The notes under the pieces are model-generated. The model searched no databases. It worked only from the letters and a program-made list of their open reading frames with translations, and was not told the DNA's origin. DNA of 64,000 nt, from sequence record OR544954. One strand, 5' to 3'. The stretch is from Escherichia phage vB_EcoM_EP32a. The translations under genes and the position numbers were made by a program. How positions within the stretch are numbered: the first letter of the stretch is position 1; the number at the start of each line of letters is the position of its first letter. Shown here piece after piece: positions 1 through 64,000 of the stretch.

Positions 1-611
1 ATAAGAGTATCGTAGTCAATCATGTTTACGCCTAAAATATCTTGCCATACGAATACGAACTTATCACTCGCTGTAGCAAGTCCTAATTCTCTGACATATG
101 CCAAATAATCATCAAATGTGCTTGTCCAAGGAATATCAGGAACATAAGCATTAATAGTGTTTATTGGCGGAGTAATTAACGTACGGTCTTTATATATGAC
201 ACCTAACATTTCACGTATAGATTCTCCTGCGTCTGAGAAGAATGGTCGCCCAAATTTAAGGTTCTCTATAGAATGTATTGTTCCAAGCTCAATTGCAATA
301 ATATTGTCACCTTTTGAGTCCACAGACACAGAATAATGTCTACATCCGTAAATTCGAGTTCTAACTTGGAGAGGCGTGTTTGAATTTGAAACAGAGATTT
401 GAACTATCTGTCTACCATCCATTTTAGTGTGGATGTTTTTAGTGTCATAAAATTGAAGAATCCCTTCATTTCTTCCATATAGCGAATCTCGCATGGTTAA
501 AGTTGTTATTGTTGCTGCGAGTTCAACATATCTATTTTCTTGCCAAGCCGAATAATCTTGGTATAATTTAACGCTTAAGTTAGGATATCCTGGACGTTGG
601 AATACTGTCAT
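1..611 (-). CDS. 27: baseplate hub subunit gp27, N-terminal part (gene runs off the window start)
   Basis: Minus-strand ORF with ATG at 611 ([17 protein letters not shown]...), overlapping the gp51 stop by 4 nt; N-terminus closely resembles T4 gp27; 51-27 synteny. Confidence 0.85.
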
Positions 612-1360
612 TTTTTATGGTCCTTTTCTACTAATGTTAAAGCAATACCACGTTCAACAGGAATCATTTGCATAATAGAATCCAATGTGTATTGACTCTT
701 TACTAGTGAATGGTTTATCTGATAGAATGTAAAAATCTCATCAGGGTTAACTAACAATTTAAAAACCTCTAAGATATCAGTATATGTTTTAACATGACGT
801 TCACAACAACCTAATCTAAGGGTCAAATTAATAGGATTCATAGAAGCAATAACCTTCTCGAGCGAGTCAATGTCTATTGCTTCTATTACTTGGATTTGGT
901 TCTCTTCAGTCAAATCATTCCATGGGTACCATTCATCATTATAATATATTTCTTTTATGTTTTCACTTATCATTAATGCTTTATTGTCATAAAACTTTTC
1001 AGGGAAAGAAAAACGTATTTTTATACCAGCAACATCAAGTTCAGGTTCGACTAGTTCTTTTTGATATATCTCAAATGGTGCAGTTTTTTCTTTAGAGCAT
1101 TTAGGGCAAGTGAAAATAACGGGAACTTTTGTTTTGCCTATAGAGCCTGCAAAAACTTGCAGGAATATAAATGGTTGCCATGTTTTAGGGTACTCGCCAA
1201 AATAATCATCAATCAGATCGGCAATTATTTCTTTTTGTTCTTGCGGCGAACGATGTTCGATATCATTTCTAACTAGTAAAAAGTCTCTATAATCCGCTAC
1301 GGTGAACGGCTTGAAACGATGAACACCATCCGGTAATTTACAACGAATTATATTAGCCAT
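608..1360 (-). CDS. 51: baseplate hub assembly protein gp51
   Basis: 250 aa ORF; length and position (divergent from 26/25, upstream of 27) as T4 gene 51. Confidence 0.8.
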
Positions 1361-1377
1361 AATTACTCCTTTTCTAT

Positions 1378-1389
1378 TATTTATAAATA
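1378..1389. promoter_or_regulatory. overlapping divergent late promoters (TATTTATA / TATAAATA)
   Basis: Sequence tatttataaata: TATAAATA on plus strand 19 nt upstream of the gp26 ATG (RBS aaggag at 1397) and its complement on the minus strand upstream of gp51. Confidence 0.6.
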
Positions 1390-1407
1390 CACAATAAAGG
1401 AGTTAAC

Positions 1408-2034
1408 ATGTACAAATATACATTTACCGTACGTTTAGGCGATAAAGAAGTGAATTGTAGAGCTTTTACTTTAAAAGAATATTTAGGACTCATAGGTGCG
1501 CGGGCTACCGGTACTATTGAATCAGCAGTGAACAATATTATCACTAATTGCTCTAATGCTAAAAACTTGACCAAACAAGAAGCCGAGCTATTGTTGGTAA
1601 ATCTGTGGGCACATTCATTAGGTGAAGTGAATCAAGAACACACCTGGAATTGTTCCTGTGGGCATTCATTTCAAGTCTATATGAATTTATTGCACACTCA
1701 ATTAGATGAACAGGCCGATCCCTGGTATTCGTTCAGTGGTATTAAAATTAAGTTCCGTCAACCTAAATTATTTGACGATAAAAATATCGCATTAATGATT
1801 GCTTCATGTATTGAGGCCGTTTTTGTCAATGGAGAGTCCATCCCTGTTGAAGATTTAACTGAAGCAGAAATAAATGACCTTTACGGCCTTATAACAGAAG
1901 ATGACATGATCAATATTAAAAATCTTTTGGTATCGCCATCAATTTATCTGGCAACCCCTATTAAATGTCCCAAATGTGGGGCGTCACACGTTCACACAAT
2001 ACGAGGCCTCAAAGAATTCTTTGAGTTACTATAA
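1408..2034 (+). CDS. 26: baseplate hub subunit gp26
   Basis: 208 aa ORF, same length as T4 gp26; RBS aaggag; stop overlaps gp25 start. Confidence 0.8.
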   Translation: MYKYTFTVRLGDKEVNCRAFTLKEYLGLIGARATGTIESAVNNIITNCSNAKNLTKQEAELLLVNLWAHSLGEVNQEHTWNCSCGHSFQVYMNLLHTQLDEQADPWYSFSGIKIKFRQPKLFDDKNIALMIASCIEAVFVNGESIPVEDLTEAEINDLYGLITEDDMINIKNLLVSPSIYLATPIKCPKCGASHVHTIRGLKEFFELL

Positions 2035-2432
2035 TGTCTAATATCAATAAACTTTATTCAGATATCGACCCAGAAATGCGTATGGATTGGAACAAGGACG
2101 TTGCTCGTTCTGTAGGACTTCGTTCTATTAAAAATAGTCTTCTTGGCATAGTGACAACTAGAAAAGGCTCACGCCCCTTCGACCCTGAATTTGGATGCGA
2201 TTTGGTCGACGAACTTTTCGAGAACATGACACCACTTACAGCCGATACTATTGAGCGTAATATCCAGGCAGCTGTTCGTAACTATGAGCCGCGCATCGAC
2301 AAACTTTCTGTAAGTGTAACGCCAGTATATGACGACTATACGGTTATAGTAGAGATTAGATTTTCGGTCGTAGACAACCCTGACGATATTGAACAAATTA
2401 AACTTCAGTTAGCGTCAAGCAATAGAGTGTAA
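2034..2432 (+). CDS. 25: baseplate wedge subunit gp25
   Basis: 132 aa ORF (MSNINKLYSDIDPEMRMDWNKD...), same length and near-identical start to T4 gp25. Confidence 0.9.
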   Translation: MSNINKLYSDIDPEMRMDWNKDVARSVGLRSIKNSLLGIVTTRKGSRPFDPEFGCDLVDELFENMTPLTADTIERNIQAAVRNYEPRIDKLSVSVTPVYDDYTVIVEIRFSVVDNPDDIEQIKLQLASSNRV

Positions 2433-2457
2433 TGCTTCAAGGCAACCTATGTATAAT
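2431..2457 (+). promoter_or_regulatory. MotA-dependent middle promoter of uvsY (MotA box TGCTTCA plus -10 TATAAT)
   Basis: aaTGCTTCAa at 2433-2439, then a 12-nt spacer and TATAAT at 2452-2457, about 55 nt upstream of the uvsY ATG. Confidence 0.6.
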
Positions 2458-2511
2458 GGTTTTAGGTCCTTCCGATACAGCCGGGAGATTATTAGTTAAA
2501 GAGAGAATATT

Positions 2512-2925
2512 ATGAAGCTGGAAGATTTACAGGAAGAGTTAGACGCGGACTTAGCTATTGATATGACAAAGTTGCAATATGAGACGGCGAATAATGTTAA
2601 GTTATACAGCAAATGGCTACGTAAGCACTCATTTATTCGTAAAGAAATGTTGCGTATAGAGACTCAGAAGAAAACTGCTCTAAAAGCAAGATTAGACTAC
2701 TACTCGGGACGAGGTGACGGTGATGAATTCAGTATGGACCGATACGAGAAATCTGAAATGAAAACTGTCCTGGCTGCAGATAAAGATGTGCTTAAAATAG
2801 AGACTACTTTACAATACTGGGGAATTTTACTTGAGTTCTGTAGTGGTGCACTTGACGCAGTTAAGTCTCGTAGTTTTGCACTTAAACATATCCAGGATAT
2901 GCGAGAATTTGAAGCGGGGCAATAA
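2512..2925 (+). CDS. uvsY: recombination mediator UvsY
   Basis: 137 aa ORF (MKLEDLQEELDADLAIDM...), T4 UvsY length and sequence. Confidence 0.9.
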   Translation: MKLEDLQEELDADLAIDMTKLQYETANNVKLYSKWLRKHSFIRKEMLRIETQKKTALKARLDYYSGRGDGDEFSMDRYEKSEMKTVLAADKDVLKIETTLQYWGILLEFCSGALDAVKSRSFALKHIQDMREFEAGQ

Positions 2926-3149
2926 TGCGTTATTCAATTGAAGATGCCTTTAATAATGACGAAGAATTTGAAACTGAAATTAAATTCTTAATGGAAAAGT
3001 ATCGTCTACGTCGTCAGGATATTCGTATTCTGGCAGACCACCCTTGTGGTGAAGACGTCCTTTATATTAAAGGGAAGTTTGCCGGGTATCTTGATGAATA
3101 TTTTTATTCTAAAGATATGGGCATTGATATGCATATGCGAATTGTATAA
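2925..3149 (+). CDS. small protein downstream of uvsY (uvsY.-1-like)
   Basis: 74 aa ORF whose ATG overlaps the uvsY stop (ATGA-type overlap); position as T4 uvsY.-1. Confidence 0.6.
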   Translation: MRYSIEDAFNNDEEFETEIKFLMEKYRLRRQDIRILADHPCGEDVLYIKGKFAGYLDEYFYSKDMGIDMHMRIV

Positions 3150-3181
3150 ATAGATATGTAATTTCAACTTAGGAGGCAATC

Positions 3182-3349
3182 ATGTCAGATAAGATTTGTG
3201 TTGTCTGTAAAACTCCAATCGATTCTGCATTGGTTGTTGAAACAGACAAAGGTCCAGCACATCCTGGTCCTTGTTATAATTATATCCAACAAATGCCGGT
3301 TTCAGAAAGTTCAGAAGAGCAATTGAACGAAACCCAACTTTTACTATAG
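3182..3349 (+). CDS. small Cys-containing protein (uvsY.-2-like), 55 aa, absent from the ORF track
   Basis: ATG at 3182 preceded by aggagg RBS; translation MSDKICVVCKTPIDS...; the antisense 68 aa ORF 3180-3386 is probably its shadow. Confidence 0.55.
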   Translation: MSDKICVVCKTPIDSALVVETDKGPAHPGPCYNYIQQMPVSESSEEQLNETQLLL

Positions 3350-3375
3350 TGTTACCTTTTTTGCCTATGGTTTTT

Positions 3376-3408
3376 GGCCCTTCCAAAAAGGTCGGGCCTT
3401 TTTTTTAA
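3376..3408. terminator. bidirectional intrinsic terminator between uvsY.-2 (+) and uvsW.1 (-)
   Basis: GC stem ggccc...gggcc flanked by a T-run on the plus strand and an A-run (T-run on minus) upstream. Confidence 0.55.
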
Positions 3409-3639
3409 TTAGAAGTCTTCTTCCTCATCCTCATCATCGCCTTCAAGTTCGGCACGCTTACCTGCTAAGGCATCCCTGACAGAAATATCATCTGTATCTT
3501 TTAATTCCGTTTCTTTTATACGTTTCTTATAATAAGCTTCCAATTCTTCAAGCCCTTCTAAGGTATGACAACTAGCAATTTTACCCATGAATTCGTCAAT
3601 AGATGCTTCGTATAAAAATTGTTTAAATTCAAGTACCAT
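3409..3639 (-). CDS. UvsW.1 small acidic protein
   Basis: 76 aa ORF with acidic C-terminus immediately downstream of uvsW, as T4 uvsW.1. Confidence 0.7.
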   Translation of the reverse strand: MVLEFKQFLYEASIDEFMGKIASCHTLEGLEELEAYYKKRIKETELKDTDDISVRDALAGKRAELEGDDEDEEEDF

Positions 3640-3664
3640 TTTTATCTCCTAAGGGCCGAAGCCC

Positions 3665-5179
3665 TTATAAATTAATTGTTTTCATTACATAGTTAAATTT
3701 CTCATCAGCGTAACGTTGGATACGATCAATACCGTGTTTTAACAAGTAATTAAGATGAGTATACTTCTTTTTAGTATTTAATGATTTAGGTTTTACGCCT
3801 GCATCGTCGATGAGATCCCAAACTGTAGCAACAGCTTTAGAACCATGCTTGCGAAGCACACGACCTACGGTTTGAAGTACGATAATTTTTGATTTAACAC
3901 CATGAGCAAAAATAACATGATGAAGATTCTTGACTGAAATACCAGTAGAGAATACTCCATATGATGCGACAATAATAATGCCTTTACCATTTTCTGCCAT
4001 GACTTTAAGCGCGTTACGTGTTTCAGTATCAACTTCACCTGATACGTAATAAACTTTTTCGTATCCAAGCTCTTTAATAGCTTCAAATATTTCTTTACCG
4101 TGTGTAACGTGTTTAAACATTACAAAGGCGTTCTCGTCTTTCTTAGCCAATTTGACTGAAAGTTGAGCAATCCACTTTGTACGTCGTTTTAGTCCGGTAA
4201 TAATTTTAACTTCTTCTTGGTATGTTTTACCTTTTAATTTGGTGGCGAATTCGTCTGGATAACGAAGGAAAATACTATTAATCTTAAGCTCAGTTACCTG
4301 TCCATCTTCCATTAATTTAGACGTGCTAACAGGACGGAAGATTTCGCCGAACATACCTACGTACTGCATTACATTGGCTTTTCCGTCTCTTAATGAGCCA
4401 GATAAACCGAATTTAAACATACAATTATTTAATCCAGAGATGATTGAAGAAATACTTTTGCCTGTTGCTAAGTGGCATTCATCGTTCATCATCATACCGA
4501 ACTGAGAGAACCATTCTTTAGGCTGCTTAACTACTGTTTGCCATGTGCCAACAATAATTGGAGCGTCGTTTTTAGATTTGTCTGCTTTATCAGCACCACC
4601 GCCAATTTTCTTAATCATCGAATGACTAAACAAGCGATAATCAACAAAATCATTAGCCATCTGGGTTGTCAATGCTGTTGTAGGGACGATAATGAGAATT
4701 TTACCTTCATAGTTCTCTAGATAATATCGAGCTAAAAGTGCTTGGATTAGTGATTTACCTGCTGATGTCGGAAGGTTTAAAATTCGACGACGATTAACTA
4801 GTCCTTCATATACTGCATCTTTTTGATACCAATGTGGTTCGATTTTGGCGTTGCCGGAATAAATTTCTTGTTTAGAAAGCCATGCGTCAAAATCTTCCCT
4901 GGTAAGGTCTTCGGTCTCAAAGATTTTAGGGTCAATCCATACAGAATAACTCATATTGTTACAGAACTTTTTTATTTGTCCTACAAGTCCATATGGTAAC
5001 AAACGGTTGTAATCTAAAAGTCGAATTCTACCATCCCATTGCCCATAGCGATATTTTGGGTTAAATTTATACCCGTCAGCTTCAAAGCTAAAAAAGTCAC
5101 GAAGTTCGTAAAACGTACTTTCGTCGCATTCAATGCGCACGTGACTAAAATCATAAAAATGTACTTTAATGTCAGTCAT
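3665..5179 (-). CDS. uvsW: UvsW DNA/RNA helicase (SF2)
   Basis: 504 aa ORF; Walker A-like LPTSAGKS and DEAH-like MMNDECH motifs; position between inh and uvsY as in T4. Confidence 0.85.
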   Translation of the reverse strand: MTDIKVHFYDFSHVRIECDESTFYELRDFFSFEADGYKFNPKYRYGQWDGRIRLLDYNRLLPYGLVGQIKKFCNNMSYSVWIDPKIFETEDLTREDFDAWLSKQEIYSGNAKIEPHWYQKDAVYEGLVNRRRILNLPTSAGKSLIQALLARYYLENYEGKILIIVPTTALTTQMANDFVDYRLFSHSMIKKIGGGADKADKSKNDAPIIVGTWQTVVKQPKEWFSQFGMMMNDECHLATGKSISSIISGLNNCMFKFGLSGSLRDGKANVMQYVGMFGEIFRPVSTSKLMEDGQVTELKINSIFLRYPDEFATKLKGKTYQEEVKIITGLKRRTKWIAQLSVKLAKKDENAFVMFKHVTHGKEIFEAIKELGYEKVYYVSGEVDTETRNALKVMAENGKGIIIVASYGVFSTGISVKNLHHVIFAHGVKSKIIVLQTVGRVLRKHGSKAVATVWDLIDDAGVKPKSLNTKKKYTHLNYLLKHGIDRIQRYADEKFNYVMKTINL

Positions 5180-5208
5180 GTCAAATTACCATGTAATAAA
5201 TATAGTTA

Positions 5209-5216
5209 TATTTATA
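5209..5216 (-). promoter_or_regulatory. late promoter motif (TATAAATA on minus strand) upstream of uvsW
   Basis: tatttata on plus strand about 30 nt upstream of the uvsW ATG. Confidence 0.45.
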
Positions 5217-5229
5217 ATGAGGAAATATC

Positions 5230-5898
5230 ATGATCGATAAAGACTATATTGAAGAGTTACGTGCTCTTTCTGATAAAAAGGAAGCCAAAGCTAAACTGTT
5301 TGAATATGCGGAACAATTTGGCATTAGTGTTAAGAAAACAAAATCATTCGATAATATTGTTATTGATATCGAAGAAGCTCTTAACGCACTGGCTGATGAA
5401 CCATTACCTGAAACTGATGGATTATCTATCACCGATTTAATTACTGCCGCAGATGATGTAGACGGTGTTAATTTCACCAACGAAGAAGTTAAAGAAGAAG
5501 CTATTCTGTTGTTTGATTCTCCAACAGAACAAGTTGAAGTATTGGAAGTTGTCGAACAAGAAAAAGAATTCGACCACGTTAAATTCGAAGAAGCAATTAC
5601 TCAGATTGTTGAATCTGAAAAAGAGCCTGAGCCAGAGGTAAATAAAGAAGTAAAATTTGTTCTGCCTGAAAATTTTAGTCCTACACTCATTAAATTAGGC
5701 AAAGGCCCAGGATATGTTACTGTTCCTTGGTGGATTTATCAATGGATAGCCGAAACCCCAGATTGGAAATCCCGCCCGACTAGTTTTGTACATGCTTCTG
5801 CTCACCAAACATTATTTAGCTTAATTTATTATATTAATCGCGACGGATCAGTTCTAATTCGTGAAACTCGTAATTCTTCTTTCGTAACATTAAAATAA
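5230..5898 (+). CDS. inh: Inh, inhibitor of prohead protease gp21
   Basis: 222 aa ORF directly upstream of hoc, as in T4. Confidence 0.7.
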   Translation: MIDKDYIEELRALSDKKEAKAKLFEYAEQFGISVKKTKSFDNIVIDIEEALNALADEPLPETDGLSITDLITAADDVDGVNFTNEEVKEEAILLFDSPTEQVEVLEVVEQEKEFDHVKFEEAITQIVESEKEPEPEVNKEVKFVLPENFSPTLIKLGKGPGYVTVPWWIYQWIAETPDWKSRPTSFVHASAHQTLFSLIYYINRDGSVLIRETRNSSFVTLK

Positions 5899-5907
5899 GG
5901 ATAACTT

Positions 5908-7038
5908 ATGGCTTTTACAGTTGATATAACTCCTAAAACACCTACTGGAGTTATAGATGAGACTAAGCAGTTTACTGCTACTCCCAGTGGTGAAACTGGA
6001 GGTGGAACTATTACCTATGCATGGAGTGTAGACGATGCTCCTCAAGTAGGATCGGTAGAAACTTTTGATTATGTGTTAAAAGGACCTGCTGGAACAAAAA
6101 CAATTAAAGTTGTTGCAACAAATACTATTCCTGACTCTGACGCTGAAACAGCAGAAGCTAGTACAACTATTACAGTTCAAAATAAAACACAGACAACTAC
6201 ATTAGCCGTAACTCCTGGTAGTCCTTCAGCTGGAGTAATTGGAACCCCAGTTCAATTTACTGCTGCCTTAGCTTCTCAACCAGCTGGAGCGTCTGCTACG
6301 TATCAGTGGTATGTAGATGATTCACAGGTTGGTGGAGAAACTAACTCTACATTTAGCTATACTCCAACTACAAGTGGTGTAAAAAGAATTAAATGTGTAG
6401 CCCAAGTAACCGCGACAGATTATGATGCAAAGGAAGTTACTTCGAATGAAGTATCACTGACTGTTAATAAGAAGACAATGAATCCACAGATTACATTGAC
6501 TCCTCCTTCTATTAGTGTTCAACAAGATGCTTCGGCTACATTTACCGCTAATGTTACGGATGCTCCAGAAGAAGCGCAAATTGCGTATTCATGGAAGAAA
6601 GATTCTTCTCCTGTAGAAGGATCGACTAATGTGTATACAGTTGATACCTCATCTATTGGAAGTCAAACTATTGAAGTGACTGCAACTGTTACTGCAACTG
6701 ATTATGATAGCAAAACTGTTACAGCAGAAGGTCAAGTTCAGGTAACTGATAAAGTTGCTCCAGAACCAGAAGGTGAATTGCCTTATGTTCATCCTCTTCC
6801 ACATCGTACTTCAGCTTACATCTGGTGTGGTTGGTGGGTTATGGATGAAATCCAAAAAATGACCGAAGAAGGTAAAGATTGGAAAACTGAAGATCCAGAT
6901 AGTAAGTACTACTTGCATCGTTACACTCTCCAGAAGATGATGAAAGATTATCCAGAAGTTGATGTTCAAGAATCACGTAATGGATACATCATCCATAAAA
7001 CTGCTTTGGAAACTGGTATCATCTATACATATCCATAA
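5908..7038 (+). CDS. hoc: Hoc, highly immunogenic outer capsid protein (Ig-like domains)
   Basis: 376 aa ORF; repeated Ig-like Thr/Val-rich modules and conserved capsid-binding C-terminus (PYVHPLPHR...IWCGWWVMDEIQKM...). Confidence 0.9.
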   Translation: MAFTVDITPKTPTGVIDETKQFTATPSGETGGGTITYAWSVDDAPQVGSVETFDYVLKGPAGTKTIKVVATNTIPDSDAETAEASTTITVQNKTQTTTLAVTPGSPSAGVIGTPVQFTAALASQPAGASATYQWYVDDSQVGGETNSTFSYTPTTSGVKRIKCVAQVTATDYDAKEVTSNEVSLTVNKKTMNPQITLTPPSISVQQDASATFTANVTDAPEEAQIAYSWKKDSSPVEGSTNVYTVDTSSIGSQTIEVTATVTATDYDSKTVTAEGQVQVTDKVAPEPEGELPYVHPLPHRTSAYIWCGWWVMDEIQKMTEEGKDWKTEDPDSKYYLHRYTLQKMMKDYPEVDVQESRNGYIIHKTALETGIIYTYP

Positions 7039-7042
7039 TCGT

Positions 7043-7071
7043 AAGGGGCTTCGGCCCCTTTCTTCGTTTTT
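7043..7071 (+). terminator. intrinsic terminator after hoc
   Basis: aaggggc-TTCG-gcccctt hairpin followed by a T-run. Confidence 0.65.
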
Positions 7072-7133
7072 AAAGCATACAAAACACAACTTGAGATTGA
7101 TGTATATAATGGCACAAACCAAATAATACGGGA

Positions 7134-7325
7134 TTGATTATGAGAGCTGAAGTTGAAGTTTATACATTACACGAGGCGGGATTTTCATTCGTAGAAATTG
7201 CTCAAAAAATTGGTTTACAACCTAAAGAAGTTGGATTACTATGGACTAAAGCCGAGACAGCTCGGTCAAAGTTTAAAGCAAAAGAAAAAGTTGTATACCG
7301 TAAACGTTTGATTAACAAAAGGTGA
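7134..7325 (+). CDS. hypothetical small basic protein
   Basis: 63 aa ORF between hoc and rnlB; the real start may be the second Met (7140). Confidence 0.45.
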   Translation: MIMRAEVEVYTLHEAGFSFVEIAQKIGLQPKEVGLLWTKAETARSKFKAKEKVVYRKRLINKR

Positions 7326-7329
7326 AGAA

Positions 7330-7581
7330 ATGAGTTTTGCACAGGAATTAAGAGAAAGGGCTCTGGCCACTAAAGCTAATTTGTTGAGTGATTTTATTAC
7401 TAACTTCTCTGTGATGGCAGAGAAAGCTGCTGACAAAGGTCAGACACAATTCACGTACTACCCGTCAAAGAATGATTTAACTATCACTGAGCAAGTCGGT
7501 CAGTGGCTACGTGATAATGGCTTTCAGTATAAAATTAATCACGACCAGCGTGATGGCCATTGGATAGAAATCAAGTTCTAA
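7330..7581 (+). CDS. hypothetical protein
   Basis: 83 aa ORF with RBS ggtgaag upstream. Confidence 0.5.
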   Translation: MSFAQELRERALATKANLLSDFITNFSVMAEKAADKGQTQFTYYPSKNDLTITEQVGQWLRDNGFQYKINHDQRDGHWIEIKF

Positions 7582-7700
7582 TATGCTTTACATTTTTTGA
7601 TGGTATAATGAATCTAGGTTCTATCCATTCAAATTAAACATCCGGTCGGAGACAGAGTCTCTGCTAATTATTTTGATATTATTATTTATAATGGTGATTT

Positions 7701-8699
7701 ATGTTTAAGAAATACAGCAGTCTTGAAAACCACTACAACTCTAAGTTTATTGAAAAACTCTACACTAATGGTTTGACTACTGGTGTTTGGGTAGCACGTG
7801 AGAAAATCCATGGGACTAACTTCTCGTTAATAATTGAACGTGACAACGTCACATGCGCCAAGCGCACAGGCCCTATTCTTCCAGCAGAAGATTTTTATGG
7901 CTATGAAATCGTACTCAAGAAGTATGATAAAGCTATTAAAGCCGTTCAGGAATTCATGGGTAGTTCTCGAGCCGTATCATATCAAGTATTCGGTGAATTC
8001 GCTGGTGGTGGAATCCAGAAAGGTGTTGACTACGGTGAAAAAGATTTTTATGTGTTCGATATCCTTATCAATACAGAAAGTGGTGATAATACATATTTGA
8101 CTGATTACGAAATGCAAGATTTCTGTAATGAATTCGGTTTTAAAATGGCACCAATGCTTGGTCGTGGAACATTTGACGCTCTTATCATGATTCCAAACGA
8201 CCTTGATTCTGTCTTAGCCGCTTATAATGCTACTGCGTCAGAAGACCTTGTCGAAGCAAATAATTGTGTATTTGATGCTAATGTTATTGGTAATAATACT
8301 GCAGAAGGTTATGTTCTGAAGCCTTGTTTCCCTAAATGGCTGCCAAACGGTACTCGTGTAGCTATTAAGTGCAAGAACTCTAAATTCAGTGAAAAGAAAA
8401 AGTCTGATAAACCTGTTAAAACTCAGGTTCCATTAACTGAAATTGACAAAAACTTGCTTGATGTTCTAGCTTGTTATGTTACGTTAAATCGTGTTAATAA
8501 TGTGATTTCTAAGATTGGGACTGTAACACCAAAAGATTTTGGCAAAGTGATGGGATTGACTGTTCAAGATATTCTGGAAGAAACTTCTCGTGAAGGTATT
8601 GTATTAACATCATCTGATAATCCGAATCTTGTTAAGAAAGAATTAGTCCGAATGGTGCAAGATGTTCTGCGTCCTGCATGGATTGAATTAGTATCATAA
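7701..8699 (+). CDS. rnlB: RNA ligase 2 (Rnl2)
   Basis: 332 aa ORF; N-terminus [20 protein letters not shown] and the ligase KxHG motif (REKIHGTNF) as in T4 Rnl2. Confidence 0.9.
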
Positions 8700-8700
8700 C

Positions 8701-8731
8701 AAAAAAGGGACCTTACGGTCCCTTTTGTTTT
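8701..8731. terminator. bidirectional terminator between rnlB (+) and gene 24 (-)
   Basis: gggacc-ttac-ggtccc hairpin flanked by an A-run and a T-run. Confidence 0.65.
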
Positions 8732-10013
8732 ATTCATCGATGATAATTTTCGGTAGTTTAACACCTAATAAAACAGACAAGTCTGAACGTCCTGCCATTT
8801 TATCCATGTCCCCGCCATCAATTATTCTCGCTTCTTTTTCATCTTTTGCTACTGTGTAAGGATTTGCTGATAACGCATATCTAACCAATAATCCGATAGA
8901 CGGTTGCAAGCTTTCTGGATCAACTACAACTTTAAATGCACCGACATGTTCCGGGTCATCTAAATCTATTCCTTCAGTGTATGGAGCATAAAAGATGGAC
9001 CCTACAATTTCTTTTTCGCCGAGATTTTCTACAACACCCACAATAACATAATCTAACGGGCTGTTGGTATCGCAGTAAAGAGGTAATCCATTTGCCAAGA
9101 ATCCATAAGCATTTTGTGAAAGATACTTGTCATCTTCTGGCTTATGTTTTAACCAACCAGAAGCAGCAAGAATAGCAGCTGCACGGGCTGAGGCTACACA
9201 AAACGTTGCAGTATAAGTTGTTTCTTTTTGAATGTGTGATACCATTTCACACACCATTCGATATAATGAACGACCTGCTTCTGGAGCTGATGCATAACTC
9301 AAGTCAATAAATCCGGTGTCAGTAATTCCAGTAACTTTATAACGTTTCGATACAGTAATTAAAGACTGAAGAATATCTTTATTAATTTCATCTGCCATTT
9401 CAGTAGCAAGCAAATCTTCTAAGAAGTTAGGGGCATCAAATCCATTCGCTTCTAAATCTTGCGCTAATTCGACCGTTAGGCCAGTTTTAAGTTTACGAGA
9501 TTTGACTGAAGTTTGCCATTTATTAATCTGGAATCTTGCATCAGAAATTTCGCTATCAGAGCTTTCAAATTTGTTTGTTACCGCTGCATCTGAAAATAAC
9601 CGTACCTTTAAATGAACGACTGCAATCTGAAGAGCTAATTCTAGATCACTTTCTTGAATATCTGCAAATGGTGTATCTTCTAACACTTTATAGACGATAT
9701 TATTATATTTGAAAAAATCACCTTTATTTAGTGTGACTTTTGATTCTTCTGTGAGCTCAGTAATTTTTTCTCGGTCTACATATCCAGCTTCGCCTGCATA
9801 AGTAGCACCAGTTTTAAATGTGAATTCGTTATCTGGGTTAAGATATTTGATACCATAAAAAGCAGCAACAGGTTGATTAGTTCTTTGTGTTGCTACAATG
9901 TCAGAATATATTAATTTAGTCGTAGCGCGAGTCAAAGCAACGAGATTTGGGCGACCAATTGAGTTGCTAGTAGACGTTGTAGATTCACGCAATAATTTTT
10001 GGATTTTACTCAT
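8730..10013 (-). CDS. 24: capsid vertex protein gp24
   Basis: 427 aa ORF, T4 gp24 length; gp23-like fold signature; position downstream of gene 23. Confidence 0.9.
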   Translation of the reverse strand: MSKIQKLLRESTTSTSNSIGRPNLVALTRATTKLIYSDIVATQRTNQPVAAFYGIKYLNPDNEFTFKTGATYAGEAGYVDREKITELTEESKVTLNKGDFFKYNNIVYKVLEDTPFADIQESDLELALQIAVVHLKVRLFSDAAVTNKFESSDSEISDARFQINKWQTSVKSRKLKTGLTVELAQDLEANGFDAPNFLEDLLATEMADEINKDILQSLITVSKRYKVTGITDTGFIDLSYASAPEAGRSLYRMVCEMVSHIQKETTYTATFCVASARAAAILAASGWLKHKPEDDKYLSQNAYGFLANGLPLYCDTNSPLDYVIVGVVENLGEKEIVGSIFYAPYTEGIDLDDPEHVGAFKVVVDPESLQPSIGLLVRYALSANPYTVAKDEKEARIIDGGDMDKMAGRSDLSVLLGVKLPKIIIDE

Positions 10014-10040
10014 TGCATTTTTTCCTTATGTGATATAGAT

Positions 10041-10048
10041 TATTTATA
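10041..10048 (-). promoter_or_regulatory. late promoter motif upstream of gene 24
   Basis: tatttata on plus strand (TATAAATA on minus) about 28 nt upstream of the gp24 ATG. Confidence 0.5.
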
Positions 10049-10054
10049 AAGATT

Positions 10055-10114
10055 GTTTACAACGTATTTGGTATGTGATACTATAGACTTATCAACTACA
10101 GAGGAGTAAACAAA
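10055..10114 (+). promoter_or_regulatory. early-promoter cassette (GTTTAC -35, TACTAT -10, RBS GAGGAG)
   Basis: GTTTAC, 18-nt spacer, TACTAT, then tatagacttatcaactacagaggagtaaacaaaATG; near-identical copy at 45507-45565. Confidence 0.6.
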
Positions 10115-10384
10115 ATGACTAAAGCACGTTTCTTACGAGATACTTTAAAAGTTCTAGAAGCTGAAGCAGTTAAGTTAGTAGAAAAATATGGTGCAAAAGT
10201 TAATGGTAATGCCTTCAACAAAGTATGGATGAAAGTTGATTCTGAAGCTCGAGCTAAAGGTTATTGGGCCACTGATAAACTTGCATCATTCAAAAACAAA
10301 GACGGTTCTCCAGCGTATGTCCAAGAAGGTATGCCTAATTGGCAAAATATTTTGAAAACTTACATCAAAATTGCACAGAAATAA
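10115..10384 (+). CDS. hypothetical protein between genes 24 and 23
   Basis: 89 aa ORF (MTKARFLRDTLKVLEAEAVK...) on the opposite strand to the structural genes, with its own promoter cassette. Confidence 0.6.
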   Translation: MTKARFLRDTLKVLEAEAVKLVEKYGAKVNGNAFNKVWMKVDSEARAKGYWATDKLASFKNKDGSPAYVQEGMPNWQNILKTYIKIAQK

Positions 10385-10392
10385 AACCAAAA

Positions 10393-10415
10393 ATGGGAGA
10401 CCGAAGTCTCCCAAA
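10393..10415 (-). terminator. intrinsic terminator downstream of gene 23
   Basis: gggagac-cgaa-gtctccc hairpin followed by a U-run on the minus strand. Confidence 0.6.
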
Positions 10416-10436
10416 ATAAGATTTAATCAATTAAGA

Positions 10437-12005
10437 TTAGATGCCTTTTACATATACACGGCGGAAGTAAGCGTTCTTACCAAGGCTGTTCAGGATAGAC
10501 GGCATACCGGACTGGATGCGAGCACCTGGAGCCTGCAGGGAACTTTCAGCAAACGGGTTAACACCGATACCGTAACGAGTTTTAAAGCCCATTACCGGCT
10601 GGAAGTTCTTAGGATCGGAACCACGCAGTGGGGTAAGTGCAACGTAAGGAGCATAGTAAATACCTGCATCCATTTCGTTAGCGCCTTTGTAACCAACGGT
10701 GAAGTAATCCTGTTTAGCATACTGGTCGATGTACACGCGGTATTTACCACCAAGTACACCGGCAAATACAGACTTAGTAGTGTCGGTATTAAAACCAGAA
10801 GCCAGACCCTGTGCAGCGTAAGAAATACCAGTATCAACTGAAGCCAGTACGTTAACTACGTTACGGGAAGCGATAATGAAGTTACCTTCACCACGACCTG
10901 TTTGACGAGCAATTTCAACTGCTTCTTTATCAATCTGGAACAACAGAGATTTAAAGCTTTCACCGGCCCAACGAGCACCACGGATATCAATCGGGTCCTG
11001 GAAGTCAAATACACCAGCTTTAGAACCCGGAGTCAGGGTCATACCAGATTTACCAACCTGTGCTGAGTAGTTAATCCAATCAACAACTTCACGGTTGATT
11101 TCTAGCATAATTTCTGTAGCCAGAATACCGCTCAGTTCAGCATCAGCATCCATACCGTGTACTGCACGGAGGTCTTGTGCTAATTCGATAGAGTAAGCAG
11201 CTTTCAGCTGGCGAGATTTAGCTTCGATAACTTGTTTATCGATACGGAAGCCCATTTCATTCCATGGGTTATCGGTAGAACCGTTGAAACCTTCCTGGAG
11301 TTCAGCGATAGAAGTAGCCATACCTTCAGCGATTTCTACCAGTGCACCAGCTTCCATTTGTTTCTTAACTTCTGCATCTAATTTAGCTGCATCAGTTGCA
11401 CCAGAATCAAGTGTTACGATAGCAGAAGCTTGCAGATATACAGTACCAGTTTCTTGGAAGAAGTGAGTATAGATATCACCTACAACAGTAGTAGTGTCAG
11501 CAGCCAGAGCTGGGAATTTCTTAGCAGCACCCTGACCAGAGAACATCGCGTCTGGGGCATACATCGGATGGAAAGCTTCTTTAGCGCCAGCAGCGATAGG
11601 GTCTTTACCATATACTGCACGGAGAGCAAATACCTGACCGGTCGGGCTGTTCATAGGCTGAACACCACAAATATCAAAAGCGATCAGATTAGGAATAGCA
11701 CGACGAACCATACCCATAACTGCCGGCCCAATTTGGGTTACTGCACCAGAGGTTTGACCTGCTGCGATGTTCTGAGCATTATAACCATGGTCACCACCAA
11801 TTTCAGCTTCGGTCAAGAAAGAACCGAATGCCTGAGCGATTTTCTCGTCTTTATATTCAGGGGATACTTCGAAATCTTTTTCCTGGTTTTCGAAGATTTT
11901 AGCGATAATAGCCTGCTTGCTATTAGCGATTTCCGGCAGGCCTTCACCTTCCAGCAGTTCTTTCCATTTGTCTACGAGCTGAGCTTTAGTTTTGATAGTA
12001 GTCAT
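10437..12005 (-). CDS. 23: major capsid protein gp23
   Basis: 522 aa ORF (MTTIKTKAQLVDKWKELLEGEGLPEIANSKQAIIAKIFENQEKDF...), near-identical to T4 gp23. Confidence 0.95.
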   Translation of the reverse strand: MTTIKTKAQLVDKWKELLEGEGLPEIANSKQAIIAKIFENQEKDFEVSPEYKDEKIAQAFGSFLTEAEIGGDHGYNAQNIAAGQTSGAVTQIGPAVMGMVRRAIPNLIAFDICGVQPMNSPTGQVFALRAVYGKDPIAAGAKEAFHPMYAPDAMFSGQGAAKKFPALAADTTTVVGDIYTHFFQETGTVYLQASAIVTLDSGATDAAKLDAEVKKQMEAGALVEIAEGMATSIAELQEGFNGSTDNPWNEMGFRIDKQVIEAKSRQLKAAYSIELAQDLRAVHGMDADAELSGILATEIMLEINREVVDWINYSAQVGKSGMTLTPGSKAGVFDFQDPIDIRGARWAGESFKSLLFQIDKEAVEIARQTGRGEGNFIIASRNVVNVLASVDTGISYAAQGLASGFNTDTTKSVFAGVLGGKYRVYIDQYAKQDYFTVGYKGANEMDAGIYYAPYVALTPLRGSDPKNFQPVMGFKTRYGIGVNPFAESSLQAPGARIQSGMPSILNSLGKNAYFRRVYVKGI

Positions 12006-12022
12006 TTGTGTTAACCTTTAAA

Positions 12023-12835
12023 TTAGAAACGAGATGCGACTTTCGCATATAAACTTACATTAGAATTCTGTTCTACCTGAGTTGTGGTAGTGTCAACTGC
12101 TTCGGCAACAAAATTAAGACCGGCAGCGTCATTGTCAACTGTATTTATACTTTCGGTAATAGCGGCTTCTTCTTTAGTAGAACCTTTAACCATTTCTACA
12201 ATAGCAGTTAACTTAGTACCAAATGCGTCAGAATAATCCATACCTTCAACCAGGCCAATAACTTTTTCTTTCTGAGATTCAGTCAGGTCTTTTACGCTTT
12301 CATTAATAGCGGTTTCACGCTGAACGTAATTGATATATGCATCACGTTTGGTAACTTCTTCGAACAAACGAGCGGTTTCTTCTTTATGTTCGGCCAGCTC
12401 TTCTTCCATTTCTGCTACAACATCTACAGATTCTTCTGGAACAACAACGTTATGTTCAACAAACAGTTCTTTCAGACCACCAAGCATGGATTCGAACAAA
12501 TCAGCTTTAATGCCTTTATCAACTGCGATTTGGTTTTCTGCGAGCCATTCTTTTGCAAGATGGTCTAGGAATTTAGAAGCTTGTTCAGCCAATTTTTTAT
12601 CAGCTTTCTCTTCAGCATCTTCTTTAGCCTTTTCAACTTCTTCTTCGGCTTTTTCGGCGATGGCTTTGATATGAGATTCAGCCAGTTTGACTGCTTCCTG
12701 CTTAACGGTGGCTTCGAATACAGTGCTGAAATTAGCTTTAACGTCCGGAGACAGTTCTACTGATTCGAAAACACTATTAAGAGCAACTGAAGTCTCGATG
12801 TTCTGAGCTTCTTTCAAAAGTTGTTCTTTGATCAT
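12023..12835 (-). CDS. 22: prohead core scaffold protein gp22
   Basis: 270 aa acidic, coiled-coil-rich ORF directly upstream of gene 23. Confidence 0.85.
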   Translation of the reverse strand: MIKEQLLKEAQNIETSVALNSVFESVELSPDVKANFSTVFEATVKQEAVKLAESHIKAIAEKAEEEVEKAKEDAEEKADKKLAEQASKFLDHLAKEWLAENQIAVDKGIKADLFESMLGGLKELFVEHNVVVPEESVDVVAEMEEELAEHKEETARLFEEVTKRDAYINYVQRETAINESVKDLTESQKEKVIGLVEGMDYSDAFGTKLTAIVEMVKGSTKEEAAITESINTVDNDAAGLNFVAEAVDTTTTQVEQNSNVSLYAKVASRF

Positions 12836-12868
12836 TTTAGTGTCCTGTGGTTTAGATTACATTATTAT

Positions 12869-13510
12869 TTATAATGCTTTTAAACTCTCTGCGAGAGCTT
12901 TAAATGCTTCATCAGCACTGTTTTTGGTGGTTTCCACCGAATTTTCTGATTCTGATATTTGTTTAGGAGTAACCCAAGCATCTGGAGCAGAAGGTCCCCA
13001 TACGGCATCTACGCCGACGGTTAATTTAAATCCTTCGTTCACGATACGGTACCCTTTATTGGTGTCGGTTAAAGAACCAAGACCACGAGAGGAAACACCT
13101 GGAATCCAACCAGCTCGTATATTAGCAGCTAATTTATCGCCGGGACCATGGTCGCCTTCAATAATTCTAGCACGTCCATATACATCGTTTCCTTTCCACC
13201 ACATATCTTCAATAATGATAGCGGCTTGCATAGGGTCAACATTTGCACGAGGTGGATGGTTTAATTCTCCAAGGGCTTGTTTGGTTGCGACTTGTTCTTT
13301 AATATAGTCACTTACTGCTTTTTCCAAAACGCGTTTAGGATATAAACGTTTATTTCGGTTAACAACCTCTGCCTGAAGAAAAATACCTTCTATATAAAGC
13401 CCTGGTTTTAAGCCAGAATCTTTTCCATCATGAGATTCCAACATTGGAACGCCATCAATAATCTCACCGGGTTGACCCCAAGTTTCAATAAGTAACTCGG
13501 GTTTATTCAT
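12869..13510 (-). CDS. 21: prohead core protease gp21
   Basis: 213 aa ORF, T4 gp21 length and position. Confidence 0.85.
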   Translation of the reverse strand: MNKPELLIETWGQPGEIIDGVPMLESHDGKDSGLKPGLYIEGIFLQAEVVNRNKRLYPKRVLEKAVSDYIKEQVATKQALGELNHPPRANVDPMQAAIIIEDMWWKGNDVYGRARIIEGDHGPGDKLAANIRAGWIPGVSSRGLGSLTDTNKGYRIVNEGFKLTVGVDAVWGPSAPDAWVTPKQISESENSVETTKNSADEAFKALAESLKAL

Positions 13511-13935
13511 TAGCTTAATCCTAATGCTTTACGACGTTTAAGAGCTTTTTTACGCTTACGCAAGCCTTTAACTTGGCCTGAAGGGTTAGCTTTTTTAGCT
13601 TTAACGACCTTACGAGCGATTTGTCTACGTTTTGCTTTAGAAAGACCGGTGGTTTGGAACGCGTTACGTTCACGAGTTTTACGGTCTTTAGTGCGGGTGA
13701 CTTCACCACGAGAAGAAACATGTTTAACGATAAACTCATTTAACTGTTCTTCATTAATAATGGAAGCCATTGCAACAGCTAAATCCGTTTCAGTTTCAAG
13801 CATGTTCTCGATAATAGTATTTATATCGTCAATATCGAGAGCAGAAGACAATGCATCGATTCGGCCCTGTGCTTCAGGAATAAGTGCTTCGACATTTTCG
13901 AGTACCAATTCATAAGATTCAGGGATAAGATACAT
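13510..13935 (-). CDS. 68: prohead core protein gp68
   Basis: 141 aa ORF with basic C-terminus, between 67 and 21. Confidence 0.75.
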
Positions 13936-14174
13936 TATTCATCGTCCTCATCATCTTCGTCTTCGTCGTCATCGCCTTCATCAGCGTCGTCTTCCGAAGC
14001 TTTAGCTTTCTTTTCTTCTTCTTCAGGTTCTTCGCCTTCAATCAAAAATTGAGAAGCGATTTCTGCTTTGCGTGCTTCAATCAAACGAACCGTTTTTTCT
14101 GCCATTGCACTTTCAAAAAACTTTCGAGTAGCAACGAGGTCGTTTGATTTAATAGCTTGAATTAAATCGTCCAT
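13935..14174 (-). CDS. 67: prohead core protein gp67
   Basis: 79 aa ORF with acidic tail, between 20 and 68. Confidence 0.75.
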
Positions 14175-15745
14175 TAAAAATCCTCTTGTTCTTGGTCGGG
14201 GTCTTGGAAACGAGCCTCTTTCGACTCTTCTTCAATTTGCTTAGCCTCTTGTTCAATTTCCTCGTCAGACATCTGAAGAATATCTTTCATAGCTGTTCTG
14301 TGAGAAATATATTTACCAATAAATGGTTCGGCCATCTGAAGCATATTAATGCGACGCTCCAGAATCTCAGCATCCTTTAATTCCGAGAAATAACTATCCC
14401 GATGAAATTTTATCTTAATATTATTTATTTCATCATTCCACTCATCTTCTGTAATAATTCCTTTAAGAATTAAATTAGTTTTAAGCGGGTCTAGGAATAT
14501 CTCTTCAAATTTATGTTGCAGCTCACGAATAAATTTACCAAATGACAATTCATCTCGTGTAATAGAAGTACCAGCATCAAACTGTATACCACCTTGGTCA
14601 CTTGGAATACGGGTAATAGGAATACGTAAAGCCATATAAAGCGCATTACGGAACCAACGTACATCTTCCATATTTCCGGTATTATCTGCACCCGGTAATG
14701 TATCAACTTCTGTTACTGCTTTACCATCACGTCGTTGTAACCAATAATCTTCGGTCATCGACATAATATGCTGCTGGTTTTTAATCTTGCCTGTAGTGGC
14801 ATCATATGCAATACGGTTTTTCATCGTATTCATAACATGTTGCATATGTTCTGCTGCTTTTCTTGAAGGCATATTACCTGTATCAACGTACCATACACGA
14901 CGATCGGGAGCACGAGTAATACGATAAATTACGACGGCATCTTCAAGAAGTTTTAATTGGTTCGCCGGCTTAATAGCCCGATGCAAATAACCAATGATAT
15001 TTTTACCACAACAATCAACTAAACCAGAATGGGCATAAACAATCGCGGCTTTAGGGATTTTTATTTTTGTGCCAGCTTCATATATGCGACCATCACAAGC
15101 ATAAGATTCGTGTGATGTGTCATAAATGAAATATTCTTTATAACCCTTGACTATTTTAACACCAGCTTCAGTGGTTGTAATAACTTCACGGACATATTGA
15201 ACTTGACGTGGGTCTAAACGACGAAGCTCTTTAATACCTTCTTTAGGGCGTTTAGGGTCAATAATTTTATGGAAGAAAATTCGAGAATCCACATACCAAC
15301 GTCTAAAATGATCTGAACCTTTACGTTGGAAAGATAAATGATTTAACACTTCGTTAAATTCATCCAACATCATTGATTTGATATTTGGACTAAATTTTGT
15401 GTTGTCTAAATTTATAGAAACGACTTCTGTATCATCTTCATATACGATAGCATCCGAAACTATTTCAGAGACTGCATTATCCACTTCATAGTTCGTCATC
15501 AAATTTCGATACGTATCGATTAATTCACGCGTTGATTTGAGCCCTGGTTCTTGGCTACCGAACATTCTCTGAAACATAGCATTATATGTTTGCTGTGCTT
15601 CATTTTCAGATACTTCGTATTCTTTAGCGCCGTCGTCTAATTTTGGTGTGGTGATCGATTCTAAATTTTCTTTTTCTTGGTCTTTGTAATCACGTTCGTC
15701 CATTTTTGCCCATGGAGCAAACAAACTTAAGATATTAAATTTCAT
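14174..15745 (-). CDS. 20: portal vertex protein gp20
   Basis: 523 aa ORF, T4 gp20 length; position upstream of 67/68/21. Confidence 0.9.
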
Positions 15746-15773
15746 TGTATTCTCCGAATGGGAATTATAGTTA

Positions 15774-15781
15774 TATTTATA
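15774..15781 (-). promoter_or_regulatory. late promoter motif upstream of gene 20
   Basis: tatttata on plus strand about 30 nt upstream of the gp20 ATG. Confidence 0.5.
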
Positions 15782-15829
15782 TGGACTTCTCCGTCATCAC
15801 GGGAAGCTGGGGATTTCTCCCCAACCAGA

Positions 15830-16321
15830 TTATTCCCACCAATCAAGAGCAAGAGTTACTTCGAACGTTTCAATCTCGTTATTCGAATCCCAATCAAGAG
15901 ATACTTCACCAACGTTAGTAGGCCACAAGCCGACAATTTCAACTTCTTTAGTGACCGTTTTAGCATCACGAGCAAATTGACGAACGATAGCAGACTTTTT
16001 ATATTCAGCAGGTTTACCACCGGTAATTTCATTACCTTGTCCTGCTGCAATACCTTGCCAATCAACAAATTTCTGACGAATGCTATGAGCATCATCGTTC
16101 ATTACTGTAATAGTCCAATCATCGAATGTACGATCACCGGCCACGTTAATTTTACGGTTCATATAAGAAACAGGAACCTTTTCAACGATCGCAGCAGGAA
16201 GAGCCGTAGCACGACACTGGAAGCTAAAGTTTTGCCCAAGATAAGAGATTTCTACTTCGAACAGGTTAGGGCGAGCGAAATCACCTGATTCGAAGGCACG
16301 AGTTACGTCATCTACAAACAT
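15830..16321 (-). CDS. 19: tail tube protein gp19
   Basis: 163 aa ORF, T4 gp19 length, downstream of gene 18. Confidence 0.9.
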   Translation of the reverse strand: MFVDDVTRAFESGDFARPNLFEVEISYLGQNFSFQCRATALPAAIVEKVPVSYMNRKINVAGDRTFDDWTITVMNDDAHSIRQKFVDWQGIAAGQGNEITGGKPAEYKKSAIVRQFARDAKTVTKEVEIVGLWPTNVGEVSLDWDSNNEIETFEVTLALDWWE

Positions 16322-16433
16322 ATTAGCCTCTGTAGTAATATGGGCTTAGGATTAACCATATGCCCATAGAATTAATTTTTAAACGATATAGTATATTTAT
16401 ATGGGCTACCGAAATAGCCCATCAGGCGTCTTA

Positions 16434-18413
16434 TTAACTACCTACAGCACCAATCAGTTCGTCGAAATCGGCACCAGTTGCTGTTGCTACAAAGTTCAAT
16501 GTAATATAATTTATCGAGCGGGCAGGTTGTAAGTAGAAAGTAGCTACAAATTCATTACGGTCGATAACTGCTGGGGTGTTATTGGTAGTATCACAAACAA
16601 CTTTAAAGTTATATACACCACCGAGAGCTTTAATACCCTGTAGATATTGAGAAGTCTCTGTACGGAAAGAAGAACGGGTAAATGCGTTGTTCAATTCAAA
16701 CAGGCGATATTTAGATGCTGAACCAATGTTCGTTTTAACCATATTGAACAAACGACGAACGTTAATACGGTCAAATGGTGAAGGAACAGAAGTGGCAGTT
16801 TTATCACCGTACAGAACATACCCATCACCACCGGTACCAGTAACAGGGTTAATAGCTTCCTGATACAAACGATCACGCTGTGGTTGACGAGTTTCAATTG
16901 CAAGCTTAATAACGTTAAGAATTTGTCCACGGTTATAACCGGCTGGAGACATCCAAGGCTGAGAAATATTGTCTGTACGAGCACAAAGACCAGCGATATC
17001 AGCAGCTAATGGAACCCAACGATTCACGTCATTATATTTGTCATATTGATATTTATAGTTACCGTCAATAGCAGCATAAGTAGAACTTACATTAAAGTTA
17101 TTATCAGTGTAAGTTCCTGACGCAGTACGCCAATCAACCAGATTATCAACTGCACGATTAACAGGAATACCGACTATAGTTGCACGTGGTGGTGAGCAAA
17201 GAACCAAGCAATCTTGGCGAGAATCACCAATTGCTACAACATGTTTCTGAACTGTAGAAGCAACTTCTAAAGATTCACCTGCACAAGAACCAGCAATAAA
17301 CAACTGCGCATTAACAGATTCGCGGTCAGCAAACAAATCCCAAGCTTCCATTAAATCACCAGCGTCAACCGTTTCATTAGATGATAAGCCACCACCCAGT
17401 TTGATTACACCAGAGAAACCTTTTGGCCAACCTTGTGCAGTAGCGAAAATATAATTGCTTGCACCTTTAGCAAAGAAATCATCAATAAAGATATTACTAC
17501 CATAAATATCGCGTTCACCACGTTTAGTAGAAAGAACTACGCTCTGAACTACAGCATCATTACGACGAACTATAATTGCATATTGGTCATCAGACTGTGG
17601 GCCATATCCAAAGATTGCTTTAGCCGTAGATGCACGAGTACCACCATCAGGATAAATTTTTAACTGGGCTGAAGCACCTTTGTCATAGTCTGCTTTAGAT
17701 ACGATTTCAATTTCGAGCTGGTCGCCAAGTTCACCAGGATAAAGAGCAACTACGCCTGGGACACCATATTTTTTAATAGATTCTTGGAAAGTTAGAGAAG
17801 TAATAGCTTCTTCAGAAGTTTCAACTTCAGTTAACAGAATACCCGAATCGGTTACGATAGAACCAATTGTAATAACGCCAGAGAGACCAGAAGAACTGGC
17901 AACTTCGGCGGTCCAGTTAGAACCCAATGCCGGATATTCATTAATTTCTTTTGCACGAGCAATAATTTTACCGGTTGGGATATAAATGTTAAGAATTTTA
18001 CCATCGACATCAACTGAAGTGACATAACCATCTGCTTCAACAGTTTCGGTCAAATACTTAACGATAATTTTATCACCAACTGCATAGTTACTACCAGCAG
18101 CAGAGATTGTGAATTCAATATTGCCTGCTACAGGAGATGAGTTCTTAGCAGTATCACGGTCAACTGCGCGTACAACACGAAGGTCATTACCATATTGAAG
18201 GAAGTTCATAGCAGACATGAAATAATCTGCTGTATCCGTATTAGGAGTACCAAACATATCAACTAACGCAACTTCATCAGTGATTTGTTTAATCTGGAAT
18301 GCAGGTCCCCATTGGAATTTTCCAGCCAGGGCAGCAGTACCAGTGGAGTTATTAACTACAGTACTCTGTACGGTAGTTTCTTTGAGCTCAACGCCCGGAG
18401 AGAGAAGTGCCAT
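16434..18413 (-). CDS. 18: tail sheath protein gp18
   Basis: 659 aa ORF (MALLSPGVELKETTVQST...), T4 gp18 length and N-terminus. Confidence 0.95.
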   Translation of the reverse strand: MALLSPGVELKETTVQSTVVNNSTGTAALAGKFQWGPAFQIKQITDEVALVDMFGTPNTDTADYFMSAMNFLQYGNDLRVVRAVDRDTAKNSSPVAGNIEFTISAAGSNYAVGDKIIVKYLTETVEADGYVTSVDVDGKILNIYIPTGKIIARAKEINEYPALGSNWTAEVASSSGLSGVITIGSIVTDSGILLTEVETSEEAITSLTFQESIKKYGVPGVVALYPGELGDQLEIEIVSKADYDKGASAQLKIYPDGGTRASTAKAIFGYGPQSDDQYAIIVRRNDAVVQSVVLSTKRGERDIYGSNIFIDDFFAKGASNYIFATAQGWPKGFSGVIKLGGGLSSNETVDAGDLMEAWDLFADRESVNAQLFIAGSCAGESLEVASTVQKHVVAIGDSRQDCLVLCSPPRATIVGIPVNRAVDNLVDWRTASGTYTDNNFNVSSTYAAIDGNYKYQYDKYNDVNRWVPLAADIAGLCARTDNISQPWMSPAGYNRGQILNVIKLAIETRQPQRDRLYQEAINPVTGTGGDGYVLYGDKTATSVPSPFDRINVRRLFNMVKTNIGSASKYRLFELNNAFTRSSFRTETSQYLQGIKALGGVYNFKVVCDTTNNTPAVIDRNEFVATFYLQPARSINYITLNFVATATGADFDELIGAVGS

Positions 18414-18439
18414 TTTAATTCCTCTTAATTTGCTTTATT

Positions 18440-20766
<2,327 letters not shown>

Positions 20767-21591
20767 TTATTGTTTTCTAGGACCAGGAGGGGTTGGTGGA
20801 GTCGGGATTGGAATATCATGAGTATAAGTTTGTTCAACTTCACCATTCCAATCTTGTGCTTCAACGTCTCTCGGTTTAATTTCTGTATCAACTGATTCAA
20901 AAACGCTGGCGGCTGTTTGAAGGTCTCGTTCATTAGCATGAAAATCAAGATAAGTCGTTTTAATAAGGCCTTCTGCTGCGCCTACCGGAGGATACATCCA
21001 TCCATTTACTTCAAATGTTAATGACCACTCTAAACGTCGACGGGATAAATTATCACCGTCTATTTGTTCATCCATTGCTGCTGCCATCCATACGACTTTA
21101 ATATCCCTTTCAAATGGAATATCCTGCCCATATTGCTCAATCATAGTCGTATTAAAATGCGGCTGAAAATATGGAATAATTTGCTCAACGATTTGGAACA
21201 TATCATCTTCATAACGAGTAAAGATGCTCAGTTCAAAAATCATTTTAATTGGTGATGGGTTGTATTGGTCTACAATATCCTTAGTCGATTTACTCAAAAG
21301 AGAGTTATTCAATATATTCGTTTTAAACGTTGGGTTATAAACGAAATCTACCATTTGGAGATTTATACGTGGTAGAATAGTTTCGACTTTAGCCACATCT
21401 TCTTGTGAGTTTATAGAGGTCCATTTATTAAGTTTCATCATAAAGTGCTCTTTAGATGCATACGTAATAGGAACTCTAATTAATTTATTGCCTGTAGACA
21501 ATTGACGGTTAACTTGGATATTTGAAAACAAATCGCCCATCATTGTGATATATCGCCTGAACGACGAGTTGTAAAAATAACCAAACATCAT
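20767..21591 (-). CDS. 15: tail sheath stabiliser / connector gp15
   Basis: 274 aa ORF in the 13-14-15 neck/tail-completion block. Confidence 0.85.
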   Translation of the reverse strand: MMFGYFYNSSFRRYITMMGDLFSNIQVNRQLSTGNKLIRVPITYASKEHFMMKLNKWTSINSQEDVAKVETILPRINLQMVDFVYNPTFKTNILNNSLLSKSTKDIVDQYNPSPIKMIFELSIFTRYEDDMFQIVEQIIPYFQPHFNTTMIEQYGQDIPFERDIKVVWMAAAMDEQIDGDNLSRRRLEWSLTFEVNGWMYPPVGAAEGLIKTTYLDFHANERDLQTAASVFESVDTEIKPRDVEAQDWNGEVEQTYTHDIPIPTPPTPPGPRKQ

Positions 21592-21640
21592 TTCTCCTAA
21601 CCGGCCTTTCGACCGGTGTTTGCTTTATCTTATCTATTTA

Positions 21641-22405
21641 TTAATTCATAAACCCATCGTCAAATGGTGAATTTTGTCTACCACGGTTGTTAACTACTAC
21701 ATACGGCTCAACGTATTCACTTGCCTCTGAATTGATTTGCTCAACTTCAGAATATTCATCGATATTAATGTCATGGATACCATCAAGATTTCTAACAGGG
21801 TTAAGTTCCAAGTCACTAAATTCAGGTATATTGATACCTTCATTTTTCTGAAGCACCGGATTGATTTCTTCGCCAGAGTAAATAAACTTGCCTGCAGTAA
21901 TTTTACGAATCGCATTTTTACCTACTTGATAGAATGGGTCATATGGTTCAACCCAGTTAATCTCAAACAAACTGTTGTCCATTGGGAAGTATATTAAATC
22001 ACCTTCCTTGGGCTCCTGATTGTTGACCTGGTGTTTGAAAAGACCCGGGTTAATAGATAATGTAACTTCGTCTTGAACTTGCATTCCGAAGTTGCTGAAG
22101 AACGATTTCGCTCCTTCATAACCTTCAAAAGAGTTCAGATATGCAGCAAATTTCCATGCTTTAGTAAATTTATTTTTAAGGTCCTCACCAAAGATAAGGT
22201 CCACGGCAACATATTCACGTGGAACATAAAAACATTCAATACCGCGCATCTGTATGCTTTCTGCCACTAGAACATCGGCTAATGTCTGACTATTCTCATA
22301 ATTATTAAAATTGACAAATGGATTGAGGATTTCAGTCTCATTTGTCTGAGAATACCCACCACGATTTTCTAGTTTGGCGAAAAGATTTTTATCATAAGTT
22401 GCCAT
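21641..22405 (-). CDS. 14: neck protein gp14
   Basis: 254 aa ORF between 13 and 15. Confidence 0.85.
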
Positions 22406-22406
22406 A

Positions 22407-23333
22407 TTAACCTACCAAAATACCTGCAGGAGGGTCCAGTAAATATAACTCTTCTCGTAAAGCTTCTTTCTCTAAACGAGCTTCTTCAATTAATCGAACA
22501 CCATCAACAGTGACGCCACCCGGTAACATCATACCTTGATGTTTAGCAAGAATTTGTCCATTAAGCTCTTTAGCTAATGCAGTTGCATAATCTTTAACCC
22601 AGCGGTTGTTATATGCGCCTTGTTTAGTTGCAGGATCTTCACCAACTCGACGTCCGACCAAATTATGGTCTGGATTATCATAACGTTCAGAAATAGACCA
22701 TGAATCACGAGGACCAACCTGACCGTACCCTACTGTATTTCCTACCATCTTATGGGTCTCGATATAAGAGCGAACATACGATTCAACGATAATGACATCT
22801 TTCTGTCTAAAGTTACCCATTACTTTTAATTGCTCGTTTGCAGAGTTAAACCAAAAATCTGGAAGAGGAGCAATCATATCTTGAAGCATACCCATATAAG
22901 ATACTAATTGAGAATAATACCCGAGGTCAGCGCCAAAAGCGTTCGGACCGTAGAATTTACCACAATTACTACCCATACCACCTGAAACACCGGCCATTCC
23001 TAAAAGGAAATCAGTGAACCATGGATAAGTTGCATTACCATCCATTGAAGTAATAGAGCCAACGTTTGTTCTTATAATTCTTGTTACAGCAAATACGTTA
23101 GAACCACGCATATCAAATACGCCGTGACGGTATTTTTCTTCGTCATCAACAAAAAATACATGGAAACCTTTATTCAACCCGTCAAAATGGTATTCGCCAT
23201 AAAGTTCTAACGCTCGTGAAATACAATCATAAATTTGGTCTGTAGTTAATTCAACATTTACAATAGGAGCGCCTAAACGACGTAATATTACATCCTTTAA
23301 TTCTTTAGGGTTTTGTGCATTATAACCTGACAT
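22407..23333 (-). CDS. 13: neck protein gp13
   Basis: 308 aa ORF downstream of wac. Confidence 0.85.
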
Positions 23334-23365
23334 ATAAATCCTTTAGGGCCCGAAGGCCCTTTTCA

Positions 23366-24814
23366 TTAAGCTGTAGGAAGTTCAACCCATGCACCATCTT
23401 TGCGAACATAGAATTTACCGTCTGAAGGAGCATCTTCAATATATCCAGCGTCCTTAAGAGTTTGGATTTCAGCTTCTGCAGCGGCCAAATCAGTTTCAAG
23501 AGTAGCAATTCTAGAAGTTAAACCATTAATTGTCGTATCATGACTTTTAACTGTAGGCAATATACCGCGTTCTTCAACAGTCGAACCATTTGGGTTGGTG
23601 CCATTTATAAGAGTATTTAATGTGTTTACAGAACCCTTAATTCCTGTGGAATTAGTCCCAACATCAGTTTGAATGTTCTGAATGTCATTACTCAGCCCAC
23701 CGATAGTTCCTTCAAGCTCTCGAGTACGATAAAGCAAAGAGCCGTCTGGTTCCGGTTTCCCACCTGAAGCGTCAACACCAACTACGTTATTTAACCATGA
23801 CACATTAAAACGCAATCCTGACGAAGAATCAGAGCCGACAACAGTATTCAATGCTCCGATAGCATCAGTATTGAGTTTAATACGTCCTTGGATTGTAGTA
23901 GGCAAATCATCGGCGCCAATGGCAGTTTCTACTGTAGTCAAACGAGGTTTAATACCACCAGATTGATTGAGCTCAAGATTAATGTCGTTTATTGCTGAAC
24001 TATTCGCATTAGTTGTAGTAATAATAGAAGTCGTATTAGGATACCCAATAGACTGTTTAATGCCATCCAAGTCAGCATTTTGACGCGACAAAGTTAAATC
24101 AATACCGGAAAGACGACTAAACACTGGAGTAGTGAAAGAAGCGCGAGGCCCCATTTCTTCGCGCAAGTGTTCAACTTCAACAGTTAAAGAGCCGACGTCA
24201 GAATCAGCAAATTTAGTTTCCAAATCAGTTAATCGAACACCGTGGTCAACAATTACGGAGCTATTAGTCATAATACGGCGTTTCATACCAGTGCTATCAT
24301 TTCCTGGAGTAGGAACCCCATTAATATCTTGACCGGTATATTGTCCTAATTCATTTTTAATCCAAAGCAGGTCGTTACGAACCGTTCTATAAACTGAATC
24401 TGTTTCCTGATTATAAACACCAATATCGTCAGTATTCGCATCAATATGTTCATTCAAATCATTCAATTCACTAGCATGGGTTTGAACTGTGACTTTAATG
24501 ACATCGATATCTTGGGTGTTCTGGCCTATCTGTGCAAGAGCATCAACATCCCCAGAAACATCTAAAATACCTTGAATAGCTTTGATATCTTCATTGGCCG
24601 TATTCAAAGAAGATGCTATAGTTTTAATATTAACATCTAACGCTTCTACGTTACGTTGAACTTCAACAATAGGACGGTTCATTACACCTTCAGAACCGTA
24701 TTTTGTGTCAGCACCTGTTATTTCTTCATCGTTTTTAATCCATTCAATACGACTCTGACCCGCGTCTGGTGGGCCGTCAACATATGGTAAATCTACCAGA
24801 GTTATATCAGTCAT
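23366..24814 (-). CDS. wac: fibritin (whisker antigen control)
   Basis: 482 aa coiled-coil ORF with C-terminal foldon-like GYIEDAPSDGKFYVRKDGAWVELPTA. Confidence 0.9.
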   Translation of the reverse strand: MTDITLVDLPYVDGPPDAGQSRIEWIKNDEEITGADTKYGSEGVMNRPIVEVQRNVEALDVNIKTIASSLNTANEDIKAIQGILDVSGDVDALAQIGQNTQDIDVIKVTVQTHASELNDLNEHIDANTDDIGVYNQETDSVYRTVRNDLLWIKNELGQYTGQDINGVPTPGNDSTGMKRRIMTNSSVIVDHGVRLTDLETKFADSDVGSLTVEVEHLREEMGPRASFTTPVFSRLSGIDLTLSRQNADLDGIKQSIGYPNTTSIITTTNANSSAINDINLELNQSGGIKPRLTTVETAIGADDLPTTIQGRIKLNTDAIGALNTVVGSDSSSGLRFNVSWLNNVVGVDASGGKPEPDGSLLYRTRELEGTIGGLSNDIQNIQTDVGTNSTGIKGSVNTLNTLINGTNPNGSTVEERGILPTVKSHDTTINGLTSRIATLETDLAAAEAEIQTLKDAGYIEDAPSDGKFYVRKDGAWVELPTA

Positions 24815-26397
24815 TATTTTACCTTAATGATATAGTTTAAAGAAATATTCCATGGGCGAGTTTCATTTCCAATTAATTCTGGACGATTCAGGGTATATTT
24901 AGAGTTACGCTGAGACGCTGGATCAATTTCATATCCATCGTTAGTAAAATACGAACGGTTATCCCAGTCAAGTCCTTTACGAGTACCAACAAAGTTTGAA
25001 CGACGAGTATTACCGAATGCTCCTGCATCGTCACGTTCACCAAAACCGCCAGCATGCTTATGATATGACATCTGTTGTTTTTGCACCTCACCAACATATC
25101 CACCGGTACAACCTACCGCCAGACGAGGCTTACCGAATTGGTCATTACCATTAACATTAGGGTTAGTTAAATGGTTACCACGTCCTGAGCCGCGAACAAA
25201 TAATCCACGCATATCAGGCAAGCCTGGGTTAGAAGAACTACCACCATATCGTGTCCCAATTCTGGAAGCATATACCGGACATTCTGAAGCAGAAACGGTC
25301 CCACCGTGACAGAAACGCCAGTCCGAACTCGGCAAACTATCTGCAGCCCACATTGTAATAGCGCCAACTGGAAGAATTCGGTCTAATTCATTTTGAGTCA
25401 CAATACGATTGCCTTGAATATAACCACCGGTCATATTGACATTACCCGTTATATTAGCACCACCAGAACCAACCGTCAACGTATTATTAATGCGAAGCGT
25501 GCCATTAATAGTTTGACCGCCTCGTTGGTGGATAACATCAGCATTCCAAGCAAGGGCAGAAGAACCATCACCACCTGATTGGCTACCCGCTTGTGTAGTT
25601 AAACGAACAACTCCACGTAAAGAAGTTGTAGCCCCACGCCCGTTTAATGTTGCGCCGGTCACTACAACTGAAGAGTTGTTACTATTTACTTCAGTCTGTG
25701 TCCCTAGTTTAACGACACCTTTATTAGTTTCTGATGCTACTGAATTCATAAAGGTATAAGGTGAAATTGCATAGCCTTCACGCAGGGTGCCTTGTTGTGC
25801 TTGTGCAACTGTAGCTAAACGAACAACACCTGTAATAGATTCGGTGGCGTCACTATTATTTGGAGCAATTTGTGAAATAAGTTTAATTGCTAATTGTTGT
25901 GTTTTTAACGGGGTCATTGCCGTTGTATCGTCAGAACCAGCTAATGCCGCAGCAGAAGTTGAAATTTTAATTACACCATTTGTTGCTTCTGTTGATACTT
26001 TTGTCTGGAATACATTGTCTATTTTTTGATTCAATTTAAGCGGAGTAATTGATGCATCGTCAATAGCTCCGGCTACTGCTTCATCTTCAGTAGCATAACG
26101 AGTTAAACCATATTGAGTTTCGGTTGCATTAGGATATTGTAGACGAGCATTCAGTGATGCCGGAGTAACAGCTTTACTATTATCTAATCCATCAATAACT
26201 TCTTGTGGAGTGGCTATTTGAATAATTCCAGGTGTAGTAGTTGTTGCTTCCGGGACGCCGTTAACACCTGAAGGAGAAATAGCAGCTAATGCGGCTTGGA
26301 CATTAGTGACTGTATCTGGAAAATTCGACCCAGTAGGGTCGAATTCAACGTAAATAGATTCATTTGAAACGTGTTGGTATGTATTGTTATTACTCAT
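24814..26397 (-). CDS. 12: short tail fibre protein gp12
   Basis: 527 aa ORF, T4 gp12 length, between wac and 11. Confidence 0.9.
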
Positions 26398-27053
26398 GAG
26401 GCTCTCACAAAGTGGTAGAAAACGGTAGGAGTATCATGGTTATCAAGAGTAACCGTTTGGGCACCTAATAAATTCCATGTTCCGTATCCGGATTTTGCTT
26501 CAGACAAAATTTCTTGCGAAATTGTTACGCCAAACGAAGCATATGTTGGCAACACATGACGTTGGTTATCTAAATATGTCACCTGAAGTTTATTACCTTC
26601 GGATGGATGGTCTTTATAAGAAGAAATAGCGATTTGATTAGCAATGGCTTCTTGTAAAGCTATACGAACTTGTGCCGTTAATTCGTTATCAGTCATACCG
26701 ATTGTTGCTTTAACAGCAAGTCCAAATACGTTAATAACTACTGGCGTTCCAGTGGTCAAAGTATCGTCGAGAACATCACCAGAAAAAGTCCAATAATCAA
26801 CTTGTGCTGTACCTTCAGGCGATACGCCTGAAGTGTTTGTGACAACAGTACCAATATCAGCTCGTGCCATATTATGGACATCATTTATTGCAGATTCTAC
26901 GTTAGCATCATAAAAACCGCGAGCTAACTGAGAAATAGTCACGGAACCTACAGCTTGGTTGTTTAAAACATCAATTTGAGCTGGATTTTTTCTGTAATTC
27001 AAAAAATCAGCATGACGGGAAATAACTCCCGCCTTTGTATTAAGTACAGTCAT
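26394..27053 (-). CDS. 11: baseplate wedge / short-fibre attachment protein gp11
   Basis: ORF track gives 225 aa; start probably the Met at 27053 (MTVLNTKAG...), giving 219 aa with an ATGA overlap onto the gp10 stop. Confidence 0.85.
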
Positions 27054-28858
27054 TATGCAATCCTTACCCAACGGTATACAGTTATAGATGGCTGAATATT
27101 AGTTATAGAACGCGCTGGAACATGAGATCCATTAGTCTTTGCATGGTCTTCACGATATTTAGTGTAAATAGGACCTTCTTCATCCGGGTCATATTGGCAA
27201 CCGCCTATAATTACTGTACCATTATCATCAGAAATAAGAACCTTTTCATCGGTTTGTGTAGCTGGTAAATCAGCATTTTCTAATGTGATGGTTGTTACAC
27301 CAACGGTACCACCTGCGGTATGAGTAGGGTTACCATTGACGTCAAGGTCATTATTATTTAATGCAAAATTAGGATCGGATGCGTCGTCATTCCAACCTGC
27401 TAATACTTTGCCTTGTCCCCAAATTTTCCACAAACCAAAACCTAAATAAGTTGCCGGATTATTAGGGTTAACCGCATTTTCGTAAATAGTCCCGACAGGA
27501 TAAATTGTATCAAATATTGCTGAGATAGTCGAGAATTCACGTTCATACTTAGGAACAGGTTCTACATTAGGCCATCCAATTTTATCGAAATCGGTTAATG
27601 CAACGTCACCAGTAATTTCAATGTTAGACCCTTGAGAAACATATTTCTCATCAGCGACATCAAGGATTTCTTCCATTTCAAGAAGAGTTCCTAAATCGTT
27701 ATTAAACCATGTGATGGTAATAATGTCTTGGTCTTCAAATTGACGGTCAAATAGAATTGCGCTAGGGATATTATCAGTATATTCAATCGCATAATCTGTA
27801 TACGATTGAGTCCACGTCCCACCGAGATTAGCGCATGACTCTTCAGAATCAGCATCCACACCTTCACAACGGAAAATAGGAGTTCCAACAGTACCAGCTA
27901 ATTCTTGGAGAATACCATTGAAGCGAACTTCTAACGAATTAGGGTTAGGTGGTTCCGTAGGATTAATACCAAATGCTGTAAATGGAATAGACCGGAACGT
28001 ACTCAAATCAGTGACGTAAATACTTCCGTCAATAGACTTTTTAGCAGTCAATTTACTATCTAAAATGCGAACTTGGCGACGAGTATATGAACTACGCCAC
28101 TGAGAAACACCATCTAAGAATGTCTCAATTTGTACAGTGTCCCCAACATTACATGGTTGGCGTAATCTAATATTAAATCCATCAAGTGCAACCAGTTCAC
28201 CAGGATTAGCGCCTGGTGAACCAAAATCACTGTTATCACTGAATACATCACCATAGTACAATTCGTTGCCACGATGTTTTACGCGAATGTTGTTAACGTT
28301 ATAAGAGGTCCCGTTAAAAACATCCATGAAATCGGTCTGACCTTGGGTTTCAACCAGATATTCTCTACGAGCAACGTTACTAATGTCAGAGCTAACTATT
28401 TTGTCAATTTGTTTGTTCTTGATGTATTCCCAACGTCCAGGAGCACAATAAACTAATTCTAAATCAGAGAACTGAACGTTAATTTCCACCGGAGATGAAG
28501 AACCTTTAATCGTGTCTCCGTTTGCCGGAATTAAAGTAACAGGGTTAATGTTCCAAGTTGCAAATACGTCACGGGCACGAATAACTTTATTATAGTCTGC
28601 AATTGTCCCTTTAGGAAGATTTACCGAAACTCGCCCAGAAGTAGTATTAATTGCATAAGATTTACCCCAAGCAGCCTTAAGATTAAGACCATCAGCCGCA
28701 TCATAAGTCTTCCATGCACCAGCGGCATAAGGAACTTCACCATCACCTAATTCATAATAGATTTCGTCAAAGTTCTCATTTATTTTTTCACCACCTCGAC
28801 GAAGGTAATCGCCTTGTCCGTCATCAACGACGTTACCAATTTTAATATTTTGTTTCAT
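27053..28858 (-). CDS. 10: baseplate wedge protein gp10
   Basis: 601 aa ORF in the 9-10-11-12 order. Confidence 0.9.
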
Positions 28859-29730
28859 TATTGAGCGACCCCAATTTTCTGAGTTGAGATAATTTTAACT
28901 GCCGAACGTAATCCAATAATATCGGATGTAATCGTCATAGTAGCAAAGTTGTTAATAATACTAAAGCTAATATTAGCAATCTCGTCGGTTTCATCTACAT
29001 TACCAACTCGCATTACTGCAAATTCGGTAGAAAGAACTTCTGAGTTAATTGTATCTATTAGAATATTTATTTCACATGTTTTTATTTTTCTACCGTCAGC
29101 GGATTGACATGTAACAAGCAATTTAGCCATGTTATAATCTGTGCGATAAAACAGAGGAATAGAAACTGTGTTTCCTGTAAGACTCCAAGTCCCATCGACA
29201 GGAGATTCTTTCTGCCCAAACATGCTATCAGTAGAATAATTCCATACTGAAGTCGGCCCATTAATTTCAACACAACGAAGAACAACATGGGTATAAGGGG
29301 TGGAAATAACAAGATTATTAAGAACACCTTTAATTGAACCATCAGTTACTTGGATACTTAAAGGATTGTTAACAGAAATAGACCCATTAGAGTTTATGAA
29401 TTCTACAGAGTCACCTAATTCAGGACGGTCAATAATAACAATCACACCACCATCAGAAGCATCAATATCATGCATAGTGCCTGGTTTAATAGGAGTTTGA
29501 TAATCGACCGCCTTTCCTTTTTGATAATAACCTGTGGCATGAATAGTTTGACCTGTAGGTCCGGTTCCATCTGCTACGGCCATTTTACGTTGATCGCCAA
29601 ATGCATTGTAAATAGCGTTGATATCGTCATTTATTTTATTACCACCGTCGAATAAGATATCACCTGTTGAGGCATTACCAATTTCGCCGGTATCGATTAA
29701 TTGTTTAGGAGTTTGCTTAAAAAATGCCAT
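28858..29730 (-). CDS. 9: baseplate wedge protein gp9 (long tail fibre socket)
   Basis: 290 aa ORF upstream of gene 10. Confidence 0.9.
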   Translation of the reverse strand: MAFFKQTPKQLIDTGEIGNASTGDILFDGGNKINDDINAIYNAFGDQRKMAVADGTGPTGQTIHATGYYQKGKAVDYQTPIKPGTMHDIDASDGGVIVIIDRPELGDSVEFINSNGSISVNNPLSIQVTDGSIKGVLNNLVISTPYTHVVLRCVEINGPTSVWNYSTDSMFGQKESPVDGTWSLTGNTVSIPLFYRTDYNMAKLLVTCQSADGRKIKTCEINILIDTINSEVLSTEFAVMRVGNVDETDEIANISFSIINNFATMTITSDIIGLRSAVKIISTQKIGVAQ

Positions 29731-29762
29731 AATTCTGCCTTTTGTTGTCCGATATTATATTC

Positions 29763-29770
29763 TATTTATA
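29763..29770 (-). promoter_or_regulatory. late promoter motif upstream of gene 9
   Basis: tatttata on plus strand about 33 nt upstream of the gp9 ATG. Confidence 0.5.
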
Positions 29771-29778
29771 GATACAAA

Positions 29779-29800
29779 AATGGGAGCCCGAAGGCTCCCT
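29779..29800 (-). terminator. intrinsic terminator downstream of gene 8
   Basis: gggagcc-cgaa-ggctccc hairpin followed by a U-run on the minus strand. Confidence 0.55.
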
Positions 29801-29802
29801 AA

Positions 29803-30807
29803 TTAAAACATAAACAAAATGTTAATTTCTTCTGTTTGGTCCATTGCCATAATAACAGGTGGTCGGTTTTCCATATAAATCATTTCACCAGAATGACGTT
29901 GCAGGTCTCTAGGGTCGTAATAATCCTTTTCTGCTTTAACATTAGGGTCATTTGGATTTTTCTTAGCTTCTAATGGGTTTGCGATAATTGATATCTGTCT
30001 AAAACCCTTGTTACCTGGCAAAGCTGCCTCAGGGAAATAAACAGAATCAAAATATGCTTTAAACCGCATTGTATTAGCTTTAACACGATAAATCAAGCCG
30101 TAGTCGTCTTGTTGCCAAGTTAAGTTATTTTCATATCCCCAACGGGTGGGGTCTTCTTTAATTTCTTCCGGCCATGGAACTACAAGATATTCATTAGTGC
30201 AACGGTTAATTGACACATCGGCAGGAATCTCATAAAGATATTCCCAAATATATCCATCACCGGTTTCGATAACCCCATTAGCATCGCCTCTGCCTTCAGG
30301 AGGAGACATAGAACGAACAGACGGAGTCCATTTACCACCTAATTTAAGACATTCGTCTTTATTATCTAAAGATTCTATTGAACAGAGCCCTACGTCAGGG
30401 ACGTCTAAACAACGGTAAATTAACCAACCGGCTCCAACTTCTGTCGCGTTGTACGGAGCAGTATTACATGCGACTATATCGTTAATTCTAAACGTGTAAG
30501 GGTCTGGATATCGCACATCTCCCCAATCACGTCTAGGAATAACAGAATCTAACATTGAAGGTAAAACTTTAACGGTACCCATCATGTGGGTCCACATATC
30601 AGTAACACCAAGAACAGAATCTGTAGGATAAGGTGGGGCGAAGCCCACCTCATTTTCATTTGACGCCCAAGGCTCTGAACGTCCAAACGTAATATAAATG
30701 GAGTTCTTATCATCTCCATCCCCAACTGAATTATAAAAATTCAGCATTTTCTCTGTTCTAAATTTTGATGTAACTATTGCACGATAGATAACACTTGAAT
30801 CATTCAT
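29803..30807 (-). CDS. 8: baseplate wedge protein gp8
   Basis: 334 aa ORF, T4 gp8 length. Confidence 0.9.
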   Translation of the reverse strand: MNDSSVIYRAIVTSKFRTEKMLNFYNSVGDGDDKNSIYITFGRSEPWASNENEVGFAPPYPTDSVLGVTDMWTHMMGTVKVLPSMLDSVIPRRDWGDVRYPDPYTFRINDIVACNTAPYNATEVGAGWLIYRCLDVPDVGLCSIESLDNKDECLKLGGKWTPSVRSMSPPEGRGDANGVIETGDGYIWEYLYEIPADVSINRCTNEYLVVPWPEEIKEDPTRWGYENNLTWQQDDYGLIYRVKANTMRFKAYFDSVYFPEAALPGNKGFRQISIIANPLEAKKNPNDPNVKAEKDYYDPRDLQRHSGEMIYMENRPPVIMAMDQTEEINILFMF

Positions 30808-33800
30808 CTAATTTAACCTGTGGTGGATTCACGGGGTCTCTTGGATTTCCTACATTATCGATTAACCGTTGTTCAACCAAATCTCTAAATCTAGAGAATG
30901 TTGTTCCGGACGCATCAAATAATGGGCTCATCAGTTTACGTCGTTCCGATGGAAGTTGACCTTGAAATATGGAGTTATTGTTTTCAGCGTTATAATCTTC
31001 AGGTAATGGATAATCTTGACCAGCCATAGGGCCTATTTCATATATCGCTTTACCTGTAATAGGGTCAAACTCAACATTTCCTTGTGGGTCTAATTTAGCC
31101 ACTCGGTCTGCATATTTAGTCGGTAATCCAGAATCCCACTTATAGTTTTTGTATTTATTAATAATGGTTTCAACATGTTTAAGTGTTAATCCGGTGTTAA
31201 TAAACATTGTGAGAAGGGTAATTGCGATAAATCCAAATCCAACCGGATGAACAAAACGTAATACGTCTGATTTCCAACGAGATGATGGAAGTTTAGATTT
31301 AATCTTCATTACGTAGTATGCTCTACCACGATTTATGTAATCGATGTTGTTCTGAGAAAGCTCTTTACCTTTAATACCACGAACAATTTCACCTTCAAAA
31401 CCAGGGAGTCTTTCAGCTTTAACTTCCTGTCCTTGGATTAAACGACCTAAGAGGTTGTGAATTGTTACAGCCCATTGTAATTTACCTTTAGAGTAACTTC
31501 TCTCGATATACGTCACATTACAACGTCCTGTAGCGGTGTATATGGTTTGTCCGACCAAATCTTCTGTCAACGAATCAGATTCAATGATGATATCATATTC
31601 GGTCCCGGAACTAGATTCAATTTCAATTTCAACATCTTCATTATAAAGCACTTTAAACAAGAATTTATATGATGCTTCAGTTCCTTTAGTTGAATAGAAG
31701 TCATAACTTCTTGATTCAAAGAAACGAGACACTAAATCGCGTTTTTCGGCGTTTAAGTAAATGTTTCGTTTATAAATCTCAGACCATAAATATTCCCACG
31801 CATGTTCTTCTCGCGGATATTGATTTTTAATAAGATTTAAAAGGTTGTTATAATGGGTCCCATAGCCGTCAGAAAGATACTGAATATAAGCCTCGCAGAA
31901 TGCTTCGAAGTTTGTATTATCTAAAAGATAAGACTCCGGCATCATTGTAGTGAGCAATGGTCGTAAATCTGGGTCCGCAATACCGTTCTCTTCCACAGGA
32001 GACCATGTGGTATCTTTTTCTTGGTTTTGTAACGATGCTGTTAAGAATACATTAGTAGGCTTCCAAATTATAGAAACATTATCTCTAACACGGTAACTAA
32101 AATCATAATAAGAAATAATCTCACCTGATGCTTTATAGAAAATCATGCCGGATGCATATTTTTTAAATCCGGTGAAATCTACGTTAGGCATCACTATTGT
32201 ACAGTCACCGTCCTTCCAATATTCATGAACTTCACGGTCTGGAGAACTAAGTGGATGACTCTCAATAACCTTAGTGTAAAGTAAATCAGAATAAATTACA
32301 ACGACCTTGTCTGAGTTATTAATCCAACAACGAGTACCAGACTTTCTAGAATAACTAAAGAATGGCTCAGCATAGTATTCCATCGGTTGAGGAGTAAACG
32401 ATTCCCATTGAGAGTCTTCGGTTGAAATAAATGACATCATATGATAATGTTTATCAGCCAACCATTCGCGAGGATACTCGTATTTAACAGCACCGATTAA
32501 ACCGTACTTGGCTTGTGTTTTTGGGTCATCAACAATATCTGATTCTAAAAATTTAAAATTACTAGATGAAATAGATAACTCAACACCATCAGTAGACATA
32601 CTGGTGTACCCAGGTTCAATACGACGGCGTTCTTCTTCAGTATTACCAAACACACGTTTAAATGTGCCAGCATCATGGTCTAGAACGTAAACACCCTTAT
32701 CAACAGAATCAACAATAGGAGTGGTCCTCGGGTCGTCATTAAGATTAACAACTTCACCGATAATCAGTGCAAATATTTTACCACCAACAGAATCCATTTT
32801 ATAGCAAACTGCCTTAGGGTTACCTGTGATGTTAAATGTTTCTTGTTCAAACAAACGTTCGGAATATGTCGGAGATAATGGGTCCGAATCAATAGGGGCA
32901 TTACTAGTTTTAATAAAACGAACTTTATCTCGAGCAGCAACGTATACATAATCGTCATTGCAAACGATAGCTTCTGCAATACGCGATACGTTAGCAGGTA
33001 ATGATGCGTAGTTACCAAATATTTCTACATCAAATCCTAAATTTAATTGGTCGCCAATTTTAGCAAATGTTATATCTTGAGAACTAAATCTCACATCATC
33101 AGCAGACCAACGAACGTCAGTTGATTTACGGCCGTAAAATAATTTATCATACCCAAGAACATACGTGGTGTGATCTGTCTGGTAATACACTGTTCTTGAT
33201 ACAGGGTACCCTACACGGTCATTAAACAATTTAACCGATTTCCAGGTTTGTCCCTTATCATTAGAGACTTTAACCACAGGCTGGTACCGTTCAAACAAAT
33301 AAAGAATTCCTTCGGATTCCATCAAATAAACGCGGTTTATATCATGACACACCTGTTGAATCGAACCTTGAATTTCATGATACTCATTTTCGCCAATAAT
33401 GAAATTTTTAATAGATGAAATATCCGCATAAGCAGGGCTAAATTGGAACGATTCATTCATTAGAGCTGCCATTATAGTGTCGTTATTAAAATCGACATAA
33501 GTCGTGTTGTTATTTGTAAATTTTTCTCTAATAAAAGTGTTAGCCAATTGCATTTCAATCATATGTTGAAATGTATACGCGTTGGTCTGAAATGATTCAA
33601 ATATTTCGGTGTATACCCAATCAGATCTCTCGAAGCCTTCGGCGGCAGTTGATACACGAATAATATAAGAAGTTAATGGGTCTAAGCTACTTTCGAACCA
33701 ATTGCTATTAGGAGTATATCCTAAATTTATCCATCTGTAGTTGGCAGGGGGAATTATTTCCCCGTCTGCCGTTTTAGTCTCAGCGATTTCTACGAAATAG

Positions 33801-33898
33801 TAGAAATTAGCACCAACGTCATCCCAGCGTATTTGAACTTGGTTAGCGGACAACTTGGATATTCTGAGACTTGTGACTGCTGGCGCTTTTACTGTCAT
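30800..33898 (-). CDS. 7: baseplate wedge initiator gp7
   Basis: 1032 aa ORF, T4 gp7 length. Confidence 0.9.
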   Translation of the reverse strand: MTVKAPAVTSLRISKLSANQVQIRWDDVGANFYYFVEIAETKTADGEIIPPANYRWINLGYTPNSNWFESSLDPLTSYIIRVSTAAEGFERSDWVYTEIFESFQTNAYTFQHMIEMQLANTFIREKFTNNNTTYVDFNNDTIMAALMNESFQFSPAYADISSIKNFIIGENEYHEIQGSIQQVCHDINRVYLMESEGILYLFERYQPVVKVSNDKGQTWKSVKLFNDRVGYPVSRTVYYQTDHTTYVLGYDKLFYGRKSTDVRWSADDVRFSSQDITFAKIGDQLNLGFDVEIFGNYASLPANVSRIAEAIVCNDDYVYVAARDKVRFIKTSNAPIDSDPLSPTYSERLFEQETFNITGNPKAVCYKMDSVGGKIFALIIGEVVNLNDDPRTTPIVDSVDKGVYVLDHDAGTFKRVFGNTEEERRRIEPGYTSMSTDGVELSISSSNFKFLESDIVDDPKTQAKYGLIGAVKYEYPREWLADKHYHMMSFISTEDSQWESFTPQPMEYYAEPFFSYSRKSGTRCWINNSDKVVVIYSDLLYTKVIESHPLSSPDREVHEYWKDGDCTIVMPNVDFTGFKKYASGMIFYKASGEIISYYDFSYRVRDNVSIIWKPTNVFLTASLQNQEKDTTWSPVEENGIADPDLRPLLTTMMPESYLLDNTNFEAFCEAYIQYLSDGYGTHYNNLLNLIKNQYPREEHAWEYLWSEIYKRNIYLNAEKRDLVSRFFESRSYDFYSTKGTEASYKFLFKVLYNEDVEIEIESSSGTEYDIIIESDSLTEDLVGQTIYTATGRCNVTYIERSYSKGKLQWAVTIHNLLGRLIQGQEVKAERLPGFEGEIVRGIKGKELSQNNIDYINRGRAYYVMKIKSKLPSSRWKSDVLRFVHPVGFGFIAITLLTMFINTGLTLKHVETIINKYKNYKWDSGLPTKYADRVAKLDPQGNVEFDPITGKAIYEIGPMAGQDYPLPEDYNAENNNSIFQGQLPSERRKLMSPLFDASGTTFSRFRDLVEQRLIDNVGNPRDPVNPPQVKLDE

Positions 33899-35868
33899 TG
33901 TGAAATAGGCTCCAAATCTATAGTTAAGTACTGAGGACGTAAGTCATTTTCGAATACGATTAAAGAACCATCCTTTGTAAAAATAATATCATCTGCAGGG
34001 TCGGAATAAAGTTCAATTGTTTGAACTTCAAAACGGTCTGAAGTGAGGTCAATTTTAGCAATGTTCCAATAAATCGAATCGGCAGGATAATTCACTTCAC
34101 CAATTGAATAGTATTTGTTTCGTCCGTCAGTAACAGTAAGTTTATTAAAATCATTACCTGTATAAGGTTGTATATTTTCGTTTTCAACAACATCACCGTC
34201 TGCAAATGGACCAATAATAACTTGACCTATGCCACGATCATTACGGTCAGAAGATACTATGCGAACACCGTATTTAATAGTTTCGTTTGCATTTTCTGGA
34301 TTAGGTCTGTGTGAATCAAACGAGAATATATTAGATTCCATCGATCTATCTTTAATCTGATTATTGTATTTAATACCGGCCTCAGGCGTTTTATAGAAGT
34401 TTTGTACTTCGCGAACCATTTGAATAGTAGCTGAAGAACCAATAATAGAAATATCTGCATCATCGACATAAGTTAGCATTTTAGATTTTGCAAACGATGA
34501 GTTAAAAATTTCTACATCTTCAATATAATAACGGTCTATTTTATTAATAATCTGCCCTTCAAGATATTGTTCTGATTCCTGGAGTTTATTCAAAGCGTAC
34601 GTAACTTTGATATTCATTTTGATAAACAAATAATCAGGCGAAATAACAACAGGTGTAATAGTCCCTAAGTTATAATCATTTAAATAGTTTTTGATATCAT
34701 CACGTTGAACAGAAGTCAAATACAACCCAGACTTAGGTTTAGCAGCAATAAATGCGTACCCTGGTTTAGATGAATCTGTGAATGTTTGAACCGCTTGAAT
34801 AATAGAACCAAACCGCTCAGAGACGAATGTGTCATAGTCGGAAGCTGTTACACAACGTTGTTGAGTTTCGCGTTTAATTGTGCCTAATTCGCGGATACGT
34901 TCAATATCTTCAGGGTCACCACCACCATCGGCCCCGACAAAGTCCGGGTTGTTGCTAGGGTTCTCGTTAATATCGATTACCGTGATATTAGCTAATGTAT
35001 CGGCATAAGAAAATCCTACAGCTCCGTTAGCATCTGCACCATTAGTAGAAATATACTCAATTACGATTTTAGAACCCTGAACAGGTTTAAGGCCACCAAT
35101 ATAGTTAGATGTTAACGCGCCTTCTGATGTGTTAATAGAGATTTCGCCTTCGCCAAAATAAAATTCGGTATTCCCATCAACTGTTTCACGCATATAATAG
35201 ATTGTTGACGTAGAACCAGCGTGAACCATCGACTTACGAGTCCAGTTAATCCATTCTGCTCCATCAACGTATAACTTAACCAAATTACGGTCAATATTCT
35301 TATCACGAATAATGATAGGTTTTAATTTATCAAAGGTTAATTCAGTGCGAACAATACGTCCTTGAGCTAATCGAAGACGTGGAAAATATTGGTTATTTTT
35401 GTCTTTAACTACAATGACATCTTCAGTAGAAACAAAGTTATACGGGTTAACAGAAGTATCTTTAGCGTATGCTAAGAAACGAGTGCCACGTGGAATGGTG
35501 ATATAGTTTCTATTTAATGCATCCGTACATGTGAGCATAATTTCTGTTTGTGCTGCCGATTTAGATGAAGGCAGATATCCGTTATCTTGAGCCGCTTGTA
35601 CAACAGAACTACGCAAGTTTGCAGTACGCATAAAACTTTCATACACTGCACTATTACTGAACTGTTGGATATAAAGAGTGTTATATGCTAAAAGGTCGCA
35701 CAATACGTTTAAGCGTGAACCTTCAAAATCATAATCAAGAAATTCATTCTGTCCATGGAGCCATTCGATAATGTTTTGTTTGATTTCGGCAAATGTGCCC
35801 CCGATAAAAATCTCGGGAATAGCATTCGCTGTTCGGGCTAATTGATAATTTACAGGAGTGTTTGCCAT
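33895..35868 (-). CDS. 6: baseplate wedge protein gp6
   Basis: ORF track gives 676 aa; probable start at the Met at 35868 (MANTPVNYQLARTANAIPEIF...), matching the T4 gp6 N-terminus. Confidence 0.9.
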   Translation of the reverse strand: MANTPVNYQLARTANAIPEIFIGGTFAEIKQNIIEWLHGQNEFLDYDFEGSRLNVLCDLLAYNTLYIQQFSNSAVYESFMRTANLRSSVVQAAQDNGYLPSSKSAAQTEIMLTCTDALNRNYITIPRGTRFLAYAKDTSVNPYNFVSTEDVIVVKDKNNQYFPRLRLAQGRIVRTELTFDKLKPIIIRDKNIDRNLVKLYVDGAEWINWTRKSMVHAGSTSTIYYMRETVDGNTEFYFGEGEISINTSEGALTSNYIGGLKPVQGSKIVIEYISTNGADANGAVGFSYADTLANITVIDINENPSNNPDFVGADGGGDPEDIERIRELGTIKRETQQRCVTASDYDTFVSERFGSIIQAVQTFTDSSKPGYAFIAAKPKSGLYLTSVQRDDIKNYLNDYNLGTITPVVISPDYLFIKMNIKVTYALNKLQESEQYLEGQIINKIDRYYIEDVEIFNSSFAKSKMLTYVDDADISIIGSSATIQMVREVQNFYKTPEAGIKYNNQIKDRSMESNIFSFDSHRPNPENANETIKYGVRIVSSDRNDRGIGQVIIGPFADGDVVENENIQPYTGNDFNKLTVTDGRNKYYSIGEVNYPADSIYWNIAKIDLTSDRFEVQTIELYSDPADDIIFTKDGSLIVFENDLRPQYLTIDLEPISQ

Positions 35869-35876
35869 TTTAATTC

Positions 35877-36170
35877 CTATTTTATAAAGACTTTTGACGA
35901 GGCCTGAGAAACAGTATCCCCGCATGAAATTGGGTCAGCCATTTGAACGGCCTTTTTACCGGTGACGTATACTTTAGATGTACGAGGTTCAGTAACACCT
36001 CCATGAGTCTCGTATGGTTTTTTAATTTCTGTATGAGGTGTTATTTGGTCTCCTGCCACAAGAACAGGAATACCGCCGGTGAACACTTTAGATTGGGAAG
36101 CATTTATTACAGTAGGAGGCCATGCTTCATGACCTGTTGTAACGCACTTGTCGTAACTTAAGCCAGACAT
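35877..36170 (-). CDS. 5.4: PAAR-repeat spike tip protein gp5.4
   Basis: ORF track gives 115 aa; probable start [25 protein letters not shown]... (97 aa); PAAR-like motifs; between genes 5 and 6. Confidence 0.8.
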
Positions 36171-36172
36171 TT

Positions 36173-36688
36173 TCACGGCCTCACATAAACGTAGTTTCGT
36201 AATTGATGAGCCCATTTGCTCCAATTTCCTACTATAGTTTTTGTATAAACCTTAGTAAGAGTTTTTTGTACTGGAGCCGGTGGAGGTTCTGTACCAGAGT
36301 CACTTCTAGAACCGCCTGATGAACTTTCTTCTTGGTAGTTATAAATCATTTCAACCGTATAACTAAACACTTTACGAAGATTCTGAGGAGCTCTCCACAA
36401 ATATAACTGGGTTGATTCATCTTTTGGTAAATCATCCCATGAAGATGCGGTTTCAAAATTATCATTTAATCGGTATTTCAATGCGTCTGAAGAAAAGCTA
36501 AACACACTTTCATATGTTCCATATAAACGATTACCATCTACCGTAATGCCTTGTGTCGGTTCATAATCTGTTATATTTATTGACACTAAAGTTTCGGTTG
36601 TTTCTAACTGTGGAGTAAAAAGGACGTCAATAGACGCCCCTTCCATGTCTTCTCCTAAGTCGGTATTTAAAGGAAGTATTTGTGCCAT
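36173..36688 (-). CDS. hypothetical protein (gene 5.1 position)
   Basis: 171 aa ORF between gp5 and gp5.4. Confidence 0.6.
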
Positions 36689-36691
36689 ATA

Positions 36692-38425
36692 TTACCCAAT
36701 ATCAATACGAGATCCGTCAACAGTGTATTGTCCTGAAGCTACTGAGCTCATTGTAGACATTGTTTCTGCCCAATCCCCTGCAACAGTCATATCAACATTA
36801 CCGTTAACAGTCCATTTAACGTTTCCGTTGACGGTGTAATCATGATTCCCTTCGACCTGAGTTTTAGCATCACCTTTAACAAGAATATCTGCATTTCCGT
36901 CAACAACTATTTTGATATTCCCCTTAACGTAAAGAGTTCCATCACCTTCAACAGTTTTAGTTTGATTACCACGAATAAAGATTGTGTCATTGCCGTCTAT
37001 TTGATGGAGGCGGTCTGCCATGTTATAATATATTTCATTAGCGCCAACGTTAACAAGCTTATCGCCAGAAATCAAGAAGTTCCCATCACCATTAGTGATG
37101 TCATAAAGGTCTTCTACAGTTTTACGAGTACGACGCCCGGACGGAGAAACTTCCTCATATGACCCTGTTGGATGAACTAAGCGATAACGTTCATTACCTG
37201 GAGTATCGTCAAATTCTTGGATATGACCACTTTCTGTTTCCATAGCATGAACGTATGGATACTCACCACGATAACTTGATTCTGGTTCTTTAAAAAGGAT
37301 GCGTGAATCTAATGGAACAGGAGGACCAGCCGGGTCTTCTGAATCGGTATTTCTAGTAACTAAATCGGCACCAACTCCTGGTGAAGGAGGTGTTTTAACA
37401 GGAACACCGTATGATTCCATATTACCTGTTAAAATAATTGTTGTTACACGTGAAGCGCGTCCTTTAGTCTGTTGGAACCATAATGAATCGCGCCCAGATT
37501 TGTATGCAGTTTTCCAATCACCTTCGGCCATTGCTTTAAGCATAGTATTGAATTTTGCTACACCACCAACGCCCATTTGGAAGCACATGTTTTCTAATGC
37601 CATTTGGCGAGATCTGTTCATTTTAGCATAAACAGGACCCACTTTAGAATTAGAACGAATGTCTTTCTGCATCTTAGCAAGGTCTTTCTCAAATAACGCT
37701 GTTGCTTCTTCTAATGTAATAGTCCCGGGATTTCCTGTTACTTCACGCCCTACTTGATCAGATAACAATTTATTAATTCGAGACATATCTCGGGTCTTTT
37801 CCATTACGATAAGGTGTCCAATACCTACTGTAGGATACCCGAGATGGTCCCAATACACTTTATCACGAAGACCTTCGTCACGACGTAACATTTCTGTTAT
37901 TGTAAAATTAGGGTCATCATCTTCTGGAATATTTGCTAAATCTGTATCATCTGGGTTTATACCATAATCCAAGTTGTTATCTTGAATTACGTTAGAGTTC
38001 GAATAATAACCAGCTTCACCACCTTGGTTTAATACGTTCGTATCATTACCTAAACGTCGTGGATATTGACCTGTAGGGTCGGAAAAACCTTCGAGTCTAT
38101 TAGGCTTTTCGCGTACAATTCCACCGTATGTACCGAGTACAATACCGTTTGTTTTCCATTTGTCTAAGAAATGACCATATACTCTAGTTCCTTCAACAGG
38201 ACCTGTAACAGAACCACCAATACCTGACATTGACGCAGACGTAATAGGTTGAATAACAGTCATCCACGGAAGTTTTTCTGTAGGAATACCTTGTACGTCA
38301 CCTTGTGCTCTCTGTGCCGGATGAAGACCAACGACTCGAACTCGAACTCGCCCTTGTTTTAATGGGTCCATTCTGTCCTCGACAACACCAACGAACCAAT
38401 TAAGGCTACTGCTAATCATTTCCAT
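36692..38425 (-). CDS. 5: baseplate central spike / tail lysozyme gp5
   Basis: 577 aa ORF; T4-lysozyme-like domain (GLRDKVYWDHLGYPTVGIGHLI) and C-terminal beta-helix VxGxxxx repeats. Confidence 0.95.
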   Translation of the reverse strand: MEMISSSLNWFVGVVEDRMDPLKQGRVRVRVVGLHPAQRAQGDVQGIPTEKLPWMTVIQPITSASMSGIGGSVTGPVEGTRVYGHFLDKWKTNGIVLGTYGGIVREKPNRLEGFSDPTGQYPRRLGNDTNVLNQGGEAGYYSNSNVIQDNNLDYGINPDDTDLANIPEDDDPNFTITEMLRRDEGLRDKVYWDHLGYPTVGIGHLIVMEKTRDMSRINKLLSDQVGREVTGNPGTITLEEATALFEKDLAKMQKDIRSNSKVGPVYAKMNRSRQMALENMCFQMGVGGVAKFNTMLKAMAEGDWKTAYKSGRDSLWFQQTKGRASRVTTIILTGNMESYGVPVKTPPSPGVGADLVTRNTDSEDPAGPPVPLDSRILFKEPESSYRGEYPYVHAMETESGHIQEFDDTPGNERYRLVHPTGSYEEVSPSGRRTRKTVEDLYDITNGDGNFLISGDKLVNVGANEIYYNMADRLHQIDGNDTIFIRGNQTKTVEGDGTLYVKGNIKIVVDGNADILVKGDAKTQVEGNHDYTVNGNVKWTVNGNVDMTVAGDWAETMSTMSSVASGQYTVDGSRIDIG

Positions 38426-39000
38426 TATGCAATCTCCATCTCACGAATCAAATCTGTGATAAACGAGTTTATATCTTCTTTTGCAACAATTTTTATTTTA
38501 CGAAGTTTTTCATTATCTAATACTGCCGCTTCATAAGTATCTACTGCAGCTAAAGGTCCTTTATATTGCGGATACTTACGAGCTTCATCACCTTTATCGT
38601 ACCACACTAAAGGCTCGTCCGGATATGAAACCAAATTGTAAAATTTCTCACGGTTCTCGTTAATATGATAAAGAATTTGGTCTCCGCCGGCATTTGCATA
38701 TTTCTGAATAGAAGCTTGATACGCTGCTTCCTGAGATGTAATCCAACCATAATACGGGTCGTAGTTATCGTTGCACATCAAAAGAACCCAGTATAATTGT
38801 GGGTTTCCATAAATTATGTTTGCTAGTTCTTCAGGACGTGGAGAGCCTTTAATGTAATAAGAACGTAATCTATAATTGGCCGCCACACGCTTAAAGTACT
38901 CTTTATAGTTACGAAATATGTCTGTCATAGGAATAGTAGGTGCATTCTTATTAACTGTTTTAGCACTATATCCTATTGGGTCGAAGAATGTAAATAACAA
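38425..39000 (-). CDS. 53: baseplate wedge protein gp53
   Basis: 191 aa ORF upstream of gene 5, divergent from gene 4. Confidence 0.85.
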   Translation of the reverse strand: MLFTFFDPIGYSAKTVNKNAPTIPMTDIFRNYKEYFKRVAANYRLRSYYIKGSPRPEELANIIYGNPQLYWVLLMCNDNYDPYYGWITSQEAAYQASIQKYANAGGDQILYHINENREKFYNLVSYPDEPLVWYDKGDEARKYPQYKGPLAAVDTYEAAVLDNEKLRKIKIVAKEDINSFITDLIREMEIA

Positions 39001-39027
39001 GATAGTCTCCTTCCAATATGAAATTGG

Positions 39028-39050
39028 TATAAATAATAATACTATTTATA
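39028..39050. promoter_or_regulatory. divergent late promoters for gene 4 (+) and gene 53 (-)
   Basis: TATAAATA at 39028-39035 (plus; gene 4 ATG at 39062) and tatttata at 39043-39050 (TATAAATA on minus; gene 53 ATG at 39000). Confidence 0.6.
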
Positions 39051-39061
39051 AGGAGGACAAC

Positions 39062-39511
39062 ATGGCCTACTCTGGTAAATGGGTCCCAAAAAATTTAAAA
39101 AAATACCGTGGAGACCATACCAAAATAACGTATCGTTCAAACTGGGAAAAATTCTTTTTCGAATGGTTGGATAAAAATCCAGAAATTATTGCATGGGGTA
39201 GTGAAACAGCAGTAATTCCATATTTTTGTAATGCTGAAGGTAAGAAACGTCGATACTATATGGACATATGGATGAAAGATGCATCAGGCCAAGAGTTTTT
39301 TGTAGAAATAAAACCAAAGAAAGAAACTCAACCACCTATTAAGCCCGTAAATCTTACGACCGCAGCAAAGAAACGTTATATGAATGAAATCTACACGTGG
39401 TCTGTGAACTGTGACAAATGGAAAGCTGCTTCAGCTGTTGCTGAAAAGAGAAATATAAAATTTCGAGTTCTAACCGAAGATGGACTTAGGAAACTCGGAT
39501 ACAAGGGGTAA
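39062..39511 (+). CDS. 4: head completion protein gp4
   Basis: ORF track starts at 38918 but RBS aaggagg plus the Met at 39062 ([18 protein letters not shown]...) match the T4 gp4 N-terminus (150 aa). Confidence 0.9.
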
Positions 39512-39513
39512 TT

Positions 39514-40335
39514 ATGAGCATATTCCAAATTATATCTGAAGGCGTACAAGCCCCTAAGATTGCTCAGTCTATGAATGAAAGAAAATGGATTGAGATAGGA
39601 TTAGAATACAAGAAAGCTAAAGAGAAAGGAATCACTGCAAAAGCATTTGCAGAATCAAAAGGAATAAAATACTCGTCGTTTACATCTGCAATGTCTAGAT
39701 ATGCATCATCTATTAAGACTGCACAGAAAATTGAAACGCTTGAATCTAAACCTAAAAATAAACTCAATAAGCAAGAACGTCAACTTCTGATGATAAACTC
39801 GTTTCGCAGTTCAATACGAGAAAAGATTAGAAATGAAGGCGCAGCAGTAAACAACAAATCATCTAAGTGGTTTGTTGAAACAATTAAGAAAAGTGTAAAA
39901 GGTCATAAAGTAGTCAAACCTACGCCAGGCAAAATTTATACTTACGTTTATGATGCTAAACATAAAGATACTCTGCCATACTGGGACCGATATCCTTTGA
40001 TTATTTATTTAGGATTAGGTAAACATAATTTGATGTATGGGTTAAACTTGCACTATATCCCACCTAAAGCGCGTCAACAGTTTCTTGAAGAATTGCTGAA
40101 GCAATATGCTAGCACAACTACTATTACTAATAACACAAAGTTGAAAATAGACTGGAGTAAGGTGAAAGGATTTCAAGGTGCTGACAAAATGATTAAAGCA
40201 TACTTGCCAGGCCACATTAGAGGAACAATAACAGAAATAGCTCCTAAAGACTGGGCTAACATAATCATGTTACCTACTCAGCAGTTTATGTCAAAAGGAA
40301 AACGTTTCTCTGCGAATACTGTTTGGAAATCTTAA
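39514..40335 (+). CDS. 2: DNA end protector gp2
   Basis: 273 aa ORF in the 4-2-3-1 order as in T4. Confidence 0.85.
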
Positions 40336-40437
40336 TTCTATTCTCTTCCGTTCGTCTGATATTCTATTGAACCGGATTAATGGAAGAGACCTAAAACCAT
40401 TATACTGCATTTTTATTAAAGCGTTTTTGAGGTGCTT

Positions 40438-41022
40438 ATGACTCGTCCAGCGAGACAGATTTTTAACCAAACAAATATAACAAACTTTGTTGTGGATATC
40501 CCAGATAGTACACGAACTTCAGGTTTTGTGCTCAATGCCCAAACGGCTCCATTGCCAGGTGTGAGAATTCCTGTTGTTGAAACTGTGACAGGCACAATGG
40601 GGCTAGGACGTGCAATGCGTGCAGGCACCACATTTGAATATGACCCTTTTATTGTACGATTTATAGTTGATGAAGACATGACGTCCTGGATGAACATGTA
40701 TAAATGGATGCTCAGCACTAATAACTATATAACCGGCCATAATACAGCCCACTCTGATGGTCCTGAGTTTGTTACTTTGCACATTTTAAACAACAATAAG
40801 ACCGAAGTAGTTTTGACGGCAAATTTCTATAAACCATGGATTTCTGATTTGAGTGAAATTGAATTTAGTTACACTGAAGACTCCGACCCTGCCGTTACGT
40901 GCGTAGCAACTATTCATTACGCTTATATGACGATAGAAAAAGATGGTGAAGTCATTGTATCTCAACAACCACGTCAAGCGGTCGAATCTAAATCCATTTC
41001 TAGACACCCTTCCTTGCGTTAA
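40438..41022 (+). CDS. 3: tail completion / tube terminator gp3
   Basis: RBS gaggtg then ATG at 40438 (MTRPARQIFNQ...); position between genes 2 and 1. Confidence 0.8.
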   Translation: MTRPARQIFNQTNITNFVVDIPDSTRTSGFVLNAQTAPLPGVRIPVVETVTGTMGLGRAMRAGTTFEYDPFIVRFIVDEDMTSWMNMYKWMLSTNNYITGHNTAHSDGPEFVTLHILNNNKTEVVLTANFYKPWISDLSEIEFSYTEDSDPAVTCVATIHYAYMTIEKDGEVIVSQQPRQAVESKSISRHPSLR

Positions 41023-41075
41023 TCGCTTCTAGCTCCGTATGTTATAATCACTCATAAATTATATGAGGAAAACCT

Positions 41076-41810
41076 ATGGAGCTAATCTTTTTAAGCGGCA
41101 TCAAACGTAGTGGTAAAGACACCACTGCTGATTACATCAATTCAAACTTTAAATCCGTAAAATATCAATTGGCATATCCAATTAAAGACGCTCTAGCAAT
41201 AGCCTGGGGACGTAGGCATGCTGAAAATCCTGATGTATTCACAGAGTTGAAATACGAATACTTTGAAGGCATTGGATACGACCGTGAAACACCATTAAAT
41301 CTCAATAAGTTGGATGTTATTGAATTATTGGAAGAAGCGCTAATTTATTTGCAAAGCCAATATTTACCAATTAATAATGTTAAAGTATTATCATCGTTAG
41401 AAGGTGGATATTCGTATCTAGATATTAAACCATATGAAGCCCTGCGTGAAGCTATAAATAATATCAACGACACATGGTCAATCCGCCGTCTTATGCAAGC
41501 CCTCGGTACGGATGTTGTCGTTAATTTATTTGACCGTATGTATTGGGTTAAACTTTTTGCATTAAACTATATGGATTATATTGGAAGTGATTTCGATTAC
41601 TATGTCGTAACCGATACACGTCAAGTCCATGAAATGGAAACCGCTAGAGCGATGGGTGCTACAGTTATTCATGTGGTTCGCTCTGGTACGGAATCCACCG
41701 ATAAACATATTACAGAAGCTGGGTTGCCTATTGAAGAAGGCGATTTAGTTATTACAAACGACGGCTCTTTAGAAGAGCTTTATTCTAAAATTGAAACAAT
41801 CTTAAGGTAA
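41076..41810 (+). CDS. 1: deoxynucleoside monophosphate kinase gp1
   Basis: 244 aa ORF with P-loop GIKRSGKDT near the N-terminus. Confidence 0.9.
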   Translation: MELIFLSGIKRSGKDTTADYINSNFKSVKYQLAYPIKDALAIAWGRRHAENPDVFTELKYEYFEGIGYDRETPLNLNKLDVIELLEEALIYLQSQYLPINNVKVLSSLEGGYSYLDIKPYEALREAINNINDTWSIRRLMQALGTDVVVNLFDRMYWVKLFALNYMDYIGSDFDYYVVTDTRQVHEMETARAMGATVIHVVRSGTESTDKHITEAGLPIEEGDLVITNDGSLEELYSKIETILR

Positions 41811-41814
41811 TAAA

Positions 41815-42500
<686 letters not shown>

Positions 42501-42513
42501 TTTTTACAAAACA

Positions 42514-42577
42514 GTTTACATAAGGATGATGGTGTGTTACTATCATCCTATCAAATAAACAGCCTCAAGGAAATAAA
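42514..42577 (+). promoter_or_regulatory. early promoter / stem-loop cassette (PeSL-like) upstream of ipI
   Basis: GTTTACA -35, 17-18 nt spacer, TACTAT -10; 8-bp inverted repeat aggatgat/atcatcct spans the -10; A-rich leader. Confidence 0.65.
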
Positions 42578-42865
42578 ATGAAAACCTATAAAGAATTTAT
42601 ATCACCTGTTGCTAACGTTTCTACTCTGACCGAAGCATCCCTTACTTCTGAAGTTATTAAAACAAATAAAGGACGTGAGGGTAAACCAATGATTAGTCTG
42701 GTTGATGGTGAAGAAGTAAAAGGTACTGTTTACTTAGGGGATGGATGGTCTGCTAAGAAAGATGGCGCTACTATTGTTATCTCTCCGGCTGAAGAGACTG
42801 CACTGTTTAAAGCTAAGCATATTTCTGTAGCTCAGCTTAAAATTATTGCAAAAACTCTTCTGTAA
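42578..42865 (+). CDS. ipI: internal protein I-like (capsid-targeted internal protein)
   Basis: 95 aa ORF; N-terminal capsid targeting sequence MKTYKEFIS and an LTE motif that fits the gp21 cleavage pattern. Confidence 0.8.
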   Translation: MKTYKEFISPVANVSTLTEASLTSEVIKTNKGREGKPMISLVDGEEVKGTVYLGDGWSAKKDGATIVISPAEETALFKAKHISVAQLKIIAKTLL

Positions 42866-42868
42866 GTA

Positions 42869-42935
42869 GTTTACATGCTGATAGGACTATGTTATAGTAG
42901 TCCTATCAAATCAAATGAGTAAATGGAGAAATAAA
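42869..42935 (+). promoter_or_regulatory. PeSL-like early promoter cassette
   Basis: GTTTACA, spacer, TATAGT; perfect 10-bp inverted repeat gataggacta/tagtcctatc; leader caaatcaaatgagtaaatggagaaataaaATG. Confidence 0.65.
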
Positions 42936-43121
42936 ATGAAACGCGCTGAACTGATTCGTAATGTTGCTGTAGTAATTGCTTCAATGGCTTTTAGTTTTTC
43001 GATGTTTGTAGGATTCATTTGTGGACTACTGACAACAACTGAAAACTCTATCTCATTGGTAGTAGCATTTCTAATCGGCTTAATCGCTATCGTTATGGAT
43101 AAAATTGCAAAAGGTGAGTAA
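42936..43121 (+). CDS. small membrane protein (one or two TM helices)
   Basis: ORF track starts at 42915; Met at 42936 follows the conserved leader RBS; hydrophobic core AVVIASMAFSFSMFVGFICGLL. Confidence 0.6.
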   Translation: MKRAELIRNVAVVIASMAFSFSMFVGFICGLLTTTENSISLVVAFLIGLIAIVMDKIAKGE

Positions 43122-43122
43122 A

Positions 43123-43485
43123 ATGAAATATCACGTATATGCTGATTTTGAAGCAAATCCTTCTAAAGACCCGGATTGTCGTTTGATACGTAATCCGTTT
43201 GATTCAGCAGCTCAAGCATGGACTTGGATTAAATCTAAATCGCCTGGTTATATGTTCTTTGAAGTAGTCGATGACAATGGTACACTGCATCCAGAACCTA
43301 CAGAAACTATTAATTTCCTTCTGTTTGCTGGTTATGACTGTTATCCTCTTGGTGGTATTGACGACCTTGTTGCTACAGGAAAAACTGTTGAGGCTCTTCG
43401 CGAAATTTATAAAAACGCAGAAGAAAATTTTGACTGGTATCATATTGTCAGTGCACATACTTTTGAAGTGGTGGAACACTCATGA
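43123..43485 (+). CDS. hypothetical protein
   Basis: ORF track starts at 43105; Met at 43123 preceded by ggtgag RBS; 120 aa. Confidence 0.6.
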   Translation: MKYHVYADFEANPSKDPDCRLIRNPFDSAAQAWTWIKSKSPGYMFFEVVDDNGTLHPEPTETINFLLFAGYDCYPLGGIDDLVATGKTVEALREIYKNAEENFDWYHIVSAHTFEVVEHS

Positions 43486-43552
43486 TTCTTTACGCTAAAG
43501 TAAAATCTGTCGAGAACGGATATGAAAGCGACTAGTCGATGACTATGGTATT

Positions 43553-43753
43553 TTGACTAATTTTGAAGTTGAAAAGGTTTATATCGACCGTTCATCTTCG
43601 CAAGTTAAATTACTCTGTGAAGATGATAAATTTAACACAGTGAACTTTGATTTCTTTATTGAAACAGAAAAAGGCCCTCTTGAATATGATATTTTCAAGA
43701 ATCCTTTGAAATTACGTTGCATTGAATATAATTACATTAATATGGTACGGTGA
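43553..43753 (+). CDS. hypothetical ORF with non-ATG (TTG) start, possibly decayed
   Basis: 66 aa ORF, no clear RBS and no ATG start. Confidence 0.3.
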   Translation: MTNFEVEKVYIDRSSSQVKLLCEDDKFNTVNFDFFIETEKGPLEYDIFKNPLKLRCIEYNYINMVR

Positions 43754-43850
43754 TTAAATGAATATTCGTTTAGGCAGTACAATTCCTAAGGGCTACGTAA
43801 TTGATGTCACTACCTAGGAAAATGATGGTGACAACTATAAAACCAAAACA

Positions 43851-44273
43851 TTGTTTGAAGTGGAAGAGCATGAGCTCCAACAGTTTAAATATCTCTTGAA
43901 GAAATTTAAGAGTCGTCATTCTAGCACTAAAGCCGAACGTTATTGTGGTAATACACCATTCAGTGATTGCTCGCTTTTAATCTATGAATACTTGGTTGAA
44001 GGGCTGTTCTCAGACCAGCTTTATCCAGAATTTATTAAAAAGGTCTTTGATATTGAAGTCGACCTCGGTAATAAATCTGAAGAAGACGAAGCGCGTGTAT
44101 TTGACCTGTTCCATGAGAATGGATATTTAGTATCAGAAGGTCTCATTGATATTCTTGGCCATGCTTCTGAATACTATGATTACGATTTCTTGCGTGTAGT
44201 TGAACGTGTCGAATTTGCTTATATTGAAGAAGAAATCGTTTTGCCAACCGTTAAAATGGTTGATTTGCTTTAA
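43851..44273 (+). CDS. hypothetical acidic protein, TTG start or frameshifted
   Basis: 140 aa ORF with no in-frame ATG near the 5' end; a short out-of-frame ATG ORF (from 43822) runs into it. Confidence 0.35.
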   Translation: MFEVEEHELQQFKYLLKKFKSRHSSTKAERYCGNTPFSDCSLLIYEYLVEGLFSDQLYPEFIKKVFDIEVDLGNKSEEDEARVFDLFHENGYLVSEGLIDILGHASEYYDYDFLRVVERVEFAYIEEEIVLPTVKMVDLL

Positions 44274-44352
44274 GAATTATGTGTTATTATTAATTCATAC
44301 CCTCTATTACCAAAGGTGCTCTAAAGTGCCTTTCATAATAGAAAGTTATTTA

Positions 44353-44426
44353 GGCCCTGTAGCTCAATGGTTAGCAGCAGTCCCCTCATAAGGGAAAGGT
44401 TACCAGTTCGAATCTGGTCTGGGTCA
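44353..44426 (+). tRNA. tRNA with anticodon CAU (Met or Ile2-type)
   Basis: Hand-folded cloverleaf: acceptor ggccctg pairs with ctgggtc (one U-U), D-loop with GG, anticodon loop cuCAUaa, T-arm accag-TTCGAAT-ctggt; D-stem only 3 bp. Confidence 0.6.
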
Positions 44427-44432
44427 TATATT

Positions 44433-44509
<77 letters not shown>

Positions 44510-44527
44510 ACTTTAAGTGAGGAAAAT

Positions 44528-44923
44528 ATGAAAGGCAATGTTTATCTGGTAGTTCATGATTTAACGTTTTATTTTAACGAACGTGAAACAGTTATTTCCG
44601 ACCGGTTGATTAATTCGTTATATCAACACGCTGATTACGTTTATTTCCAAAATGAATTTGGCCATTGGAAGTTCATTAAAAACCGTTCTGGGTTAACTAG
44701 TTTTGAATACTTTGACCGTAAAGACCTTTTAAACGAAATCCCATTGCAACATCGGTTCCAGAAACGCGAATCATTATATTATTGCCGTCATATATCAAAT
44801 GCTGAATGTGTTGATGAAGTAATTAATCTATGGCGTAGACGTAGAGAAAACAAATTGATGATATGTCAAAATAAGAAGCCGGGTCGCTACCGGCAAGTCG
44901 TCGGACTGATGTTCCCTGAGTAA
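44528..44923 (+). CDS. hypothetical basic protein embedded in the tRNA cluster
   Basis: ORF track starts at 44480 inside tRNA-Arg; RBS gaggaaa plus Met at 44528 (MKGNVYLVVHDL...), 131 aa; no GIY-YIG or HNH motif seen. Confidence 0.55.
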   Translation: MKGNVYLVVHDLTFYFNERETVISDRLINSLYQHADYVYFQNEFGHWKFIKNRSGLTSFEYFDRKDLLNEIPLQHRFQKRESLYYCRHISNAECVDEVINLWRRRRENKLMICQNKKPGRYRQVVGLMFPE

Positions 44924-45042
44924 GGACTGGTCTTAATAAATCTTTACGATTTGTTAATATCCCCTTACATCACAGCAGAAACGGCGCACCGAATTATCGA
45001 TTCGAGGAAATATCTTTGCCGTAAGCCGAGTAGCGTTTTTGA

Positions 45043-45134
45043 CGGAACGTTCGGATATGGTCGAGATATGGCCTTTTAAAAATATTGAGTAGCGTCAACT
45101 GCTTAATAACCGGGTTCGAATCCCGGCGTTTCGT
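45043..45134 (+). ncRNA. tRNA-like element (canonical T-arm and 7-bp acceptor stem, non-canonical interior)
   Basis: ccggg-TTCGAAT-cccgg T-arm; cggaacg pairs 7/7 with cgtttcg; D and anticodon arms could not be folded canonically by eye. Possible type II tRNA, pseudo-tRNA or stable RNA. Confidence 0.35.
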
Positions 45135-45186
45135 ACAAACACTTTGCCTTAGTAGGTGGAACCCCGACAAGGTTGCCGCAAGGCTT

Positions 45187-45214
45187 AGCCCCTTCCGAAA
45201 GGTCGGGGCTTTTT
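45187..45214 (+). terminator. intrinsic terminator with GAAA tetraloop
   Basis: agcccc-ttCC-GAAA-GGtc-ggggct followed by TTTTT, directly upstream of the next RBS. Confidence 0.6.
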
Positions 45215-45226
45215 GAGGAAAATGTT

Positions 45227-45529
45227 ATGAGTCTTTACACTGAACTGAATAAAAAATCTGAAGAATCTGCTGAAACTATTTTTAAAAACGTGCAAAAGCG
45301 TATTTTAGAAAAGATGTATAACGCTGCAGCTAAAGGTGAAAAATCTTGCCGGTTTCCGATTAGGTGTTCTTCCGATTTATGCGCAAATACTATTGAATGG
45401 TTGGAAAGTGAAGGTCTTACGGTAGAGAAAAACCCGGCGACTTCTATTGGCAGTGAATCATATATTAGTATTTCTTGGGATAAATCAACAAAATTAAAAA
45501 TAATGATGTACAAGCACCAAGGATGGTGA
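45227..45529 (+). CDS. hypothetical protein
   Basis: ORF track starts at 45173; RBS gaggaaaa plus Met at 45227 (MSLYTELNKK...), about 100 aa. Confidence 0.6.
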   Translation: MSLYTELNKKSEESAETIFKNVQKRILEKMYNAAAKGEKSCRFPIRCSSDLCANTIEWLESEGLTVEKNPATSIGSESYISISWDKSTKLKIMMYKHQGW

Positions 45530-45565
45530 TACTATAGACTTATCAACTACAAAGGAGTAAACAAA
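45507..45565 (+). promoter_or_regulatory. early promoter cassette, near-duplicate of 10055-10114
   Basis: TGTACA -35, 17-nt spacer, TACTAT -10, then tagacttatcaactacaaaggagtaaacaaaATG. Confidence 0.6.
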
Positions 45566-45730
45566 ATGACTACTTTAATTATTTGGTTCGATGAAAATGA
45601 AGAAACATACTGTGTGAATATTGGTGAAAGTCCAATGCCTGAATTTGAATCCTCAGATAAAAACTCTGTTGTATCTTGGGCTGAAGGTTATAAAGCCGCT
45701 AAAGGTGACGTTGAAATAATTTACATCTAA
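45566..45730 (+). CDS. hypothetical small protein (54 aa), absent from the ORF track
   Basis: ATG at 45566 after the conserved leader and RBS aaggag; MTTLIIWFDENEETYCVNIG... Confidence 0.5.
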   Translation: MTTLIIWFDENEETYCVNIGESPMPEFESSDKNSVVSWAEGYKAAKGDVEIIYI

Positions 45731-45776
45731 GTAAGTTTATGTTATAGTAATCACATCAAATAAAGAGGAAAACAAA
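45720..45776 (+). promoter_or_regulatory. early promoter (TTTACA, 17 nt, TATAGT)
   Basis: Sigma70-type -35/-10 with 17-nt spacing, then RBS agagga and ATG at 45777. Confidence 0.55.
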
Positions 45777-46004
45777 ATGGCTAAAGTTAGTATTGATGTC
45801 GTTGATTATGAATACACCGAAGAAGTTATTCGCAACCGACACCCTGAAGTTCGTATCGATTCAGTCCAAGATTCCAAGTTCTGGACAACTGAGCTTAATC
45901 TGAGTGGTCCTTATGAAGCTGTTAAGAAGTTCATGGTTGAAGAATACTGCGAAGGCATGCACCCTGAAGATGCAGAATTTTATGTCAACTTGATTAAAAA
46001 ATAA
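45777..46004 (+). CDS. hypothetical protein
   Basis: 75 aa ORF with RBS agaggaaaa. Confidence 0.6.
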   Translation: MAKVSIDVVDYEYTEEVIRNRHPEVRIDSVQDSKFWTTELNLSGPYEAVKKFMVEEYCEGMHPEDAEFYVNLIKK

Positions 46005-46074
46005 TTTACAAACTCTCGAGAGCAGAGTATAATGCTCTCGTTGGATAATAAACCACCAATTGAAAGGTAATAAT
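46005..46074 (+). promoter_or_regulatory. early promoter / stem-loop cassette
   Basis: TTTACA, 17 nt, TATAAT; inverted repeat ctcgagagc/gctctcg around the -10. Confidence 0.6.
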
Positions 46075-46668
46075 ATGAACACACTGAAGAAACTTGTTGA
46101 ATTCATCCGCACTAAACTGGGTACTGCTATGGCTAAAAATCTGACTGTCGAAGAACAGTATAACGCAGCTGCAGATAAGTTGATTACCCAAATCAAAGAA
46201 CTAAAAACGGCTTCTGTTAAATCTATTAATGAAGAAAAACGTATTCGCGAACTTGTTAATGAAAAGAATAAGCAAGCCGCTTCTAAGGAACGTGAAATTC
46301 GTAAGCTCCTGGCTGAAGGACAAGATGTTACTATGCATGCTAAGCTTGGTCTTCTGTATCGTCGAACTGCCGAACAACTTAATACAAAAGCTGACGGGTA
46401 TGCCGCTATGCGAATTGAAATTGCTCGTAAGGTGGTTGAACTTGATGATGCTCGTCAGAATCTGGCAATCAAACTCGAATACATTCGTGAAACTCGAGCA
46501 GCCAATGCCCTTGGTATCTCTACGGCTGATGATGTAATTGAAATCGCTGCACTGACTAAGGTTGATATCGAAGACACTCTGACTCGTGTTGAAACGTTCA
46601 ATGGCACTCCAGCCGGTGTCGAAACCACTTCTGCTGATGTACAAGAATATATTAACTCTTTGAAATAA
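46075..46668 (+). CDS. coiled-coil protein, possibly PspA/IM30-like
   Basis: ORF track starts at 46060; Met at 46075 ([14 protein letters not shown]...); about 197 aa, predicted long helices; weak by-eye resemblance to PspA. Confidence 0.5.
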
Positions 46669-46717
46669 AATAATACGGAGGACTCCGGTCCTCCTTTTGG
46701 ATAATAAAGGAGTTAAC

Positions 46718-47320
46718 ATGCGAAACCAAAATAATGATATTGACTCAATGTTCGAAGAGTTCCGAAATAAGGTAAATCCACCTACGTCTTTAGTTGATTC
46801 ATTACGATATGTTGCAACTGGACGTAAATGGTACTGGTCGTCTTCTTATGAGACTACTGAGAAAACGGCCAGCCATAGCAGAAAATCTTTATTAGCCCCA
46901 GGTATTATGATTCATGATATCGGAGCTATTGCTAAACTAGTTGCAGACCATGATATTAGATTCACTGATTTCGTTGCTCCTACGTGGTCTGTTTGTTGTT
47001 TAAACACTGAATGGGAATATATCAGCGAACGCTCTAAAGATTATTATGGTTTTAGAGACAAGCTTTTAAGGTCTAACATGTTTTATATTGATACAGAAGT
47101 TCTGGTCAATAATAAAAAATACTACTTCACTTTAATCATCGATTCTGAAACTATGTATGAAGGCAAGCCTTTGCTTAAGAGAGTTGATGCTTTAAGTGCT
47201 ATTGATGCGCTTTATGAAACTATGGTTGTTAGTCCTAATTTCACTAACAATTTAATCCTTGAGCAATTTATTATGGAATGTAGAGAATATGTCAAAGCCA
47301 ACCCTATACATGCCAAGTAA
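46718..47320 (+). CDS. hypothetical protein
   Basis: ORF track starts at 46697; RBS aaggag plus Met at 46718 (same taaaggagttaacATG context as gene 26). Confidence 0.6.
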   Translation: MRNQNNDIDSMFEEFRNKVNPPTSLVDSLRYVATGRKWYWSSSYETTEKTASHSRKSLLAPGIMIHDIGAIAKLVADHDIRFTDFVAPTWSVCCLNTEWEYISERSKDYYGFRDKLLRSNMFYIDTEVLVNNKKYYFTLIIDSETMYEGKPLLKRVDALSAIDALYETMVVSPNFTNNLILEQFIMECREYVKANPIHAK

Positions 47321-47684
47321 GCCCTGGGCGTATGAATACAAGCGTAAATTAATCCCAAATGAAGTACTATTTGGCCCTATTTTAGCTTTAGCATTTTTAA
47401 TCTTTATGATTATAGGAGCTGTTTTAGATTCTAGTGAAGTTATATCGTCTGATGCAGCATTTTCATTAATGTTCGTCGCACCACTTATTGTACCGTTTTT
47501 ATTAATGCCTATTAATTGGGTAGGATATTGGCACCAAGGCCGTCATCACAGAGCCCGATTAAGAGAATGGAAAGTTCAGTGCGCAAAAGCCCAAGCTCAG
47601 TATGATGAAGCTGTTAAAAAGTATGAATATGAAGAAGCTATGGAATTCGTTAAGGAAATAAGATGCAAAAGCCTCAACTCTTAA
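47289..47684 (+). CDS. small membrane protein, C-terminal EFVKEIRCK family member
   Basis: Start ambiguous (Met at 47289 or 47310); two predicted TM helices; C-terminal motif shared with 47663, 50440 and 51347 ORFs. Confidence 0.55.
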   Translation: MSKPTLYMPSKPWAYEYKRKLIPNEVLFGPILALAFLIFMIIGAVLDSSEVISSDAAFSLMFVAPLIVPFLLMPINWVGYWHQGRHHRARLREWKVQCAKAQAQYDEAVKKYEYEEAMEFVKEIRCKSLNS

Positions 47685-48022
47685 CCGTATGGCCTTCTCT
47701 TGGTGAGAACATTCTAATTTTTATTATGAGTATTGGCATGGGATTTGCCTTTGGATTAGTTGGATTTCTTATTGACGGCGTTGTGTTAGGATTTATAGGG
47801 AACACTGGTGGATTCACAGACCAATGGCAGGACTTACGGTACACCCAAGCCTTTGCATCCATCGCATCATTTTGTACTGTAGTCTATTTTTACTACGATT
47901 TTATAAACCACAACAAGAAAAATAAAAAGGTTTACGCTTCTCAAATGATTAGTTATAATGAACTCCTAGCTAGACGTGAAAATGAAACAATCGAAAACTT
48001 TATTAAGGAATGTAGAAAATGA
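47663..48022 (+). CDS. small membrane protein, C-terminal ENFIKECRK family member
   Basis: 119 aa, RBS aagga; TM helices; C-terminus ...ETIENFIKECRK. Confidence 0.6.
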   Translation: MQKPQLLTVWPSLGENILIFIMSIGMGFAFGLVGFLIDGVVLGFIGNTGGFTDQWQDLRYTQAFASIASFCTVVYFYYDFINHNKKNKKVYASQMISYNELLARRENETIENFIKECRK

Positions 48023-48324
48023 GTAAGATTATTGAAATTAAAGTACCAGAGTTTAATGATGCCAAATCCGCTTCAGATGCAATTTATAAACTTCTGAATC
48101 AAGCTGAACGTATCGAAGAAGAAGCAACAAAGATCGCAGACCAATATGCCGTATCATTTTCTGTAGGTGATTATGGTAGCGGTCGTACTTATTATCCTAA
48201 GGGTGAAATCGTATCCCAGTGGATGAAAGATGAAATTGAAAATAATGGCGGCGATGTTAAGCGTGAAGGTAATGGATACGTTATTACTGAAGGTGCTTGG
48301 GTTTCGTCTTCTGCGTTGTGCTAA
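48019..48324 (+). CDS. hypothetical protein, tandem paralog 1 (C-terminal GAWVSSSALC)
   Basis: 101 aa; shares a GxGxTYxxPG-like middle motif and the C-terminal GWV[SA]SSxxC motif with the next two ORFs. Confidence 0.6.
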   Translation: MSKIIEIKVPEFNDAKSASDAIYKLLNQAERIEEEATKIADQYAVSFSVGDYGSGRTYYPKGEIVSQWMKDEIENNGGDVKREGNGYVITEGAWVSSSALC

Positions 48325-48333
48325 GGAATCATT

Positions 48334-48606
48334 ATGTCTAAAGAACAAACCGAACTGGCTGAAGCTGTAGCAAAAATCTATGCAGCTATTGAGGCTGCCA
48401 AAGAAATTGCTGATAAACAAAACACAACATTCAACTTGTACCCAGCTTATGGTATGGGTGGAACCTATCATTCACCCGGACATCTTAAAGCCGATCTTGA
48501 ACGTTGTACAAAAAACGGCTATGCTGAATGGGCTGACGTTTACCAATACGACTACAACCTGAGCCTCGAAACTGGTGGTTGGGTCGCATCTTCTCACACT
48601 TGCTAA
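48334..48606 (+). CDS. hypothetical protein, tandem paralog 2 (C-terminal GGWVASSHTC)
   Basis: 90 aa; RBS ctaaggaa; same family. Confidence 0.6.
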   Translation: MSKEQTELAEAVAKIYAAIEAAKEIADKQNTTFNLYPAYGMGGTYHSPGHLKADLERCTKNGYAEWADVYQYDYNLSLETGGWVASSHTC

Positions 48607-48615
48607 GGAAACAAT

Positions 48616-48813
48616 ATGTCTCGTGAATTAGATTGTGCTGTACGTACGGCAGTAGCTGCTCTGGAAAACCTGTTCCAAATTGCAACAGAAGAACGCGAAG
48701 AAGTTACATTATGGATTGAAGATAACGCAGGTCTGAATCTCCAGGACGCGATCTCATTATCCCACAATAGTATCACTGTTCAAGGCTGGGTATCATCTAG
48801 TTATTCTTGCTAA
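48616..48813 (+). CDS. hypothetical protein, tandem paralog 3 (C-terminal QGWVSSSYSC)
   Basis: 65 aa; RBS ctaaggaa; same family, shortest member. Confidence 0.55.
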   Translation: MSRELDCAVRTAVAALENLFQIATEEREEVTLWIEDNAGLNLQDAISLSHNSITVQGWVSSSYSC

Positions 48814-48817
48814 AACA

Positions 48818-48875
48818 GTTTACAACAAGATAGGGCTATGTTATAGTAGTCCTATCAAAACAAATGGAGTCCACA
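48818..48875 (+). promoter_or_regulatory. PeSL-like early promoter cassette
   Basis: GTTTACA, spacer, TATAGT; inverted repeat gatagggcta/tagtcctatc (one mismatch); leader caaaacaaatggag. Confidence 0.65.
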
Positions 48876-49115
48876 ATGATTTATTACGAAAGTATCGGAA
48901 CCAAAGTGGTTGGCAAAACCATTACTCGTGAAAAGTTTGCAAAGATATTCGATATGCGTTATAAAAAATCTGAACACAAAGGCATCCGATTCGAAGATGC
49001 GCACTGTACAATTTGCCCTTATAATGAAGACATAAACGGTACAATCGTTCCATTGGTAGAAGCTTCACATGATGACCTCTGGGATGAATATAATATCGCA
49101 TGTCGTGAAATTTAA
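48876..49115 (+). CDS. hypothetical protein
   Basis: ORF track starts at 48864; Met at 48876 after the conserved leader; about 79 aa. Confidence 0.55.
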   Translation: MIYYESIGTKVVGKTITREKFAKIFDMRYKKSEHKGIRFEDAHCTICPYNEDINGTIVPLVEASHDDLWDEYNIACREI

Positions 49116-49143
49116 GTTAATGAATTAATCCGAGGAAAATATT

Positions 49144-50100
49144 ATGATGTTAGTTATTGGTTCTCGTGCACTTCACTATCACGGTCTTATTGATTCTAGC
49201 GCTATCAAAAATAGTGATTGGGACTTTATTGCGGACCAAGGTTCTTGGAATGCATTCAAAAATCAAATGATGGGTGTATATGTCCACCAAGATAACCCTG
49301 ATGTCCAAGTTTTCAAATGCTTCCATAATGGTCGCGAAACTCATTTTGAAGCATATATTGTTCCGGCAATCACTAATGTCCGTGAATTAGTCGGTGAACT
49401 CACTCCTGAAGATTTCACATCTTCTTATGACCTTTTAAAATACGCCAAGAAAAATTTGACTAAAGACCGTTTGAACGGGTTTTACTGGGCAACTCCTGAG
49501 ATATGTCTTGCAATTAAGATGTCTCATCGTTTCAAGAAAAATAATCCATTCTTTTTAAAGACTATGAACCATATTCAGTATCTTCGTGGTAAAGGTGTTA
49601 CACTGAACGATGAACTTACTGAAATTATGCTGAAACGCCAAAAAGAAACTTTGAACTATGCTCACCCTGTTCTTGACACTTCTAAAAGTGCGTTCTTTAA
49701 AGATGACATCTATACATATGACCATGATACTATTCACGAAGCCATTGCACTAACAGACCGTCCGGCTTATATGTTTTACATGAAAGATGGTTCTGAAGTC
49801 ATGACCTCACGCGAGAAGTTCGAATCATTACCGGAAATGGTCAAATTGGCCGGTGTATATGAAGAATCATGTGTACTAGCATTAGAACGTTCTCAGATTC
49901 CTAACGACTTTAAAATCCATCCACGTGATAGTTTTATGATGGCCCTTGAAAAGGTCTGTACATCAATCACATCAGGATGGTTCCGTGAGTTCGCTTGGGA
50001 AAATTATAGCAAAGTAGTAAGTATGTACCAAAGCTTAGGACACGACGATTACGTCAAGCGTTTCAAACAAAACTTTCATATGGTAAAACCTTTCAAATAA
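49144..50100 (+). CDS. hypothetical 318 aa protein, possible nucleotidyltransferase-like N-terminus
   Basis: RBS gaggaaaa; N-terminal IGSRALHYHGL...SDWDF loosely resembles the GS-x(n)-DxD pattern of Pol-beta-superfamily nucleotidyltransferases (spacing longer than canonical). Confidence 0.5.
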   Translation: MMLVIGSRALHYHGLIDSSAIKNSDWDFIADQGSWNAFKNQMMGVYVHQDNPDVQVFKCFHNGRETHFEAYIVPAITNVRELVGELTPEDFTSSYDLLKYAKKNLTKDRLNGFYWATPEICLAIKMSHRFKKNNPFFLKTMNHIQYLRGKGVTLNDELTEIMLKRQKETLNYAHPVLDTSKSAFFKDDIYTYDHDTIHEAIALTDRPAYMFYMKDGSEVMTSREKFESLPEMVKLAGVYEESCVLALERSQIPNDFKIHPRDSFMMALEKVCTSITSGWFREFAWENYSKVVSMYQSLGHDDYVKRFKQNFHMVKPFK

Positions 50101-50112
50101 TTTCACAAAACA

Positions 50113-50180
50113 GTTTACAAGGTCTGTAGTTGTTGATACTATAGACCTATCAAAACAAATGAGTGAATGGAGATATAAAA
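50113..50180 (+). promoter_or_regulatory. PeSL-like early promoter cassette
   Basis: GTTTACA, spacer, TACTAT; inverted repeat ggtctgtag/ctatagacc; leader caaaacaaatgagtgaatggagatataaaaATG. Confidence 0.65.
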
Positions 50181-50381
50181 ATGACTACTTTGAATAAACG
50201 TTTCGGTAAAGCTAAACCTGGTTGTGCAGCAGAACGTCGTTATGTTTTCGCTCAGTTAGAAGATGTAGAGTATCAGATTAATCAAGTTCACATTACTGGT
50301 ATCGAGCCTATGTGTGGCCTTGAAGCTCTTCGTGAAGTTCGTGATGGGTATCGTCGTGACATCGAAGAAATGTCAAAATAA
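50181..50381 (+). CDS. hypothetical small protein
   Basis: ORF track starts at 50163; Met at 50181 after the conserved leader; 66 aa. Confidence 0.55.
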   Translation: MTTLNKRFGKAKPGCAAERRYVFAQLEDVEYQINQVHITGIEPMCGLEALREVRDGYRRDIEEMSK

Positions 50382-50382
50382 G

Positions 50383-50439
50383 TGTACAAACTGATAGGAC
50401 TATGTTATAGTAGTCCTATTAAAACATGAGGAGAATATT
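50383..50439 (+). promoter_or_regulatory. PeSL-like early promoter cassette
   Basis: GTGTACA, spacer, TATAGT; 9-bp inverted repeat ataggacta/tagtcctat as in the 42869 copy; RBS gaggag. Confidence 0.65.
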
Positions 50440-50745
50440 ATGAAATTAGGCGAAACCAACCGAATTGGTCTTTTAACAATATTTGTATCACTTTTTTACG
50501 CAGCTCTTTCTGTTGCAGTATTACAAAAGGCTTACAGTATGGATGGTGTTCCTGGTTGTATATTTTTATCACCATTTTTGCTATTCGTTGGAGCTTTGTT
50601 ATTATATGCCACGTCTGGTTTCGACAATAATGTCTGGGTCAATTATAAACGTAAATTGTCTGAAGAAGAACACGCAGAAGCTCGTAAAAAAGCTATTGAA
50701 TCTACCAATCTAGAAAATTTCATTAAAGAATGTCGAGGAAAATAA
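50440..50745 (+). CDS. small membrane protein, C-terminal ENFIKECRGK family member
   Basis: 101 aa; two TM helices; C-terminus ...STNLENFIKECRGK. Confidence 0.6.
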   Translation: MKLGETNRIGLLTIFVSLFYAALSVAVLQKAYSMDGVPGCIFLSPFLLFVGALLLYATSGFDNNVWVNYKRKLSEEEHAEARKKAIESTNLENFIKECRGK

Positions 50746-50789
50746 TATGAATAGTTCTAAAGTGTTTAATAGTCAAGCTCGTGCAGTAG

Positions 50790-51347
50790 GTGGTTTTGCT
50801 CACGCGATTAAAAATGACCAGATTAAAAACGAGCCTATGTTCTTCAACTGTAGTATTTGATTCACGAGTCCATATGCTGATGCCTGGTTGGTATCCTGCT
50901 ATTCCAGGTTATCACCATGACGATGTACCACGCCCGGATATTCCAGTTGGTCAACACTTTATTACTGCAGGACAACCTGACTATGACAATCCTCGCTATT
51001 TGTCTGAACACATTCTTGGTCTTGTTAACGCTGATGTGTGTCCTACTCATTTTGCAACAGGAACTGCAGAGTTCAGTCAGATTCCTGATGGCGAACTTAT
51101 CTATCGCCAGTGGCACAAAGAAGTCCTCGAAAAAATCGAAAAAGGTGAACTAGAGAAATGGGAAGCTCCGGACCGTACTCTTCTTCAGTTTGATTGGCAA
51201 ACATGGCACACTGGTTCTCGTGCAATTAGTAATGGATGGCGTTGGTTCGGACGTGTATCTCGTAATACAGACCGAGTTAAAAAGATTACCAATGAAATTC
51301 GTGTCAATGCTCAAGTTTATCTGGAATTCCCTATGGAAGGCTGGTAA
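50790..51347 (+). CDS. hypothetical protein, possibly frameshifted
   Basis: 185 aa ORF whose 5' end overlaps, in another frame, a 37-codon ORF (50747-50860) that starts 1 nt after the upstream stop; no RBS for internal Mets. Confidence 0.4.
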   Translation: MVLLTRLKMTRLKTSLCSSTVVFDSRVHMLMPGWYPAIPGYHHDDVPRPDIPVGQHFITAGQPDYDNPRYLSEHILGLVNADVCPTHFATGTAEFSQIPDGELIYRQWHKEVLEKIEKGELEKWEAPDRTLLQFDWQTWHTGSRAISNGWRWFGRVSRNTDRVKKITNEIRVNAQVYLEFPMEGW

Positions 51348-51838
51348 TGATTAACAAAACATATTGGTCTAATATTGACGACGGCAATGAAGGTATTTCA
51401 TACTATTCAGTAGATTGGACAGGATGTCCATCCTACTTAGTGAAACGTATTTGCCAAGAATTTAAAATCGACCAGCCAGCAGGTATTATCGTGAACAGAT
51501 ACATTAATGGATATCAACCTATCGATGAAGTAATACGAACAACTCAAGCTGAGCTTGAAAAGTTTTTCAATAAGTGCCAATGGATAACAGGATGGATTAT
51601 ATTTGTACCGTCTATATGGTTTTTCAGTACTAAGGTGAGTTCTTTCGGTTTTGTTGATATTATTGCTATCTTATTAGCATCTACTATCGTAAGTATTATT
51701 GGCGGTATAATTGGTGGAGGTACTGTAGGCATCATTATTAATCTTATTAAAAGTAGTTTACAAGAACATAAAGACAAGATAAAAGCCAAGAATAATGAAG
51801 TTGAACGTTTTATTACCGAATGCAGGAATTTGAGATGA
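51347..51838 (+). CDS. membrane protein, C-terminal ERFITECRNLR family member
   Basis: 163 aa; TM helices with GGIIGGGTVGIII segment; ATGA overlap with upstream stop; C-terminal motif as family. Confidence 0.6.
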   Translation: MINKTYWSNIDDGNEGISYYSVDWTGCPSYLVKRICQEFKIDQPAGIIVNRYINGYQPIDEVIRTTQAELEKFFNKCQWITGWIIFVPSIWFFSTKVSSFGFVDIIAILLASTIVSIIGGIIGGGTVGIIINLIKSSLQEHKDKIKAKNNEVERFITECRNLR

Positions 51839-52071
51839 GTATAGCAATTTACATTAAATCAGAATCATGTGATAGTTATCTGTACACATACGATAAAGAT
51901 GTGTCAGAAGAAAAAATCAAAGACGACCTTAATACGGATCTTGATATGTTCTGTCCTATTGCAGATTACAAACTTGCGGTCTCTAATAGTGAAAGTCCAT
52001 CTAAAGAAACGCGCATTGAAGAATTTATGTCCGAATTAATGGCCAAATCATGGGACCGAGATGATGAGTAA
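51835..52071 (+). CDS. hypothetical acidic protein
   Basis: ORF track starts at 51820; Met at 51835 overlaps the upstream stop (ATGA). Confidence 0.5.
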   Translation: MSIAIYIKSESCDSYLYTYDKDVSEEKIKDDLNTDLDMFCPIADYKLAVSNSESPSKETRIEEFMSELMAKSWDRDDE

Positions 52072-52519
52072 GAAAAATAAAGTGAAAGAACTATCAGCCG
52101 GTATTATTTTCCTTACCGAAGATAAAGAATTATTCATGGGGCGTGTAACTGGTTCTCGTCCTAAAGGTTCTTTAGCTCATCGCTGGGATATTCCTAAAGG
52201 ACGTGTCGAGCCCGGTGAATCTCCTATTGAAGCCGCTATTCGCGAATGCGAAGAAGAAACTGGGTTTACACAATATGACCCTGCCTTCCTGAAAGACCTA
52301 GGTGAACATCATTACTCAGACAATAAGAATATTCATCTGTTCCTATATACCATCCCTGTAGAGCACGAGCAATTCAGAAACAGTGCTTGTAATTCCTATC
52401 ATACATTCCCAGACGGACGACAGATTCCTGAATTTGATGCGTTCGCTTTAATTAAACCTTCTCAATGGGAATATGTAATGGGCAAATCATTATATAAGGT
52501 GCTCACTACCCTCCTATAA
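52064..52519 (+). CDS. nudE: Nudix hydrolase NudE (e.1)
   Basis: Nudix box GRVEPGESPIEAAIRECEEETGF; immediately upstream of lysozyme e as in T4. Confidence 0.9.
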   Translation: MSKKNKVKELSAGIIFLTEDKELFMGRVTGSRPKGSLAHRWDIPKGRVEPGESPIEAAIRECEEETGFTQYDPAFLKDLGEHHYSDNKNIHLFLYTIPVEHEQFRNSACNSYHTFPDGRQIPEFDAFALIKPSQWEYVMGKSLYKVLTTLL

Positions 52520-52525
52520 GTAATA

Positions 52526-52553
52526 AATACCTCCTATAAACGTGGGAGGTATT
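52526..52553 (+). promoter_or_regulatory. RBS-sequestering hairpin with late-promoter-like TATAAA in the loop, upstream of e
   Basis: 9-bp perfect inverted repeat aatacctcc / ggaggtatt; the 3' arm contains the Shine-Dalgarno ggagg and ends 1 nt before the e ATG. Confidence 0.65.
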
Positions 52554-53042
52554 ATGAATATATTTGAAATGCTTCGTAATGACGAAGGTCTTAGACTGAC
52601 TTTATACAAAGACACTGAAGGCTTTTGGACGATTGGCATAGGCCATTTAGTAACAAAGAACCCATCTTTAGCCGTAGCTAAAGCTGAACTTGACAGAATG
52701 ATCGGACGTAAATGCAACGGTACAATTACCCTTGATGAGGCTGAAAAGCTATTTAATGAAGACGTTGATAAAGCTGTTCGCGGAATCTTGGGTAATGCTA
52801 AACTTAAACCGGTATATGATTCTTTAGATGCAGTTCGTCGATGTGCATTGGTCAATATGGTCTTCCAAATGGGTGTAACAGGCGTCGCCGGTTTTACTAA
52901 TTCTCTTCGTATGCTTCAACAGAAACGTTGGGACGAGGCGGCAGTAAATCTAGCCCAATCTAAATGGTACCGTCAGACACCTAATCGCGCGAAACGCGTA
53001 ATCTCAACATTTAAAACAGGAACTTGGAAAGCGTATATATGA
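52554..53042 (+). CDS. e: endolysin (T4 lysozyme, gene e)
   Basis: ORF track starts at 52542; Met at 52554 gives [32 protein letters not shown]..., near-identical to T4 lysozyme including the catalytic E11/D20 region. Confidence 0.95.
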
Positions 53043-53320
53043 AAACATATAGTGAATTTTTATCAGAATCTATTCTTAACGAAGCTACTGACACATTTGC
53101 AACTAAGCTAGGTGCAGCTTTGGTTGAAGCTGAAAGTCTATTAGCACGTATTTCTGAACTTGCTAGTAAGATAGATACTCGCAAATTTGAACGTACCAGC
53201 GATATCGCTAAGCTTGAAGCCTTGTTGCGTATGTGTGATAAACCGGAAGAAATCGCTAAGAACGGCTCGCTGATGAAACAACGTCTTGAAAAATATATTT
53301 CAGGCGCTTCAGAAAAATAG
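53039..53320 (+). CDS. internal protein (IPII/IPIII-like)
   Basis: ORF track starts at 53024; Met at 53039 overlaps the e stop (ATGA); N-terminal capsid targeting sequence [10 protein letters not shown] followed by ILNE, which fits a gp21 cleavage site. Confidence 0.7.
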
Positions 53321-53321
53321 T

Positions 53322-53378
53322 GTTTACTTCCTCCAAGGGTTTTGATACTATACATTCATCAACTACTTGGAGGAAATT
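53322..53378 (+). promoter_or_regulatory. early promoter with RBS-sequestering hairpin upstream of denV
   Basis: GTTTAC, 18-nt spacer, TACTAT; 10-bp perfect inverted repeat ttcctccaag / cttggaggaa; the 3' arm contains the denV Shine-Dalgarno. Confidence 0.65.
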
Positions 53379-53792
53379 ATGACTCGTATCAATTTAACAC
53401 TTGTTTCTGAACTGACCGACCAACATCTTATGGCTGAGTATCGTGAATTACCACGCGTATTTGGTGCAGTCCGTAAACATGTTCAAAACGGTAAACGTGT
53501 AAAGGATTTTAAAATCTCTCCAACATTTATCTTAGGCACAGGTCACGTAACATTCTTTTACGACAAACTCGAATTTTTACGTTTACGTCAAATCGAGCTA
53601 ATCGCTGAATGCTTGAAACGTGGTTTCAAAATCAAGGACACGACTGTTCAGGATATTTCCGACATCCCTGCCGAATTTCGTAATAATTACGTCCCGTCCG
53701 AAGCGTCCATTGCGATAAGTCAAGCACGCTTAGATGAAAAAATTGCTCAACGTCCGACTTGGTACAAATACTATGGTAAATCAATTTACTAA
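53379..53792 (+). CDS. denV: endonuclease V (pyrimidine dimer DNA glycosylase)
   Basis: ORF track starts at 53367; Met at 53379 gives [35 protein letters not shown]..., near-identical to T4 DenV. Confidence 0.95.
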
Positions 53793-53799
53793 GGAAAAA

Positions 53800-54060
53800 A
53801 TGAAAATGTATCAAGAATTTATCATTGAAGCAGATGCCAAAGACCCTAAATTTAAAGTTAAAGCTTTCATTGGTGATGCGGAAGACTTTGGCTCATTAAA
53901 ACGTAATGGGTATTCTTTCTTAGGTGGTGATGGTAAAGAAATCAACACCTATGCAAAACGTAGTGAAATTGCTTATGTTGTAGTAAGTCCTAAAGTAGAT
54001 GTTGACGATATTGGATACGATTTTAACAACTTCGGAATTATTTCTGGCGGTAAAGCTTAA
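53800..54060 (+). CDS. internal protein (IP-like)
   Basis: ORF track starts at 53734; RBS aagga plus Met at 53800; capsid targeting sequence MKMYQEFIIE; 86 aa. Confidence 0.65.
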   Translation: MKMYQEFIIEADAKDPKFKVKAFIGDAEDFGSLKRNGYSFLGGDGKEINTYAKRSEIAYVVVSPKVDVDDIGYDFNNFGIISGGKA

Positions 54061-54063
54061 ATT

Positions 54064-54123
54064 GTTTACGCTTAAGTATTAATATGGTATAATTACTCTA
54101 TCAAAACAAACAAGGAAACAAAA
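54064..54123 (+). promoter_or_regulatory. early promoter cassette (GTTTAC, 18 nt, TATAAT)
   Basis: Consensus-like -35/-10 followed by the conserved leader ctatcaaaacaaacaaggaaacaaaaATG. Confidence 0.65.
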
Positions 54124-54201
54124 ATGAAAACATATAAAGAATTTATCGCCGATCCAACCTGTAATAAGGTCGAGCCCAAGTGCGGTAATGGGTTTACATA
54201 G
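54124..54201 (+). pseudogene. truncated internal-protein gene remnant (25 codons)
   Basis: ORF starts with the capsid targeting sequence MKTYKEFIA but stops after 25 codons (MKTYKEFIADPTCNKVEPKCGNGFT*). Confidence 0.5.
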
Positions 54202-54257
54202 CGAGTCGAAGGACCTAACATGTGCCACGGAATGGCCCAAACCTTAAGAGAAATAAT

Positions 54258-54428
54258 ATGAGAACATTTTTAACTGGACCTTATCTATCCCTGATGAATG
54301 CTTTTACACACCATTCTGATGCTAGAGTAGAAGAAATTTGTAAGAACGGTTATGTCCCGCCATTTGAAGAAGTACTCAAGCAGTACTGTACACTTCGTTT
54401 AGACGGCGGCCGACAATCCGGTAAATAA
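54258..54428 (+). CDS. hypothetical small protein
   Basis: ORF track starts at 54222; Met at 54258 (MRTFLTGPYLSL...) preceded by an A-rich RBS-like region. Confidence 0.45.
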   Translation: MRTFLTGPYLSLMNAFTHHSDARVEEICKNGYVPPFEEVLKQYCTLRLDGGRQSGK

Positions 54429-54434
54429 ATTGCT

Positions 54435-54797
54435 GTGACTAACTTTGCTGCTAATTGGCTGTATGATGGTGGAACAGTTATTGTTCTTTCTAATACTTCA
54501 GCTTATGCTAAAATTTCTGCTGGCAACATTAAAAAAGAATTTTCTCGTTATTCTAGCGATGATATTCGATTCCGTTTATTTACTGATTCTGTTCGTAGTT
54601 TTATTGGCAATGAAGGTTCTAAATTCCGTGGATTAACGCTTTCTCGTATTCTGTATATAATTGACGAGCCTATTAAAGCTCCTGATATGGATAAGATTTA
54701 CAATGTACATATTAAAACAGTCCAACACTGTTGCAAAAGCAAATATTGCATCGGCGGTAATGCTCGTCCTCAATTTTTTGTGATTGGAATGCAATGA
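54435..54797 (+). CDS. hypothetical protein, GTG start
   Basis: 120 aa ORF; only GTG available as start, 7 nt after the upstream stop. Confidence 0.4.
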   Translation: MTNFAANWLYDGGTVIVLSNTSAYAKISAGNIKKEFSRYSSDDIRFRLFTDSVRSFIGNEGSKFRGLTLSRILYIIDEPIKAPDMDKIYNVHIKTVQHCCKSKYCIGGNARPQFFVIGMQ

Positions 54798-55102
54798 TGA
54801 CCACTATTGAAGTTTTTGAGTATTGTTATAACAGTCCAGTATGCAATAAAAGGGCCCTTGTAGAAAATTACGAGATTTACCATTTTAAACCTAAACGATA
54901 TCGTTTGACTAAAGGTCCGTTCGCAGGGCAGCAGGTTCTTTGTACTGCTCCTAATGCACGACTGATGACTAGTATTCCACATTTCAAAATGGAATTTATT
55001 GATGGGCCATTTAAGGGATTAATCACTCAAAGTTTAATGGCGTTTAATTCCGACCCATTTTTGATTAAAGAAAAATCTTGGATAAATTTATTTTCTAATT
55101 GA
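54794..55102 (+). CDS. hypothetical protein
   Basis: 102 aa; ATGATGA overlap with the upstream stop. Confidence 0.5.
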   Translation: MMTTIEVFEYCYNSPVCNKRALVENYEIYHFKPKRYRLTKGPFAGQQVLCTAPNARLMTSIPHFKMEFIDGPFKGLITQSLMAFNSDPFLIKEKSWINLFSN

Positions 55103-55108
55103 GGTTAT

Positions 55109-55471
55109 ATGAAAGCATATCAAATTCTTGAAGGTGCACATAAAGGCACTATTTATTTTGAAGACGGTACTCAAGCCAGGATTATTGTCTCTAAGACTTT
55201 TAAAGAAGACGCTATTGTAGACCCGGAAATTTTCTACGGTTTGAATGCCCGTGAAATTGAAATTGAACATCAACCTAAAGTTAAAATTGAAGGTGGACAA
55301 CATCTGAACGTTAACGTTCTGCGTCGTGAAACTCTAGAAGATGCAGTTAAGCATCCAGAAAAATATCCGCAGCTGACCATCCGTGTATCTGGTTATGCAG
55401 TTCGCTTTAACTCTCTGACTCCGGAACAGCAGCGTGACGTTATCGCTCGCACCTTTACTGAGAGTCTATAA
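55109..55471 (+). CDS. autonomous glycyl radical cofactor (GrcA/YfiD-like; T4 Y06I-type)
   Basis: C-terminal glycyl-radical domain [62 protein letters not shown], essentially the E. coli GrcA / PflB C-terminus. Confidence 0.85.
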
Positions 55472-55695
55472 TGGCTAAATTGATTATAGAAGGGTCTGAA
55501 GATGTTTTAAAATGTTTTGCCGCCTGGTTTAGTTGCTCAGGCGAGCAATCATTCACTGAAGCATTTAGAATGGGTGATATTACTGGAAACTATCCGACAA
55601 CTGATATCACTGTACGTGGATATGGTATTAATGAGCCTATCCAATTGGTCGAATATGACCTTGCCACCGATGAGGAAATTCCTTATGTCGATTGA
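55471..55695 (+). CDS. hypothetical protein
   Basis: 74 aa; ATG overlaps the grcA-like stop. Confidence 0.5.
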   Translation: MAKLIIEGSEDVLKCFAAWFSCSGEQSFTEAFRMGDITGNYPTTDITVRGYGINEPIQLVEYDLATDEEIPYVD

Positions 55696-55817
55696 AGACA
55701 TCAAAGGCTACAAGCCGCATACCGATGATAAAATCAGTAAAGTGAACGCTATTAAAGATGCAGAAGTTCGTGTCGTGCAGTATTTCGACCTGAGGAAAAA
55801 TACTAATGGCTAGAGTA

Positions 55818-55874
55818 GTTTACTTCTCCTCTAGTTGTGTTACTATAGACCTGTCAACTAGAGGAGAAATCAAA
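55818..55874 (+). promoter_or_regulatory. early promoter with 14-bp RBS-sequestering hairpin upstream of regB
   Basis: GTTTAC, spacer, TACTAT; perfect 14-bp inverted repeat ttctcctctagttg / caactagaggagaa; the 3' arm contains the SD gaggag. Confidence 0.65.
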
Positions 55875-56333
55875 ATGACTATCAATTCAGACGTTTTTAT
55901 CCGTCGTAATAAACTCCGTCGAATCTTTGAAACGGAGTTCCGCAAAATAAATGCCGGTATAAAAGATGCTGCAAAGTCTCTTGGACTACCAGGCTTTCAT
56001 ATCAAGTATTCTCAACATCTCTTAGATCGTGCCATCCAGAGAGAAATAGATGAGAATTACGTTTTTGAATTATTTCATAAAGTAAAAAATCACGTTAAAG
56101 AAGTTGCAGAATTTTTATCAATGCCGGCACGTCCAGATGTTGATGAAGATTTTGTCGAAGGTGTCGAGTATCGTCCAGGCCGTTTAGAAATAACTGACGG
56201 AAATCTTTGGTTAGGACTTACAGTTTGTCGCGAAAATCCGACATTCAAAATGAAGACTCTTCAATGTAGAATGGCTATTATTAACAGTAAACGACTACCA
56301 GGAAAAGCTTCTAAAGCAGTGATTAAAATCTAG
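55875..56333 (+). CDS. regB: RegB site-specific endoribonuclease
   Basis: ORF track starts at 55806; Met at 55875 gives MTINSDVFIRRNKLRR...FHIKYSQHLLDRAIQREIDE..., closely matching T4 RegB (about 153 aa). Confidence 0.9.
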   Translation: MTINSDVFIRRNKLRRIFETEFRKINAGIKDAAKSLGLPGFHIKYSQHLLDRAIQREIDENYVFELFHKVKNHVKEVAEFLSMPARPDVDEDFVEGVEYRPGRLEITDGNLWLGLTVCRENPTFKMKTLQCRMAIINSKRLPGKASKAVIKI

Positions 56334-56341
56334 AGGTAAAC

Positions 56342-56884
56342 ATGAGAAAAGCACTACTCGCTGGTCTATTTGCTCTTTCATTATCAGCACATAGCTCCGA
56401 GCATACTTTTAGTAATGTCCAACTCGATAACTTGAATTATGCTTATCAGTTTGGGGAACAGTTTTCTAAGGACGGAAAATTTAAAACGCATGAAAATATG
56501 CATAAGAAAGGACTTGGATACATAATGGCCGCAATACTATGGCAAGAATCATCTGCCGGTATTAATCTTAAAGATAAGAAAGGTCACCATGCGTATGGAA
56601 TGTTCCAAAATTATCTACCAACAATGAGGGCAAGAATTAACCAGCTTGGTTATAATATGACTGATGCCCAAATTAAGAAAATGCTATCTAAGCGGTCTAA
56701 TTCAGCCAGATGGGCTTATATCGAATTTTCTTATTGGTTAAATATACATAACGGGGATATAAGAAAAGCTATATCCTCATATAATGCGGGATGGAAGACA
56801 AGTGCTGGAAGTAAATATGCTTCTGAAGTCCTAGAAAAGGCTAATTACCTTAAATCAAATAAACTACTGGAAATAAAAGAATGA
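56342..56884 (+). CDS. secreted lytic transglycosylase-like protein (SLT domain)
   Basis: Signal-peptide-like N-terminus MRKALLAGLFALSLSAHS; SLT family motifs WQESSAG, AYGMFQ, SSYNAGW. Confidence 0.55.
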   Translation: MRKALLAGLFALSLSAHSSEHTFSNVQLDNLNYAYQFGEQFSKDGKFKTHENMHKKGLGYIMAAILWQESSAGINLKDKKGHHAYGMFQNYLPTMRARINQLGYNMTDAQIKKMLSKRSNSARWAYIEFSYWLNIHNGDIRKAISSYNAGWKTSAGSKYASEVLEKANYLKSNKLLEIKE

Positions 56885-57228
56885 CCAAAATGTTGGCTTT
56901 AATAGTTAGCTTGGTTTCATTTAACGCTCTTGCTAATACTACATATACTGATGTAACGGAGTATACAAACAGAACGGCGTCTGATTATTGTGGTAAAAGT
57001 CAAGAGTGTAAAGTAGATTTTTCACAAAAATTGTTATACGCGTATAAAGACGGAGAAAAAGATGGGGCGTCTAGTAGGTTCAAGGCGTCTACCTTAATTA
57101 AAAGATACTATAAAAAATGGCAAATATTAGAATGCTCGGTGGCGGAACCTAAAGATAAGGCAGCATGCAATTCTATGGTGGACCGTCTAGTTGACTCTTA
57201 TAATAGAGGACTTGCAGCAAGTGATTAA
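56881..57228 (+). CDS. hypothetical secreted/periplasmic Cys-containing protein
   Basis: 115 aa; signal-peptide-like MTKMLALIVSLVSFNALA; 4 Cys; ATGA overlap with upstream stop. Confidence 0.5.
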   Translation: MTKMLALIVSLVSFNALANTTYTDVTEYTNRTASDYCGKSQECKVDFSQKLLYAYKDGEKDGASSRFKASTLIKRYYKKWQILECSVAEPKDKAACNSMVDRLVDSYNRGLAASD

Positions 57229-57688
57229 AAACTACATCAAGGGCGATATTGTCGCCCTGTTTTCTAAAGGTAATAATATTGCTCATGGGTGTAATTGTTT
57301 TCATACAATGGGCGCCGGTGTAGCAGGCCAATTAGCAAAGGCTTATCCAAAAATTTTAGAAGCCGATAAACTTCAAACCGAATTCGGAGACGAGTCTAAA
57401 CTCGGGTCTTATTCGGTTTATGAAAAATATTTTAAGACCCATAAAGCTTATTGCTTTAATCTTTATACGCAGTTTGAGCCTGGACCTAATTTTGAGTACT
57501 CTGCTTTAATGAATTGTATAATAGAATTAAATGAATTCGGAAAGAATAAGATAACAAAGCCTGTAATTTATATGCCAAGAATTGGTGCAGGTATCGGTGG
57601 TGGAAACTGGGATGTCATCGAAGAGATTTTAGATACGTATTCCACTAAACTAGAAATTGTGATTGTTGATTGGGAACCATTATTATGA
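57191..57688 (+). CDS. macro-domain protein (TARG1/OARD1-like ADP-ribose hydrolase fold)
   Basis: Motifs GDIVALFSKGNNIAHGCNCFHTMGAGVAG and YMPRIGAGIGGGNW match the two glycine-rich signature segments of TARG1-type macro domains. Start is non-ATG (TTG at 57191 or GTG at 57221), overlapping the upstream gene. Confidence 0.6.
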   Translation: MTLIIEDLQQVIKNYIKGDIVALFSKGNNIAHGCNCFHTMGAGVAGQLAKAYPKILEADKLQTEFGDESKLGSYSVYEKYFKTHKAYCFNLYTQFEPGPNFEYSALMNCIIELNEFGKNKITKPVIYMPRIGAGIGGGNWDVIEEILDTYSTKLEIVIVDWEPLL

Positions 57689-57897
57689 ATATACATTATC
57701 CACATCCATATGACCCAAAGAATAAGGCAGTAATTATTCGTCAATGGGAACGCATTTGCCGTACCAAATGTCCAATTAATAGTCTACATGATGTAGATAA
57801 AGACTACATTGGAACATTCGTTGAATATACCTTTATTGATAAGAAAGGTCGTAAACAGCATGTAGAAGAATACTGCTTAAAGGTGACATGGTTATGA
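57685..57897 (+). CDS. hypothetical protein
   Basis: ORF track starts at 57670; Met at 57685 overlaps the upstream stop (ATGA). Confidence 0.5.
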   Translation: MNIHYPHPYDPKNKAVIIRQWERICRTKCPINSLHDVDKDYIGTFVEYTFIDKKGRKQHVEEYCLKVTWL

Positions 57898-58100
57898 GTC
57901 AAACAAAAATTCTTACAGGTGCTAAATGCGAAAAATGCGAATGGCCTGTAGTTTTTGCTTTATGCAATGACGAAATGGCTTGTGATTTTGATTATTGGTG
58001 TTACTGTTCGAACAAAGGTTGTAGCAATCATAAAGGTGAAGGGTTTTACTCAGGATTTTACCCTTACCCGGATTTCGTTAAAGAAGGTGAACCTAAATGA
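57894..58100 (+). CDS. Cys-rich small protein (putative zinc-binding)
   Basis: CEKCEW...CNDEMACDFDYWCYCSNKGC: 9 Cys in 68 aa; ATGA overlap. Confidence 0.5.
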   Translation: MSQTKILTGAKCEKCEWPVVFALCNDEMACDFDYWCYCSNKGCSNHKGEGFYSGFYPYPDFVKEGEPK

Positions 58101-58279
58101 AATTGACTAAAGAAGAGAAAACTAAACTGTTCGAACTTATCCATGACCTATTGGACGAGCAAGCAGCCACCAATGCGTACGATGAATATGCTCCTTTAAC
58201 AGATGAAGAATATCAAGCATTGATGGAATCATTTGACAGGAAAGAACAAGAACTCATTGACTACGTGAATTCACTATAA
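58097..58279 (+). CDS. hypothetical acidic small protein
   Basis: 60 aa; ATGA overlap with upstream stop. Confidence 0.5.
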   Translation: MKLTKEEKTKLFELIHDLLDEQAATNAYDEYAPLTDEEYQALMESFDRKEQELIDYVNSL

Positions 58280-58288
58280 GGGACTCTT

Positions 58289-58870
58289 ATGGCTAGTTTA
58301 ATTTTTACATATGCCGCTATGAATGCTGGTAAGTCTGCTTCATTACTTACTGCCGCACATAACTATAAAGAACGTGGCATGGGTGTATTAGTTCTTAAAC
58401 CGGCTATTGATACTCGCGATTCAAAAGGTGAAATAGTCTCTCGTATTGGTATTCGTCAGGATGCCAATATAATTACAAAAGACATGGATATCTTTGAATT
58501 CTATAAATGGGCTGCAGCACAAAAGGATATTCACTGTGTATTTGTTGACGAAGCTCAGTTCTTAACTACTGAAAAGGTGTATCAACTTAGTCGTATTGTT
58601 GACGTATACAATGTGCCGGTAATGGCATATGGACTACGAACAGATTTTAAAGGTAATCTATTTGAAGGTTCTCAAGCATTAATGGCTATTGCCGATAAGC
58701 TTGTTGAACTTAAAGGTGTCTGTCATTGTGGTAAAAAGGCCACAATGGTAGCTAGAGTCACGGAAGACGGACTTCCAATTACAGATGGCAGCCAAATTGA
58801 AATTGGTGATACCGATAGATATGTGTCATTATGCCGGAAGCATTGGAATGATTTGACAGGGTTGTTATAA
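58289..58870 (+). CDS. tk: thymidine kinase
   Basis: 193 aa; P-loop MNAGKS, Cys cluster CHCGKKA...C; T4 Tk length. Confidence 0.9.
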   Translation: MASLIFTYAAMNAGKSASLLTAAHNYKERGMGVLVLKPAIDTRDSKGEIVSRIGIRQDANIITKDMDIFEFYKWAAAQKDIHCVFVDEAQFLTTEKVYQLSRIVDVYNVPVMAYGLRTDFKGNLFEGSQALMAIADKLVELKGVCHCGKKATMVARVTEDGLPITDGSQIEIGDTDRYVSLCRKHWNDLTGLL

Positions 58871-58897
58871 ATACTAATATCTAACCAAGAGGTATAT

Positions 58898-59110
58898 ATG
58901 CAGCAATTAAACGAAAGACAACTTCGTAATCTTACTGTAACCCAATTGGATGAAATCCGAAGAGAATTAGGACATTCTATTTCTCATTTAAACGAGGATA
59001 TCCGTCAAACTGGTTCTAAAGCTGATTATACACGCAAGCGCAAGCTGGAAAAATACCTCGCAGATGTTAAGGCCGTCCAAAGGCGAAAAATAAATACTGG
59101 CCAAAATTAA
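58898..59110 (+). CDS. hypothetical basic protein
   Basis: 70 aa; RBS agaggta. Confidence 0.5.
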
Positions 59111-59122
59111 CAGGAGGCCTAT

Positions 59123-59425
59123 ATGGCCTTAAGAGCGATAGCTGTCATGGCGATGCTGGGGTTTTTTGCAGCAACAACTCCTATCGTTGGTACTGCATAT
59201 ATCGACCCATATTTTGATAACTTTATGGAATCAGGGATTAAAAACGTATATACTTTGTTTGAAATTCAAAATGTTGAGAATTCTGAAAAATTCTATAAGT
59301 ATATGGCAAAGCATTACAAAAATAGTCCCTGTGATGATGCATTTGAATGTCATGAACAAGGCATAAAAACCGCCAGACAATTTGCTGAGTTCATGAAAAT
59401 AAAATTAGAGCCTACATCTATCTAA
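59123..59425 (+). CDS. rI: lysis inhibition regulator rI (membrane-anchored)
   Basis: 100 aa; N-terminal anchor MALRAIAVMAMLGFF...; FMESGIKNVYTLFE and KNSPCDDAFEC motifs resemble T4 RI. Confidence 0.8.
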   Translation: MALRAIAVMAMLGFFAATTPIVGTAYIDPYFDNFMESGIKNVYTLFEIQNVENSEKFYKYMAKHYKNSPCDDAFECHEQGIKTARQFAEFMKIKLEPTSI

Positions 59426-59470
59426 TTTACTAGCCCCTTCCTTATGGTTGGGGCTTTTTGGCATTTAGCA

Positions 59471-59526
59471 GTTTACTTTTCCTCAGGTTGTGTTATAGTA
59501 GTCCTTACTTACTAGAGGAGAACATT
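59471..59526 (+). promoter_or_regulatory. early promoter cassette (GTTTAC, 17 nt, TATAGT)
   Basis: -35/-10 then leader ctagaggagaacattATG. Confidence 0.6.
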
Positions 59527-59706
59527 ATGACACGTAAAGAAAAAATTTCTAAGTTAATGTTTTTGATTGAAGAGTACGCTAATGCGGTATCTGATTGGGA
59601 AAATGCTCATGGTTGCGAAGATGGAGACATCGACATTAACAGAGCTATGAAAAAGATGGCTGACGCCCACACCGAATTGCAAATGTATGTTAACGAGATT
59701 ATGTGA
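59527..59706 (+). CDS. hypothetical small protein
   Basis: ORF track starts at 59458 (across the promoter); Met at 59527 after RBS gaggag; 59 aa. Confidence 0.5.
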   Translation: MTRKEKISKLMFLIEEYANAVSDWENAHGCEDGDIDINRAMKKMADAHTELQMYVNEIM

Positions 59707-59713
59707 GGATATT

Positions 59714-59920
59714 ATGCTTTACGATTATACTGGAAAATCTGAAGACGGTGTACTTGAGCTTTTATCTGAAAGCGCTGAAGATGACGATACGGTGGTGATG
59801 TTTTGTAAAAATGGTCCTGGGGATAAGGGATGGATTTATCTTCGCCAAGAAAATGACCTAATTGTTTTGGACCCTAAACAAGTTGAAGAACTTTATCAAC
59901 ATTTAAAACACAATCGGTAG
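59714..59920 (+). CDS. hypothetical acidic protein
   Basis: ORF track starts at 59687; Met at 59714 after RBS gagga. Confidence 0.5.
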   Translation: MLYDYTGKSEDGVLELLSESAEDDDTVVMFCKNGPGDKGWIYLRQENDLIVLDPKQVEELYQHLKHNR

Positions 59921-59977
59921 TTTACGTCTTGGTAGGACTATGATATAGTAATCCTACCAAAACAAATGGAGAACAAA
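59920..59977 (+). promoter_or_regulatory. PeSL-like early promoter cassette
   Basis: GTTTAC, spacer, TATAGT; inverted repeat ggtaggacta / taatcctacc; leader aaaacaaatggagaacaaaATG. Confidence 0.65.
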
Positions 59978-60088
59978 ATGAAACTTTTGCTTATCGCTTA
60001 TGTTGTAGTACAATATAATTATCCGATGTTTACTTATAACATGGTAAACGGCATAGTGAATCTTATTGAAACGAGTATGGTAAAATGA
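59978..60088 (+). CDS. small hydrophobic peptide (36 aa), absent from the ORF track
   Basis: ATG at 59978 directly after the cassette leader; MKLLLIAYVVVQYNYPMFTYNMVNGIVNLIETSMVK. Confidence 0.4.
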   Translation: MKLLLIAYVVVQYNYPMFTYNMVNGIVNLIETSMVK

Positions 60089-60264
60089 CCCGTGAACAAG
60101 CTAATAAATTGATGGACCTTATCCATGACTTACGTGAAGCCGATTCAGATTTGAATGATGTAGCTTATCATGCGGTAAATGATAACGGAGACTTTTATGA
60201 AAATCAGGTTGATGCTTGCCAGAATGCTTTGGTGAATTTTGTTGAAACTTTAATTGGTGAATAA
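60085..60264 (+). CDS. hypothetical acidic protein (59 aa), absent from the ORF track
   Basis: ATGA overlap with the upstream peptide stop; MTREQANKLMDLIHDLREADSDL... Confidence 0.4.
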   Translation: MTREQANKLMDLIHDLREADSDLNDVAYHAVNDNGDFYENQVDACQNALVNFVETLIGE

Positions 60265-60265
60265 T

Positions 60266-60796
60266 ATGAAAACTGTAATTGAAACAACCGAGTTGTTTGG
60301 CGATTTATGTATCGAAAAACGTGGTTATGCTTACGTTCTGACACAAGAAGATGATGCTGTTACTATTCTTCCTATGGAACTGGACAAGATTTTGAAACTC
60401 AATCCGCCCGGCCATGCATCTGTAATTAACATTGATGAAGACCTTCAAGTTCGTTTTTATCACGGTCTTTATAGTGGGGTTAATATCGAAACAGAAGATG
60501 AATGCCTTTCTATCAATAATTGGAAAACATTCGTCACTAAGGTGAAAGAATTCATAGAATCTGAAACTGCCAAAAAGGCCAAACTTCAATGGGCTAAATG
60601 CCGTAATGCTTTTATTACAAATCAGGACCGCCCTGACTATACAACAGTCCTAGGCGTTAATCCTTCTTATGAAGACGGTGATGTCGTAGTTATTCGCCAA
60701 ATTGATGACCTTCGTCAACATATCGTTACATTAGACAAAGATGAAGCAGTTGCTCTTAAAGCTTATCTTGATTCTATTATCCCGACTTTGAAATAA
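60266..60796 (+). CDS. hypothetical protein
   Basis: ORF track starts at 60254; Met at 60266 overlaps the upstream stop (TAATATG); about 176 aa. Confidence 0.55.
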   Translation: MKTVIETTELFGDLCIEKRGYAYVLTQEDDAVTILPMELDKILKLNPPGHASVINIDEDLQVRFYHGLYSGVNIETEDECLSINNWKTFVTKVKEFIESETAKKAKLQWAKCRNAFITNQDRPDYTTVLGVNPSYEDGDVVVIRQIDDLRQHIVTLDKDEAVALKAYLDSIIPTLK

Positions 60797-60806
60797 GGAA
60801 ATTATT

Positions 60807-61280
60807 ATGATTATCAATGAAAACTCTTGGCACTTTAAAATTTATGCCGCGTTCAATAGTACGTGGAATCGTCCGAAAACATTATGTGCTTATTTTTGGA
60901 AAACGCTAATCCCGGTATTGGCTGCTTCAATTATTGGATTTGCGATTTTAGCAGCAGTCACAATCATTGGCCAGGAAATTTTAACTAAATTCTTTGTTTT
61001 TAGCAGTCTATGGACATTAGTTCCAGCCTCAATTGGTGTAGGCATTTTGATTGTAGCAGTCATGGCTTTTATTGCTACCGGGGCGGTAATTGGTCCGTCT
61101 TGGTTGTTAGACAAATATAACGACAGAAAATATTATAAAGAAATTGAGTTCATTGCACAAAACCAAGAACGAATTAAAAATGGACTTGAGCCTATTGAAC
61201 GTAAGAAATCATTAATAGGTGAATACCTTAAAGCTCGTAAAGAAAAAGTCTGTCCTACTCTTGAATATAAGGCTAAATGA
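60807..61280 (+). CDS. membrane protein (about three TM helices)
   Basis: 157 aa; hydrophobic segments LIPVLAASIIGFAILAAVTIIG and VGILIVAVMAFIATGAVIG. Confidence 0.55.
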   Translation: MIINENSWHFKIYAAFNSTWNRPKTLCAYFWKTLIPVLAASIIGFAILAAVTIIGQEILTKFFVFSSLWTLVPASIGVGILIVAVMAFIATGAVIGPSWLLDKYNDRKYYKEIEFIAQNQERIKNGLEPIERKKSLIGEYLKARKEKVCPTLEYKAK

Positions 61281-62266
61281 TGAAAACAATTATGAAAGGC
61301 TACTTTGGTAGCCACCTTTATGGAACGTCTACTCCTGAATCTGACGTCGATTTTAAAGAAATTTATGTCCCTCATGCTCGTGATATCTTGACCGGTAACG
61401 TTAAAGAACACATGAGCAAGAACACGAATAACACATCTTCTAAGAACACAAAAGACGACGTGGACCACGAGTTGTATAGTCTCAAATATTTCTTTAAACT
61501 AGCTGCGGATGGTGAAACCGTCGCATTAGATATGCTTCACACTCCACAAAGTCTAGTAGTTAAATCTGATTTGCCTGATGTATGGAAGTATATTCAAGAT
61601 AACAGGTCTCGTTTCTATACCACTAACATGAAATCTTATTTAGGGTATGTCCGTAAGCAAGCTTCTAAATATGGTGTCAAGGGTTCTCGACTGGCTGTTC
61701 TTCGTCAAGCCCTTAAACGTTCTAATGAATGGGGACGATACTTTGATAATGGTGCCGTAATTCGTTTATCACATATGAAGAACGTTCTGCCTGTAGGTGA
61801 ATTTGCTTTGTGGGTTGAAACCGAAAACGAGAAAACAGGTAAGCAAACATTCTATAATCTGTTAGACCGTAAATTCCAAGACACATTAACCAATAAAGAG
61901 TTCAATGCCATCCTGGTTAAACTAGAAGAGAACTATGGTGAACGTGCTCGTAAGGCAGAAGCTAACGAAGGTATTGACTGGAAAGCATTGAGTCATGCAT
62001 GTCGTGGTGGACTTCAATTATTGGAAATTTACAAAACCGGCGACCTGGTTTACCCACTTCAGGATGCTCCGTTTATTCTCGATGTTAAGCTTGGTAAACA
62101 TACGTTTAAAACCGTACAAGAATTCCTAGAAGATATCGTTGACCAAGTTGAACATGCGTCAGAACAAGCTGCCAAGAACGGTATGCAACAAAAAGTAGAT
62201 ATGAGTTTCTGGGATGATTTCCTTGAGCAAGTCTATCTCGAAAATCATAATTCTTACTATAAATAA
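61277..62266 (+). CDS. predicted nucleotidyltransferase (Pol-beta superfamily motif)
   Basis: 329 aa; N-terminal GSHLYGTSTPESDVDF fits hG[GS]-x(9-13)-Dh[DE]; ATGA overlap with upstream membrane protein. Confidence 0.55.
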   Translation: MMKTIMKGYFGSHLYGTSTPESDVDFKEIYVPHARDILTGNVKEHMSKNTNNTSSKNTKDDVDHELYSLKYFFKLAADGETVALDMLHTPQSLVVKSDLPDVWKYIQDNRSRFYTTNMKSYLGYVRKQASKYGVKGSRLAVLRQALKRSNEWGRYFDNGAVIRLSHMKNVLPVGEFALWVETENEKTGKQTFYNLLDRKFQDTLTNKEFNAILVKLEENYGERARKAEANEGIDWKALSHACRGGLQLLEIYKTGDLVYPLQDAPFILDVKLGKHTFKTVQEFLEDIVDQVEHASEQAAKNGMQQKVDMSFWDDFLEQVYLENHNSYYK

Positions 62267-62297
62267 GTAGATAAATAACCCTTAACTTGAGGTAAAT

Positions 62298-62579
62298 ATG
62301 AAAAAATTAGCAATTGGTTTATTCGCAGTAATGATGGCATTCTCTGTTGGTGCTACCACGGGTGCAGCCAGCGGTAGTGCAGGAGCTGGTGGTAACCAGT
62401 CTTCTGGGCCTTCCAACGGTTCGGTAAATGCATCACATTCTCAGGGTATTGAGAATATCAAATCGAGCTATATTAATAGCACGGCCGGACAAGCAACTGA
62501 AGCATGGTCAAAGGGTCGAGTAGTTACTCGCTCCGTATTCTGTGATATGCCTAATTATGTTGCTAAGTGCGATAAGTAA
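62298..62579 (+). CDS. small secreted Gly/Ser-rich protein
   Basis: 93 aa; signal-peptide-like MKKLAIGLFAVMMAFSVGA; low-complexity Gly/Ser segment; two C-terminal Cys. Confidence 0.5.
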   Translation: MKKLAIGLFAVMMAFSVGATTGAASGSAGAGGNQSSGPSNGSVNASHSQGIENIKSSYINSTAGQATEAWSKGRVVTRSVFCDMPNYVAKCDK

Positions 62580-62584
62580 ATGTG

Positions 62585-62604
62585 GGGACCTTCGGGTCCC
62601 TTTA
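62585..62604 (+). terminator. intrinsic terminator (UUCG tetraloop)
   Basis: gggacc-TTCG-ggtccc followed by ttta. Confidence 0.6.
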
Positions 62605-62630
62605 GGGGGTTAAAATATTTTTAAAAAGTA

Positions 62631-62697
62631 GTGTACATGCTTTTAGGATATGTTATTATAGACCTATCGAAACGAAATGAGTAAATTGGAGAATAAA
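62631..62697 (+). promoter_or_regulatory. early promoter cassette with MotA-box-like TGCTTTT
   Basis: GTGTACA, 17 nt, TATTAT; leader ctatcgaaacgaaatgagtaaattggagaataaaATG. Confidence 0.55.
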
Positions 62698-63678
62698 ATG
62701 TTCAACGTTCAAATCAAAAAAGGTATCTATCGTAATAACGAAATCTCTGGTTCTTATGTTGCCACAAAGACCTGGTTCCCGGCAAAGCTTAATCCTGAAT
62801 GTTCCCACTTAGGTGATGGTAAAATTTTCGTTATGATTGATGGTTCTGAACGTGGAGTATGGGTCTTCAAATCAGACATCGTAATGGAAGGAGTTGAGAC
62901 GTCGCCAGTTGCAGTTGTTGAAAGCACTGAAGATATGAAAACTCGTATCAACAAACGCTTTAAAGTAATGAACATGATGACGAATGGCATTATCGATGGC
63001 AAAATTCGTTCACTCATTATTTCAGGTGCAGCTGGTATTGGTAAGACGTATTCTCTGGATAAAGCACTTAATAATGCTAATGATAATGGTTTCATCAAAT
63101 ACAAAAGCATTAATGGTAAAATCTCCGGTATTGGCCTTTACGAACAACTTTGGCTCAACCGTGATGCAGATAGCGTTCTCTTAATCGACGACGTTGATGT
63201 ATTCTCGGATATGGATATCTTAAACCTTCTTAAAGCAGCATTAGATACCGGAGATAAACGCAAAGTTTGTTGGAGCACTGCGTCATCTTATCTCGAGGAT
63301 AAGGGTATTGATAAAGAATTTGAGTTTGAAGGTACTATCGTTTTCATTACAAACGTTGATATCGATAAAGAGTTAGAACGGGGTTCGAAACTTGCTCCAC
63401 ACCTTCAAGCTTTAGTATCTCGTTCAGTGTATCTCGACCTTGGAGTACACTCTAATGAAGAGATTATGGTTCGAGTTGAAGATGTAATATTATCTACTGA
63501 CATGATGCAGAAACGTGGTCTGACGGATGCAGAAACGTATAAAGCATTGTCCTGGATGAAGGCTAACGTATCTCGTCTTCGCAATGTATCATTACGTACG
63601 GCTCTTTATGTAGCAGATTTTATTTCAACCGATAAAGATGGTTGGGAGGAAATCTCGGAAGTTACTTTACTGAAATAA
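62698..63678 (+). CDS. P-loop ATPase (Walker A and B motifs; AAA-like)
   Basis: ORF track starts at 62677; Met at 62698 after the cassette leader; Walker A GAAGIGKT, Walker B VLLIDDVD. Confidence 0.6.
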   Translation: MFNVQIKKGIYRNNEISGSYVATKTWFPAKLNPECSHLGDGKIFVMIDGSERGVWVFKSDIVMEGVETSPVAVVESTEDMKTRINKRFKVMNMMTNGIIDGKIRSLIISGAAGIGKTYSLDKALNNANDNGFIKYKSINGKISGIGLYEQLWLNRDADSVLLIDDVDVFSDMDILNLLKAALDTGDKRKVCWSTASSYLEDKGIDKEFEFEGTIVFITNVDIDKELERGSKLAPHLQALVSRSVYLDLGVHSNEEIMVRVEDVILSTDMMQKRGLTDAETYKALSWMKANVSRLRNVSLRTALYVADFISTDKDGWEEISEVTLLK

Positions 63679-63816
63679 GCTTATAGGAAGTTCTTAGGTA
63701 ACAAAAGCCATAAAGATGAATAATCATATGGCTTACCTCAAAGAAGGACACCAGGAACCTACTGAGGGCATAGAAATATTTAAAATAACGATGTACAAAT
63801 CAAAGAGGATATGTTA

Positions 63817-64000
63817 TGGATTTTATGCAAAAAATTAAAGCCGCAGTCGAACTGTATGCTCATCGTATGGTTAGTTCTACGATGCAATATAGTGAGGAGG
63901 TTCGCCATGACTCTTCCTTGAAAGGAAAAACTAAAGCCTTAATTACCTTAGATCGTTTGCAAAAGAATGCCATAGAGATGCTCCAGTACGACAAGGGTGT
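63817..64000 (+). CDS. hypothetical protein, 5' part (runs off the window end)
   Basis: ATG at 63817 (MDFMQKIKAAVELYAHRMVSS...), open to the end of the window. Confidence 0.4.

Follow-up and report, generated by a model that had tools for sequence, protein, structure and literature searches.

The three small open reading frames (ORFs) that follow one another between positions 48,019 and 48,813 of the window, that is, of the whole 64,000-nucleotide stretch of Escherichia phage vB_EcoM_EP32a DNA analyzed here, are the local instance of a widespread, unannotated and phage-only module in which proteins with a Cys-containing C-terminal tail are encoded together with a MenT-like nucleotidyltransferase (NTase). 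Judging from sequence, the small proteins and the DUF7277/DUF7275 protein encoded downstream of them form a conserved two-part module. The three ORFs themselves are, as far as paralogy and age can be read from alignments, functional and anciently diverged paralogs belonging to a phage-restricted superfamily. We regard the joint reading, in which ancient paralogs and an NTase make up the module and the tail is the element that the NTase would recognize, as evenly poised between right and wrong.

Results

Genomic setting and transcription context

With respect to genome type, the window is that of an RB69-like Mosigvirus (T4-type), and across positions 47600-49200 it shares 99.9% identity with Shigella phage JK36 and many other members of Mosigvirus. 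Annotated relatives show the three ORFs flanked by e.3 on one side and, on the other, by a block whose last genes are e.2, nudE and e. The RB69 equivalents of the array are RB69ORF139c/138c, 137c and 136c, after which come ORF135c and ORF134c; a frameshift in the RB69 reference splits the ORF1 ortholog, the tail of which reads GAWVSSPALC. In T4, e.2 abuts e.3 and the entire block is absent. The start of ORF1 overlaps the stop codon of e.3 (ATGA), and the remaining features of the locus are collected in Table 1.

Table 1. Features of the Cys-tailed array, the NTase gene and their surroundings in the window.
Feature	Coordinates	Strand	Description
Promoter-like site inside e.3	47931..47959	+	GCTT...TATAAT; carries a T4-type middle promoter annotation in phage SA79RD
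ORF1	48019..48324	+	101 aa; YGSGRTYYP type; tail-tagged, small, acidic; ortholog RB69ORF139c+138c
ORF1 C-terminal tail	48298..48321	+	W-V-S-S-S-A-L-C
ORF2	48334..48606	+	90 aa; YGMGGTY type; tail-tagged, small, acidic; ortholog RB69ORF137c
ORF2 C-terminal tail	48580..48603	+	W-V-A-S-S-H-T-C
ORF3	48616..48813	+	65 aa; helix plus tail, without Gly-rich loop; short tail-tagged paralog; ortholog RB69ORF136c
ORF3 C-terminal tail	48787..48810	+	W-V-S-S-S-Y-S-C
PeSL-like intergenic cassette	48812..48866	+	Early-promoter-like GTTTACA-N17-TATAGT overlapping a hairpin, -16 kcal/mol, z -4.0
79-aa ORF	48876..49115	+	RB69ORF135c homolog, phrog_3723; between array and NTase gene
318-aa NTase gene	49144..50100	+	DUF7277+DUF7275, phrog_2141, RB69ORF134c; predicted Pol-beta fold

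The 79-aa ORF is kept in close relatives only, its product does not end in Cys, and it probably lies outside the module core. Two other observations on the surroundings were set aside. Specifically, the 'sulfurtransferase' label found in JK36-type records belongs to the e.4 homolog, which is outside the array, and has no Pfam support; flanking of the module by e.3-like paralogs was rejected as evidence for a cassette, as the similarity amounts to a 13-aa C-terminal stretch (ENFIKECR) only.

In terms of transcription, the site inside e.3 is likely the promoter of the ORF1–3 unit. The cassette that follows ORF3 is one of three copies in the window (48812-48866, 50107-50161 and 50376-50430), and it resembles the PeSL elements of T4-type phages, in which a repeated intergenic early-type promoter is combined with a stem-loop in hyperplastic regions (PMC2839356; PMC4122927). 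Relative to the early promoter consensus of these phages, TTTACW-N17-TAYWAT (PMC4122927), the -10 hexamer of the cassette is off at one position, and in the window copies the hairpin overlaps the promoter. Because the promoter/hairpin cassette and the 79-aa ORF lie between them, the array and the NTase gene are possibly separate transcription units.

Relatedness of the three ORFs

All three plus-strand ORFs described in the earlier note were recovered, at lengths of 101, 90 and 65 aa and with the C-termini GAWVSSSALC, GGWVASSHTC and QGWVSSSYSC, as were the middle motifs VGDYGSGRTYYPKG and PAYGMGGTYHSPGH in ORF1 and ORF2, neither of which occurs in ORF3. The homology claimed for the three genes is borne out by pairwise BLASTP (E between 2e-4 and 1e-3), with 54 aa aligned between ORF1 and ORF2 (E = 2e-4), 37 aa between ORF1 and ORF3 (E = 1e-3) and 23 aa between ORF2 and ORF3 (E = 3e-4). 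This similarity is weak and non-random, and it reaches past the last 10 residues rather than being limited to the tail. A translation start context said to be common to all three stands for ORF2 and ORF3, in each of which 'tgctaaggaa' is followed by 5 nt and then ATG, and fails for ORF1, where 'ttaaggaa' occurs with a longer spacer.

The same note took the locus for a tandem triplication of a small-protein gene in which ORF3 looks like a decaying duplicate, and this part, in the sense of a local and recent event, did not survive comparison with other phages. The arrangement does speak for such an event, in that the ORFs adjoin one another across 9-nt junctions that are conserved, the junctions of ORF2 and ORF3 read 'TGCTAAGGAA-N5-ATGTCT' and constitute a 48-nt repeat (75% identity), and ORF3 is devoid of the middle motif. 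However, the closest matches of each copy are positional orthologs in other genera (Dhakavirus and Karamvirus/Klebsiella-type phages), at 50-63% identity and E values of 1e-21 to 1e-41, whereas the window copies match one another in the same comparison at only ~30% identity and E values of 1e-2 to 1e-5. Individually, ORF1 is 63% identical to a 96-aa protein of JS98, ORF2 is 51-57% identical to proteins of 91-93 aa and ORF3 is 54-63% identical to proteins of 65 aa. Nor is ORF3 degenerating, as 251 phage records, at identities down to 42%, carry it intact over its whole length (65 aa, 100% coverage); its type carries a second conserved Cys at position 7 (MSRELDCA). Related phages, moreover, have arrays of up to five or six members. 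JS98 contains five consecutive Cys-ended ORFs (96, 93, 65, 69 and 74 aa), one Klebsiella-type contig contains five and Klebsiella phage FKP3 at least five, which argues that the three of the window are the reduced set of an old array. Local triplication with a degenerating third copy is, in light of these matches, exceedingly improbable.

The small-protein family

ORF1 and ORF2 match the phrog_899 profile (1.3e-22 and 5e-19, respectively), as do the 69-aa and 74-aa types of JS98, and ORF3 matches phrog_4882 (7.7e-37). A family profile built without ORF3 matches the last 14 residues of ORF3 only (hhalign E 2e-4; HMM E 0.047). In an exhaustive HMMER profile search of 1.84 billion representatives, a threshold of E <= 1e-3 admitted 566 proteins (family representatives counted at 50% identity) and the stricter E <= 1e-10 admitted 53, and the alignment reaches the last residue in nearly all of them. 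Superfamily members are about 50-150 aa long and acidic, with a median pI of 4.5 and a median charge of -8.

Searches of Pfam, NCBIfam and PADLOC with the small proteins gave sub-threshold noise only, and Peptidase_S78_2 (0.007), E217_Gp32 (0.01) and PDC-S49 (0.01) were rejected on that account. The designed helical proteins and AcrIIC4 that sequence and profile searches of the PDB with the family returned at E > 1 were likewise discarded, as matches of helix composition, and a search of BFVD found uncharacterized homologs only. Comparison with MenA1/MazE-like and AbiEi antitoxins revealed no similarity in sequence or fold to a known antitoxin family. A packaging signal of the kind found in T4 internal proteins was also considered and set aside, the conserved feature being C-terminal and the N-termini not conserved.

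At the level of structure, the small protein is, according to modeling, a folded domain and not a disordered peptide. The N-terminal helix that the earlier note had supposed to be common agrees with the AF2 model of ORF1 (pLDDT 88.4, pTM 0.73), in which a long helix predicted at residues 15-43 packs on a small sheet. The W-V-S of the tail is itself a beta-strand of this modeled fold, integrated into the sheet, and the fold as a whole has no match in the PDB. The family also shares the invariant aromatics Y52, Y58, W68 and W94, in addition to a Gly-rich loop.

The C-terminal tail

In its strict form, W.[SAP]S[ST]..C followed by a stop, the tail is carried by 3 of the 500 window ORFs of at least 30 aa, which are exactly ORF1-3 (0/497 for the others); it did not occur in 100 shuffled windows, or in any of about 1,280 ORFs of T4. 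The family consensus is W-x-[SAP]-S-[ST]-x-x-C, usually at the very end of the protein. The best 150 of the 566 profile matches, which give statistics that are partly circular because the profile contains the tail, include 146 newly listed, distant representatives; the terminal Cys, earlier taken to be invariant, proves nearly so among these, in that 136 terminate with Cys and in 9 others the Cys is followed by exactly one residue (mostly ...SST.EC[NSR]), with W(-7) and S(-4) each present in 136/136 and S/T(-3) in 135/136. An independent check was provided by BLAST clustering of the genes near the NTase, where the main cluster has 33 Cys-ended members out of 35 and three further clusters, invisible to the profile, are Cys-ended throughout (7/7, 4/4 and 3/3).

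A survey of 64 distinct tails showed that every one of the six Ser codons is used at the invariant Ser positions, that the Cys is encoded by TGC as well as TGT, that each of the three stop codons is represented and that the DNA downstream is not conserved. The tail is therefore selected as protein, not as a DNA or RNA signal, and an explanation at the nucleotide level, such as a coupling signal, was rejected on the basis of this codon diversity. By these comparisons the tail is also portable, with families that have no other detectable similarity ending in it within the same arrays. The tail-bearing types comprise the YG.G.TYY type (ORF1 and ORF2), the ORF3 type of helix plus tail, a 69-aa type and types of 140-151 aa; in addition, a 72-81-aa 'double-motif' type carries an internal DW.SSSCYGE together with a terminal W..SSC. 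Since such internal copies exist, as do variants with one residue after the Cys, a free Cys carboxylate is not essential.

The partner enzyme

The 318-aa protein matches DUF7277 and DUF7275 of Pfam at 264.8 bits and 97.1 bits (cut-off 27). Its AF2 model (pLDDT 92.6, pTM 0.87) consists of two lobes, and the PDB structures closest to that model are MenT1, MenT3/TglT and MenT4, and also ANT(2''). The Pol-beta NTase motif hG[GS]-x(n)-[DE]h[DE]h is present, with a consistent strand order in the model, and G6, S7, D25, D27 and E69 are invariant across 47 homologs (47-74% identity to the window protein); of these residues, E69 would be the third carboxylate. The same 47 homologs share further invariant positions, among them K125, H128, R129, K139, R165, H174, D193, H194, D195, H198, C243 and C272. 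In MenT enzymes, the C-terminal motifs III and IV supply a catalytic Lys and Asp (PMC7450476); the helical lobe of the 318-aa protein holds the invariant K125/H128/R129/K139 and D193/D195, which are no more than candidate counterparts of MenT K137/D152. Taken together, the model and the conserved residues describe what is apparently an active-looking Pol-beta-fold NTase of the MenT/AbiEii/ANT structural type.

This relationship to AbiEii and MenT is at the level of fold only, because no member reaches the AbiEii/DUF1814 Pfam model (no match for the window protein at E <= 0.1 or for the 47 homologs at E <= 1). Searches of the PDB by sequence and by profile with the NTase likewise found nothing. 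The NTase is nevertheless abundant, with 2,105 clusters at 90% identity and occurrences in 733 sequenced phages, among them coliphages of therapeutic type and phages that infect Klebsiella, Acinetobacter, Pseudomonas and Aeromonas.

Linkage of the tagged ORFs to the NTase gene

The main feature of the locus, which the earlier note overlooked, is the conserved linkage of the tagged ORFs to this downstream NTase-fold gene. Clustering of the NTases at 60% identity gave 20 independent lineages, and in 16 of these at least one tagged small ORF lies on the same strand no more than 4 kb away. In viral, metagenomic and MAG loci, between one and six tagged ORFs lie beside the DUF7275 gene, again on the same strand and often 16-100 nt apart. 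The linkage is also seen in Aeromonas phages 31 and CC2, FKP3, Pseudomonas phages PspYZU05 and VCM, Acinetobacter phage Berthold and 4/5 MAG contigs, and in a distant jumbo-phage contig of ~370 kb the DUF7275 gene is preceded by two tagged ORFs. Further loci were retrieved with a back-translated DNA pattern of the YGMGGTYY core, and in these the DUF7275 gene follows the tagged ORFs wherever the downstream DNA suffices. Stenotrophomonas phage Ps15 has its tagged ORFs downstream of the NTase gene instead.

The Cys-ended families are, by BLAST clustering of neighboring genes, the only ones that travel with the NTase, and the pair changes context together, being found by e.3/e.2 in the window, by nrdD in Aeromonas phage 31, by rnlA in CC2 and in phages outside the Straboviridae. 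A scan of the whole T4 genome found no NTase homolog and no tagged ORF, with a marginal, core-only resemblance in tk.1. Among about 185,000 species genomes there were just 5 module loci, all on MAG contigs, and the module is for this reason essentially confined to phages.

The four lineages of the 20 in which tagged neighbors are absent are those of a Gordonia phage, where only the C-terminal domain is present, roseophage DSS3_PM1, Pseudoalteromonas phage H101, which has a borderline ...EWYESRC ORF upstream, and one MAG. Given these absences, the NTase must have a function that is independent of the small proteins. We infer that the small proteins and the NTase interact physically, although adjacency of genes is no proof of this.

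Discussion

Mechanism and competing explanations

In the mechanism that we propose, the NTase would recognize the tail, which would be anchored by its Trp and would enter the active site so as to present the invariant Ser-Ser(/Thr) hydroxyls and the Cys thiol. In the version that we favor, the tail would be a true acceptor, with a Ser hydroxyl or the Cys thiol becoming covalently nucleotidylylated, and a single NTase would service a variable set of tagged small proteins. This version is favored because the tail is the sole common element, its invariant residues are nucleophiles and there is one enzyme for every one to six partners. Against it stand the four lineages in which the NTase has no tagged neighbors, the possible separate transcription of array and NTase gene in the window, and the modeled tail strand, from which the invariant residues may be structural or may form a site of the small protein's own. 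In addition, the characterized MenT enzymes target tRNA 3' ends, to which they append nucleotides, and not proteins (PMC7450476; PMC10435456). The full proposal, a phage-specific and tag-directed modification of proteins in which a MenT-like NTase would covalently nucleotidylylate or otherwise activate the Ser or Cys of a portable C-terminal W-x-S-S-S-x-x-C tag on an evolving array of small effectors, is a tentative one, and we would expect it to fail sooner than to hold.

The main rival of the acceptor model assigns the small proteins an antitoxin-like role as non-covalent inhibitors or timers, with the tail acting as a pseudo-substrate plug and the NTase as a MenT-like enzyme for the 3' ends of host or phage tRNA. 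The analogy would be with MenT1, which is neutralized by the 68-aa protein MenA1, encoded immediately upstream, through blocking of its active site (PMC7450476; PMC10435456). The nearest structures are indeed those of the MenT1/3/4 toxins, and the gene order, with a short protein encoded immediately upstream, is that of MenA1-MenT1. NTase genes also recur near tRNA or RNA-repair genes. Phages of the present type have a tRNA cluster about 4-5 kb upstream of the NTase locus, and the NTase gene lies near a tRNA array in Gordonia phage Aphelion, near RNA ligase 1 plus PNK in the jumbo-phage contig, near rnlA in CC2 and near RNA ligase 2 in DSS3_PM1. Existence of the NTase alone is what would be expected if the small proteins were accessory regulators, and separate promoter cassettes would permit differential timing. 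Yet a single inhibitor would suffice, whereas arrays have 2-6 members, which diverge strongly from one another and are individually retained across genera, and a purely steric plug does not need invariant nucleophiles (Ser, Ser/Thr and Cys). Moreover, the small proteins resemble neither MenA1/MazE nor any other antitoxin family in sequence, and the DUF1814/AbiEii Pfam model does not detect the NTase. An antitoxin-like role is possible, if unlikely. A different use of the tail, as part of a ligand or metal site within the small proteins themselves, such as a nucleotide or signal 'sponge' or a carrier might have, is doubtful. Here a pocket would be formed by Trp stacking, the Ser-Ser, the Gly-rich YG.GG.TYY loop and the Cys thiol, and the NTase would be linked solely through making, using or destroying the same nucleotide ligand. 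The tail strand built into the sheet of the AF2 model agrees with such a site, as does the internal DW.SSSC-YGE(G) of the 'double-motif' type, which fuses the Cys directly to the YG-Gly motif and suggests that the C-terminus and the YG.G loop may be spatial neighbors in the main type. The invariant aromatics and the Gly-rich loop are typical of nucleotide binders, and the small, acidic character of the proteins is shared with several known phage sponge proteins. Very unlikely, finally, is that the small proteins are RiPP-like precursors, the Ser-x-x-Cys end of which would be converted into a thioether ring (lanthionine/AviCys-type), perhaps after nucleotidylylation of the Ser. The main type does have S/T at -3 from the terminal Cys, the spacing found in AviCys-forming peptides such as epidermin, and several diversified 'precursors' would stand beside one enzyme. 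The proteins are, however, predicted to be folded domains of 65-150 aa instead of leader-plus-core peptides, and the neighborhood has no conserved dehydratase, cyclase or HFCD/LanD-type decarboxylase. The spacing is also variable, with other types ending in W-x-x-S-S-C, and the nine representatives with one residue after the Cys, like the internal motifs, require no free Cys carboxylate.

Significance and relation to known systems

The window proteins are clear members of PHROG 899, 4882 and 2141 and of Pfam DUF7277/DUF7275, all of which are annotated as 'unknown function', and the tail, the NTase nature and the linkage are not recorded in these entries. In the papers searched, nothing relevant was found on DUF7277/DUF7275, on these ORFs, on phrog_899 or on a phage NTase associated with a C-terminal cysteine. 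Both components are thus abundant and yet annotated just as 'hypothetical' or DUF, and the module points to an unstudied two-part phage system. Viewing the two as a single module opens a concrete and cheap experimental handle on a set of early/middle genes in a hyperplastic region, and an invariant Ser-Ser...Cys tail carried by bodies that are otherwise unrelated is unusual. Such regions are the usual home of host-takeover and anti-defense functions, and the closest structural kin of the NTase are bacterial abortive-infection and toxin–antitoxin (TA) toxins (AbiEii and MenT). From this kinship and the dedicated partners, it follows that the phage NTase could be a counter-defense device, a tRNA-directed takeover device or the source of a new protein-tagging chemistry. 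Tag-directed modification, if true, would be a new way of tagging proteins after translation, with an activity directed at proteins for the first time in the MenT/AbiEii structural class, and would probably serve in host takeover or counter-defense.

Among known systems, ANT(2'')-Ia and LnuA act on small-molecule antibiotics, with no partner protein, and have no sequence similarity to the phage NTase. In the MNT-HEPN system MntA-HepT, a minimal NTase AMPylates the protein partner encoded next door, on a Tyr of the HEPN RNase, which sets a precedent for a Pol-beta-fold NTase that covalently nucleotidylylates a hydroxyl side chain of a small cognate protein encoded beside it. HEPN motifs are absent from the phage small proteins, however, just as the C-terminal tag is absent from MntA-HepT, and the NTase of that system is minimal and single-domain, in contrast to the two lobes and 318 aa of the phage enzyme. 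The likeness to MenA1-MenT1, MenAT and AbiE lies in the same-strand pairing of a small gene with the gene of a bi-lobed Pol-beta-fold NTase, the small gene being adjacent and usually the upstream one of the two, and with respect to MenT it extends to the GS...DxD...E catalytic signature, which is present in the phage NTase.

Gene surroundings of the nucleotidyltransferase

With respect to the nucleotidyltransferase-fold protein encoded beside the tagged ORFs (the NTase), the DUF7275 genes were repeatedly found within a few kilobases of tRNA gene clusters or of RNA-repair genes, namely those for RNA ligase 1 or 2, polynucleotide kinase-phosphatase (PNKP) and metallophosphoesterase. This arrangement was seen in a jumbo-phage contig, CC2, DSS3_PM1, Gordonia phage Aphelion and JK36, and the recurrence of such neighbors hints that the NTase substrate is an RNA or tRNA end. 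In the jumbo-phage contig (~370 kb), a gene of the Gad2 family (anti-Gabija) lies within a few kilobases of the module, as does a pair of Rnl1 and PNKP genes, and this region may be a counter-defense island.

Two database names in this material look unsupported. The e.4 homologue is labeled 'sulfurtransferase' in the GenBank records of JK36, JK42, JK45, F27 and F31, a name that appears unfounded because Pfam yielded zero matches at E <= 0.1. The label 'prohead assembly scaffold protein' on the Klebsiella phage VAC36 NTase homologue (P0176) likewise looks unsupported.

Variants and relatives of the tagged proteins

In terms of the C-terminal tail itself, a 'double-motif' subtype contains two copies, one inside the protein (DW.SSSCYGE(G/D)) and one at its end (W..SSC), with the internal Cys joined directly to a YG-Gly motif; this subtype resembles a circularly permuted form of the main type. 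The 79-aa ORF (phrog_3723) between the array and the NTase ends in ...DLWDEYNIACREI, where the W-to-C spacing is that of the tail (7 residues), with three additional residues, and Ser-Ser is absent; this terminus is either a very degenerate relative of the tail or a coincidence. A weak likeness to the core of the small-protein family was also observed for T4 Tk.1 (...LSFEISSEYGDAETYY...; HMM E 8e-4, hhalign probability 41%). Tk.1 lacks the W..SS..C tail, T4 has no NTase, and the protein may be a tail-less remnant of the family or a chance resemblance.

The RB69 reference genome has a frameshift that divides the orthologue of ORF1, the first gene of the array, into ORF139c and ORF138c. In the tail of this orthologue a Ser is replaced by Pro, giving GAWVSSPALC. 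The split reflects either a laboratory-strain pseudogene or a sequencing error. The altered orthologue suggests that ORF1 is dispensable under laboratory conditions.

Coordinates of the features discussed
Feature	Location	Remark
e.4 homologue	window 47310-47684; L001 (JK36) 3711-4085
~22-nt motif	window 47267-47288	e.5-like ORF, near 3' end
~22-nt motif	window 47999-48020	e.3, near 3' end
~22-nt motif	window 50718-50735	ORF 50440-50745, near 3' end
Intergenic cassette, 3 copies	window 48812-48866, 50107-50161, 50376-50430	sequence repeat
79-aa ORF	window 48876-49115
'Double-motif' subtype	L032 3928-4152; L033 3786-4004; L036 3709-3954; L035 3149-3373	72-81 aa
Gad2-family gene and Rnl1 + PNKP pair	L003 (jumbo-phage contig) 105-1220 and 2689-5478
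tk.1	L052 (T4) 11346-11534	62 aa
ORF1 orthologue	L055 (RB69, AY303349) 2501-2807	frameshifted

Repeated elements

Three window genes carry a ~22-nt motif, TTTATTA(A/T)GGAATGTAGA(A/G)AAT, that encodes FI(K/M)ECR. ORF1 also takes its Shine-Dalgarno sequence and its ATG from the copy in e.3, and the motif could represent either a common peptide motif or a translational-coupling signal.

Small gene units are bracketed by three copies of an intergenic cassette whose parts are, in order, AAAACAGTTTACAA, a hairpin (GATAGG(G/A)CTAT-GTTATA-GTAGTCCTAT) and AAAACA. A promoter sequence of the T4 early type, GTTTACA-N17-TATAGT, is thereby paired with a stem-loop that is stable (-16 kcal/mol, z -4). The cassette is similar to the PeSL 'mobile regulatory cassettes' known from T4-type phages.

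Follow-up and report, generated by a model that had tools for sequence, protein, structure and literature searches.

A predicted phage nucleotidyltransferase linked across lineages to a family of small proteins with a C-terminal cysteine motif

Introduction

The bacterial MenT toxins are nucleotidyltransferases (NTases) that extend the 3' ends of tRNA (PMC7450476, PMC10435456), and their C-terminal motifs III and IV form the active site together with the Pol-beta motifs (PMC7450476). MenT1 is encoded downstream of the gene for MenA1, a protein of 68 aa (PMC7450476), which regulates the toxin (PMC11375011). The MenT-type enzymes can also transfer phosphate to their own threonine or serine residues (PMC11375011). 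MenT and the related AbiEii proteins (DUF1814) are encoded by toxin-antitoxin loci of bacteria. The antibiotic nucleotidyltransferases ANT(2'')-Ia (PDB 4xje) and LnuA (PDB 4wh5) are single-domain enzymes of approximately 160-175 aa. Pol-beta NTases of large phages include the RlaP enzymes (PF10127; T4 NrdC.11) and the CCA-adding enzymes, which are linked to RNA repair (PMC7824862). RB69-like phages have an arabinosyl-5-hydroxycytosine pathway, encoded in the gp45-55 cluster, that contains a MurU-like sugar-activating NTase (PMC13326640).

We analysed a 64,000-nt stretch of DNA from Escherichia phage vB_EcoM_EP32a (record OR544954), referred to below as the window, and concentrated on a gene for a 318-aa protein. 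The protein is a full-length member of Pfam DUF7277 + DUF7275 and of PHROG 2141, which are functionally uncharacterised catalogue entries; our literature search found no publications on this enzyme family. The assignment of a Pol-beta fold to the family is an ordinary result. As far as we could find, what is new here is the lineage-spanning linkage of an NTase to a small-protein family with a C-terminal cysteine motif.

Results

The gene for the 318-aa NTase-fold protein occupies positions 49144..50100 of the window (+ strand). It starts with ATG, and the sequence contains a Shine-Dalgarno element GAGG (49132..49135, +) 8 nt 5' of the start codon; the N-terminus of the product is MMLVIGSRALHYHGLIDSSAIKNSDWDFIA. 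The ORF and its good ribosome-binding site, both reported in a first-pass annotation of the window, were confirmed by the ORF list and the GAGG element, as was its place among the largest ORFs of the accessory region. This region, the counterpart of the T4 e.2-e.8 accessory region, is flanked by a tRNA-Met/tRNA-Arg pair (44353-44509) and nudE/lysozyme e (52061-53042). The DNA of the gene is 97-99% identical to Mosigvirus genes (e.g., those of SA79RD, moskry and APCEc01), which are labelled 'hypothetical protein'. Two sites resembling T4 early promoters bracket a unit composed of an 83-aa ORF (48864..49115, +, PHROG 3723) and the 318-aa gene. The first, (G)TTTACA-N17-TATAGT with a TG extension (48819..48847, +), lies 5' of both genes, and the second, (G)TTTACA-N17-TACTAT (50114..50142, +), is the downstream bound of the unit; both are consensus matches only, and the consensus scan, taken as a whole, gave no enrichment over shuffled sequence. 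The 83-aa ORF, situated between the small genes described below and the enzyme gene, was considered as a conserved partner of the enzyme and rejected, as the neighbourhood comparison placed it outside the broadly conserved module.

The search of a set of 5.8 billion proteins returned 2105 homologues at E<=1e-3, and 1236 representatives of 50%-identity clusters matched the enzyme. Using tblastn, 734 of 50,697 deposited phage genome records were positive, and throughout these approximately 1,200 clusters and 734 phage records the family is annotated only as 'hypothetical'. The reading of the ORF as a chance occurrence is excluded by these numbers, together with approximately 60 positions that are at least 90% conserved across 257 diverse sequences. 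The 318-aa ORF is thus a genuine phage gene, of the early class, and is clearly under selection. Two antisense ORFs of 64 and 60 aa (49150-49344 and 49555-49737, -) overlap the 318-aa gene internally; their counterparts 'recur' across 70 loci only because they are the shadow of a conserved coding sequence, and they are not genes.

Members of the family were found in Straboviridae (Mosigvirus, Dhakavirus, Karamvirus, Moonvirus, Winklervirus, Tegunavirus and others, including Aeromonas and Acinetobacter phages), in Phapecoctavirus and Otagovirus, and in Stenotrophomonas and jumbo phages. A shorter form occurs in Gordonia, Streptomyces, Arthrobacter, Vibrio (KVP40-like) and Pseudoalteromonas phages. 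The six-frame HMM search of the whole T4 genome detected neither an enzyme-family member nor a member of the small-protein family described below. The pattern scan of one genome for each of 185,579 prokaryotic species, which would miss divergent cellular relatives, yielded eight loci, all of them on contigs of metagenome-assembled genomes (MAGs). These contigs are suspected to be mis-binned phage DNA, because several carry phage-type small genes and one carries a phage-like run of tRNA genes. From these sequence searches, the enzyme family looks phage-restricted. The contig with the tRNA run (L006), assigned to a MAG labelled Thermosynechococcus sp., carries twelve tRNA genes and an ARAGORN tmRNA call at 8544-12208, 2-6 kb downstream of the homologue, and phage-type small-protein genes upstream of it; the contig resembles phage DNA that was mis-binned into a cyanobacterial MAG. 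In the IMG/VR contig L062, the enzyme gene is split into pieces of 55 aa (4788-4955) and 209 aa (5085-5714), and the close relatives of this contig (L054, L057 and L082) carry an intact gene for a 308-aa enzyme. The split gene is either a pseudogene or a sequencing error; its phage group is among the few without small-protein genes within 5 kb.

The Pfam search assigned DUF7277 to aa 2-101 (1e-27, 97.1 bits) and DUF7275 to aa 120-305 (6e-79, 264.8 bits), both above the gathering cut-off of 27 bits, and the protein matched PHROG 2141 over its full length (6e-150). No other Pfam family was matched by the 318-aa protein at E<=1. When 27 diverse members were searched at E<=10, the sole additional family matched by more than one of them was DUF4269 (two members, best E 9e-4). 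AbiEii in the same Pfam search of 27 members and the AbiE models of PADLOC did not match the enzyme family, and the searches of PDB sequences, NCBIfam and PADLOC returned nothing meaningful for the 318-aa protein. The first-pass annotation had been unable to place the protein in any known family. This holds for characterised families, none of which matched, but not for catalogued ones, since the protein belongs to DUF7277/DUF7275 and PHROG 2141. A confident match to a characterised housekeeping phage protein, which would have spoken against a takeover role, was looked for and none was found.

The AlphaFold2 (AF2) model of the 318-aa protein, built from a 52-sequence alignment, had a pLDDT of 93.2 and a pTM of 0.87. 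According to the model and the conservation pattern, the N-terminal catalytic domain (aa 1-117; 49144..49494, +) is a minimal Pol-beta NTase core and has a Pol-beta-superfamily NTase fold. The core elements follow the order of strand 2-5, helix 6-12 opened by G6-S7 (codons 49159-49164, +), strand 26-31 and, further on, strand 64-73. The strand 26-31 adjoins D25 (codon 49216-49218, +) and bears D27 (codon 49222-49224, +), the DxD of the core, and strand 64-73 bears the third acidic residue, E69 (codon 49348-49350, +). The protein thus displays the Pol-beta fold signature, composed of a strand, hG[GS] at a helix start, a [DE]x[DE] strand and a later acidic strand. Among the 257 diverse homologues, conservation reached 98% for G6, 97% for S7, 99% for D25, 99% for D27 and 91% for E69. 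The top fold matches of the model were all NTases, and Foldseek assigned a probability of 1.00 to MenT1 and to 5uvd; judged by the model, the nearest solved folds are the MenT tRNA toxins and the antibiotic nucleotidyltransferases. The NTase-like motif that the first-pass annotation had tentatively pointed out, with non-canonical spacing, is therefore real, as the core order in the model, the fold matches and the 91-99% conservation of the catalytic residues all support it. The spacing between S7 and D25 is 17 residues (14 in the short homologues), and the canonical GS-to-DxD spacing in Pol-beta NTases is 9-13; on the alignments, the long spacing is a trait of the family.

The most conserved part of the protein is the predicted helical C-terminal domain (aa 118-318; 49495..50097, +; DUF7275). 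In the 257 sequences, K125, H128, K139, T140, H194, D195, H198, E240, E241, E248, R249, K270, S277, G278 and R281 were 100% conserved, and a conserved series K125-x-S-H-R ... K139-T ... D193-H-D195 comes after the NTase core. The fold search returned no convincing PDB neighbour for the C-terminal approximately 200 residues. The H...HD...H pattern formed by H128, H194-D195 and H198 raised the possibility of an HD-phosphohydrolase, which the fold search did not support.

The family differs from the described systems in several respects. No sequence homology to MenT/AbiEii (DUF1814), and especially to MenT1 (PDB 8an4), was detectable, and the approximately 200-aa C-terminal domain of the window enzyme is unmatched in the PDB. 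Electropositive surfaces have been described for MenT3 and MenT4, whereas the median pI of the family is 6.3. The window family occurs in phages, in contrast to the toxin-antitoxin loci of MenT/AbiEii. ANT(2'')-Ia and LnuA show no sequence similarity to the window enzyme and have neither DUF7275 nor partner proteins. The identity with T4 NrdC.11/RlaP was rejected, as the protein has no PF10127 match and no similarity to NrdC.11. The T4 nrdC.11 gene (L093, 5435-6445), named 'nucleotidyltransferase' in RefSeq, encodes a Pol-beta NTase with the motif YFGSHLYG...DVDF; its sequence, of the GSxxYG type, reads as RlaP-like and is unrelated to that of the 318-aa protein. The accessory NTases of T4-like phages thus belong to at least two separate families. 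The arabinosyl-5-hydroxycytosine pathway was rejected as well, since it lies in another region and involves another fold, and the window family is far more widely spread.

Small ORFs ending in G-W-x-S-S-S-x-x-C-stop were first spotted just 5' of the enzyme gene in three unrelated phage groups. We compared 92 enzyme-bearing loci; IMG/VR supplied 80 of them, and the other 12 came from deposited genomes and from MAGs. The C-terminal regular expression identified 171 tail-motif ORFs in 79 of the 92 loci, all on the strand of the enzyme gene; out of 9490 ORFs, not one on the other strand ended in the motif. The corresponding HMM detected 214 small-family ORFs in 83 of the 92 loci, nearly all of them upstream of the enzyme (210/214). 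At 80% identity the small family was present in 51 of 56 lineages, and at 60% identity in 24 of 27. Each locus carries one to six copies in tandem, with a median gap of 346 nt to the enzyme gene. Several of the remaining loci contain ORFs with variant ends such as W-x-Q-S-S-C or W-N-S-S-N-C-F. The reverse search, starting from the small family, retrieved 30 loci, 28 of which extend far enough to be evaluated; in all 28, the enzyme gene lies downstream on the same strand, and many of the contigs overlap the first locus set. No other gene family recurred across lineages near the enzyme, as determined by BLAST clustering and by a Pfam census that took in 150 neighbouring ORFs of 27 lineages.

The 64-kb window contains exactly three such small ORFs and one enzyme gene. 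The first (48019..48324, +; PHROG 899) encodes a protein of 101 aa with a pI of 4.6 and the end ...GAWVSSSALC-stop, the second (48334..48606, +; PHROG 899) a protein of 90 aa ending in ...GGWVASSHTC-stop, and the third (48616..48813, +; PHROG 4882) a protein of 65 aa ending in ...QGWVSSSYSC-stop. Both PHROGs are catalogued as function unknown, and phages of other genera also encode proteins of the 101-, 90- and 65-aa types. The gene comparisons lead us to regard the enzyme and the upstream small family as a two-part module in phages of Gram-negative hosts; the 318-aa gene, taken as a single ORF in the first-pass annotation, is by its conserved gene order half of this module, with the three small ORFs at 48019-48813 as the other half. 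As far as our literature search found, the pairing of the two genes is undescribed. The homologue of the 101-aa protein in RB69, RB69ORF139c, is annotated with 71 aa and is 100% identical over 67% of the query. Its short length points to a wrongly called start, or else to a sequencing error, in the old record of RB69; two other RB69 genes are reported to be split by sequencing errors (PMC13326640).

The small proteins differ in the length and sequence of their bodies, but their tails share an invariant W(-7), S(-4), S(-3) and terminal C. The distance between the serine run and the terminal cysteine is either 0 or 2 residues, and a [DA]YG.G.TY..P hairpin is common to many members. The small proteins are acidic (median pI 4.4, median charge -8.5). 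In the AF2 model of a small protein, W94-S96 falls within the final strand of a folded domain, and the fold search with this model returned no PDB neighbour. A toxicity screen of Yersinia phage phiR1-RT proteins in E. coli, which covered the small-protein homologues g126-g128 and left out the enzyme homologue g125, found g126, g127 and g128 non-toxic (relative CFU of 0.94, 0.69 and 1.08, respectively; cut-off 0.4) (PMC6893735). The small genes upstream of the enzyme belong to a family unrelated to MenA1, occur as one to six tandem paralogues and encode an invariant C-terminal cysteine motif.

Short homologues of approximately 253-263 aa are represented by Cucurbita gp15, Atuin gp147, Sham gp201 and the VH7D protein. 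An alignment of three of them (Cucurbita, Atuin and VH7D) showed that IGS...DxD...E is retained, as are most of the conserved residues of the C-terminal domain, and that the segments corresponding to aa ~28-62 and 75-117 of the window protein are missing; the homologues in which the catalytic and C-terminal residues persist come from Gordonia, Arthrobacter and Vibrio phages. The small-protein family was not found in the whole Cucurbita genome, nor around the Atuin and VH7D genes. The dependence of the two genes in the surveyed loci is asymmetric, with the enzyme occurring without partners and the partners never without the enzyme. This asymmetry suggests an ancestral acceptor particular to the enzyme, with the small proteins as dependent clients that act as substrates, adaptors or regulators. 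The Atuin gene lies inside a tRNA cluster, the Cucurbita gene 1.2 kb from one, and the Sham gene 0.8 kb downstream of a PF09414 RNA ligase. The adjacency to tRNA genes was rejected as a general rule, because only 12 of 60 loci overall have tRNA genes at a distance of up to 5 kb, and remains a weak lead for the short homologues. RNA-repair domains were rare among the enzyme neighbours in the Pfam census.

Individual homologues have neighbours related to NAD metabolism. In Vibrio phage K460 (contig L136), a cluster annotated as ribose-phosphate pyrophosphokinase, phosphatase and nicotinamide phosphoribosyltransferase (NAMPT; 210-3163) lies approximately 650 bp upstream of the enzyme homologue (3818-4603) and resembles a phage NAD+ reconstitution pathway. 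Sir2-like genes are located 2-3 kb downstream of the homologue in UP17 (L002) and VH7D (L099). This pattern did not recur across lineages.

Discussion

From the retained catalytic residues, we infer that the 318-aa protein is an active, metal-dependent NTase of the Pol-beta superfamily. G6-S7, D25-x-D27 and E69 would hold the metal ions and the NTP, and closure of the cleft would fall to the helical C-terminal domain, along with binding of the triphosphate, base and acceptor. If other bilobal NTases are a guide, the invariant residues of this domain probably line the cleft and contact the NTP and the acceptor, the candidates being K125, H128, K139, H194-D195, H198, E240-E241, E248-R249, K270 and R281. 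If the enzyme acts as MenT does, it would add nucleotides to RNA 3' ends, most plausibly to the acceptor ends of tRNA, with the small proteins in the steering or restraining role that MenA1 plays for MenT1. The W-x-S-S-S-(x-x)-Cys end would be the likely site of their contact with the enzyme. We estimate the probability of this reading, an RNA 3'-end transferase steered by small proteins, at roughly 40%. It is preferred because the MenT relatives extend tRNA ends and MenT1 is under the control of a small protein encoded upstream, and also because the catalytic and cleft residues are alike with or without partners and some short homologues occur in tRNA or RNA-ligase contexts. The acidity of the small proteins was counted towards the same reading, and a universal substrate would fit the conservation across phages of Proteobacteria and Actinobacteria. 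Several observations weigh against it, however. The likeness to MenT is at the level of the fold only and covers approximately 145 residues, the enzyme is not basic, tRNA genes are near few of the loci and RNA-repair neighbours are rare. Moreover, one to six paralogous partners per genome would be odd for antitoxin-like inhibitors, and blocked tRNAs would harm the phage too.

The arrays of partners are better accounted for if the enzyme modifies the small proteins themselves, moving an NMP or phosphate onto the invariant tail serines and thereby maturing or activating small phage effectors. We regard such protein tagging as possible, though it is the less probable reading. NTase-fold enzymes are known to modify protein hydroxyls (GlnE, MntA, CitX/MdcG), and the fold is similar to those of the hydroxyl-modifying ANT(2'') and LnuA; the transfer of phosphate to their own threonine or serine by MenT-type NTases offers a further precedent (PMC11375011). 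The small family was never found without the enzyme downstream (28/28), only the W, the Ser-Ser and the terminal Cys are invariant in tails whose bodies vary, and the tandem paralogues in front of a single enzyme gene resemble the precursor arrays of peptide-modification clusters. A modified serine could eliminate to dehydroalanine, which the terminal cysteine could capture to give a lanthionine-like ring. The full version of this scheme, in which a MenT/ANT-like NTase recognises W-x-S-S-S-(x-x)-Cys-COOH, O-nucleotidylates the serines and perhaps gives rise to a C-terminal thioether ring, with the matured products acting as anti-host effectors, is unlikely, and somewhat more so than tagging in general. 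The short homologues that lack the small family nevertheless keep the conserved residues, a comparison that included a search of the whole Cucurbita genome, and the conserved acceptor is therefore probably something other than the small proteins. In addition, W94-S96 belongs to the final strand of a folded domain in the AF2 model and not to a free tail, and the variable distance between the serine run and the cysteine argues against one fixed ring.

It is doubtful that the enzyme nucleotidylates a small metabolite or signal (antibiotic-like, a nucleotide or related to NAD/ADP-ribose), with the small proteins being unrelated or only loosely related to it. Its near-neutral pI would suit such a role, as would the cluster directly upstream in K460, the Sir2-like genes in UP17 and VH7D, the NAMPT domains in 2 of 150 neighbours and nudE, located 2 kb downstream in the window. 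NAD-type neighbours, however, occur in at most 5 of 27 lineages, the large conserved C-terminal domain has no counterpart in the antibiotic enzymes of ~160-175 aa, and the strongest observation, the linkage to the small proteins, would be left unaccounted for. It is improbable that the protein is an inert scaffold or binder with an NTase fold, such as a nucleotide-signal sponge or a decoy for host AbiE/MenT-type systems; phage proteins acting by binding alone are common, but inactive homologues would be expected to lose the catalytic set, and the GS/DxD/E residues are kept at 91-99% over very divergent members, minimal versions included.

Candidate biological roles are host shut-off, tRNA repair and anti-defence. 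The candidate role in host takeover or anti-defence that the first-pass annotation had put forward would fit the early-promoter-like unit, the location in the accessory region, the phage-only distribution and the absence from T4, which are circumstantial evidence. The family comprises predicted intact NTases. Their nearest solved relatives extend tRNA ends and thereby block translation, and the enzyme genes are linked to genes for small proteins that carry an invariant Ser- and Cys-containing end. Should RNA ends be the acceptor, the module would represent a MenT-like enzyme of phages that acts on RNA ends under regulators of its own. Protein tagging, if true, would constitute a new protein-tagging chemistry, and if thioether formation were also involved, a new RiPP-like or protein-tagging enzyme class and a new type of phage weapon. 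Both outcomes bear on host takeover or self-defence by large virulent phages, including the therapeutic Mosigvirus and Phapecoctavirus.

Four predicted membrane proteins flank the module in the window (47259-47684, 47663-48022, 50440-50745 and 51347-51838, all +). They belong to PHROGs 2604, 2330, 9798 and 2203, of which only 2203 is named ('membrane protein'), and have a C-terminal motif in common (...ENFIKECRK, ...ENFIKECRGK, ...ERFITECRNLR and ...EFVKEIRC). Similar ends, ENFIRMCRK and FINDCRK, adjoin the homologue in Enterobacter phage CC31 (L034). Judging from these ends, the flanking membrane proteins may form a second paralogous family of the region.

Follow-up and report, generated by a model that had tools for sequence, protein, structure and literature searches.

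Ribosome binding sites of e, denV and regB in an RB69-like phage lie in predicted stem-loops built around putative promoters: candidate translational insulators

Results

Leaders of e, denV and regB

The window analysed here, a stretch of 64,000 nucleotides from Escherichia phage vB_EcoM_EP32a (OR544954), comes from an RB69-like T4-type phage and is 98% identical in DNA to annotated RB69 and APCEc01, on which the identities of e, denV and regB are based. All three genes lie on the plus strand: e for lysozyme (162 aa, 52554..53042), denV for endonuclease V (137 aa, 53379..53792) and regB for an endoribonuclease (152 aa, 55875..56333). The ATG of e at 52554 is backed by the T4 start and by the geometry of the Shine-Dalgarno (SD) sequence, unlike the RB69 RefSeq annotation, which starts e at Met6.

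Perfect inverted repeats of 9, 10 and 14 bp had been described before e, denV and regB in a sequence-only reading, with the SD inside the 3' arms, and all of them lie at the positions claimed. Each 3' arm holds GGAGG or GGAG, and the stems stop 0, 3 and 6 nt short of the ATG. In the e leader, the 5' arm (52526..52537, plus strand) consists of the perfect 9 nt AATACCTCC at 52526-52534 followed by G-U pairs to 52537, while the 3' arm (52542..52553, plus strand; SD GGAGG at 52545-52549) abuts the ATG. The 3' arm of the perfect stem is GGAGGTATT (52545-52553), with 0 nt from the end of the stem to the ATG; counting two G-U pairs, the stem lengthens from 9 to 12 bp around an AAAC tetraloop.

The 10 bp denV stem joins TTCCTCCAAG (53328..53337) to the SD-containing CTTGGAGGAA (53366..53375), both on the plus strand, 3 nt before the ATG at 53379. 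The 14 bp regB stem joins TTCTCCTCTAGTTG (55824..55837) to CAACTAGAGGAGAA (55855..55868, with the SD GGAG), also on the plus strand, 6 nt before the ATG at 55875. Both 5' arms were said to lie between the -35 and -10 of an early promoter, and both are indeed inside the spacer. The denV promoter (53322..53351, plus strand) has GTTTAC at 53322-53327, an 18 nt spacer and TGa followed by TACTAT, with the -10 at 53346-53351; that of regB (55818..55846, plus strand) has GTTTAC at 55818-55823, a 17 nt spacer, most of which is filled by the 5' arm, and TGt followed by TACTAT, with the -10 at 55841-55846. Taking T4 early promoters as a GTTTAC-type -35, a spacer of 17 +/- 1 nt and an (extended) -10 of TGnTAnnnT, both belong to this type in the form GTTTAC-N17/18-TGnTACTAT; the early consensus quoted for the PST/T4 pair is TTTACW-N17-TAYWAT (PMC4122927). 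The consensus places the predicted +1 at ~53358 for denV and ~55853 for regB, and both promoters are conserved in homologues.

The genes around the hairpins all run in one direction with little space between them and have early-type promoters upstream, and intrinsic-terminator-like sites between those promoters and the hairpins do not exceed shuffle expectation. A search with the covariance models of Rfam 15 gave no match with E <= 1 on either strand of 52000-56500.

A candidate late promoter at e

The e loop had been read as carrying a late-promoter-like TATAAA. The motif itself is present as TATAAACG (52535..52542, plus strand), in the loop of the 9 bp stem; as a late promoter it is probably not functional. 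Late promoters were defined by the 8 bp box TATAAATA, or a documented variant of it, about 6 nt upstream of +1. The loop motif has two mismatches to this box and falls outside that definition, the loop box is confined to T4-type sequences among the relatives and is not conserved outside them, and the implied +1 (~52548) would fall inside the SD GGAGG; for these reasons it is probably not the e promoter.

The likely late promoter of e, judged from its sequence, is instead AATAAATA (52522..52529, plus strand), which overlaps the 5' arm by sharing its first 4 nt. At the motif level it is a T4 late promoter box, the A(-13) variant of TATAAATA, which is found in 9/50 listed T4 late promoters (PMC2988020). 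Its predicted +1 (~52535) lies, again by motif, just downstream of the perfect 5' arm. The motif ATAAATAC, which in the window is AATAAATA at 52522-52529, is invariant in 24/24 distinct e leaders, where it directly precedes the 5' arm and runs into it, and in nearly all relatives the arm reaches from about -9 to +2, counted from the predicted late +1.

Stem statistics and predicted folding

Among the 100 called gene starts of the window, no other has a perfect stem overlapping its ribosome binding site (RBS) that is as long as those of e, denV and regB. Relative to dinucleotide shuffles of the upstream sequence, three such stems of at least 9 bp were observed against 0.34 expected, two of at least 10 bp against 0.06, and one of at least 14 bp against 0. 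The cost of opening positions -15..+3 ranks 1, 5 and 8 among the 100 starts for e, denV and regB (16.8, 13.7 and 12.8 kcal/mol, with a median of 5.8 for all starts).

Read-through RNA was modelled from 120 nt upstream and promoter-initiated RNA from the predicted +1, and the RBS is predicted to be costly to open in the former only. Opening -15..+3 takes 17.4 (e), 13.9 (denV) and 14.6 (regB) kcal/mol in read-through RNA versus 3.6-5.3, 2.9-3.0 and 2.3-3.1 kcal/mol in promoter-initiated RNA. Likewise, the read-through contexts have fold z-scores of -3.2, -3.1 and -2.2 for e, denV and regB, while for the promoter-initiated leaders folding is no stronger than in shuffles (z = -1.4, +0.5 and +0.8). 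All three leaders have a predicted stable helix that includes the SD, as in the T4 class of e, soc, 49 and I-TevI, and, at the level of motifs, a promoter whose +1 is not placed upstream of the 5' arm.

Conservation and covariation of the arms

The hairpins are kept across T4 and about 35 related contigs (IMG/VR), with arm sequences that differ between them. The T4 arms are AATACCTTC / GGAGGTATT for e, TCTCCTGTAG / CTACAGGAGA for denV and TTTTCCTCTTGACTG / CAGTTAAGAGGAGAA for regB. Across 17 distinct 3'-arm classes of regB leaders, the mean helix score of cognate arms is 9.94, versus 6.83 +/- 0.38 when partners are permuted; for the 21 classes of denV leaders the corresponding scores are 8.36 and 6.39 +/- 0.32. 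The observed pairing was reached in 0/20,000 partner permutations for either gene. Compensatory changes also occur within the SD, as in the e leader of one relative (L015), in which CCCC pairs with GGGG.

It is very improbable, given the above, that the repeats are a chance or compositional by-product of CT-rich promoter spacers that happen to complement purine-rich SDs. The CTCC/GGAG core is short and recurrent, and swapped partners do still average about 6-7 bp. However, the arms reach well past that core, their complementarity is specific to the lineage as the permutations show, and stems outnumber those in shuffled sequence. In addition, most early promoter spacers of the window lack complementarity to their own SD. 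Part of the arm covariation may nevertheless reflect wholesale replacement of cassettes rather than stepwise compensatory mutation, as the contigs L005-L009 carry almost the same cassette at denV as at regB.

The predicted start follows the 5' arm in 21/21 regB and 22/22 denV homologues with a strong stem; in these the 5' arm reaches no further than 2 nt past the predicted +1, which always precedes the 3' arm. This argument from geometry is weakened by the shortness of the leaders (about 20-27 nt), which leave little room for a 5' arm other than upstream of +1. The 22 denV homologues include some with a second layout, the -10 hexamer and discriminator serving as 5' arm. A strong SD-containing stem is absent from a minority of relatives, at denV from three (L015, L018 and L020) and at regB from L021/L037 and L026/L028.

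Recurrence at other genes

The sequence-only reading had called these hairpins a repeated design principle across the three loci; the same arrangement recurs at mobD.2a, gene 1 and rI in the window and at motB.2, mrh.2 and modB in T4. At gene 1 the promoter is of the MotA type, and the arms covary in T4. Of the roughly 12 early-type promoter cassettes in the window, only about 3-4 have an anti-SD spacer, which makes such a spacer a recurrent option rather than a universal rule.

Discussion

The e element is the known T4 lysozyme mechanism, a textbook case in T4. The T4 gene e leader hairpin with internal late promoters was reportedly described by McPheeters et al. in 1986. The structure has been shown to be inhibitory, with an effect of about 100-fold, and late transcripts lack its 5' strand (Uzan & Miller 2010, PMC3014915). 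The same logic applies to soc, 49, I-TevI and mobE, and RBS-sequestering hairpins are further listed for I-TevI/II/III, Aeh1 mobE and segB (PMC3014915, section 29); e-like leaders in close relatives of T4 have already been pointed out as well (PMC3014915). The e element of the window is orthologous to that of T4 and like it is predicted to pair the SD and the nucleotides adjacent to the AUG, with a candidate late box overlapping the 5' arm. Unlike in T4, the stem is stronger (C-G for a U-G pair, 12 bp and a tetraloop), and AATAAATA is the only plausible late box, since the TATAAATA that T4 carries in the loop as its second box has degenerated to TATAAACG.

The denV and regB leaders resemble the class of soc, 49, I-TevI, mobE and segB in that ribosome access is predicted to be blocked in long RNA and free in RNA started at the embedded promoter. 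In soc and 49 the embedded promoter is a late one. The same holds for e and I-TevI, whose translation is switched on late (PMC3014915). Unlike these, denV and regB embed an early sigma-70 promoter, with the 5' arm in the -35/-10 spacer. As the embedded promoter is early, the temporal logic would be inverted, with translation from immediate-early proximal transcripts only. Neither gene is in the list of such hairpins in PMC3014915, and no description of an early-promoter version was found in the accessible literature; the denV/regB case is apparently undescribed but well conserved.

We consider it probable that the three elements act as translational insulators built around promoters. The hairpins are real, conserved and mechanistically plausible; their function, the start sites and the read-through RNA are what we infer from sequence and folding models. 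In RNA entering from upstream, the SD would be locked in a stem of 9-14 bp (up to 12-15 bp), and in e the nucleotides up to the AUG as well, so that 30S subunits could not bind. Transcripts from the gene's own promoter, starting downstream of the 5' arm, would carry the 3' arm alone and be open for translation. The sequence-only reading had proposed just such occlusion of read-through RNA and loss of the 5' arm from own-promoter RNA, and the computed energetics, the covariation and the geometry of predicted starts agree with it. In e, the embedded candidate late (gp55) box overlaps the 5' arm, which would leave early read-through RNA silent and late RNA translated. In denV and regB, where the 5' arm occupies the spacer of a predicted sigma-70 early promoter, that spacer could evolve freely because sigma does not read its sequence. 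Both genes would then be translated only from short-lived, promoter-proximal early transcripts, and read-through RNA from upstream early, middle and late promoters would be silent, including late e/internal-protein transcripts that reach denV.

The denV and regB elements overlap published promoter-early stem-loop (PeSL) cassettes of T4-type phages (Arbiol 2010, PMC2839356; Comeau 2014, PMC4122927). Like PeSLs, they are intergenic, consist of AT-rich sequence and an early promoter that has a stem-loop within or around it, followed by an SD and ATG, and are repeated before several small early genes near indel junctions; this cassette structure is present at denV and regB, and the cassette type occurs at about 12 sites in the window. 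We regard it as rather unlikely that denV and regB are plain PeSL cassettes, whose stem-loop attenuates or terminates transcription arriving from upstream and whose conserved sequence is a linker for recombination that shuffles small genes, with SD pairing incidental. In the promoter/stem-loop/SD cassettes of Arbiol 2010 and Comeau 2014 the stems do lie between -35 and -10 or overlap the -10, one RB49 PeSL stem-loop cut expression of a downstream lacZ reporter about like a strong terminator, and PeSL analogues were noted at T-even internal-protein loci. Yet no U-run follows the denV and regB stems, which at the sequence level sets them apart from terminators or attenuators, and neither hairpin is among the terminator-like sites of the scan. 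PeSL stem-loops are self-contained and read as terminators or attenuators and recombination linkers, whereas in denV and regB the 3' arm is the SD itself and the loop holds the -10 and +1.

The plain PeSL reading is also favoured by a 208 bp deletion relative to RB69 whose end lies 7 nt before the regB -35, by the near-identical denV and regB cassettes of L005-L009, and by inverted repeats flanking the -10 at most other early promoters of the window (42514, 42869, 48818, 50113, 59920). However, homology-based recombination needs no intramolecular complementarity, and the 3' arm is specifically the SD region, whose complementarity is kept across many arm sequences. The published PeSL descriptions leave out translational occlusion, being silent on translation and SD sequestration (PMC2839356, PMC4122927), and the two roles are not mutually exclusive.

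Less likely still is that the hairpins mainly set the fate of the RNA, by shielding GGAG from RegB or as a stability or processing element of long transcripts. RegB cuts GGAG in early SDs and is inhibited by secondary structure, and GGAG is found in 3/3 of the 3' arms. In T4-related phages, RegB also targets the SD of its own gene (PMC3014915). The T4 denV SD, however, resists RegB in vivo through its 3' flank and not through structure (PMC1702504), and the stems of 9-15 bp fall short of the roughly 20 bp that RNase III substrates typically have. Since a paired SD would be untranslatable whatever the fate of its RNA, such a role would be an added consequence of insulation rather than an alternative to it.

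Should the predictions for denV and regB hold, a single device of T4-type phages, an RBS hidden in a stem with a promoter placed inside that stem, would serve opposite temporal windows: lysozyme would be made late only, while RegB and endonuclease V would come solely from immediate-early proximal transcripts even though read-through is continuous. This would explain how synthesis of a potentially toxic RNase is barred off long early, middle and late transcripts, give the otherwise unconstrained promoter spacer a function, and refine the reading of the widespread PeSL cassettes. A gene moved without its spacer arm would then change in translation, which would be relevant to annotation and to the engineering of T4-like therapeutic phages.

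More tentatively, anti-SD arms in early, MotA-type middle and late promoter spacers might form a general translational insulation layer of the Tevenvirinae, unrecognised as a class; on balance we doubt that it extends so far. Candidate members may include regB, denV, mobD.2a, motB.2, mrh.2, modB, gene 1 and rI. Were such a layer to exist, a subset of genes would be translatable solely from their own proximal promoters, and part of the PeSL 'terminator' stem-loops would be translational gates.

In the three leaders, only 6, 7 and 10 nt separate the stop of the upstream ORF from the 5' arm, and a ribosome that terminates there could briefly open the stem, making coupled re-initiation possible. 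In T4 e the upstream stop also lies 7 nt before the 5' arm; T4 e is still strongly repressed despite that spacing (PMC3014915).

Structure of the hairpins at e, denV and regB

Between 52000 and 56500 the sequence shares 98% identity with Escherichia phages APCEc01 and RB69 (genus Mosigvirus), and its early-transcribed strand is the + strand. On that strand lie RB69 homologues of e (lysozyme, 52554-53042), denV (endonuclease V, 53379-53792) and regB (endoribonuclease, 55875-56333). A repeat search recovered all three perfect inverted repeats that the sequence-only reading had placed upstream of these genes, and the exact coordinates were verified. At e, AATACCTCC (52526-52534) pairs with GGAGGTATT (52545-52553) and the ATG directly abuts the stem, which lengthens to 12 bp if two G-U pairs are counted, closing on the loop AAAC. 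At denV, the arms are TTCCTCCAAG (53328-53337) and CTTGGAGGAA (53366-53375), with the ATG 3 nt after, and at regB they are TTCTCCTCTAGTTG (55824-55837) and CAACTAGAGGAGAA (55855-55868), with the ATG 6 nt after. The 5' arms of denV and regB were said to lie between the -35 and -10 of an early promoter, and they do fall within the promoter spacer, of GTTTAC-N18-TGaTACTAT at denV and of GTTTAC-N17-TGtTACTAT at regB. Across this region the GenBank records of T4 annotate neither promoters nor stem-loops, and an Rfam search gave no match.

When the 100 called gene starts of the window were each scanned for stems overlapping the ribosome site, the longest were those of e, denV and regB. Relative to dinucleotide shuffles of the upstream sequence, three stems of at least 9 bp were observed against 0.34 expected, two of at least 10 bp against 0.06, and one of at least 14 bp against 0. 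By the ensemble free energy cost of unpairing positions -15 to +3, e, denV and regB rank 1, 5 and 8 of 100 (16.8, 13.7 and 12.8 kcal/mol; median over all starts, 5.8 kcal/mol). Both the MFE and centroid folds are the hairpin at each gene (z = -3.2, -3.1 and -2.2). At the sequence level, an intrinsic terminator reading of the hairpins was rejected, as they have no U-tract.

Predicted read-through and promoter-initiated transcripts

Folding of the two kinds of 5' untranslated region bore out the expected difference, with the ribosome site far costlier to open in read-through RNA. When 120 nt of upstream RNA are included, the cost is 17.4 kcal/mol for e, 13.9 for denV and 14.6 for regB, whereas from the predicted starts (~52535 for the late e transcript, ~53358 for denV and ~55853 for regB) it falls to 3.6-5.3, 2.9-3.0 and 2.3-3.1 kcal/mol. 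Folding of the short promoter-initiated leaders is no stronger than that of shuffled sequence. Between the hairpins and the upstream co-oriented early-type promoters no terminator-like site rises above shuffle expectation, making read-through plausible. Start sites, read-through transcription and translation at these loci are all inferred.

In T4 the inhibitory structure at e has been demonstrated, with an effect of about 100-fold, and the 5' strand is missing from the late transcripts (PMC3014915). The e element is already known and most likely works by this established mechanism. At denV and regB the same hairpin device would be joined to an early promoter, such that translation would come only from promoter-proximal immediate-early RNA and read-through RNA would be silent. 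The silent RNA would include late transcripts from e and the internal-protein gene at denV, and transcripts from the vs.x genes at regB. With an early instead of a late embedded promoter, the timing would be inverted relative to e. RegB is known to autoregulate by cleaving its own SD (PMC3014915); if the proposed mechanism is true, the regB hairpin adds to that autoregulation.

Less probably, the hairpins could serve mainly to shield GGAG from RegB. The T4 denV SD is RegB-resistant owing to its 3' flank (PMC1702504), so denV would have no need of such a shield, and because this resistance lies in the sequence itself, shielding is no general explanation. Occlusion of the SD in read-through RNA might also be countered by translation, as upstream stop codons lie 6-10 nt ahead of the 5' arms of e, denV and regB and terminating ribosomes might open the stems. 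However, the stop spacing is similar at T4 e (7 nt), which is repressed despite it (PMC3014915).

Candidate late promoter of e

The sequence-only reading pointed to a late-promoter-like TATAAA in the e loop, which is probably not the late promoter here. The loop motif TATAAACG (52535-52542) carries two mismatches to the late consensus and would place +1 at ~52548, within GGAGG; among the relatives, only T4-type sequences have a loop box. The conserved candidate is AATAAATA at 52522-52529. It agrees with the upstream late promoter that has been mapped for T4 e (Uzan & Miller 2010, PMC3014915). Its A at -13 makes it the commonest documented late-box variant, seen at 9 of the 50 late sites of T4 (Geiduschek & Kassavetis 2010, PMC2988020). 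The +1 predicted from AATAAATA is ~52535, just beyond the perfect 5' arm, so the late RNA would be open. Depending on the phage, the box in relatives is TATAAATA, AATAAATA or GATAAATA, with the 5' arm at about -9 to +2 relative to the +1 that it predicts. The sole invariant block in the distinct e leaders, ATAAATAC, lies immediately 5' of the 5' arm and overlaps it.

The e start annotated in the RB69 RefSeq record (position 2070 of the RB69 locus) is the codon equivalent to Met6, giving 157 aa. The T4 start, the SD spacing and the geometry of the hairpin all argue for the ATG further upstream, at 52554 (162 aa). Upstream of e there is also a direct repeat of CCTCCTATAA, at 52510-52519 and 52530-52539 (region 52508-52539). 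In read-through RNA, GGGAGG could alternatively pair with the CCCTCC of the upstream copy, a motif not kept in the close relative L003, which has CCATCC.

Conservation of the hairpins

Hairpins are present at all three genes in T4 as well, with arm sequences different from those of the window. Our denV-anchored scan of IMG/VR gave 36 T4-like or jumbo-phage loci, most of which also have e and regB. A compact SD-containing hairpin is present in all distinct e leaders except two, those of relatives L036, with a 5 bp stem only, and L023, in which the best helix is formed with a distant upstream arm. The GTTTAC promoter is kept at regB and denV while the arms vary widely (for example TCTCCTGTAG/CTACAGGAGA, ATCTCCTTTTAGT/ACTAAAAGGAGAT, ATCCTCATTTG/CAAATGAGGAT, ATCTCCGTTTG/CAAACGGAGAT and CTCCTCTTG/CAAGAGGAG); strong stems are absent in a minority of relatives.

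Column-based covariation counting on MAFFT alignments was dropped, because indels shift the two arms out of register. Covariation was measured by helix detection in each sequence and a permutation test of cognate against swapped partners, with leaders collapsed to distinct 3'-arm classes and partners permuted 20,000 times. The mean cognate helix score was 9.94 for regB (6.83 +/- 0.38 permuted) and 8.36 for denV (6.39 +/- 0.32 permuted), and in both cases 0 of 20,000 permutations reached the observed value. The complementarity is therefore lineage-specific and more than CTCC against GGAG. Part of this covariation may come from cassette replacement instead of stepwise compensation. The e leaders were split at the loop, a cut at -25 running through the compact hairpin; there the contrast is weak (8.58 against 7.21) because the SD core dominates the arms.

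In all strong-stem cases (21/21 regB and 22/22 denV), the 5' arm ends no later than 2 nt past the predicted +1 and the 3' arm begins beyond the predicted +1. This geometry is a prediction of the model with the promoter inside the hairpin, though one of limited weight since short leaders allow hardly any other arrangement. Some phages have a second denV geometry, in which the -10 hexamer and discriminator form the 5' arm.

Recurrence of the design

The sequence-only reading saw a repeated design principle, and this stands in part: three of the ~12 early-type promoter cassettes with a downstream gene in the window have an SD-complementary spacer, and most of the others show inverted repeats around the -10 instead. 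Besides denV and regB, the third and weaker case is a mobD.2a homologue (cassette 59471-59529, ORF 59527-59706, + strand), whose promoter elements are GTTTAC (59471) and TATAGT (59494). The spacer TTTTCCTC (59477-59484) pairs with the SD GAGGAGAA (59515-59522) over 8 bp, one of them G-U, and opening costs 13.1 kcal/mol in read-through RNA versus 4.3 kcal/mol in promoter-initiated RNA. In T4 (NC_000866, 1-50000), the 5' arm complements the gene's own ribosome-binding site at the early promoters of motB.2 (TCCTCGGTAG/CTACTGAGGA), mrh.2 (TACTTTCC/GGAGAGTA) and modB (TATGATAGCTTC/GAGGCTATCATG), which suggests that about one in four T4 early promoters uses the device.

Gene 1, a dNMP-kinase homologue (41076-41810, + strand) downstream of late genes 4-2-3, seems to carry the same design built on a middle promoter. 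Its arms, AGCTCCGTAT (41031-41040) and ATGGAGCT (41076-41083), sequester the AUG at an opening cost of 16.5 kcal/mol, the second highest in the window. A MotA-box-like CGCTTCTA (41024) and an extended -10, TGtTATAAT (41040), flank the 5' arm. The layout recurs at gene 1 of T4, where the arms differ (GTTTTGTGTGTT/AACACATGAAAC) and the MotA box is TGCTTCA. At rI (59123-59425, + strand), TTAAGGCC (59067-59074) pairs with GGCCTTAA (59125-59132), which covers codons 1-4, and the loop holds a late-type box, AATAAATA (59089-59096); T4 rI has the same arms.

In two divergent back-to-back late gene pairs (1360-1408 and 39000-39062) the SD regions are mutually complementary (ACTCCTTT/AAAGGAGT and CTCCTT/AAGGAG), with TATAAATA boxes in between. 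This is probably a trivial outcome of two opposed SDs, and such pairs raise the counts of stems overlapping ribosome sites.

Relation to known elements

The denV and regB elements belong with e, soc, 49, I-TevI/II/III, mobE and segB, in which a ribosome-site hairpin is relieved by an embedded promoter (PMC3014915), but depart from the e/soc/49/I-TevI class by using an early promoter spacer. A full-text literature search, with older papers beyond its reach, found no prior account of the denV/regB design; provisionally, these hairpins are new within the known class. They physically overlap the published PeSL early promoter/stem-loop cassettes of T4-type phages, whose stem-loops have been interpreted as terminators and recombination linkers, with translation undiscussed (PMC2839356, PMC4122927). 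In most other GTTTAC-type early promoters of the window (42514, 42869, 48818, 50113 and 59920, + strand), a different inverted repeat brackets the -10, as in ATAGGACTA-tgtTATAGT-AGTCCTAT, with the 3' arm covering the conserved start region (..CCTATCAA..). These repeats match the published PeSL stem-loops (AGNA-loop-TCNT).

Relative to the RB69 locus (L002), three segments are missing from the window. The deletion at 54152/54153 (710 bp, L002 3653-4362) takes ORF123c entirely and ORF124c for the most part, leaving a 26-codon stub behind the promoter at 54064, and that at 55771 (144 bp, L002 5981-6124) is inside vs.4. The third, at 55811 (208 bp, L002 6166-6373), removes ORF117c, and its junction falls 7 nt before the regB -35 begins, which would fit promoter cassettes serving as boundaries of indels, as in the PeSL recombination idea.

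What the first reader, a model, noticed from the sequence alone, without database searches (positions are those of the whole stretch)
57191..57688. Phage-encoded TARG1-like macro-domain protein
The ORF carries both glycine-rich signature segments of TARG1/OARD1-type macro domains (GDI...NIAHGCNCFHTMGAGVAG and YMPRIGAGIGGGNW). Such domains bind or hydrolyse ADP-ribose conjugates. In a T-even phage, which itself encodes ADP-ribosyltransferases (Alt, ModA, ModB in T4), a macro domain could reverse host defensive ADP-ribosylation (DarT-type toxins) or tune the phage's own modifications. The gene has no ATG start and overlaps its upstream neighbour, so expression may be translationally coupled.
Basis: partly seen in the sequence, partly recalled or inferred. 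Interest (0 to 1): 0.65.

Follow-up and report, generated by a model that had tools for sequence, protein, structure and literature searches.

The report
Phage macrodomain that counters DarT toxin

Summary
The ORF and both glycine-rich motifs are real. The true start is most likely GTG 57221, not TTG 57191. This gives a 155-aa protein that overlaps the upstream gene vs by 8 nt and the downstream gene tk.3 by 4 nt (ATGA).

The window is a Mosigvirus-type T-even phage. The gene sits in the conserved regB–vs.1–vs–tk.4–tk.3–tk.2–tk.1–tk block and is 85% identical to T4 Tk.4.

T4 tk.4 has carried an "A1pp phosphatase" annotation in the T4 reference record and in a 2006 comparison. A 2025 preprint showed that deleting it sensitises T4 to DarTG2 and named it AdfM.

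A refinement from this work: the TARG1 catalytic pair Lys84/Asp125, and DarG Lys80, are replaced by an invariant Gln84 and by Gly/Ala126. SCO6735, which removes thymidine-linked ADP-ribose, has Gln at the same position.

Side observation: a GC-rich hairpin with compensatory changes lies inside the 5' end of the gene.

Verdict: real, correctly interpreted, already known.

The parts
57221..57688 (+). tk.4 / adfM coding sequence: 155 aa plus TGA stop, a single macro domain
   Evidence: Aligns end to end with T4 Tk.4, 85% identity and no gaps. The same CDS is annotated in JK36 and SA79RD. Pfam Macro. AF2 pLDDT 95.2.
57191..57220 (+). In-frame stretch upstream of the real start. It is the mechanical ORF extension from TTG, is probably not translated as part of this protein, and lies inside vs.
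   Evidence: T4 has an in-frame TAG directly upstream of its ATG. Related records start at the position of GTG 57221.
57206..57210 (+). Shine-Dalgarno sequence GAGGA, 10 nt before the GTG start, inside the 3' end of vs
   Evidence: Read from the sequence. Conserved at the same distance in T4, EP01 and IME341.
57221..57228 (+). 8-nt overlap GTGATTAA: the start of tk.4 and the TAA stop of vs, arranged for translational coupling
   Evidence: T4 has the equivalent ATGA overlap.
57240..57258 (+). GC-rich hairpin AGGGCGAT-ATT-GTCGCCCT over codons 7-13, followed by a T-rich run (GTTTTCT). It lies 12 nt after the vs stop codon. Role unknown; it may be an attenuator or terminator for the vs transcript, or a translation element.
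   Evidence: Terminator-like hit. Stable fold. Conserved with compensatory changes across clades. 0 of 2000 synonymous recodings reach its energy. Covariation exceeds 498 of 500 shuffles.
57275..57328 (+). First signature, NIAHGCNCFHTMGAGVAG (residues 19-36): the HGCNC motif and the GxG loop that binds the ADP-ribose phosphates
   Evidence: H22, G23, N25, C26 and G33 are invariant or nearly so in 260 family members. Aligns to the MGAG loop of TARG1/DarG and to the HSCNC motif of Poa1p.
57467..57472 (+). Thr83-Gln84 at the position of the catalytic Thr-Lys of TARG1 (K84) and DarG (K80)
   Evidence: HMMER and MAFFT alignments. Gln is invariant in 260 of 260 sequences. The equivalent Gln85 of SCO6735 is essential (PMC9411070).
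57569..57610 (+). Second signature, YMPRIGAGIGGGNW (residues 117-130): the second glycine-rich loop. Gly126 occupies the position of TARG1 Asp125.
   Evidence: Position 126 is Ala or Gly in all aligned family members, never Asp.
57685..57688 (+). ATGA overlap: the TGA stop of tk.4 and the ATG start of tk.3
   Evidence: The tk.3 start is annotated at the equivalent position in JK36, SA79RD and T4.
56881..57228 (+). vs (valyl-tRNA synthetase modifier), the upstream neighbour. Its 3' end carries the tk.4 ribosome-binding site.

Best explanation
The gene is the ortholog, in a Mosigvirus-type T-even phage, of T4 tk.4, recently named adfM (anti-DarT factor, macrodomain). It encodes a 155-aa stand-alone macro domain of the ALC1/TARG1-like class.

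Expression. The gene lies in the long pre-replicative gene block regB-vs.1-vs-tk.4-tk.3-tk.2-tk.1-tk. Translation starts at GTG 57221, with a GAGGA ribosome-binding site inside vs. It is probably coupled to termination of vs.

Proposed function. The host toxin DarT2 ADP-ribosylates thymidines in single-stranded phage DNA, which blocks replication. The phage protein is proposed to bind the ADP-ribosyl-thymidine and hydrolyse the bond between the thymine and the ribose. This would restore normal DNA, release free ADP-ribose and let the phage grow on DarTG2-carrying hosts.

Proposed chemistry. It probably follows the SCO6735 type, not the TARG1/DarG type. An invariant Gln84 replaces the catalytic Lys and would position the distal ribose for attack by water.

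What is shown and what is inferred:
- Shown here: identity, fold, class, orthology, active-site make-up.
- Shown elsewhere, for T4 only: tk.4 is needed for resistance to DarTG2.
- Inferred: the same role in this phage, DNA de-ADP-ribosylation as the mechanism, and the role of the Gln.
For: - Sequence family: Pfam Macro above threshold. Profile hits to BT1257, TARG1, Poa1p, DarG and SCO6735 at E = 1e-13 to 3e-16.
- Orthology: 85% identity to T4 Tk.4 with no gaps, and identical synteny.
- Genetics in T4: a transposon screen found tk.4 as the single significant hit under DarTG2, and a clean knockout became sensitive (bioRxiv 10.1101/2025.11.20.689424). T2 and T4 are naturally DarTG2-resistant, and this does not depend on AdfN (PMC11825919).
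- Active site: Gln84 is invariant in 260 of 260 relatives and sits at the TARG1 K84 / DarG K80 position. SCO6735 has Gln85 there, removes DarT-made dT-ADPr, rescues cells from DarT, and is inactivated by Q85A (PMC9411070). BT1257, which that paper reports as 54% identical to SCO6735, is the closest solved structure to the window protein.
- Precedent: an unrelated-lineage phage macrodomain, PhiKZ gp104, removes DarT2 ADP-ribose from DNA in vitro (PMC13309987).
Against: - No enzymology has been reported for any Tk.4-type protein. The T4 evidence comes from a preprint and is genetic only.
- This phage's protein differs from T4's at 23 of 155 residues and has not been tested.
- The protein lacks the 5-6-residue longer 'mobile loop' that the SCO6735 authors link to high activity on DNA.
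- It shares the HxCNC motif with yeast Poa1p, an ADP-ribose-1''-phosphate phosphatase. This is why databases call it a 'phosphatase'.
- It scores far below the DarG family cutoff (32 bits against 250).
- SCO6735 and catalytically dead DarG can also inhibit DarT by binding alone, so hydrolysis is not the only possible route to protection.
Confidence: 0.75

Rival explanations
1. The protein processes small ADP-ribose metabolites, in the manner of Poa1p. It would dephosphorylate ADP-ribose-1''-phosphate or deacetylate O-acetyl-ADP-ribose. This would serve nucleotide or NAD housekeeping or RNA repair, not the reversal of DNA modification.
For: - The single-sequence PDB search ranks Poa1p second after BT1257 (E = 1e-8), and the two share an I/L-x-H-x-C-N-C motif.
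- T4 tk.4 has been annotated as an 'A1pp phosphatase' in the T4 reference record and in a 2006 comparison. JGI names for relatives read 'O-acetyl-ADP-ribose deacetylase'.
- In one metagenomic contig the homolog follows a T4-type RNA ligase 1 gene. In some phages homologs lie next to NAD-salvage genes.
Against: - The only phenotype reported for a Tk.4-type gene is sensitivity to DarTG2.
- From general knowledge: the T4 RNA repair pathway (Pnkp/Rnl1) does not generate ADP-ribose-1''-phosphate.
- The 80 related viral loci, about half of them T4-like, showed no recurrent gene association other than the T4-like vs/tk block.
- ALC1-like macrodomains often act on several substrates, so this activity could coexist with DNA repair without being the selected function.
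Confidence: 0.08
2. The protein protects against DarT2 mainly by binding and blocking the toxin or its product, acting as a stoichiometric inhibitor, and not by hydrolysis.
For: Catalytically dead SCO6735 (Q85A), DarG (K80A) and TARG1 (K84A) all reduce DarT activity in vitro, and SCO6735 is the strongest of the three (PMC9411070). The known phage factors AdfA and AdfB appear to block DarT without enzymatic reversal (PMC11825919).
Against: - The protein lacks the C-terminal DarT-binding domain of DarG: it is 155 aa and matches only positions 4-146 of the DarG models.
- Every residue expected for ADP-ribose binding and for SCO6735-type catalysis is invariant across 260 relatives, which indicates selection for enzyme activity.
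- PhiKZ AdfM acts catalytically.
Confidence: 0.08
3. The protein reverses ADP-ribosylation of proteins or RNA. The targets could be the phage's own Alt/ModA/ModB marks (including RNAylation), or marks made by other host defence transferases.
For: TARG1 and SCO6735 also remove ADP-ribose from proteins. From general knowledge, T-even phages carry three ADP-ribosyltransferases. The gene lies among pre-replicative genes, the phase in which (from general knowledge) those enzymes act.
Against: - From general knowledge: Alt and Mod enzymes modify arginine, a linkage that macrodomains are not known to cleave; ARH-type enzymes do that.
- T-even phages are still blocked by the mRNA ADP-ribosyltransferase system CmdTAC, according to the abstract of that study (PMC11618068).
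- No phenotype links tk.4 to the phage's own modifications.
- The HIDEN-SEQ screen found tk.4 depleted specifically in the presence of DarTG2.
Confidence: 0.05

Closest known systems
T4 Tk.4 = AdfM (anti-DarT factor, macrodomain; NP_049723)
   Same: 155 aa in both, 85% identical with no gaps, and the same position between vs and tk.3. Both share the same Shine-Dalgarno sequence, overlapping start and 5' hairpin. All family-invariant residues are present.
   Different: The start is GTG instead of ATG, and the overlap with vs is 8 nt instead of 4 nt. There are 23 substitutions; for example, IGAGIGGGNW here against IGAGIGKGNW in T4. The anti-DarTG2 phenotype has been shown only for T4.
SCO6735 (Streptomyces coelicolor) and BT1257 (Bacteroides thetaiotaomicron): the Gln-type subclass of ALC1-like macrodomains
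   Different: The phage family lacks the 5-6-residue longer mobile loop that defines this subclass. It carries an HGCNC motif where BT1257 has HICND. SCO6735 and BT1257 are cellular and free-standing; SCO6735 is reported to be expressed from a RecA-NDp-type promoter.
DarG antitoxin macrodomain (Mtb and Thermus aquaticus DarG) and the DarG-like PhiKZ gp104, which is also named AdfM
   Different: DarG and PhiKZ gp104 have the FPTK catalytic Lys; the window protein has NLYTQ. The window protein scores 33 bits on the PADLOC DarG model, against 133 bits for PhiKZ gp104, and 32 bits on NCBIfam against a cutoff of 250. It has no DarT-binding C-terminal domain and no adjacent darT. BLASTP against PhiKZ gp104 aligns only 23 residues. 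Two separate lineages therefore carry the same name.
Human TARG1 / OARD1
   Same: It is the top Foldseek hit (E = 4.9e-10), with profile E = 1.3e-15 over the full length. The loop between the catalytic position and the conserved Tyr has the same length (8 residues). Both share the PRIGxG…W second motif.
   Different: Lys84 is Gln and Asp125 is Gly here. The covalent Lys-ribose mechanism proposed for TARG1 therefore cannot operate.
Yeast Poa1p (ADP-ribose-1''-phosphate phosphatase)
   Different: By my reading of the partial alignment, Poa1p has Ser, not Gln, at the catalytic position, and it has extra insertions (about 170-180 aa). It acts on a small metabolite in a eukaryotic tRNA-splicing by-product pathway.

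Membership tests
Macro domain superfamily (Pfam PF01661) | Profile match above the curated gathering score | tested here: met
   27.4 bits against a cutoff of 22, covering 116 of 118 profile positions.
Macro domain superfamily (Pfam PF01661) | Three-layer alpha/beta/alpha fold with a central mixed sheet | tested here: met
Macro domain superfamily (Pfam PF01661) | Two glycine-rich loops that clasp the ADP-ribose diphosphate | tested here: met
   MGAG (30-33) and IGAGIGGG (121-128) align to the equivalent loops of TARG1, DarG and BT1257. The core glycines are invariant.
ALC1/TARG1-like macrodomain class | Closer in sequence and structure to TARG1, DarG, Poa1p and BT1257 than to MacroD, PARG or viral macrodomains | tested here: met
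TARG1 proper | Catalytic dyad Lys84/Asp125 | tested here: not met
   Gln84 and Gly126 occupy these positions. Across 260 relatives the Gln is invariant and position 126 is only Ala or Gly.
DarG antitoxin (NCBIfam NF048014, PADLOC DarG) | Score at or above the family cutoff | tested here: not met
   32 bits against a cutoff of 250. PADLOC gives 33 bits, against 133 bits for PhiKZ gp104.
DarG antitoxin (NCBIfam NF048014, PADLOC DarG) | Catalytic Lys80 in an FPTK motif | tested here: not met
   NLYTQ aligns with NFPTK.
DarG antitoxin (NCBIfam NF048014, PADLOC DarG) | C-terminal DarT-binding domain and an adjacent darT gene | tested here: not met
   The protein is 155 aa and matches only positions 4-146 of models that are 329 and 338 positions long. 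Its neighbours are vs and tk.3.
SCO6735/BT1257 subclass | Gln at the catalytic position in place of Lys | tested here: met
   The BT1257 Gln aligns with Gln84. The equivalence SCO6735 Q85 = TARG1 K84 comes from PMC9411070, and TARG1 K84 = window Q84. The link to SCO6735 itself is therefore by transitivity.
SCO6735/BT1257 subclass | Mobile loop about 5 residues longer than in TARG1/DarG | tested here: not met
   BT1257 has a 6-residue insertion relative to the Tk.4 family profile in this loop. The window protein has 8 residues between Gln84 and Tyr93, the same as TARG1.
SCO6735/BT1257 subclass | Hydrolysis of thymidine-linked ADP-ribose on DNA | not testable with these tools
   This needs an enzyme assay.
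T4 Tk.4 / AdfM orthologous group | Full-length high identity and conserved gene order vs-tk.4-tk.3 | tested here: met
   85% identity over 155 of 155 residues. The same gene block is present in T4, JK36 and SA79RD and in 41 of 80 related viral loci.
T4 Tk.4 / AdfM orthologous group | Needed for growth on DarTG2-carrying hosts | not testable with these tools
   Reported for T4 only.

The most novel reading that the evidence does not exclude
The Tk.4-type proteins could be a phage-borne, mechanistically separate branch of the ALC1-like macrodomains. Their defining features are an invariant HGCNC…NxYTQ…PxIGxG[IL][AG]GGxW signature, a Gln in place of the catalytic Lys, and a short loop. The profile search found about 1,100 clusters at 50% identity (E <= 1e-30). 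On this reading their substrate range would extend beyond DarT2 damage, for example to other ADP-ribose-based defence products or ADP-ribose metabolites. Their dosage would be set by a conserved RNA hairpin just after the start codon, which could also end the upstream vs transcript.
Probability: 0.2. Interest if true: 0.5.

Novelty: already known. Interest (0 to 1): 0.25.

Why it matters
DarTG systems occur in many pathogens and block phages by ADP-ribosylating their DNA. Knowing which phages carry a working counter-enzyme helps predict host range, which is relevant to phage therapy.

This window adds a Mosigvirus ortholog to a factor so far demonstrated only in T4. The comparison shows that the widespread T4-type AdfM lacks the catalytic lysine of DarG and of the PhiKZ-type AdfM. 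Two different macrodomain lineages, with different chemistry, have therefore been recruited against the same toxin. That is a useful pointer for enzymologists, but it is not a new kind of system.

Tried and rejected
- **TTG 57191 as the start.** Rejected. The extension is not conserved, T4 has a stop codon there, and relatives start at the GTG/ATG position.
- **Membership of the DarG family (an 'orphan antitoxin' in the strict sense).** Rejected on score, on the catalytic Lys and on domain architecture.
- **A bacterial DarT partner or cellular context for close homologs.** The two 'bacterial' MAG hits I looked up (P0112, P0119) lie on short phage-like contigs without darT. I did not use the genome-contig scan.
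- **Guilt by association in 80 viral loci.** Only the T4-like regB/vs.1/vs/tk block recurs. No NAD-salvage or RNA-repair gene recurred in this set, which is dominated by T4-like loci.
- **A direct residue-level alignment to SCO6735.** None could be obtained: the PDB tool prints only the top five alignments, and the foldseek top 50 did not list 5e3b. The Gln equivalence to SCO6735 rests on BT1257 and on the published alignment.
- **Promoter scan of 54.5-59.5 kb.** No enrichment over shuffles (16 found, 18.3 expected), so I make no promoter claim.
- **Literature search for a mapped terminator after vs.** Nothing usable was found.
- **Rfam and tRNA scans of the window.** Only two tRNAs were found.
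Full report
**1. The observation**

The ORF listing gives an ORF from TTG 57191 to TGA 57688 on the + strand (165 aa). The first in-frame ATG is the Met inside HTMGAG, so there is indeed no usable ATG start.

The mechanical TTG start is almost certainly not the real one.
- T4 tk.4 begins ATG ATT GTA AAA TAT ATC AAG GGC GAT, and an in-frame TAG lies directly upstream of that ATG.
- The window reads GTG ATT AAA AAC TAC ATC AAG GGC GAT at 57221, in the same register.
- Both phages have GAGGA 10 nt upstream of the start.
- GenBank records that are 98-99% identical to the window annotate the same 468-nt CDS.

The protein is therefore 155 aa (57221-57688). It overlaps vs (56881-57228) by 8 nt (GTGATTAA), and its TGA overlaps the ATG of tk.3 (ATGA, 57685-57688). 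The layout extends along the vs.1-vs-tk.4-tk.3-tk.2-tk.1 chain, where the annotated neighbours overlap by 4-8 nt.

**2. Where the window comes from**

The 2.6 kb around the gene is 98.5-99.3% identical to many Escherichia and Shigella T-even phages classified as Mosigvirus, such as AV110, JK36 and SA79RD. Several of these records already call the gene 'macro domain protein', 'phosphatase' or 'Poa1p-like family protein'.

The gene order regB, vs.1, vs, [this gene], tk.3, tk.2, tk.1, tk is that of T4, where the gene is tk.4. The T4 record annotates it as 'phosphatase; contains A1pp phosphatase motif'. The window protein is 85% identical to T4 Tk.4 over all 155 residues, with no gaps. A 2006 comparison of T4-like genomes had already noted the A1pp (macro) domain in tk.4 orthologs (PMC1524935).

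**3. What the protein is**

- Sequence. Pfam Macro (PF01661) matches at 27.4 bits against a cutoff of 22, across 116 of 118 profile positions. PHROG 335 ('phosphatase') matches at E = 1.5e-66.
- Profile against PDB sequences. A profile of 56 diverse homologs (A1) matches BT1257 (3e-16), TARG1/OARD1 (1.3e-15), Poa1p (8e-15), Mtb DarG (8e-14), SCO6735 (1.6e-13) and Thermus DarG (1.2e-11). Coronavirus Mac1 follows only at 1e-4.
- Model. AlphaFold2 on that alignment gives a confident model (pLDDT 95.2, pTM 0.90) with the expected strand and helix order.

**4. Active site**

The HMMER alignment to TARG1 places window N-L-Y-T-Q over Y-L-I-T-K, so Gln84 lies on the catalytic Lys84. It places P-R-I-G-A-G-I-G over P-R-I-G-C-G-L-D, so Gly126 lies on Asp125.

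A MAFFT alignment that includes DarG and PhiKZ gp104 sequences, recovered from tool output and from a paper, puts the same Gln under the FPTK Lys80 of DarG. In 260 family members (the window protein plus 259 database relatives), Gln84 is invariant and position 126 is only Ala or Gly. The family signature is HGCNC … NxYTQ … PxIGxG[IL][AG]GGxW.

The same Lys-to-Gln substitution is the hallmark of SCO6735 from Streptomyces coelicolor. In SCO6735, Gln85 occupies the TARG1 K84 / DarG K80 position, and Q85A abolishes activity. The enzyme removes DarT-made ADP-ribose from thymidine, rescues E. coli from DarT, and is proposed to use a water-mediated mechanism (PMC9411070). That paper reports BT1257 as 54% identical to SCO6735. 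BT1257 has the Gln at the aligned position and is the closest solved structure to the window protein.

The phage family nevertheless lacks the 5-6-residue longer 'mobile loop' that the SCO6735 authors regard as characteristic of that subclass. BT1257 shows a 6-residue insertion relative to the phage profile at that point. The phage proteins are thus a branch of their own, combining a Gln-type active site with a loop of TARG1/DarG length.

They also share an H-x-C-N-C motif with yeast Poa1p.

**5. Function**

A November 2025 preprint (HIDEN-SEQ; bioRxiv 10.1101/2025.11.20.689424) reports the following for T4.
- A transposon library grown on a DarTG2 host lost insertions in a single gene, tk.4.
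- A clean tk.4 deletion made T4 sensitive to DarTG2.
- The authors named the gene adfM.
- From structural similarity to DarG, they inferred that it removes ADP-ribose from DNA.

Earlier work had shown that T2 and T4 resist DarTG2 independently of the NADAR enzyme AdfN, which counters DarTG1 only (PMC11825919).

Given 85% identity, identical synteny and full conservation of the invariant residues, the window gene most likely does the same job. The enzymatic step is still an inference for the whole Tk.4 family.

A 2026 paper gives direct biochemistry for a different phage macrodomain, PhiKZ gp104, which it also names AdfM (PMC13309987). That protein is a true DarG relative. It scores 133 bits on the PADLOC DarG model and E = 9e-25 to Mtb DarG, and it has the FPTK motif. 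The window protein scores 33 bits on PADLOC, scores 32 bits against a cutoff of 250 on NCBIfam, and aligns with gp104 over only 23 residues by BLASTP. Two lineages with different catalytic residues have therefore been recruited against the same toxin, and both now carry the same name.

**6. Rival explanations**

- *Small-molecule role of the Poa1p type (ADP-ribose-1''-phosphate or O-acetyl-ADP-ribose).* This explains the database label 'phosphatase' and the shared motif. It has no phenotype behind it, and the 80 related loci show no recurrent gene association to support it.
- *Protection by binding DarT2 without catalysis.* This is possible, because dead SCO6735, DarG and TARG1 inhibit DarT in vitro. 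However, the protein lacks DarG's toxin-binding domain, and its active-site residues are invariant.
- *Reversal of the phage's own Alt/Mod marks.* This is unlikely on chemical grounds: those marks are arginine-linked (general knowledge). No data support it.

**7. Distribution**

tblastn finds relatives in 2794 of 50,697 phage records. They occur among T4-like phages of many hosts and also in Felixounavirus, Pakpunavirus, phi92-like phages and others.

The profile search of 1.84 billion cluster representatives finds 1,147 clusters at E <= 1e-30 and 8,472 at E <= 1e-10. The closest 'bacterial' hits that I looked up lie on phage-like contigs and have no darT neighbour.

**8. Side observation: a hairpin inside the gene**

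Codons 7-13 (K-G-D-I-V-A-L) form an 8-bp GC-rich hairpin, AGGGCGAT-ATT-GTCGCCCT (57240-57258). A T-rich run follows it, and it lies 12 nt after the vs stop codon.

The hairpin is built from rare codons: AAG 0.20, GGC 0.15, GTC 0.11, GCC 0.12 and CTG 0.10 of their synonymous sets in this window. None of 2000 synonymous recodings reaches its energy of -13 kcal/mol.

It is identical in T4 and is kept in diverged clades through compensatory changes:
- AAGGCGAC / GTCGCCTT;
- GGGCGAT / ATCGCCC;
- GGGAGAT / ATCTCCC, in which Gly GGC→GGA is matched by Ala GCC→Ser TCC.

It is absent from clades whose residue 12 is Lys, Glu or Gln.

Over all 51 distinct sequences, the covariation score and the percentage of paired cells each exceed 498 of 500 shuffles and exceed every slid control. 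These sequences are related, so this is suggestive and not proof.

The hairpin could end or stabilise the vs transcript, attenuate transcription into tk.4-tk, or modulate initiation at the weak GTG start. I could not test any of these.

**9. Verdict**

It is not new. The domain has been annotated for about two decades, and the anti-DarTG2 role of the T4 ortholog was reported in 2025.

This analysis adds four things:
- the corrected start codon;
- the point that the T4-type AdfM lacks the catalytic Lys/Asp of TARG1 and DarG and carries the SCO6735-type Gln without the long loop;
- the distinction between the T4-type and PhiKZ-type 'AdfM' lineages;
- the conserved intragenic hairpin.

Interest is low to moderate.

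Noticed in passing
window 57240-57258 (and T4 L002 about 2853-2871, minus strand): An 8-bp GC-rich hairpin lies inside codons 7-13 of the macro gene, 12 nt after the vs stop codon, and is followed by a T-rich run. It is built from rare codons and is never reached in 2000 synonymous recodings. Diverged T4-like clades keep it through compensatory changes, including a paired Gly/Ala→Gly/Ser codon change; other clades lack it. It may be an intragenic terminator or attenuator, or a translation element.
   Followed up: partly
literature; window 57221-57688 compared with PhiKZ gp104: Two unrelated-lineage phage macrodomains are both named AdfM. T4 Tk.4 is Gln-type and only distantly related to DarG. 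PhiKZ gp104 is DarG-like with the FPTK Lys. BLASTP aligns only 23 residues between them. This is a nomenclature collision that hides a mechanistic difference.
   Followed up: yes
window 56342-58279: The genes from vs.1 to tk.1 are tightly packed, and the annotated neighbours overlap by 4-8 nt: vs.1/vs ATGA, vs/tk.4 GTGATTAA, tk.4/tk.3 ATGA, and likewise for tk.3/tk.2 and tk.2/tk.1. This suggests serial translational coupling across six small genes.
   Followed up: partly
window 44353-44509: Only two tRNA genes (Met-CAT and Arg-TCT) are present in the window, whereas T4 has eight (from general knowledge). I did not check this against related genomes.
   Followed up: no
L004 374-3159 (MAG contig JBOGAE010000741.1): In a phage-like contig binned with a Cetobacterium MAG, the Tk.4-type macro gene lies downstream of a T4-type RNA ligase 1 gene, separated by one small ORF. 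It overlaps the start of a downstream helicase gene with AAA_30/Viral_helicase1 (weak PIF1) domains. This context differs from the vs-tk block and hints at an RNA-repair or DNA-metabolism neighbourhood in some phages.
   Followed up: no
window 56342-56884; L001 1543-2085: The vs.1 ortholog is labelled 'endoribonuclease (RegB)' in the JK36 record, which looks like a mis-annotation carried over from the neighbouring regB gene. Published Pfam matches for vs.1 are weak hits to SLT transglycosylase (PMC1524935).
   Followed up: no
window 57894-58100: This small ORF (about 68 aa) is the third gene after vs. T4 and related records label this position inconsistently as tk.2 or tk.3. It is cysteine-rich (CEKCEW…CNDEMACDFDYWCYCSNKGCSNH), which suggests a zinc-binding protein of unknown function. 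It recurs in 19 of 80 related loci.
   Followed up: no
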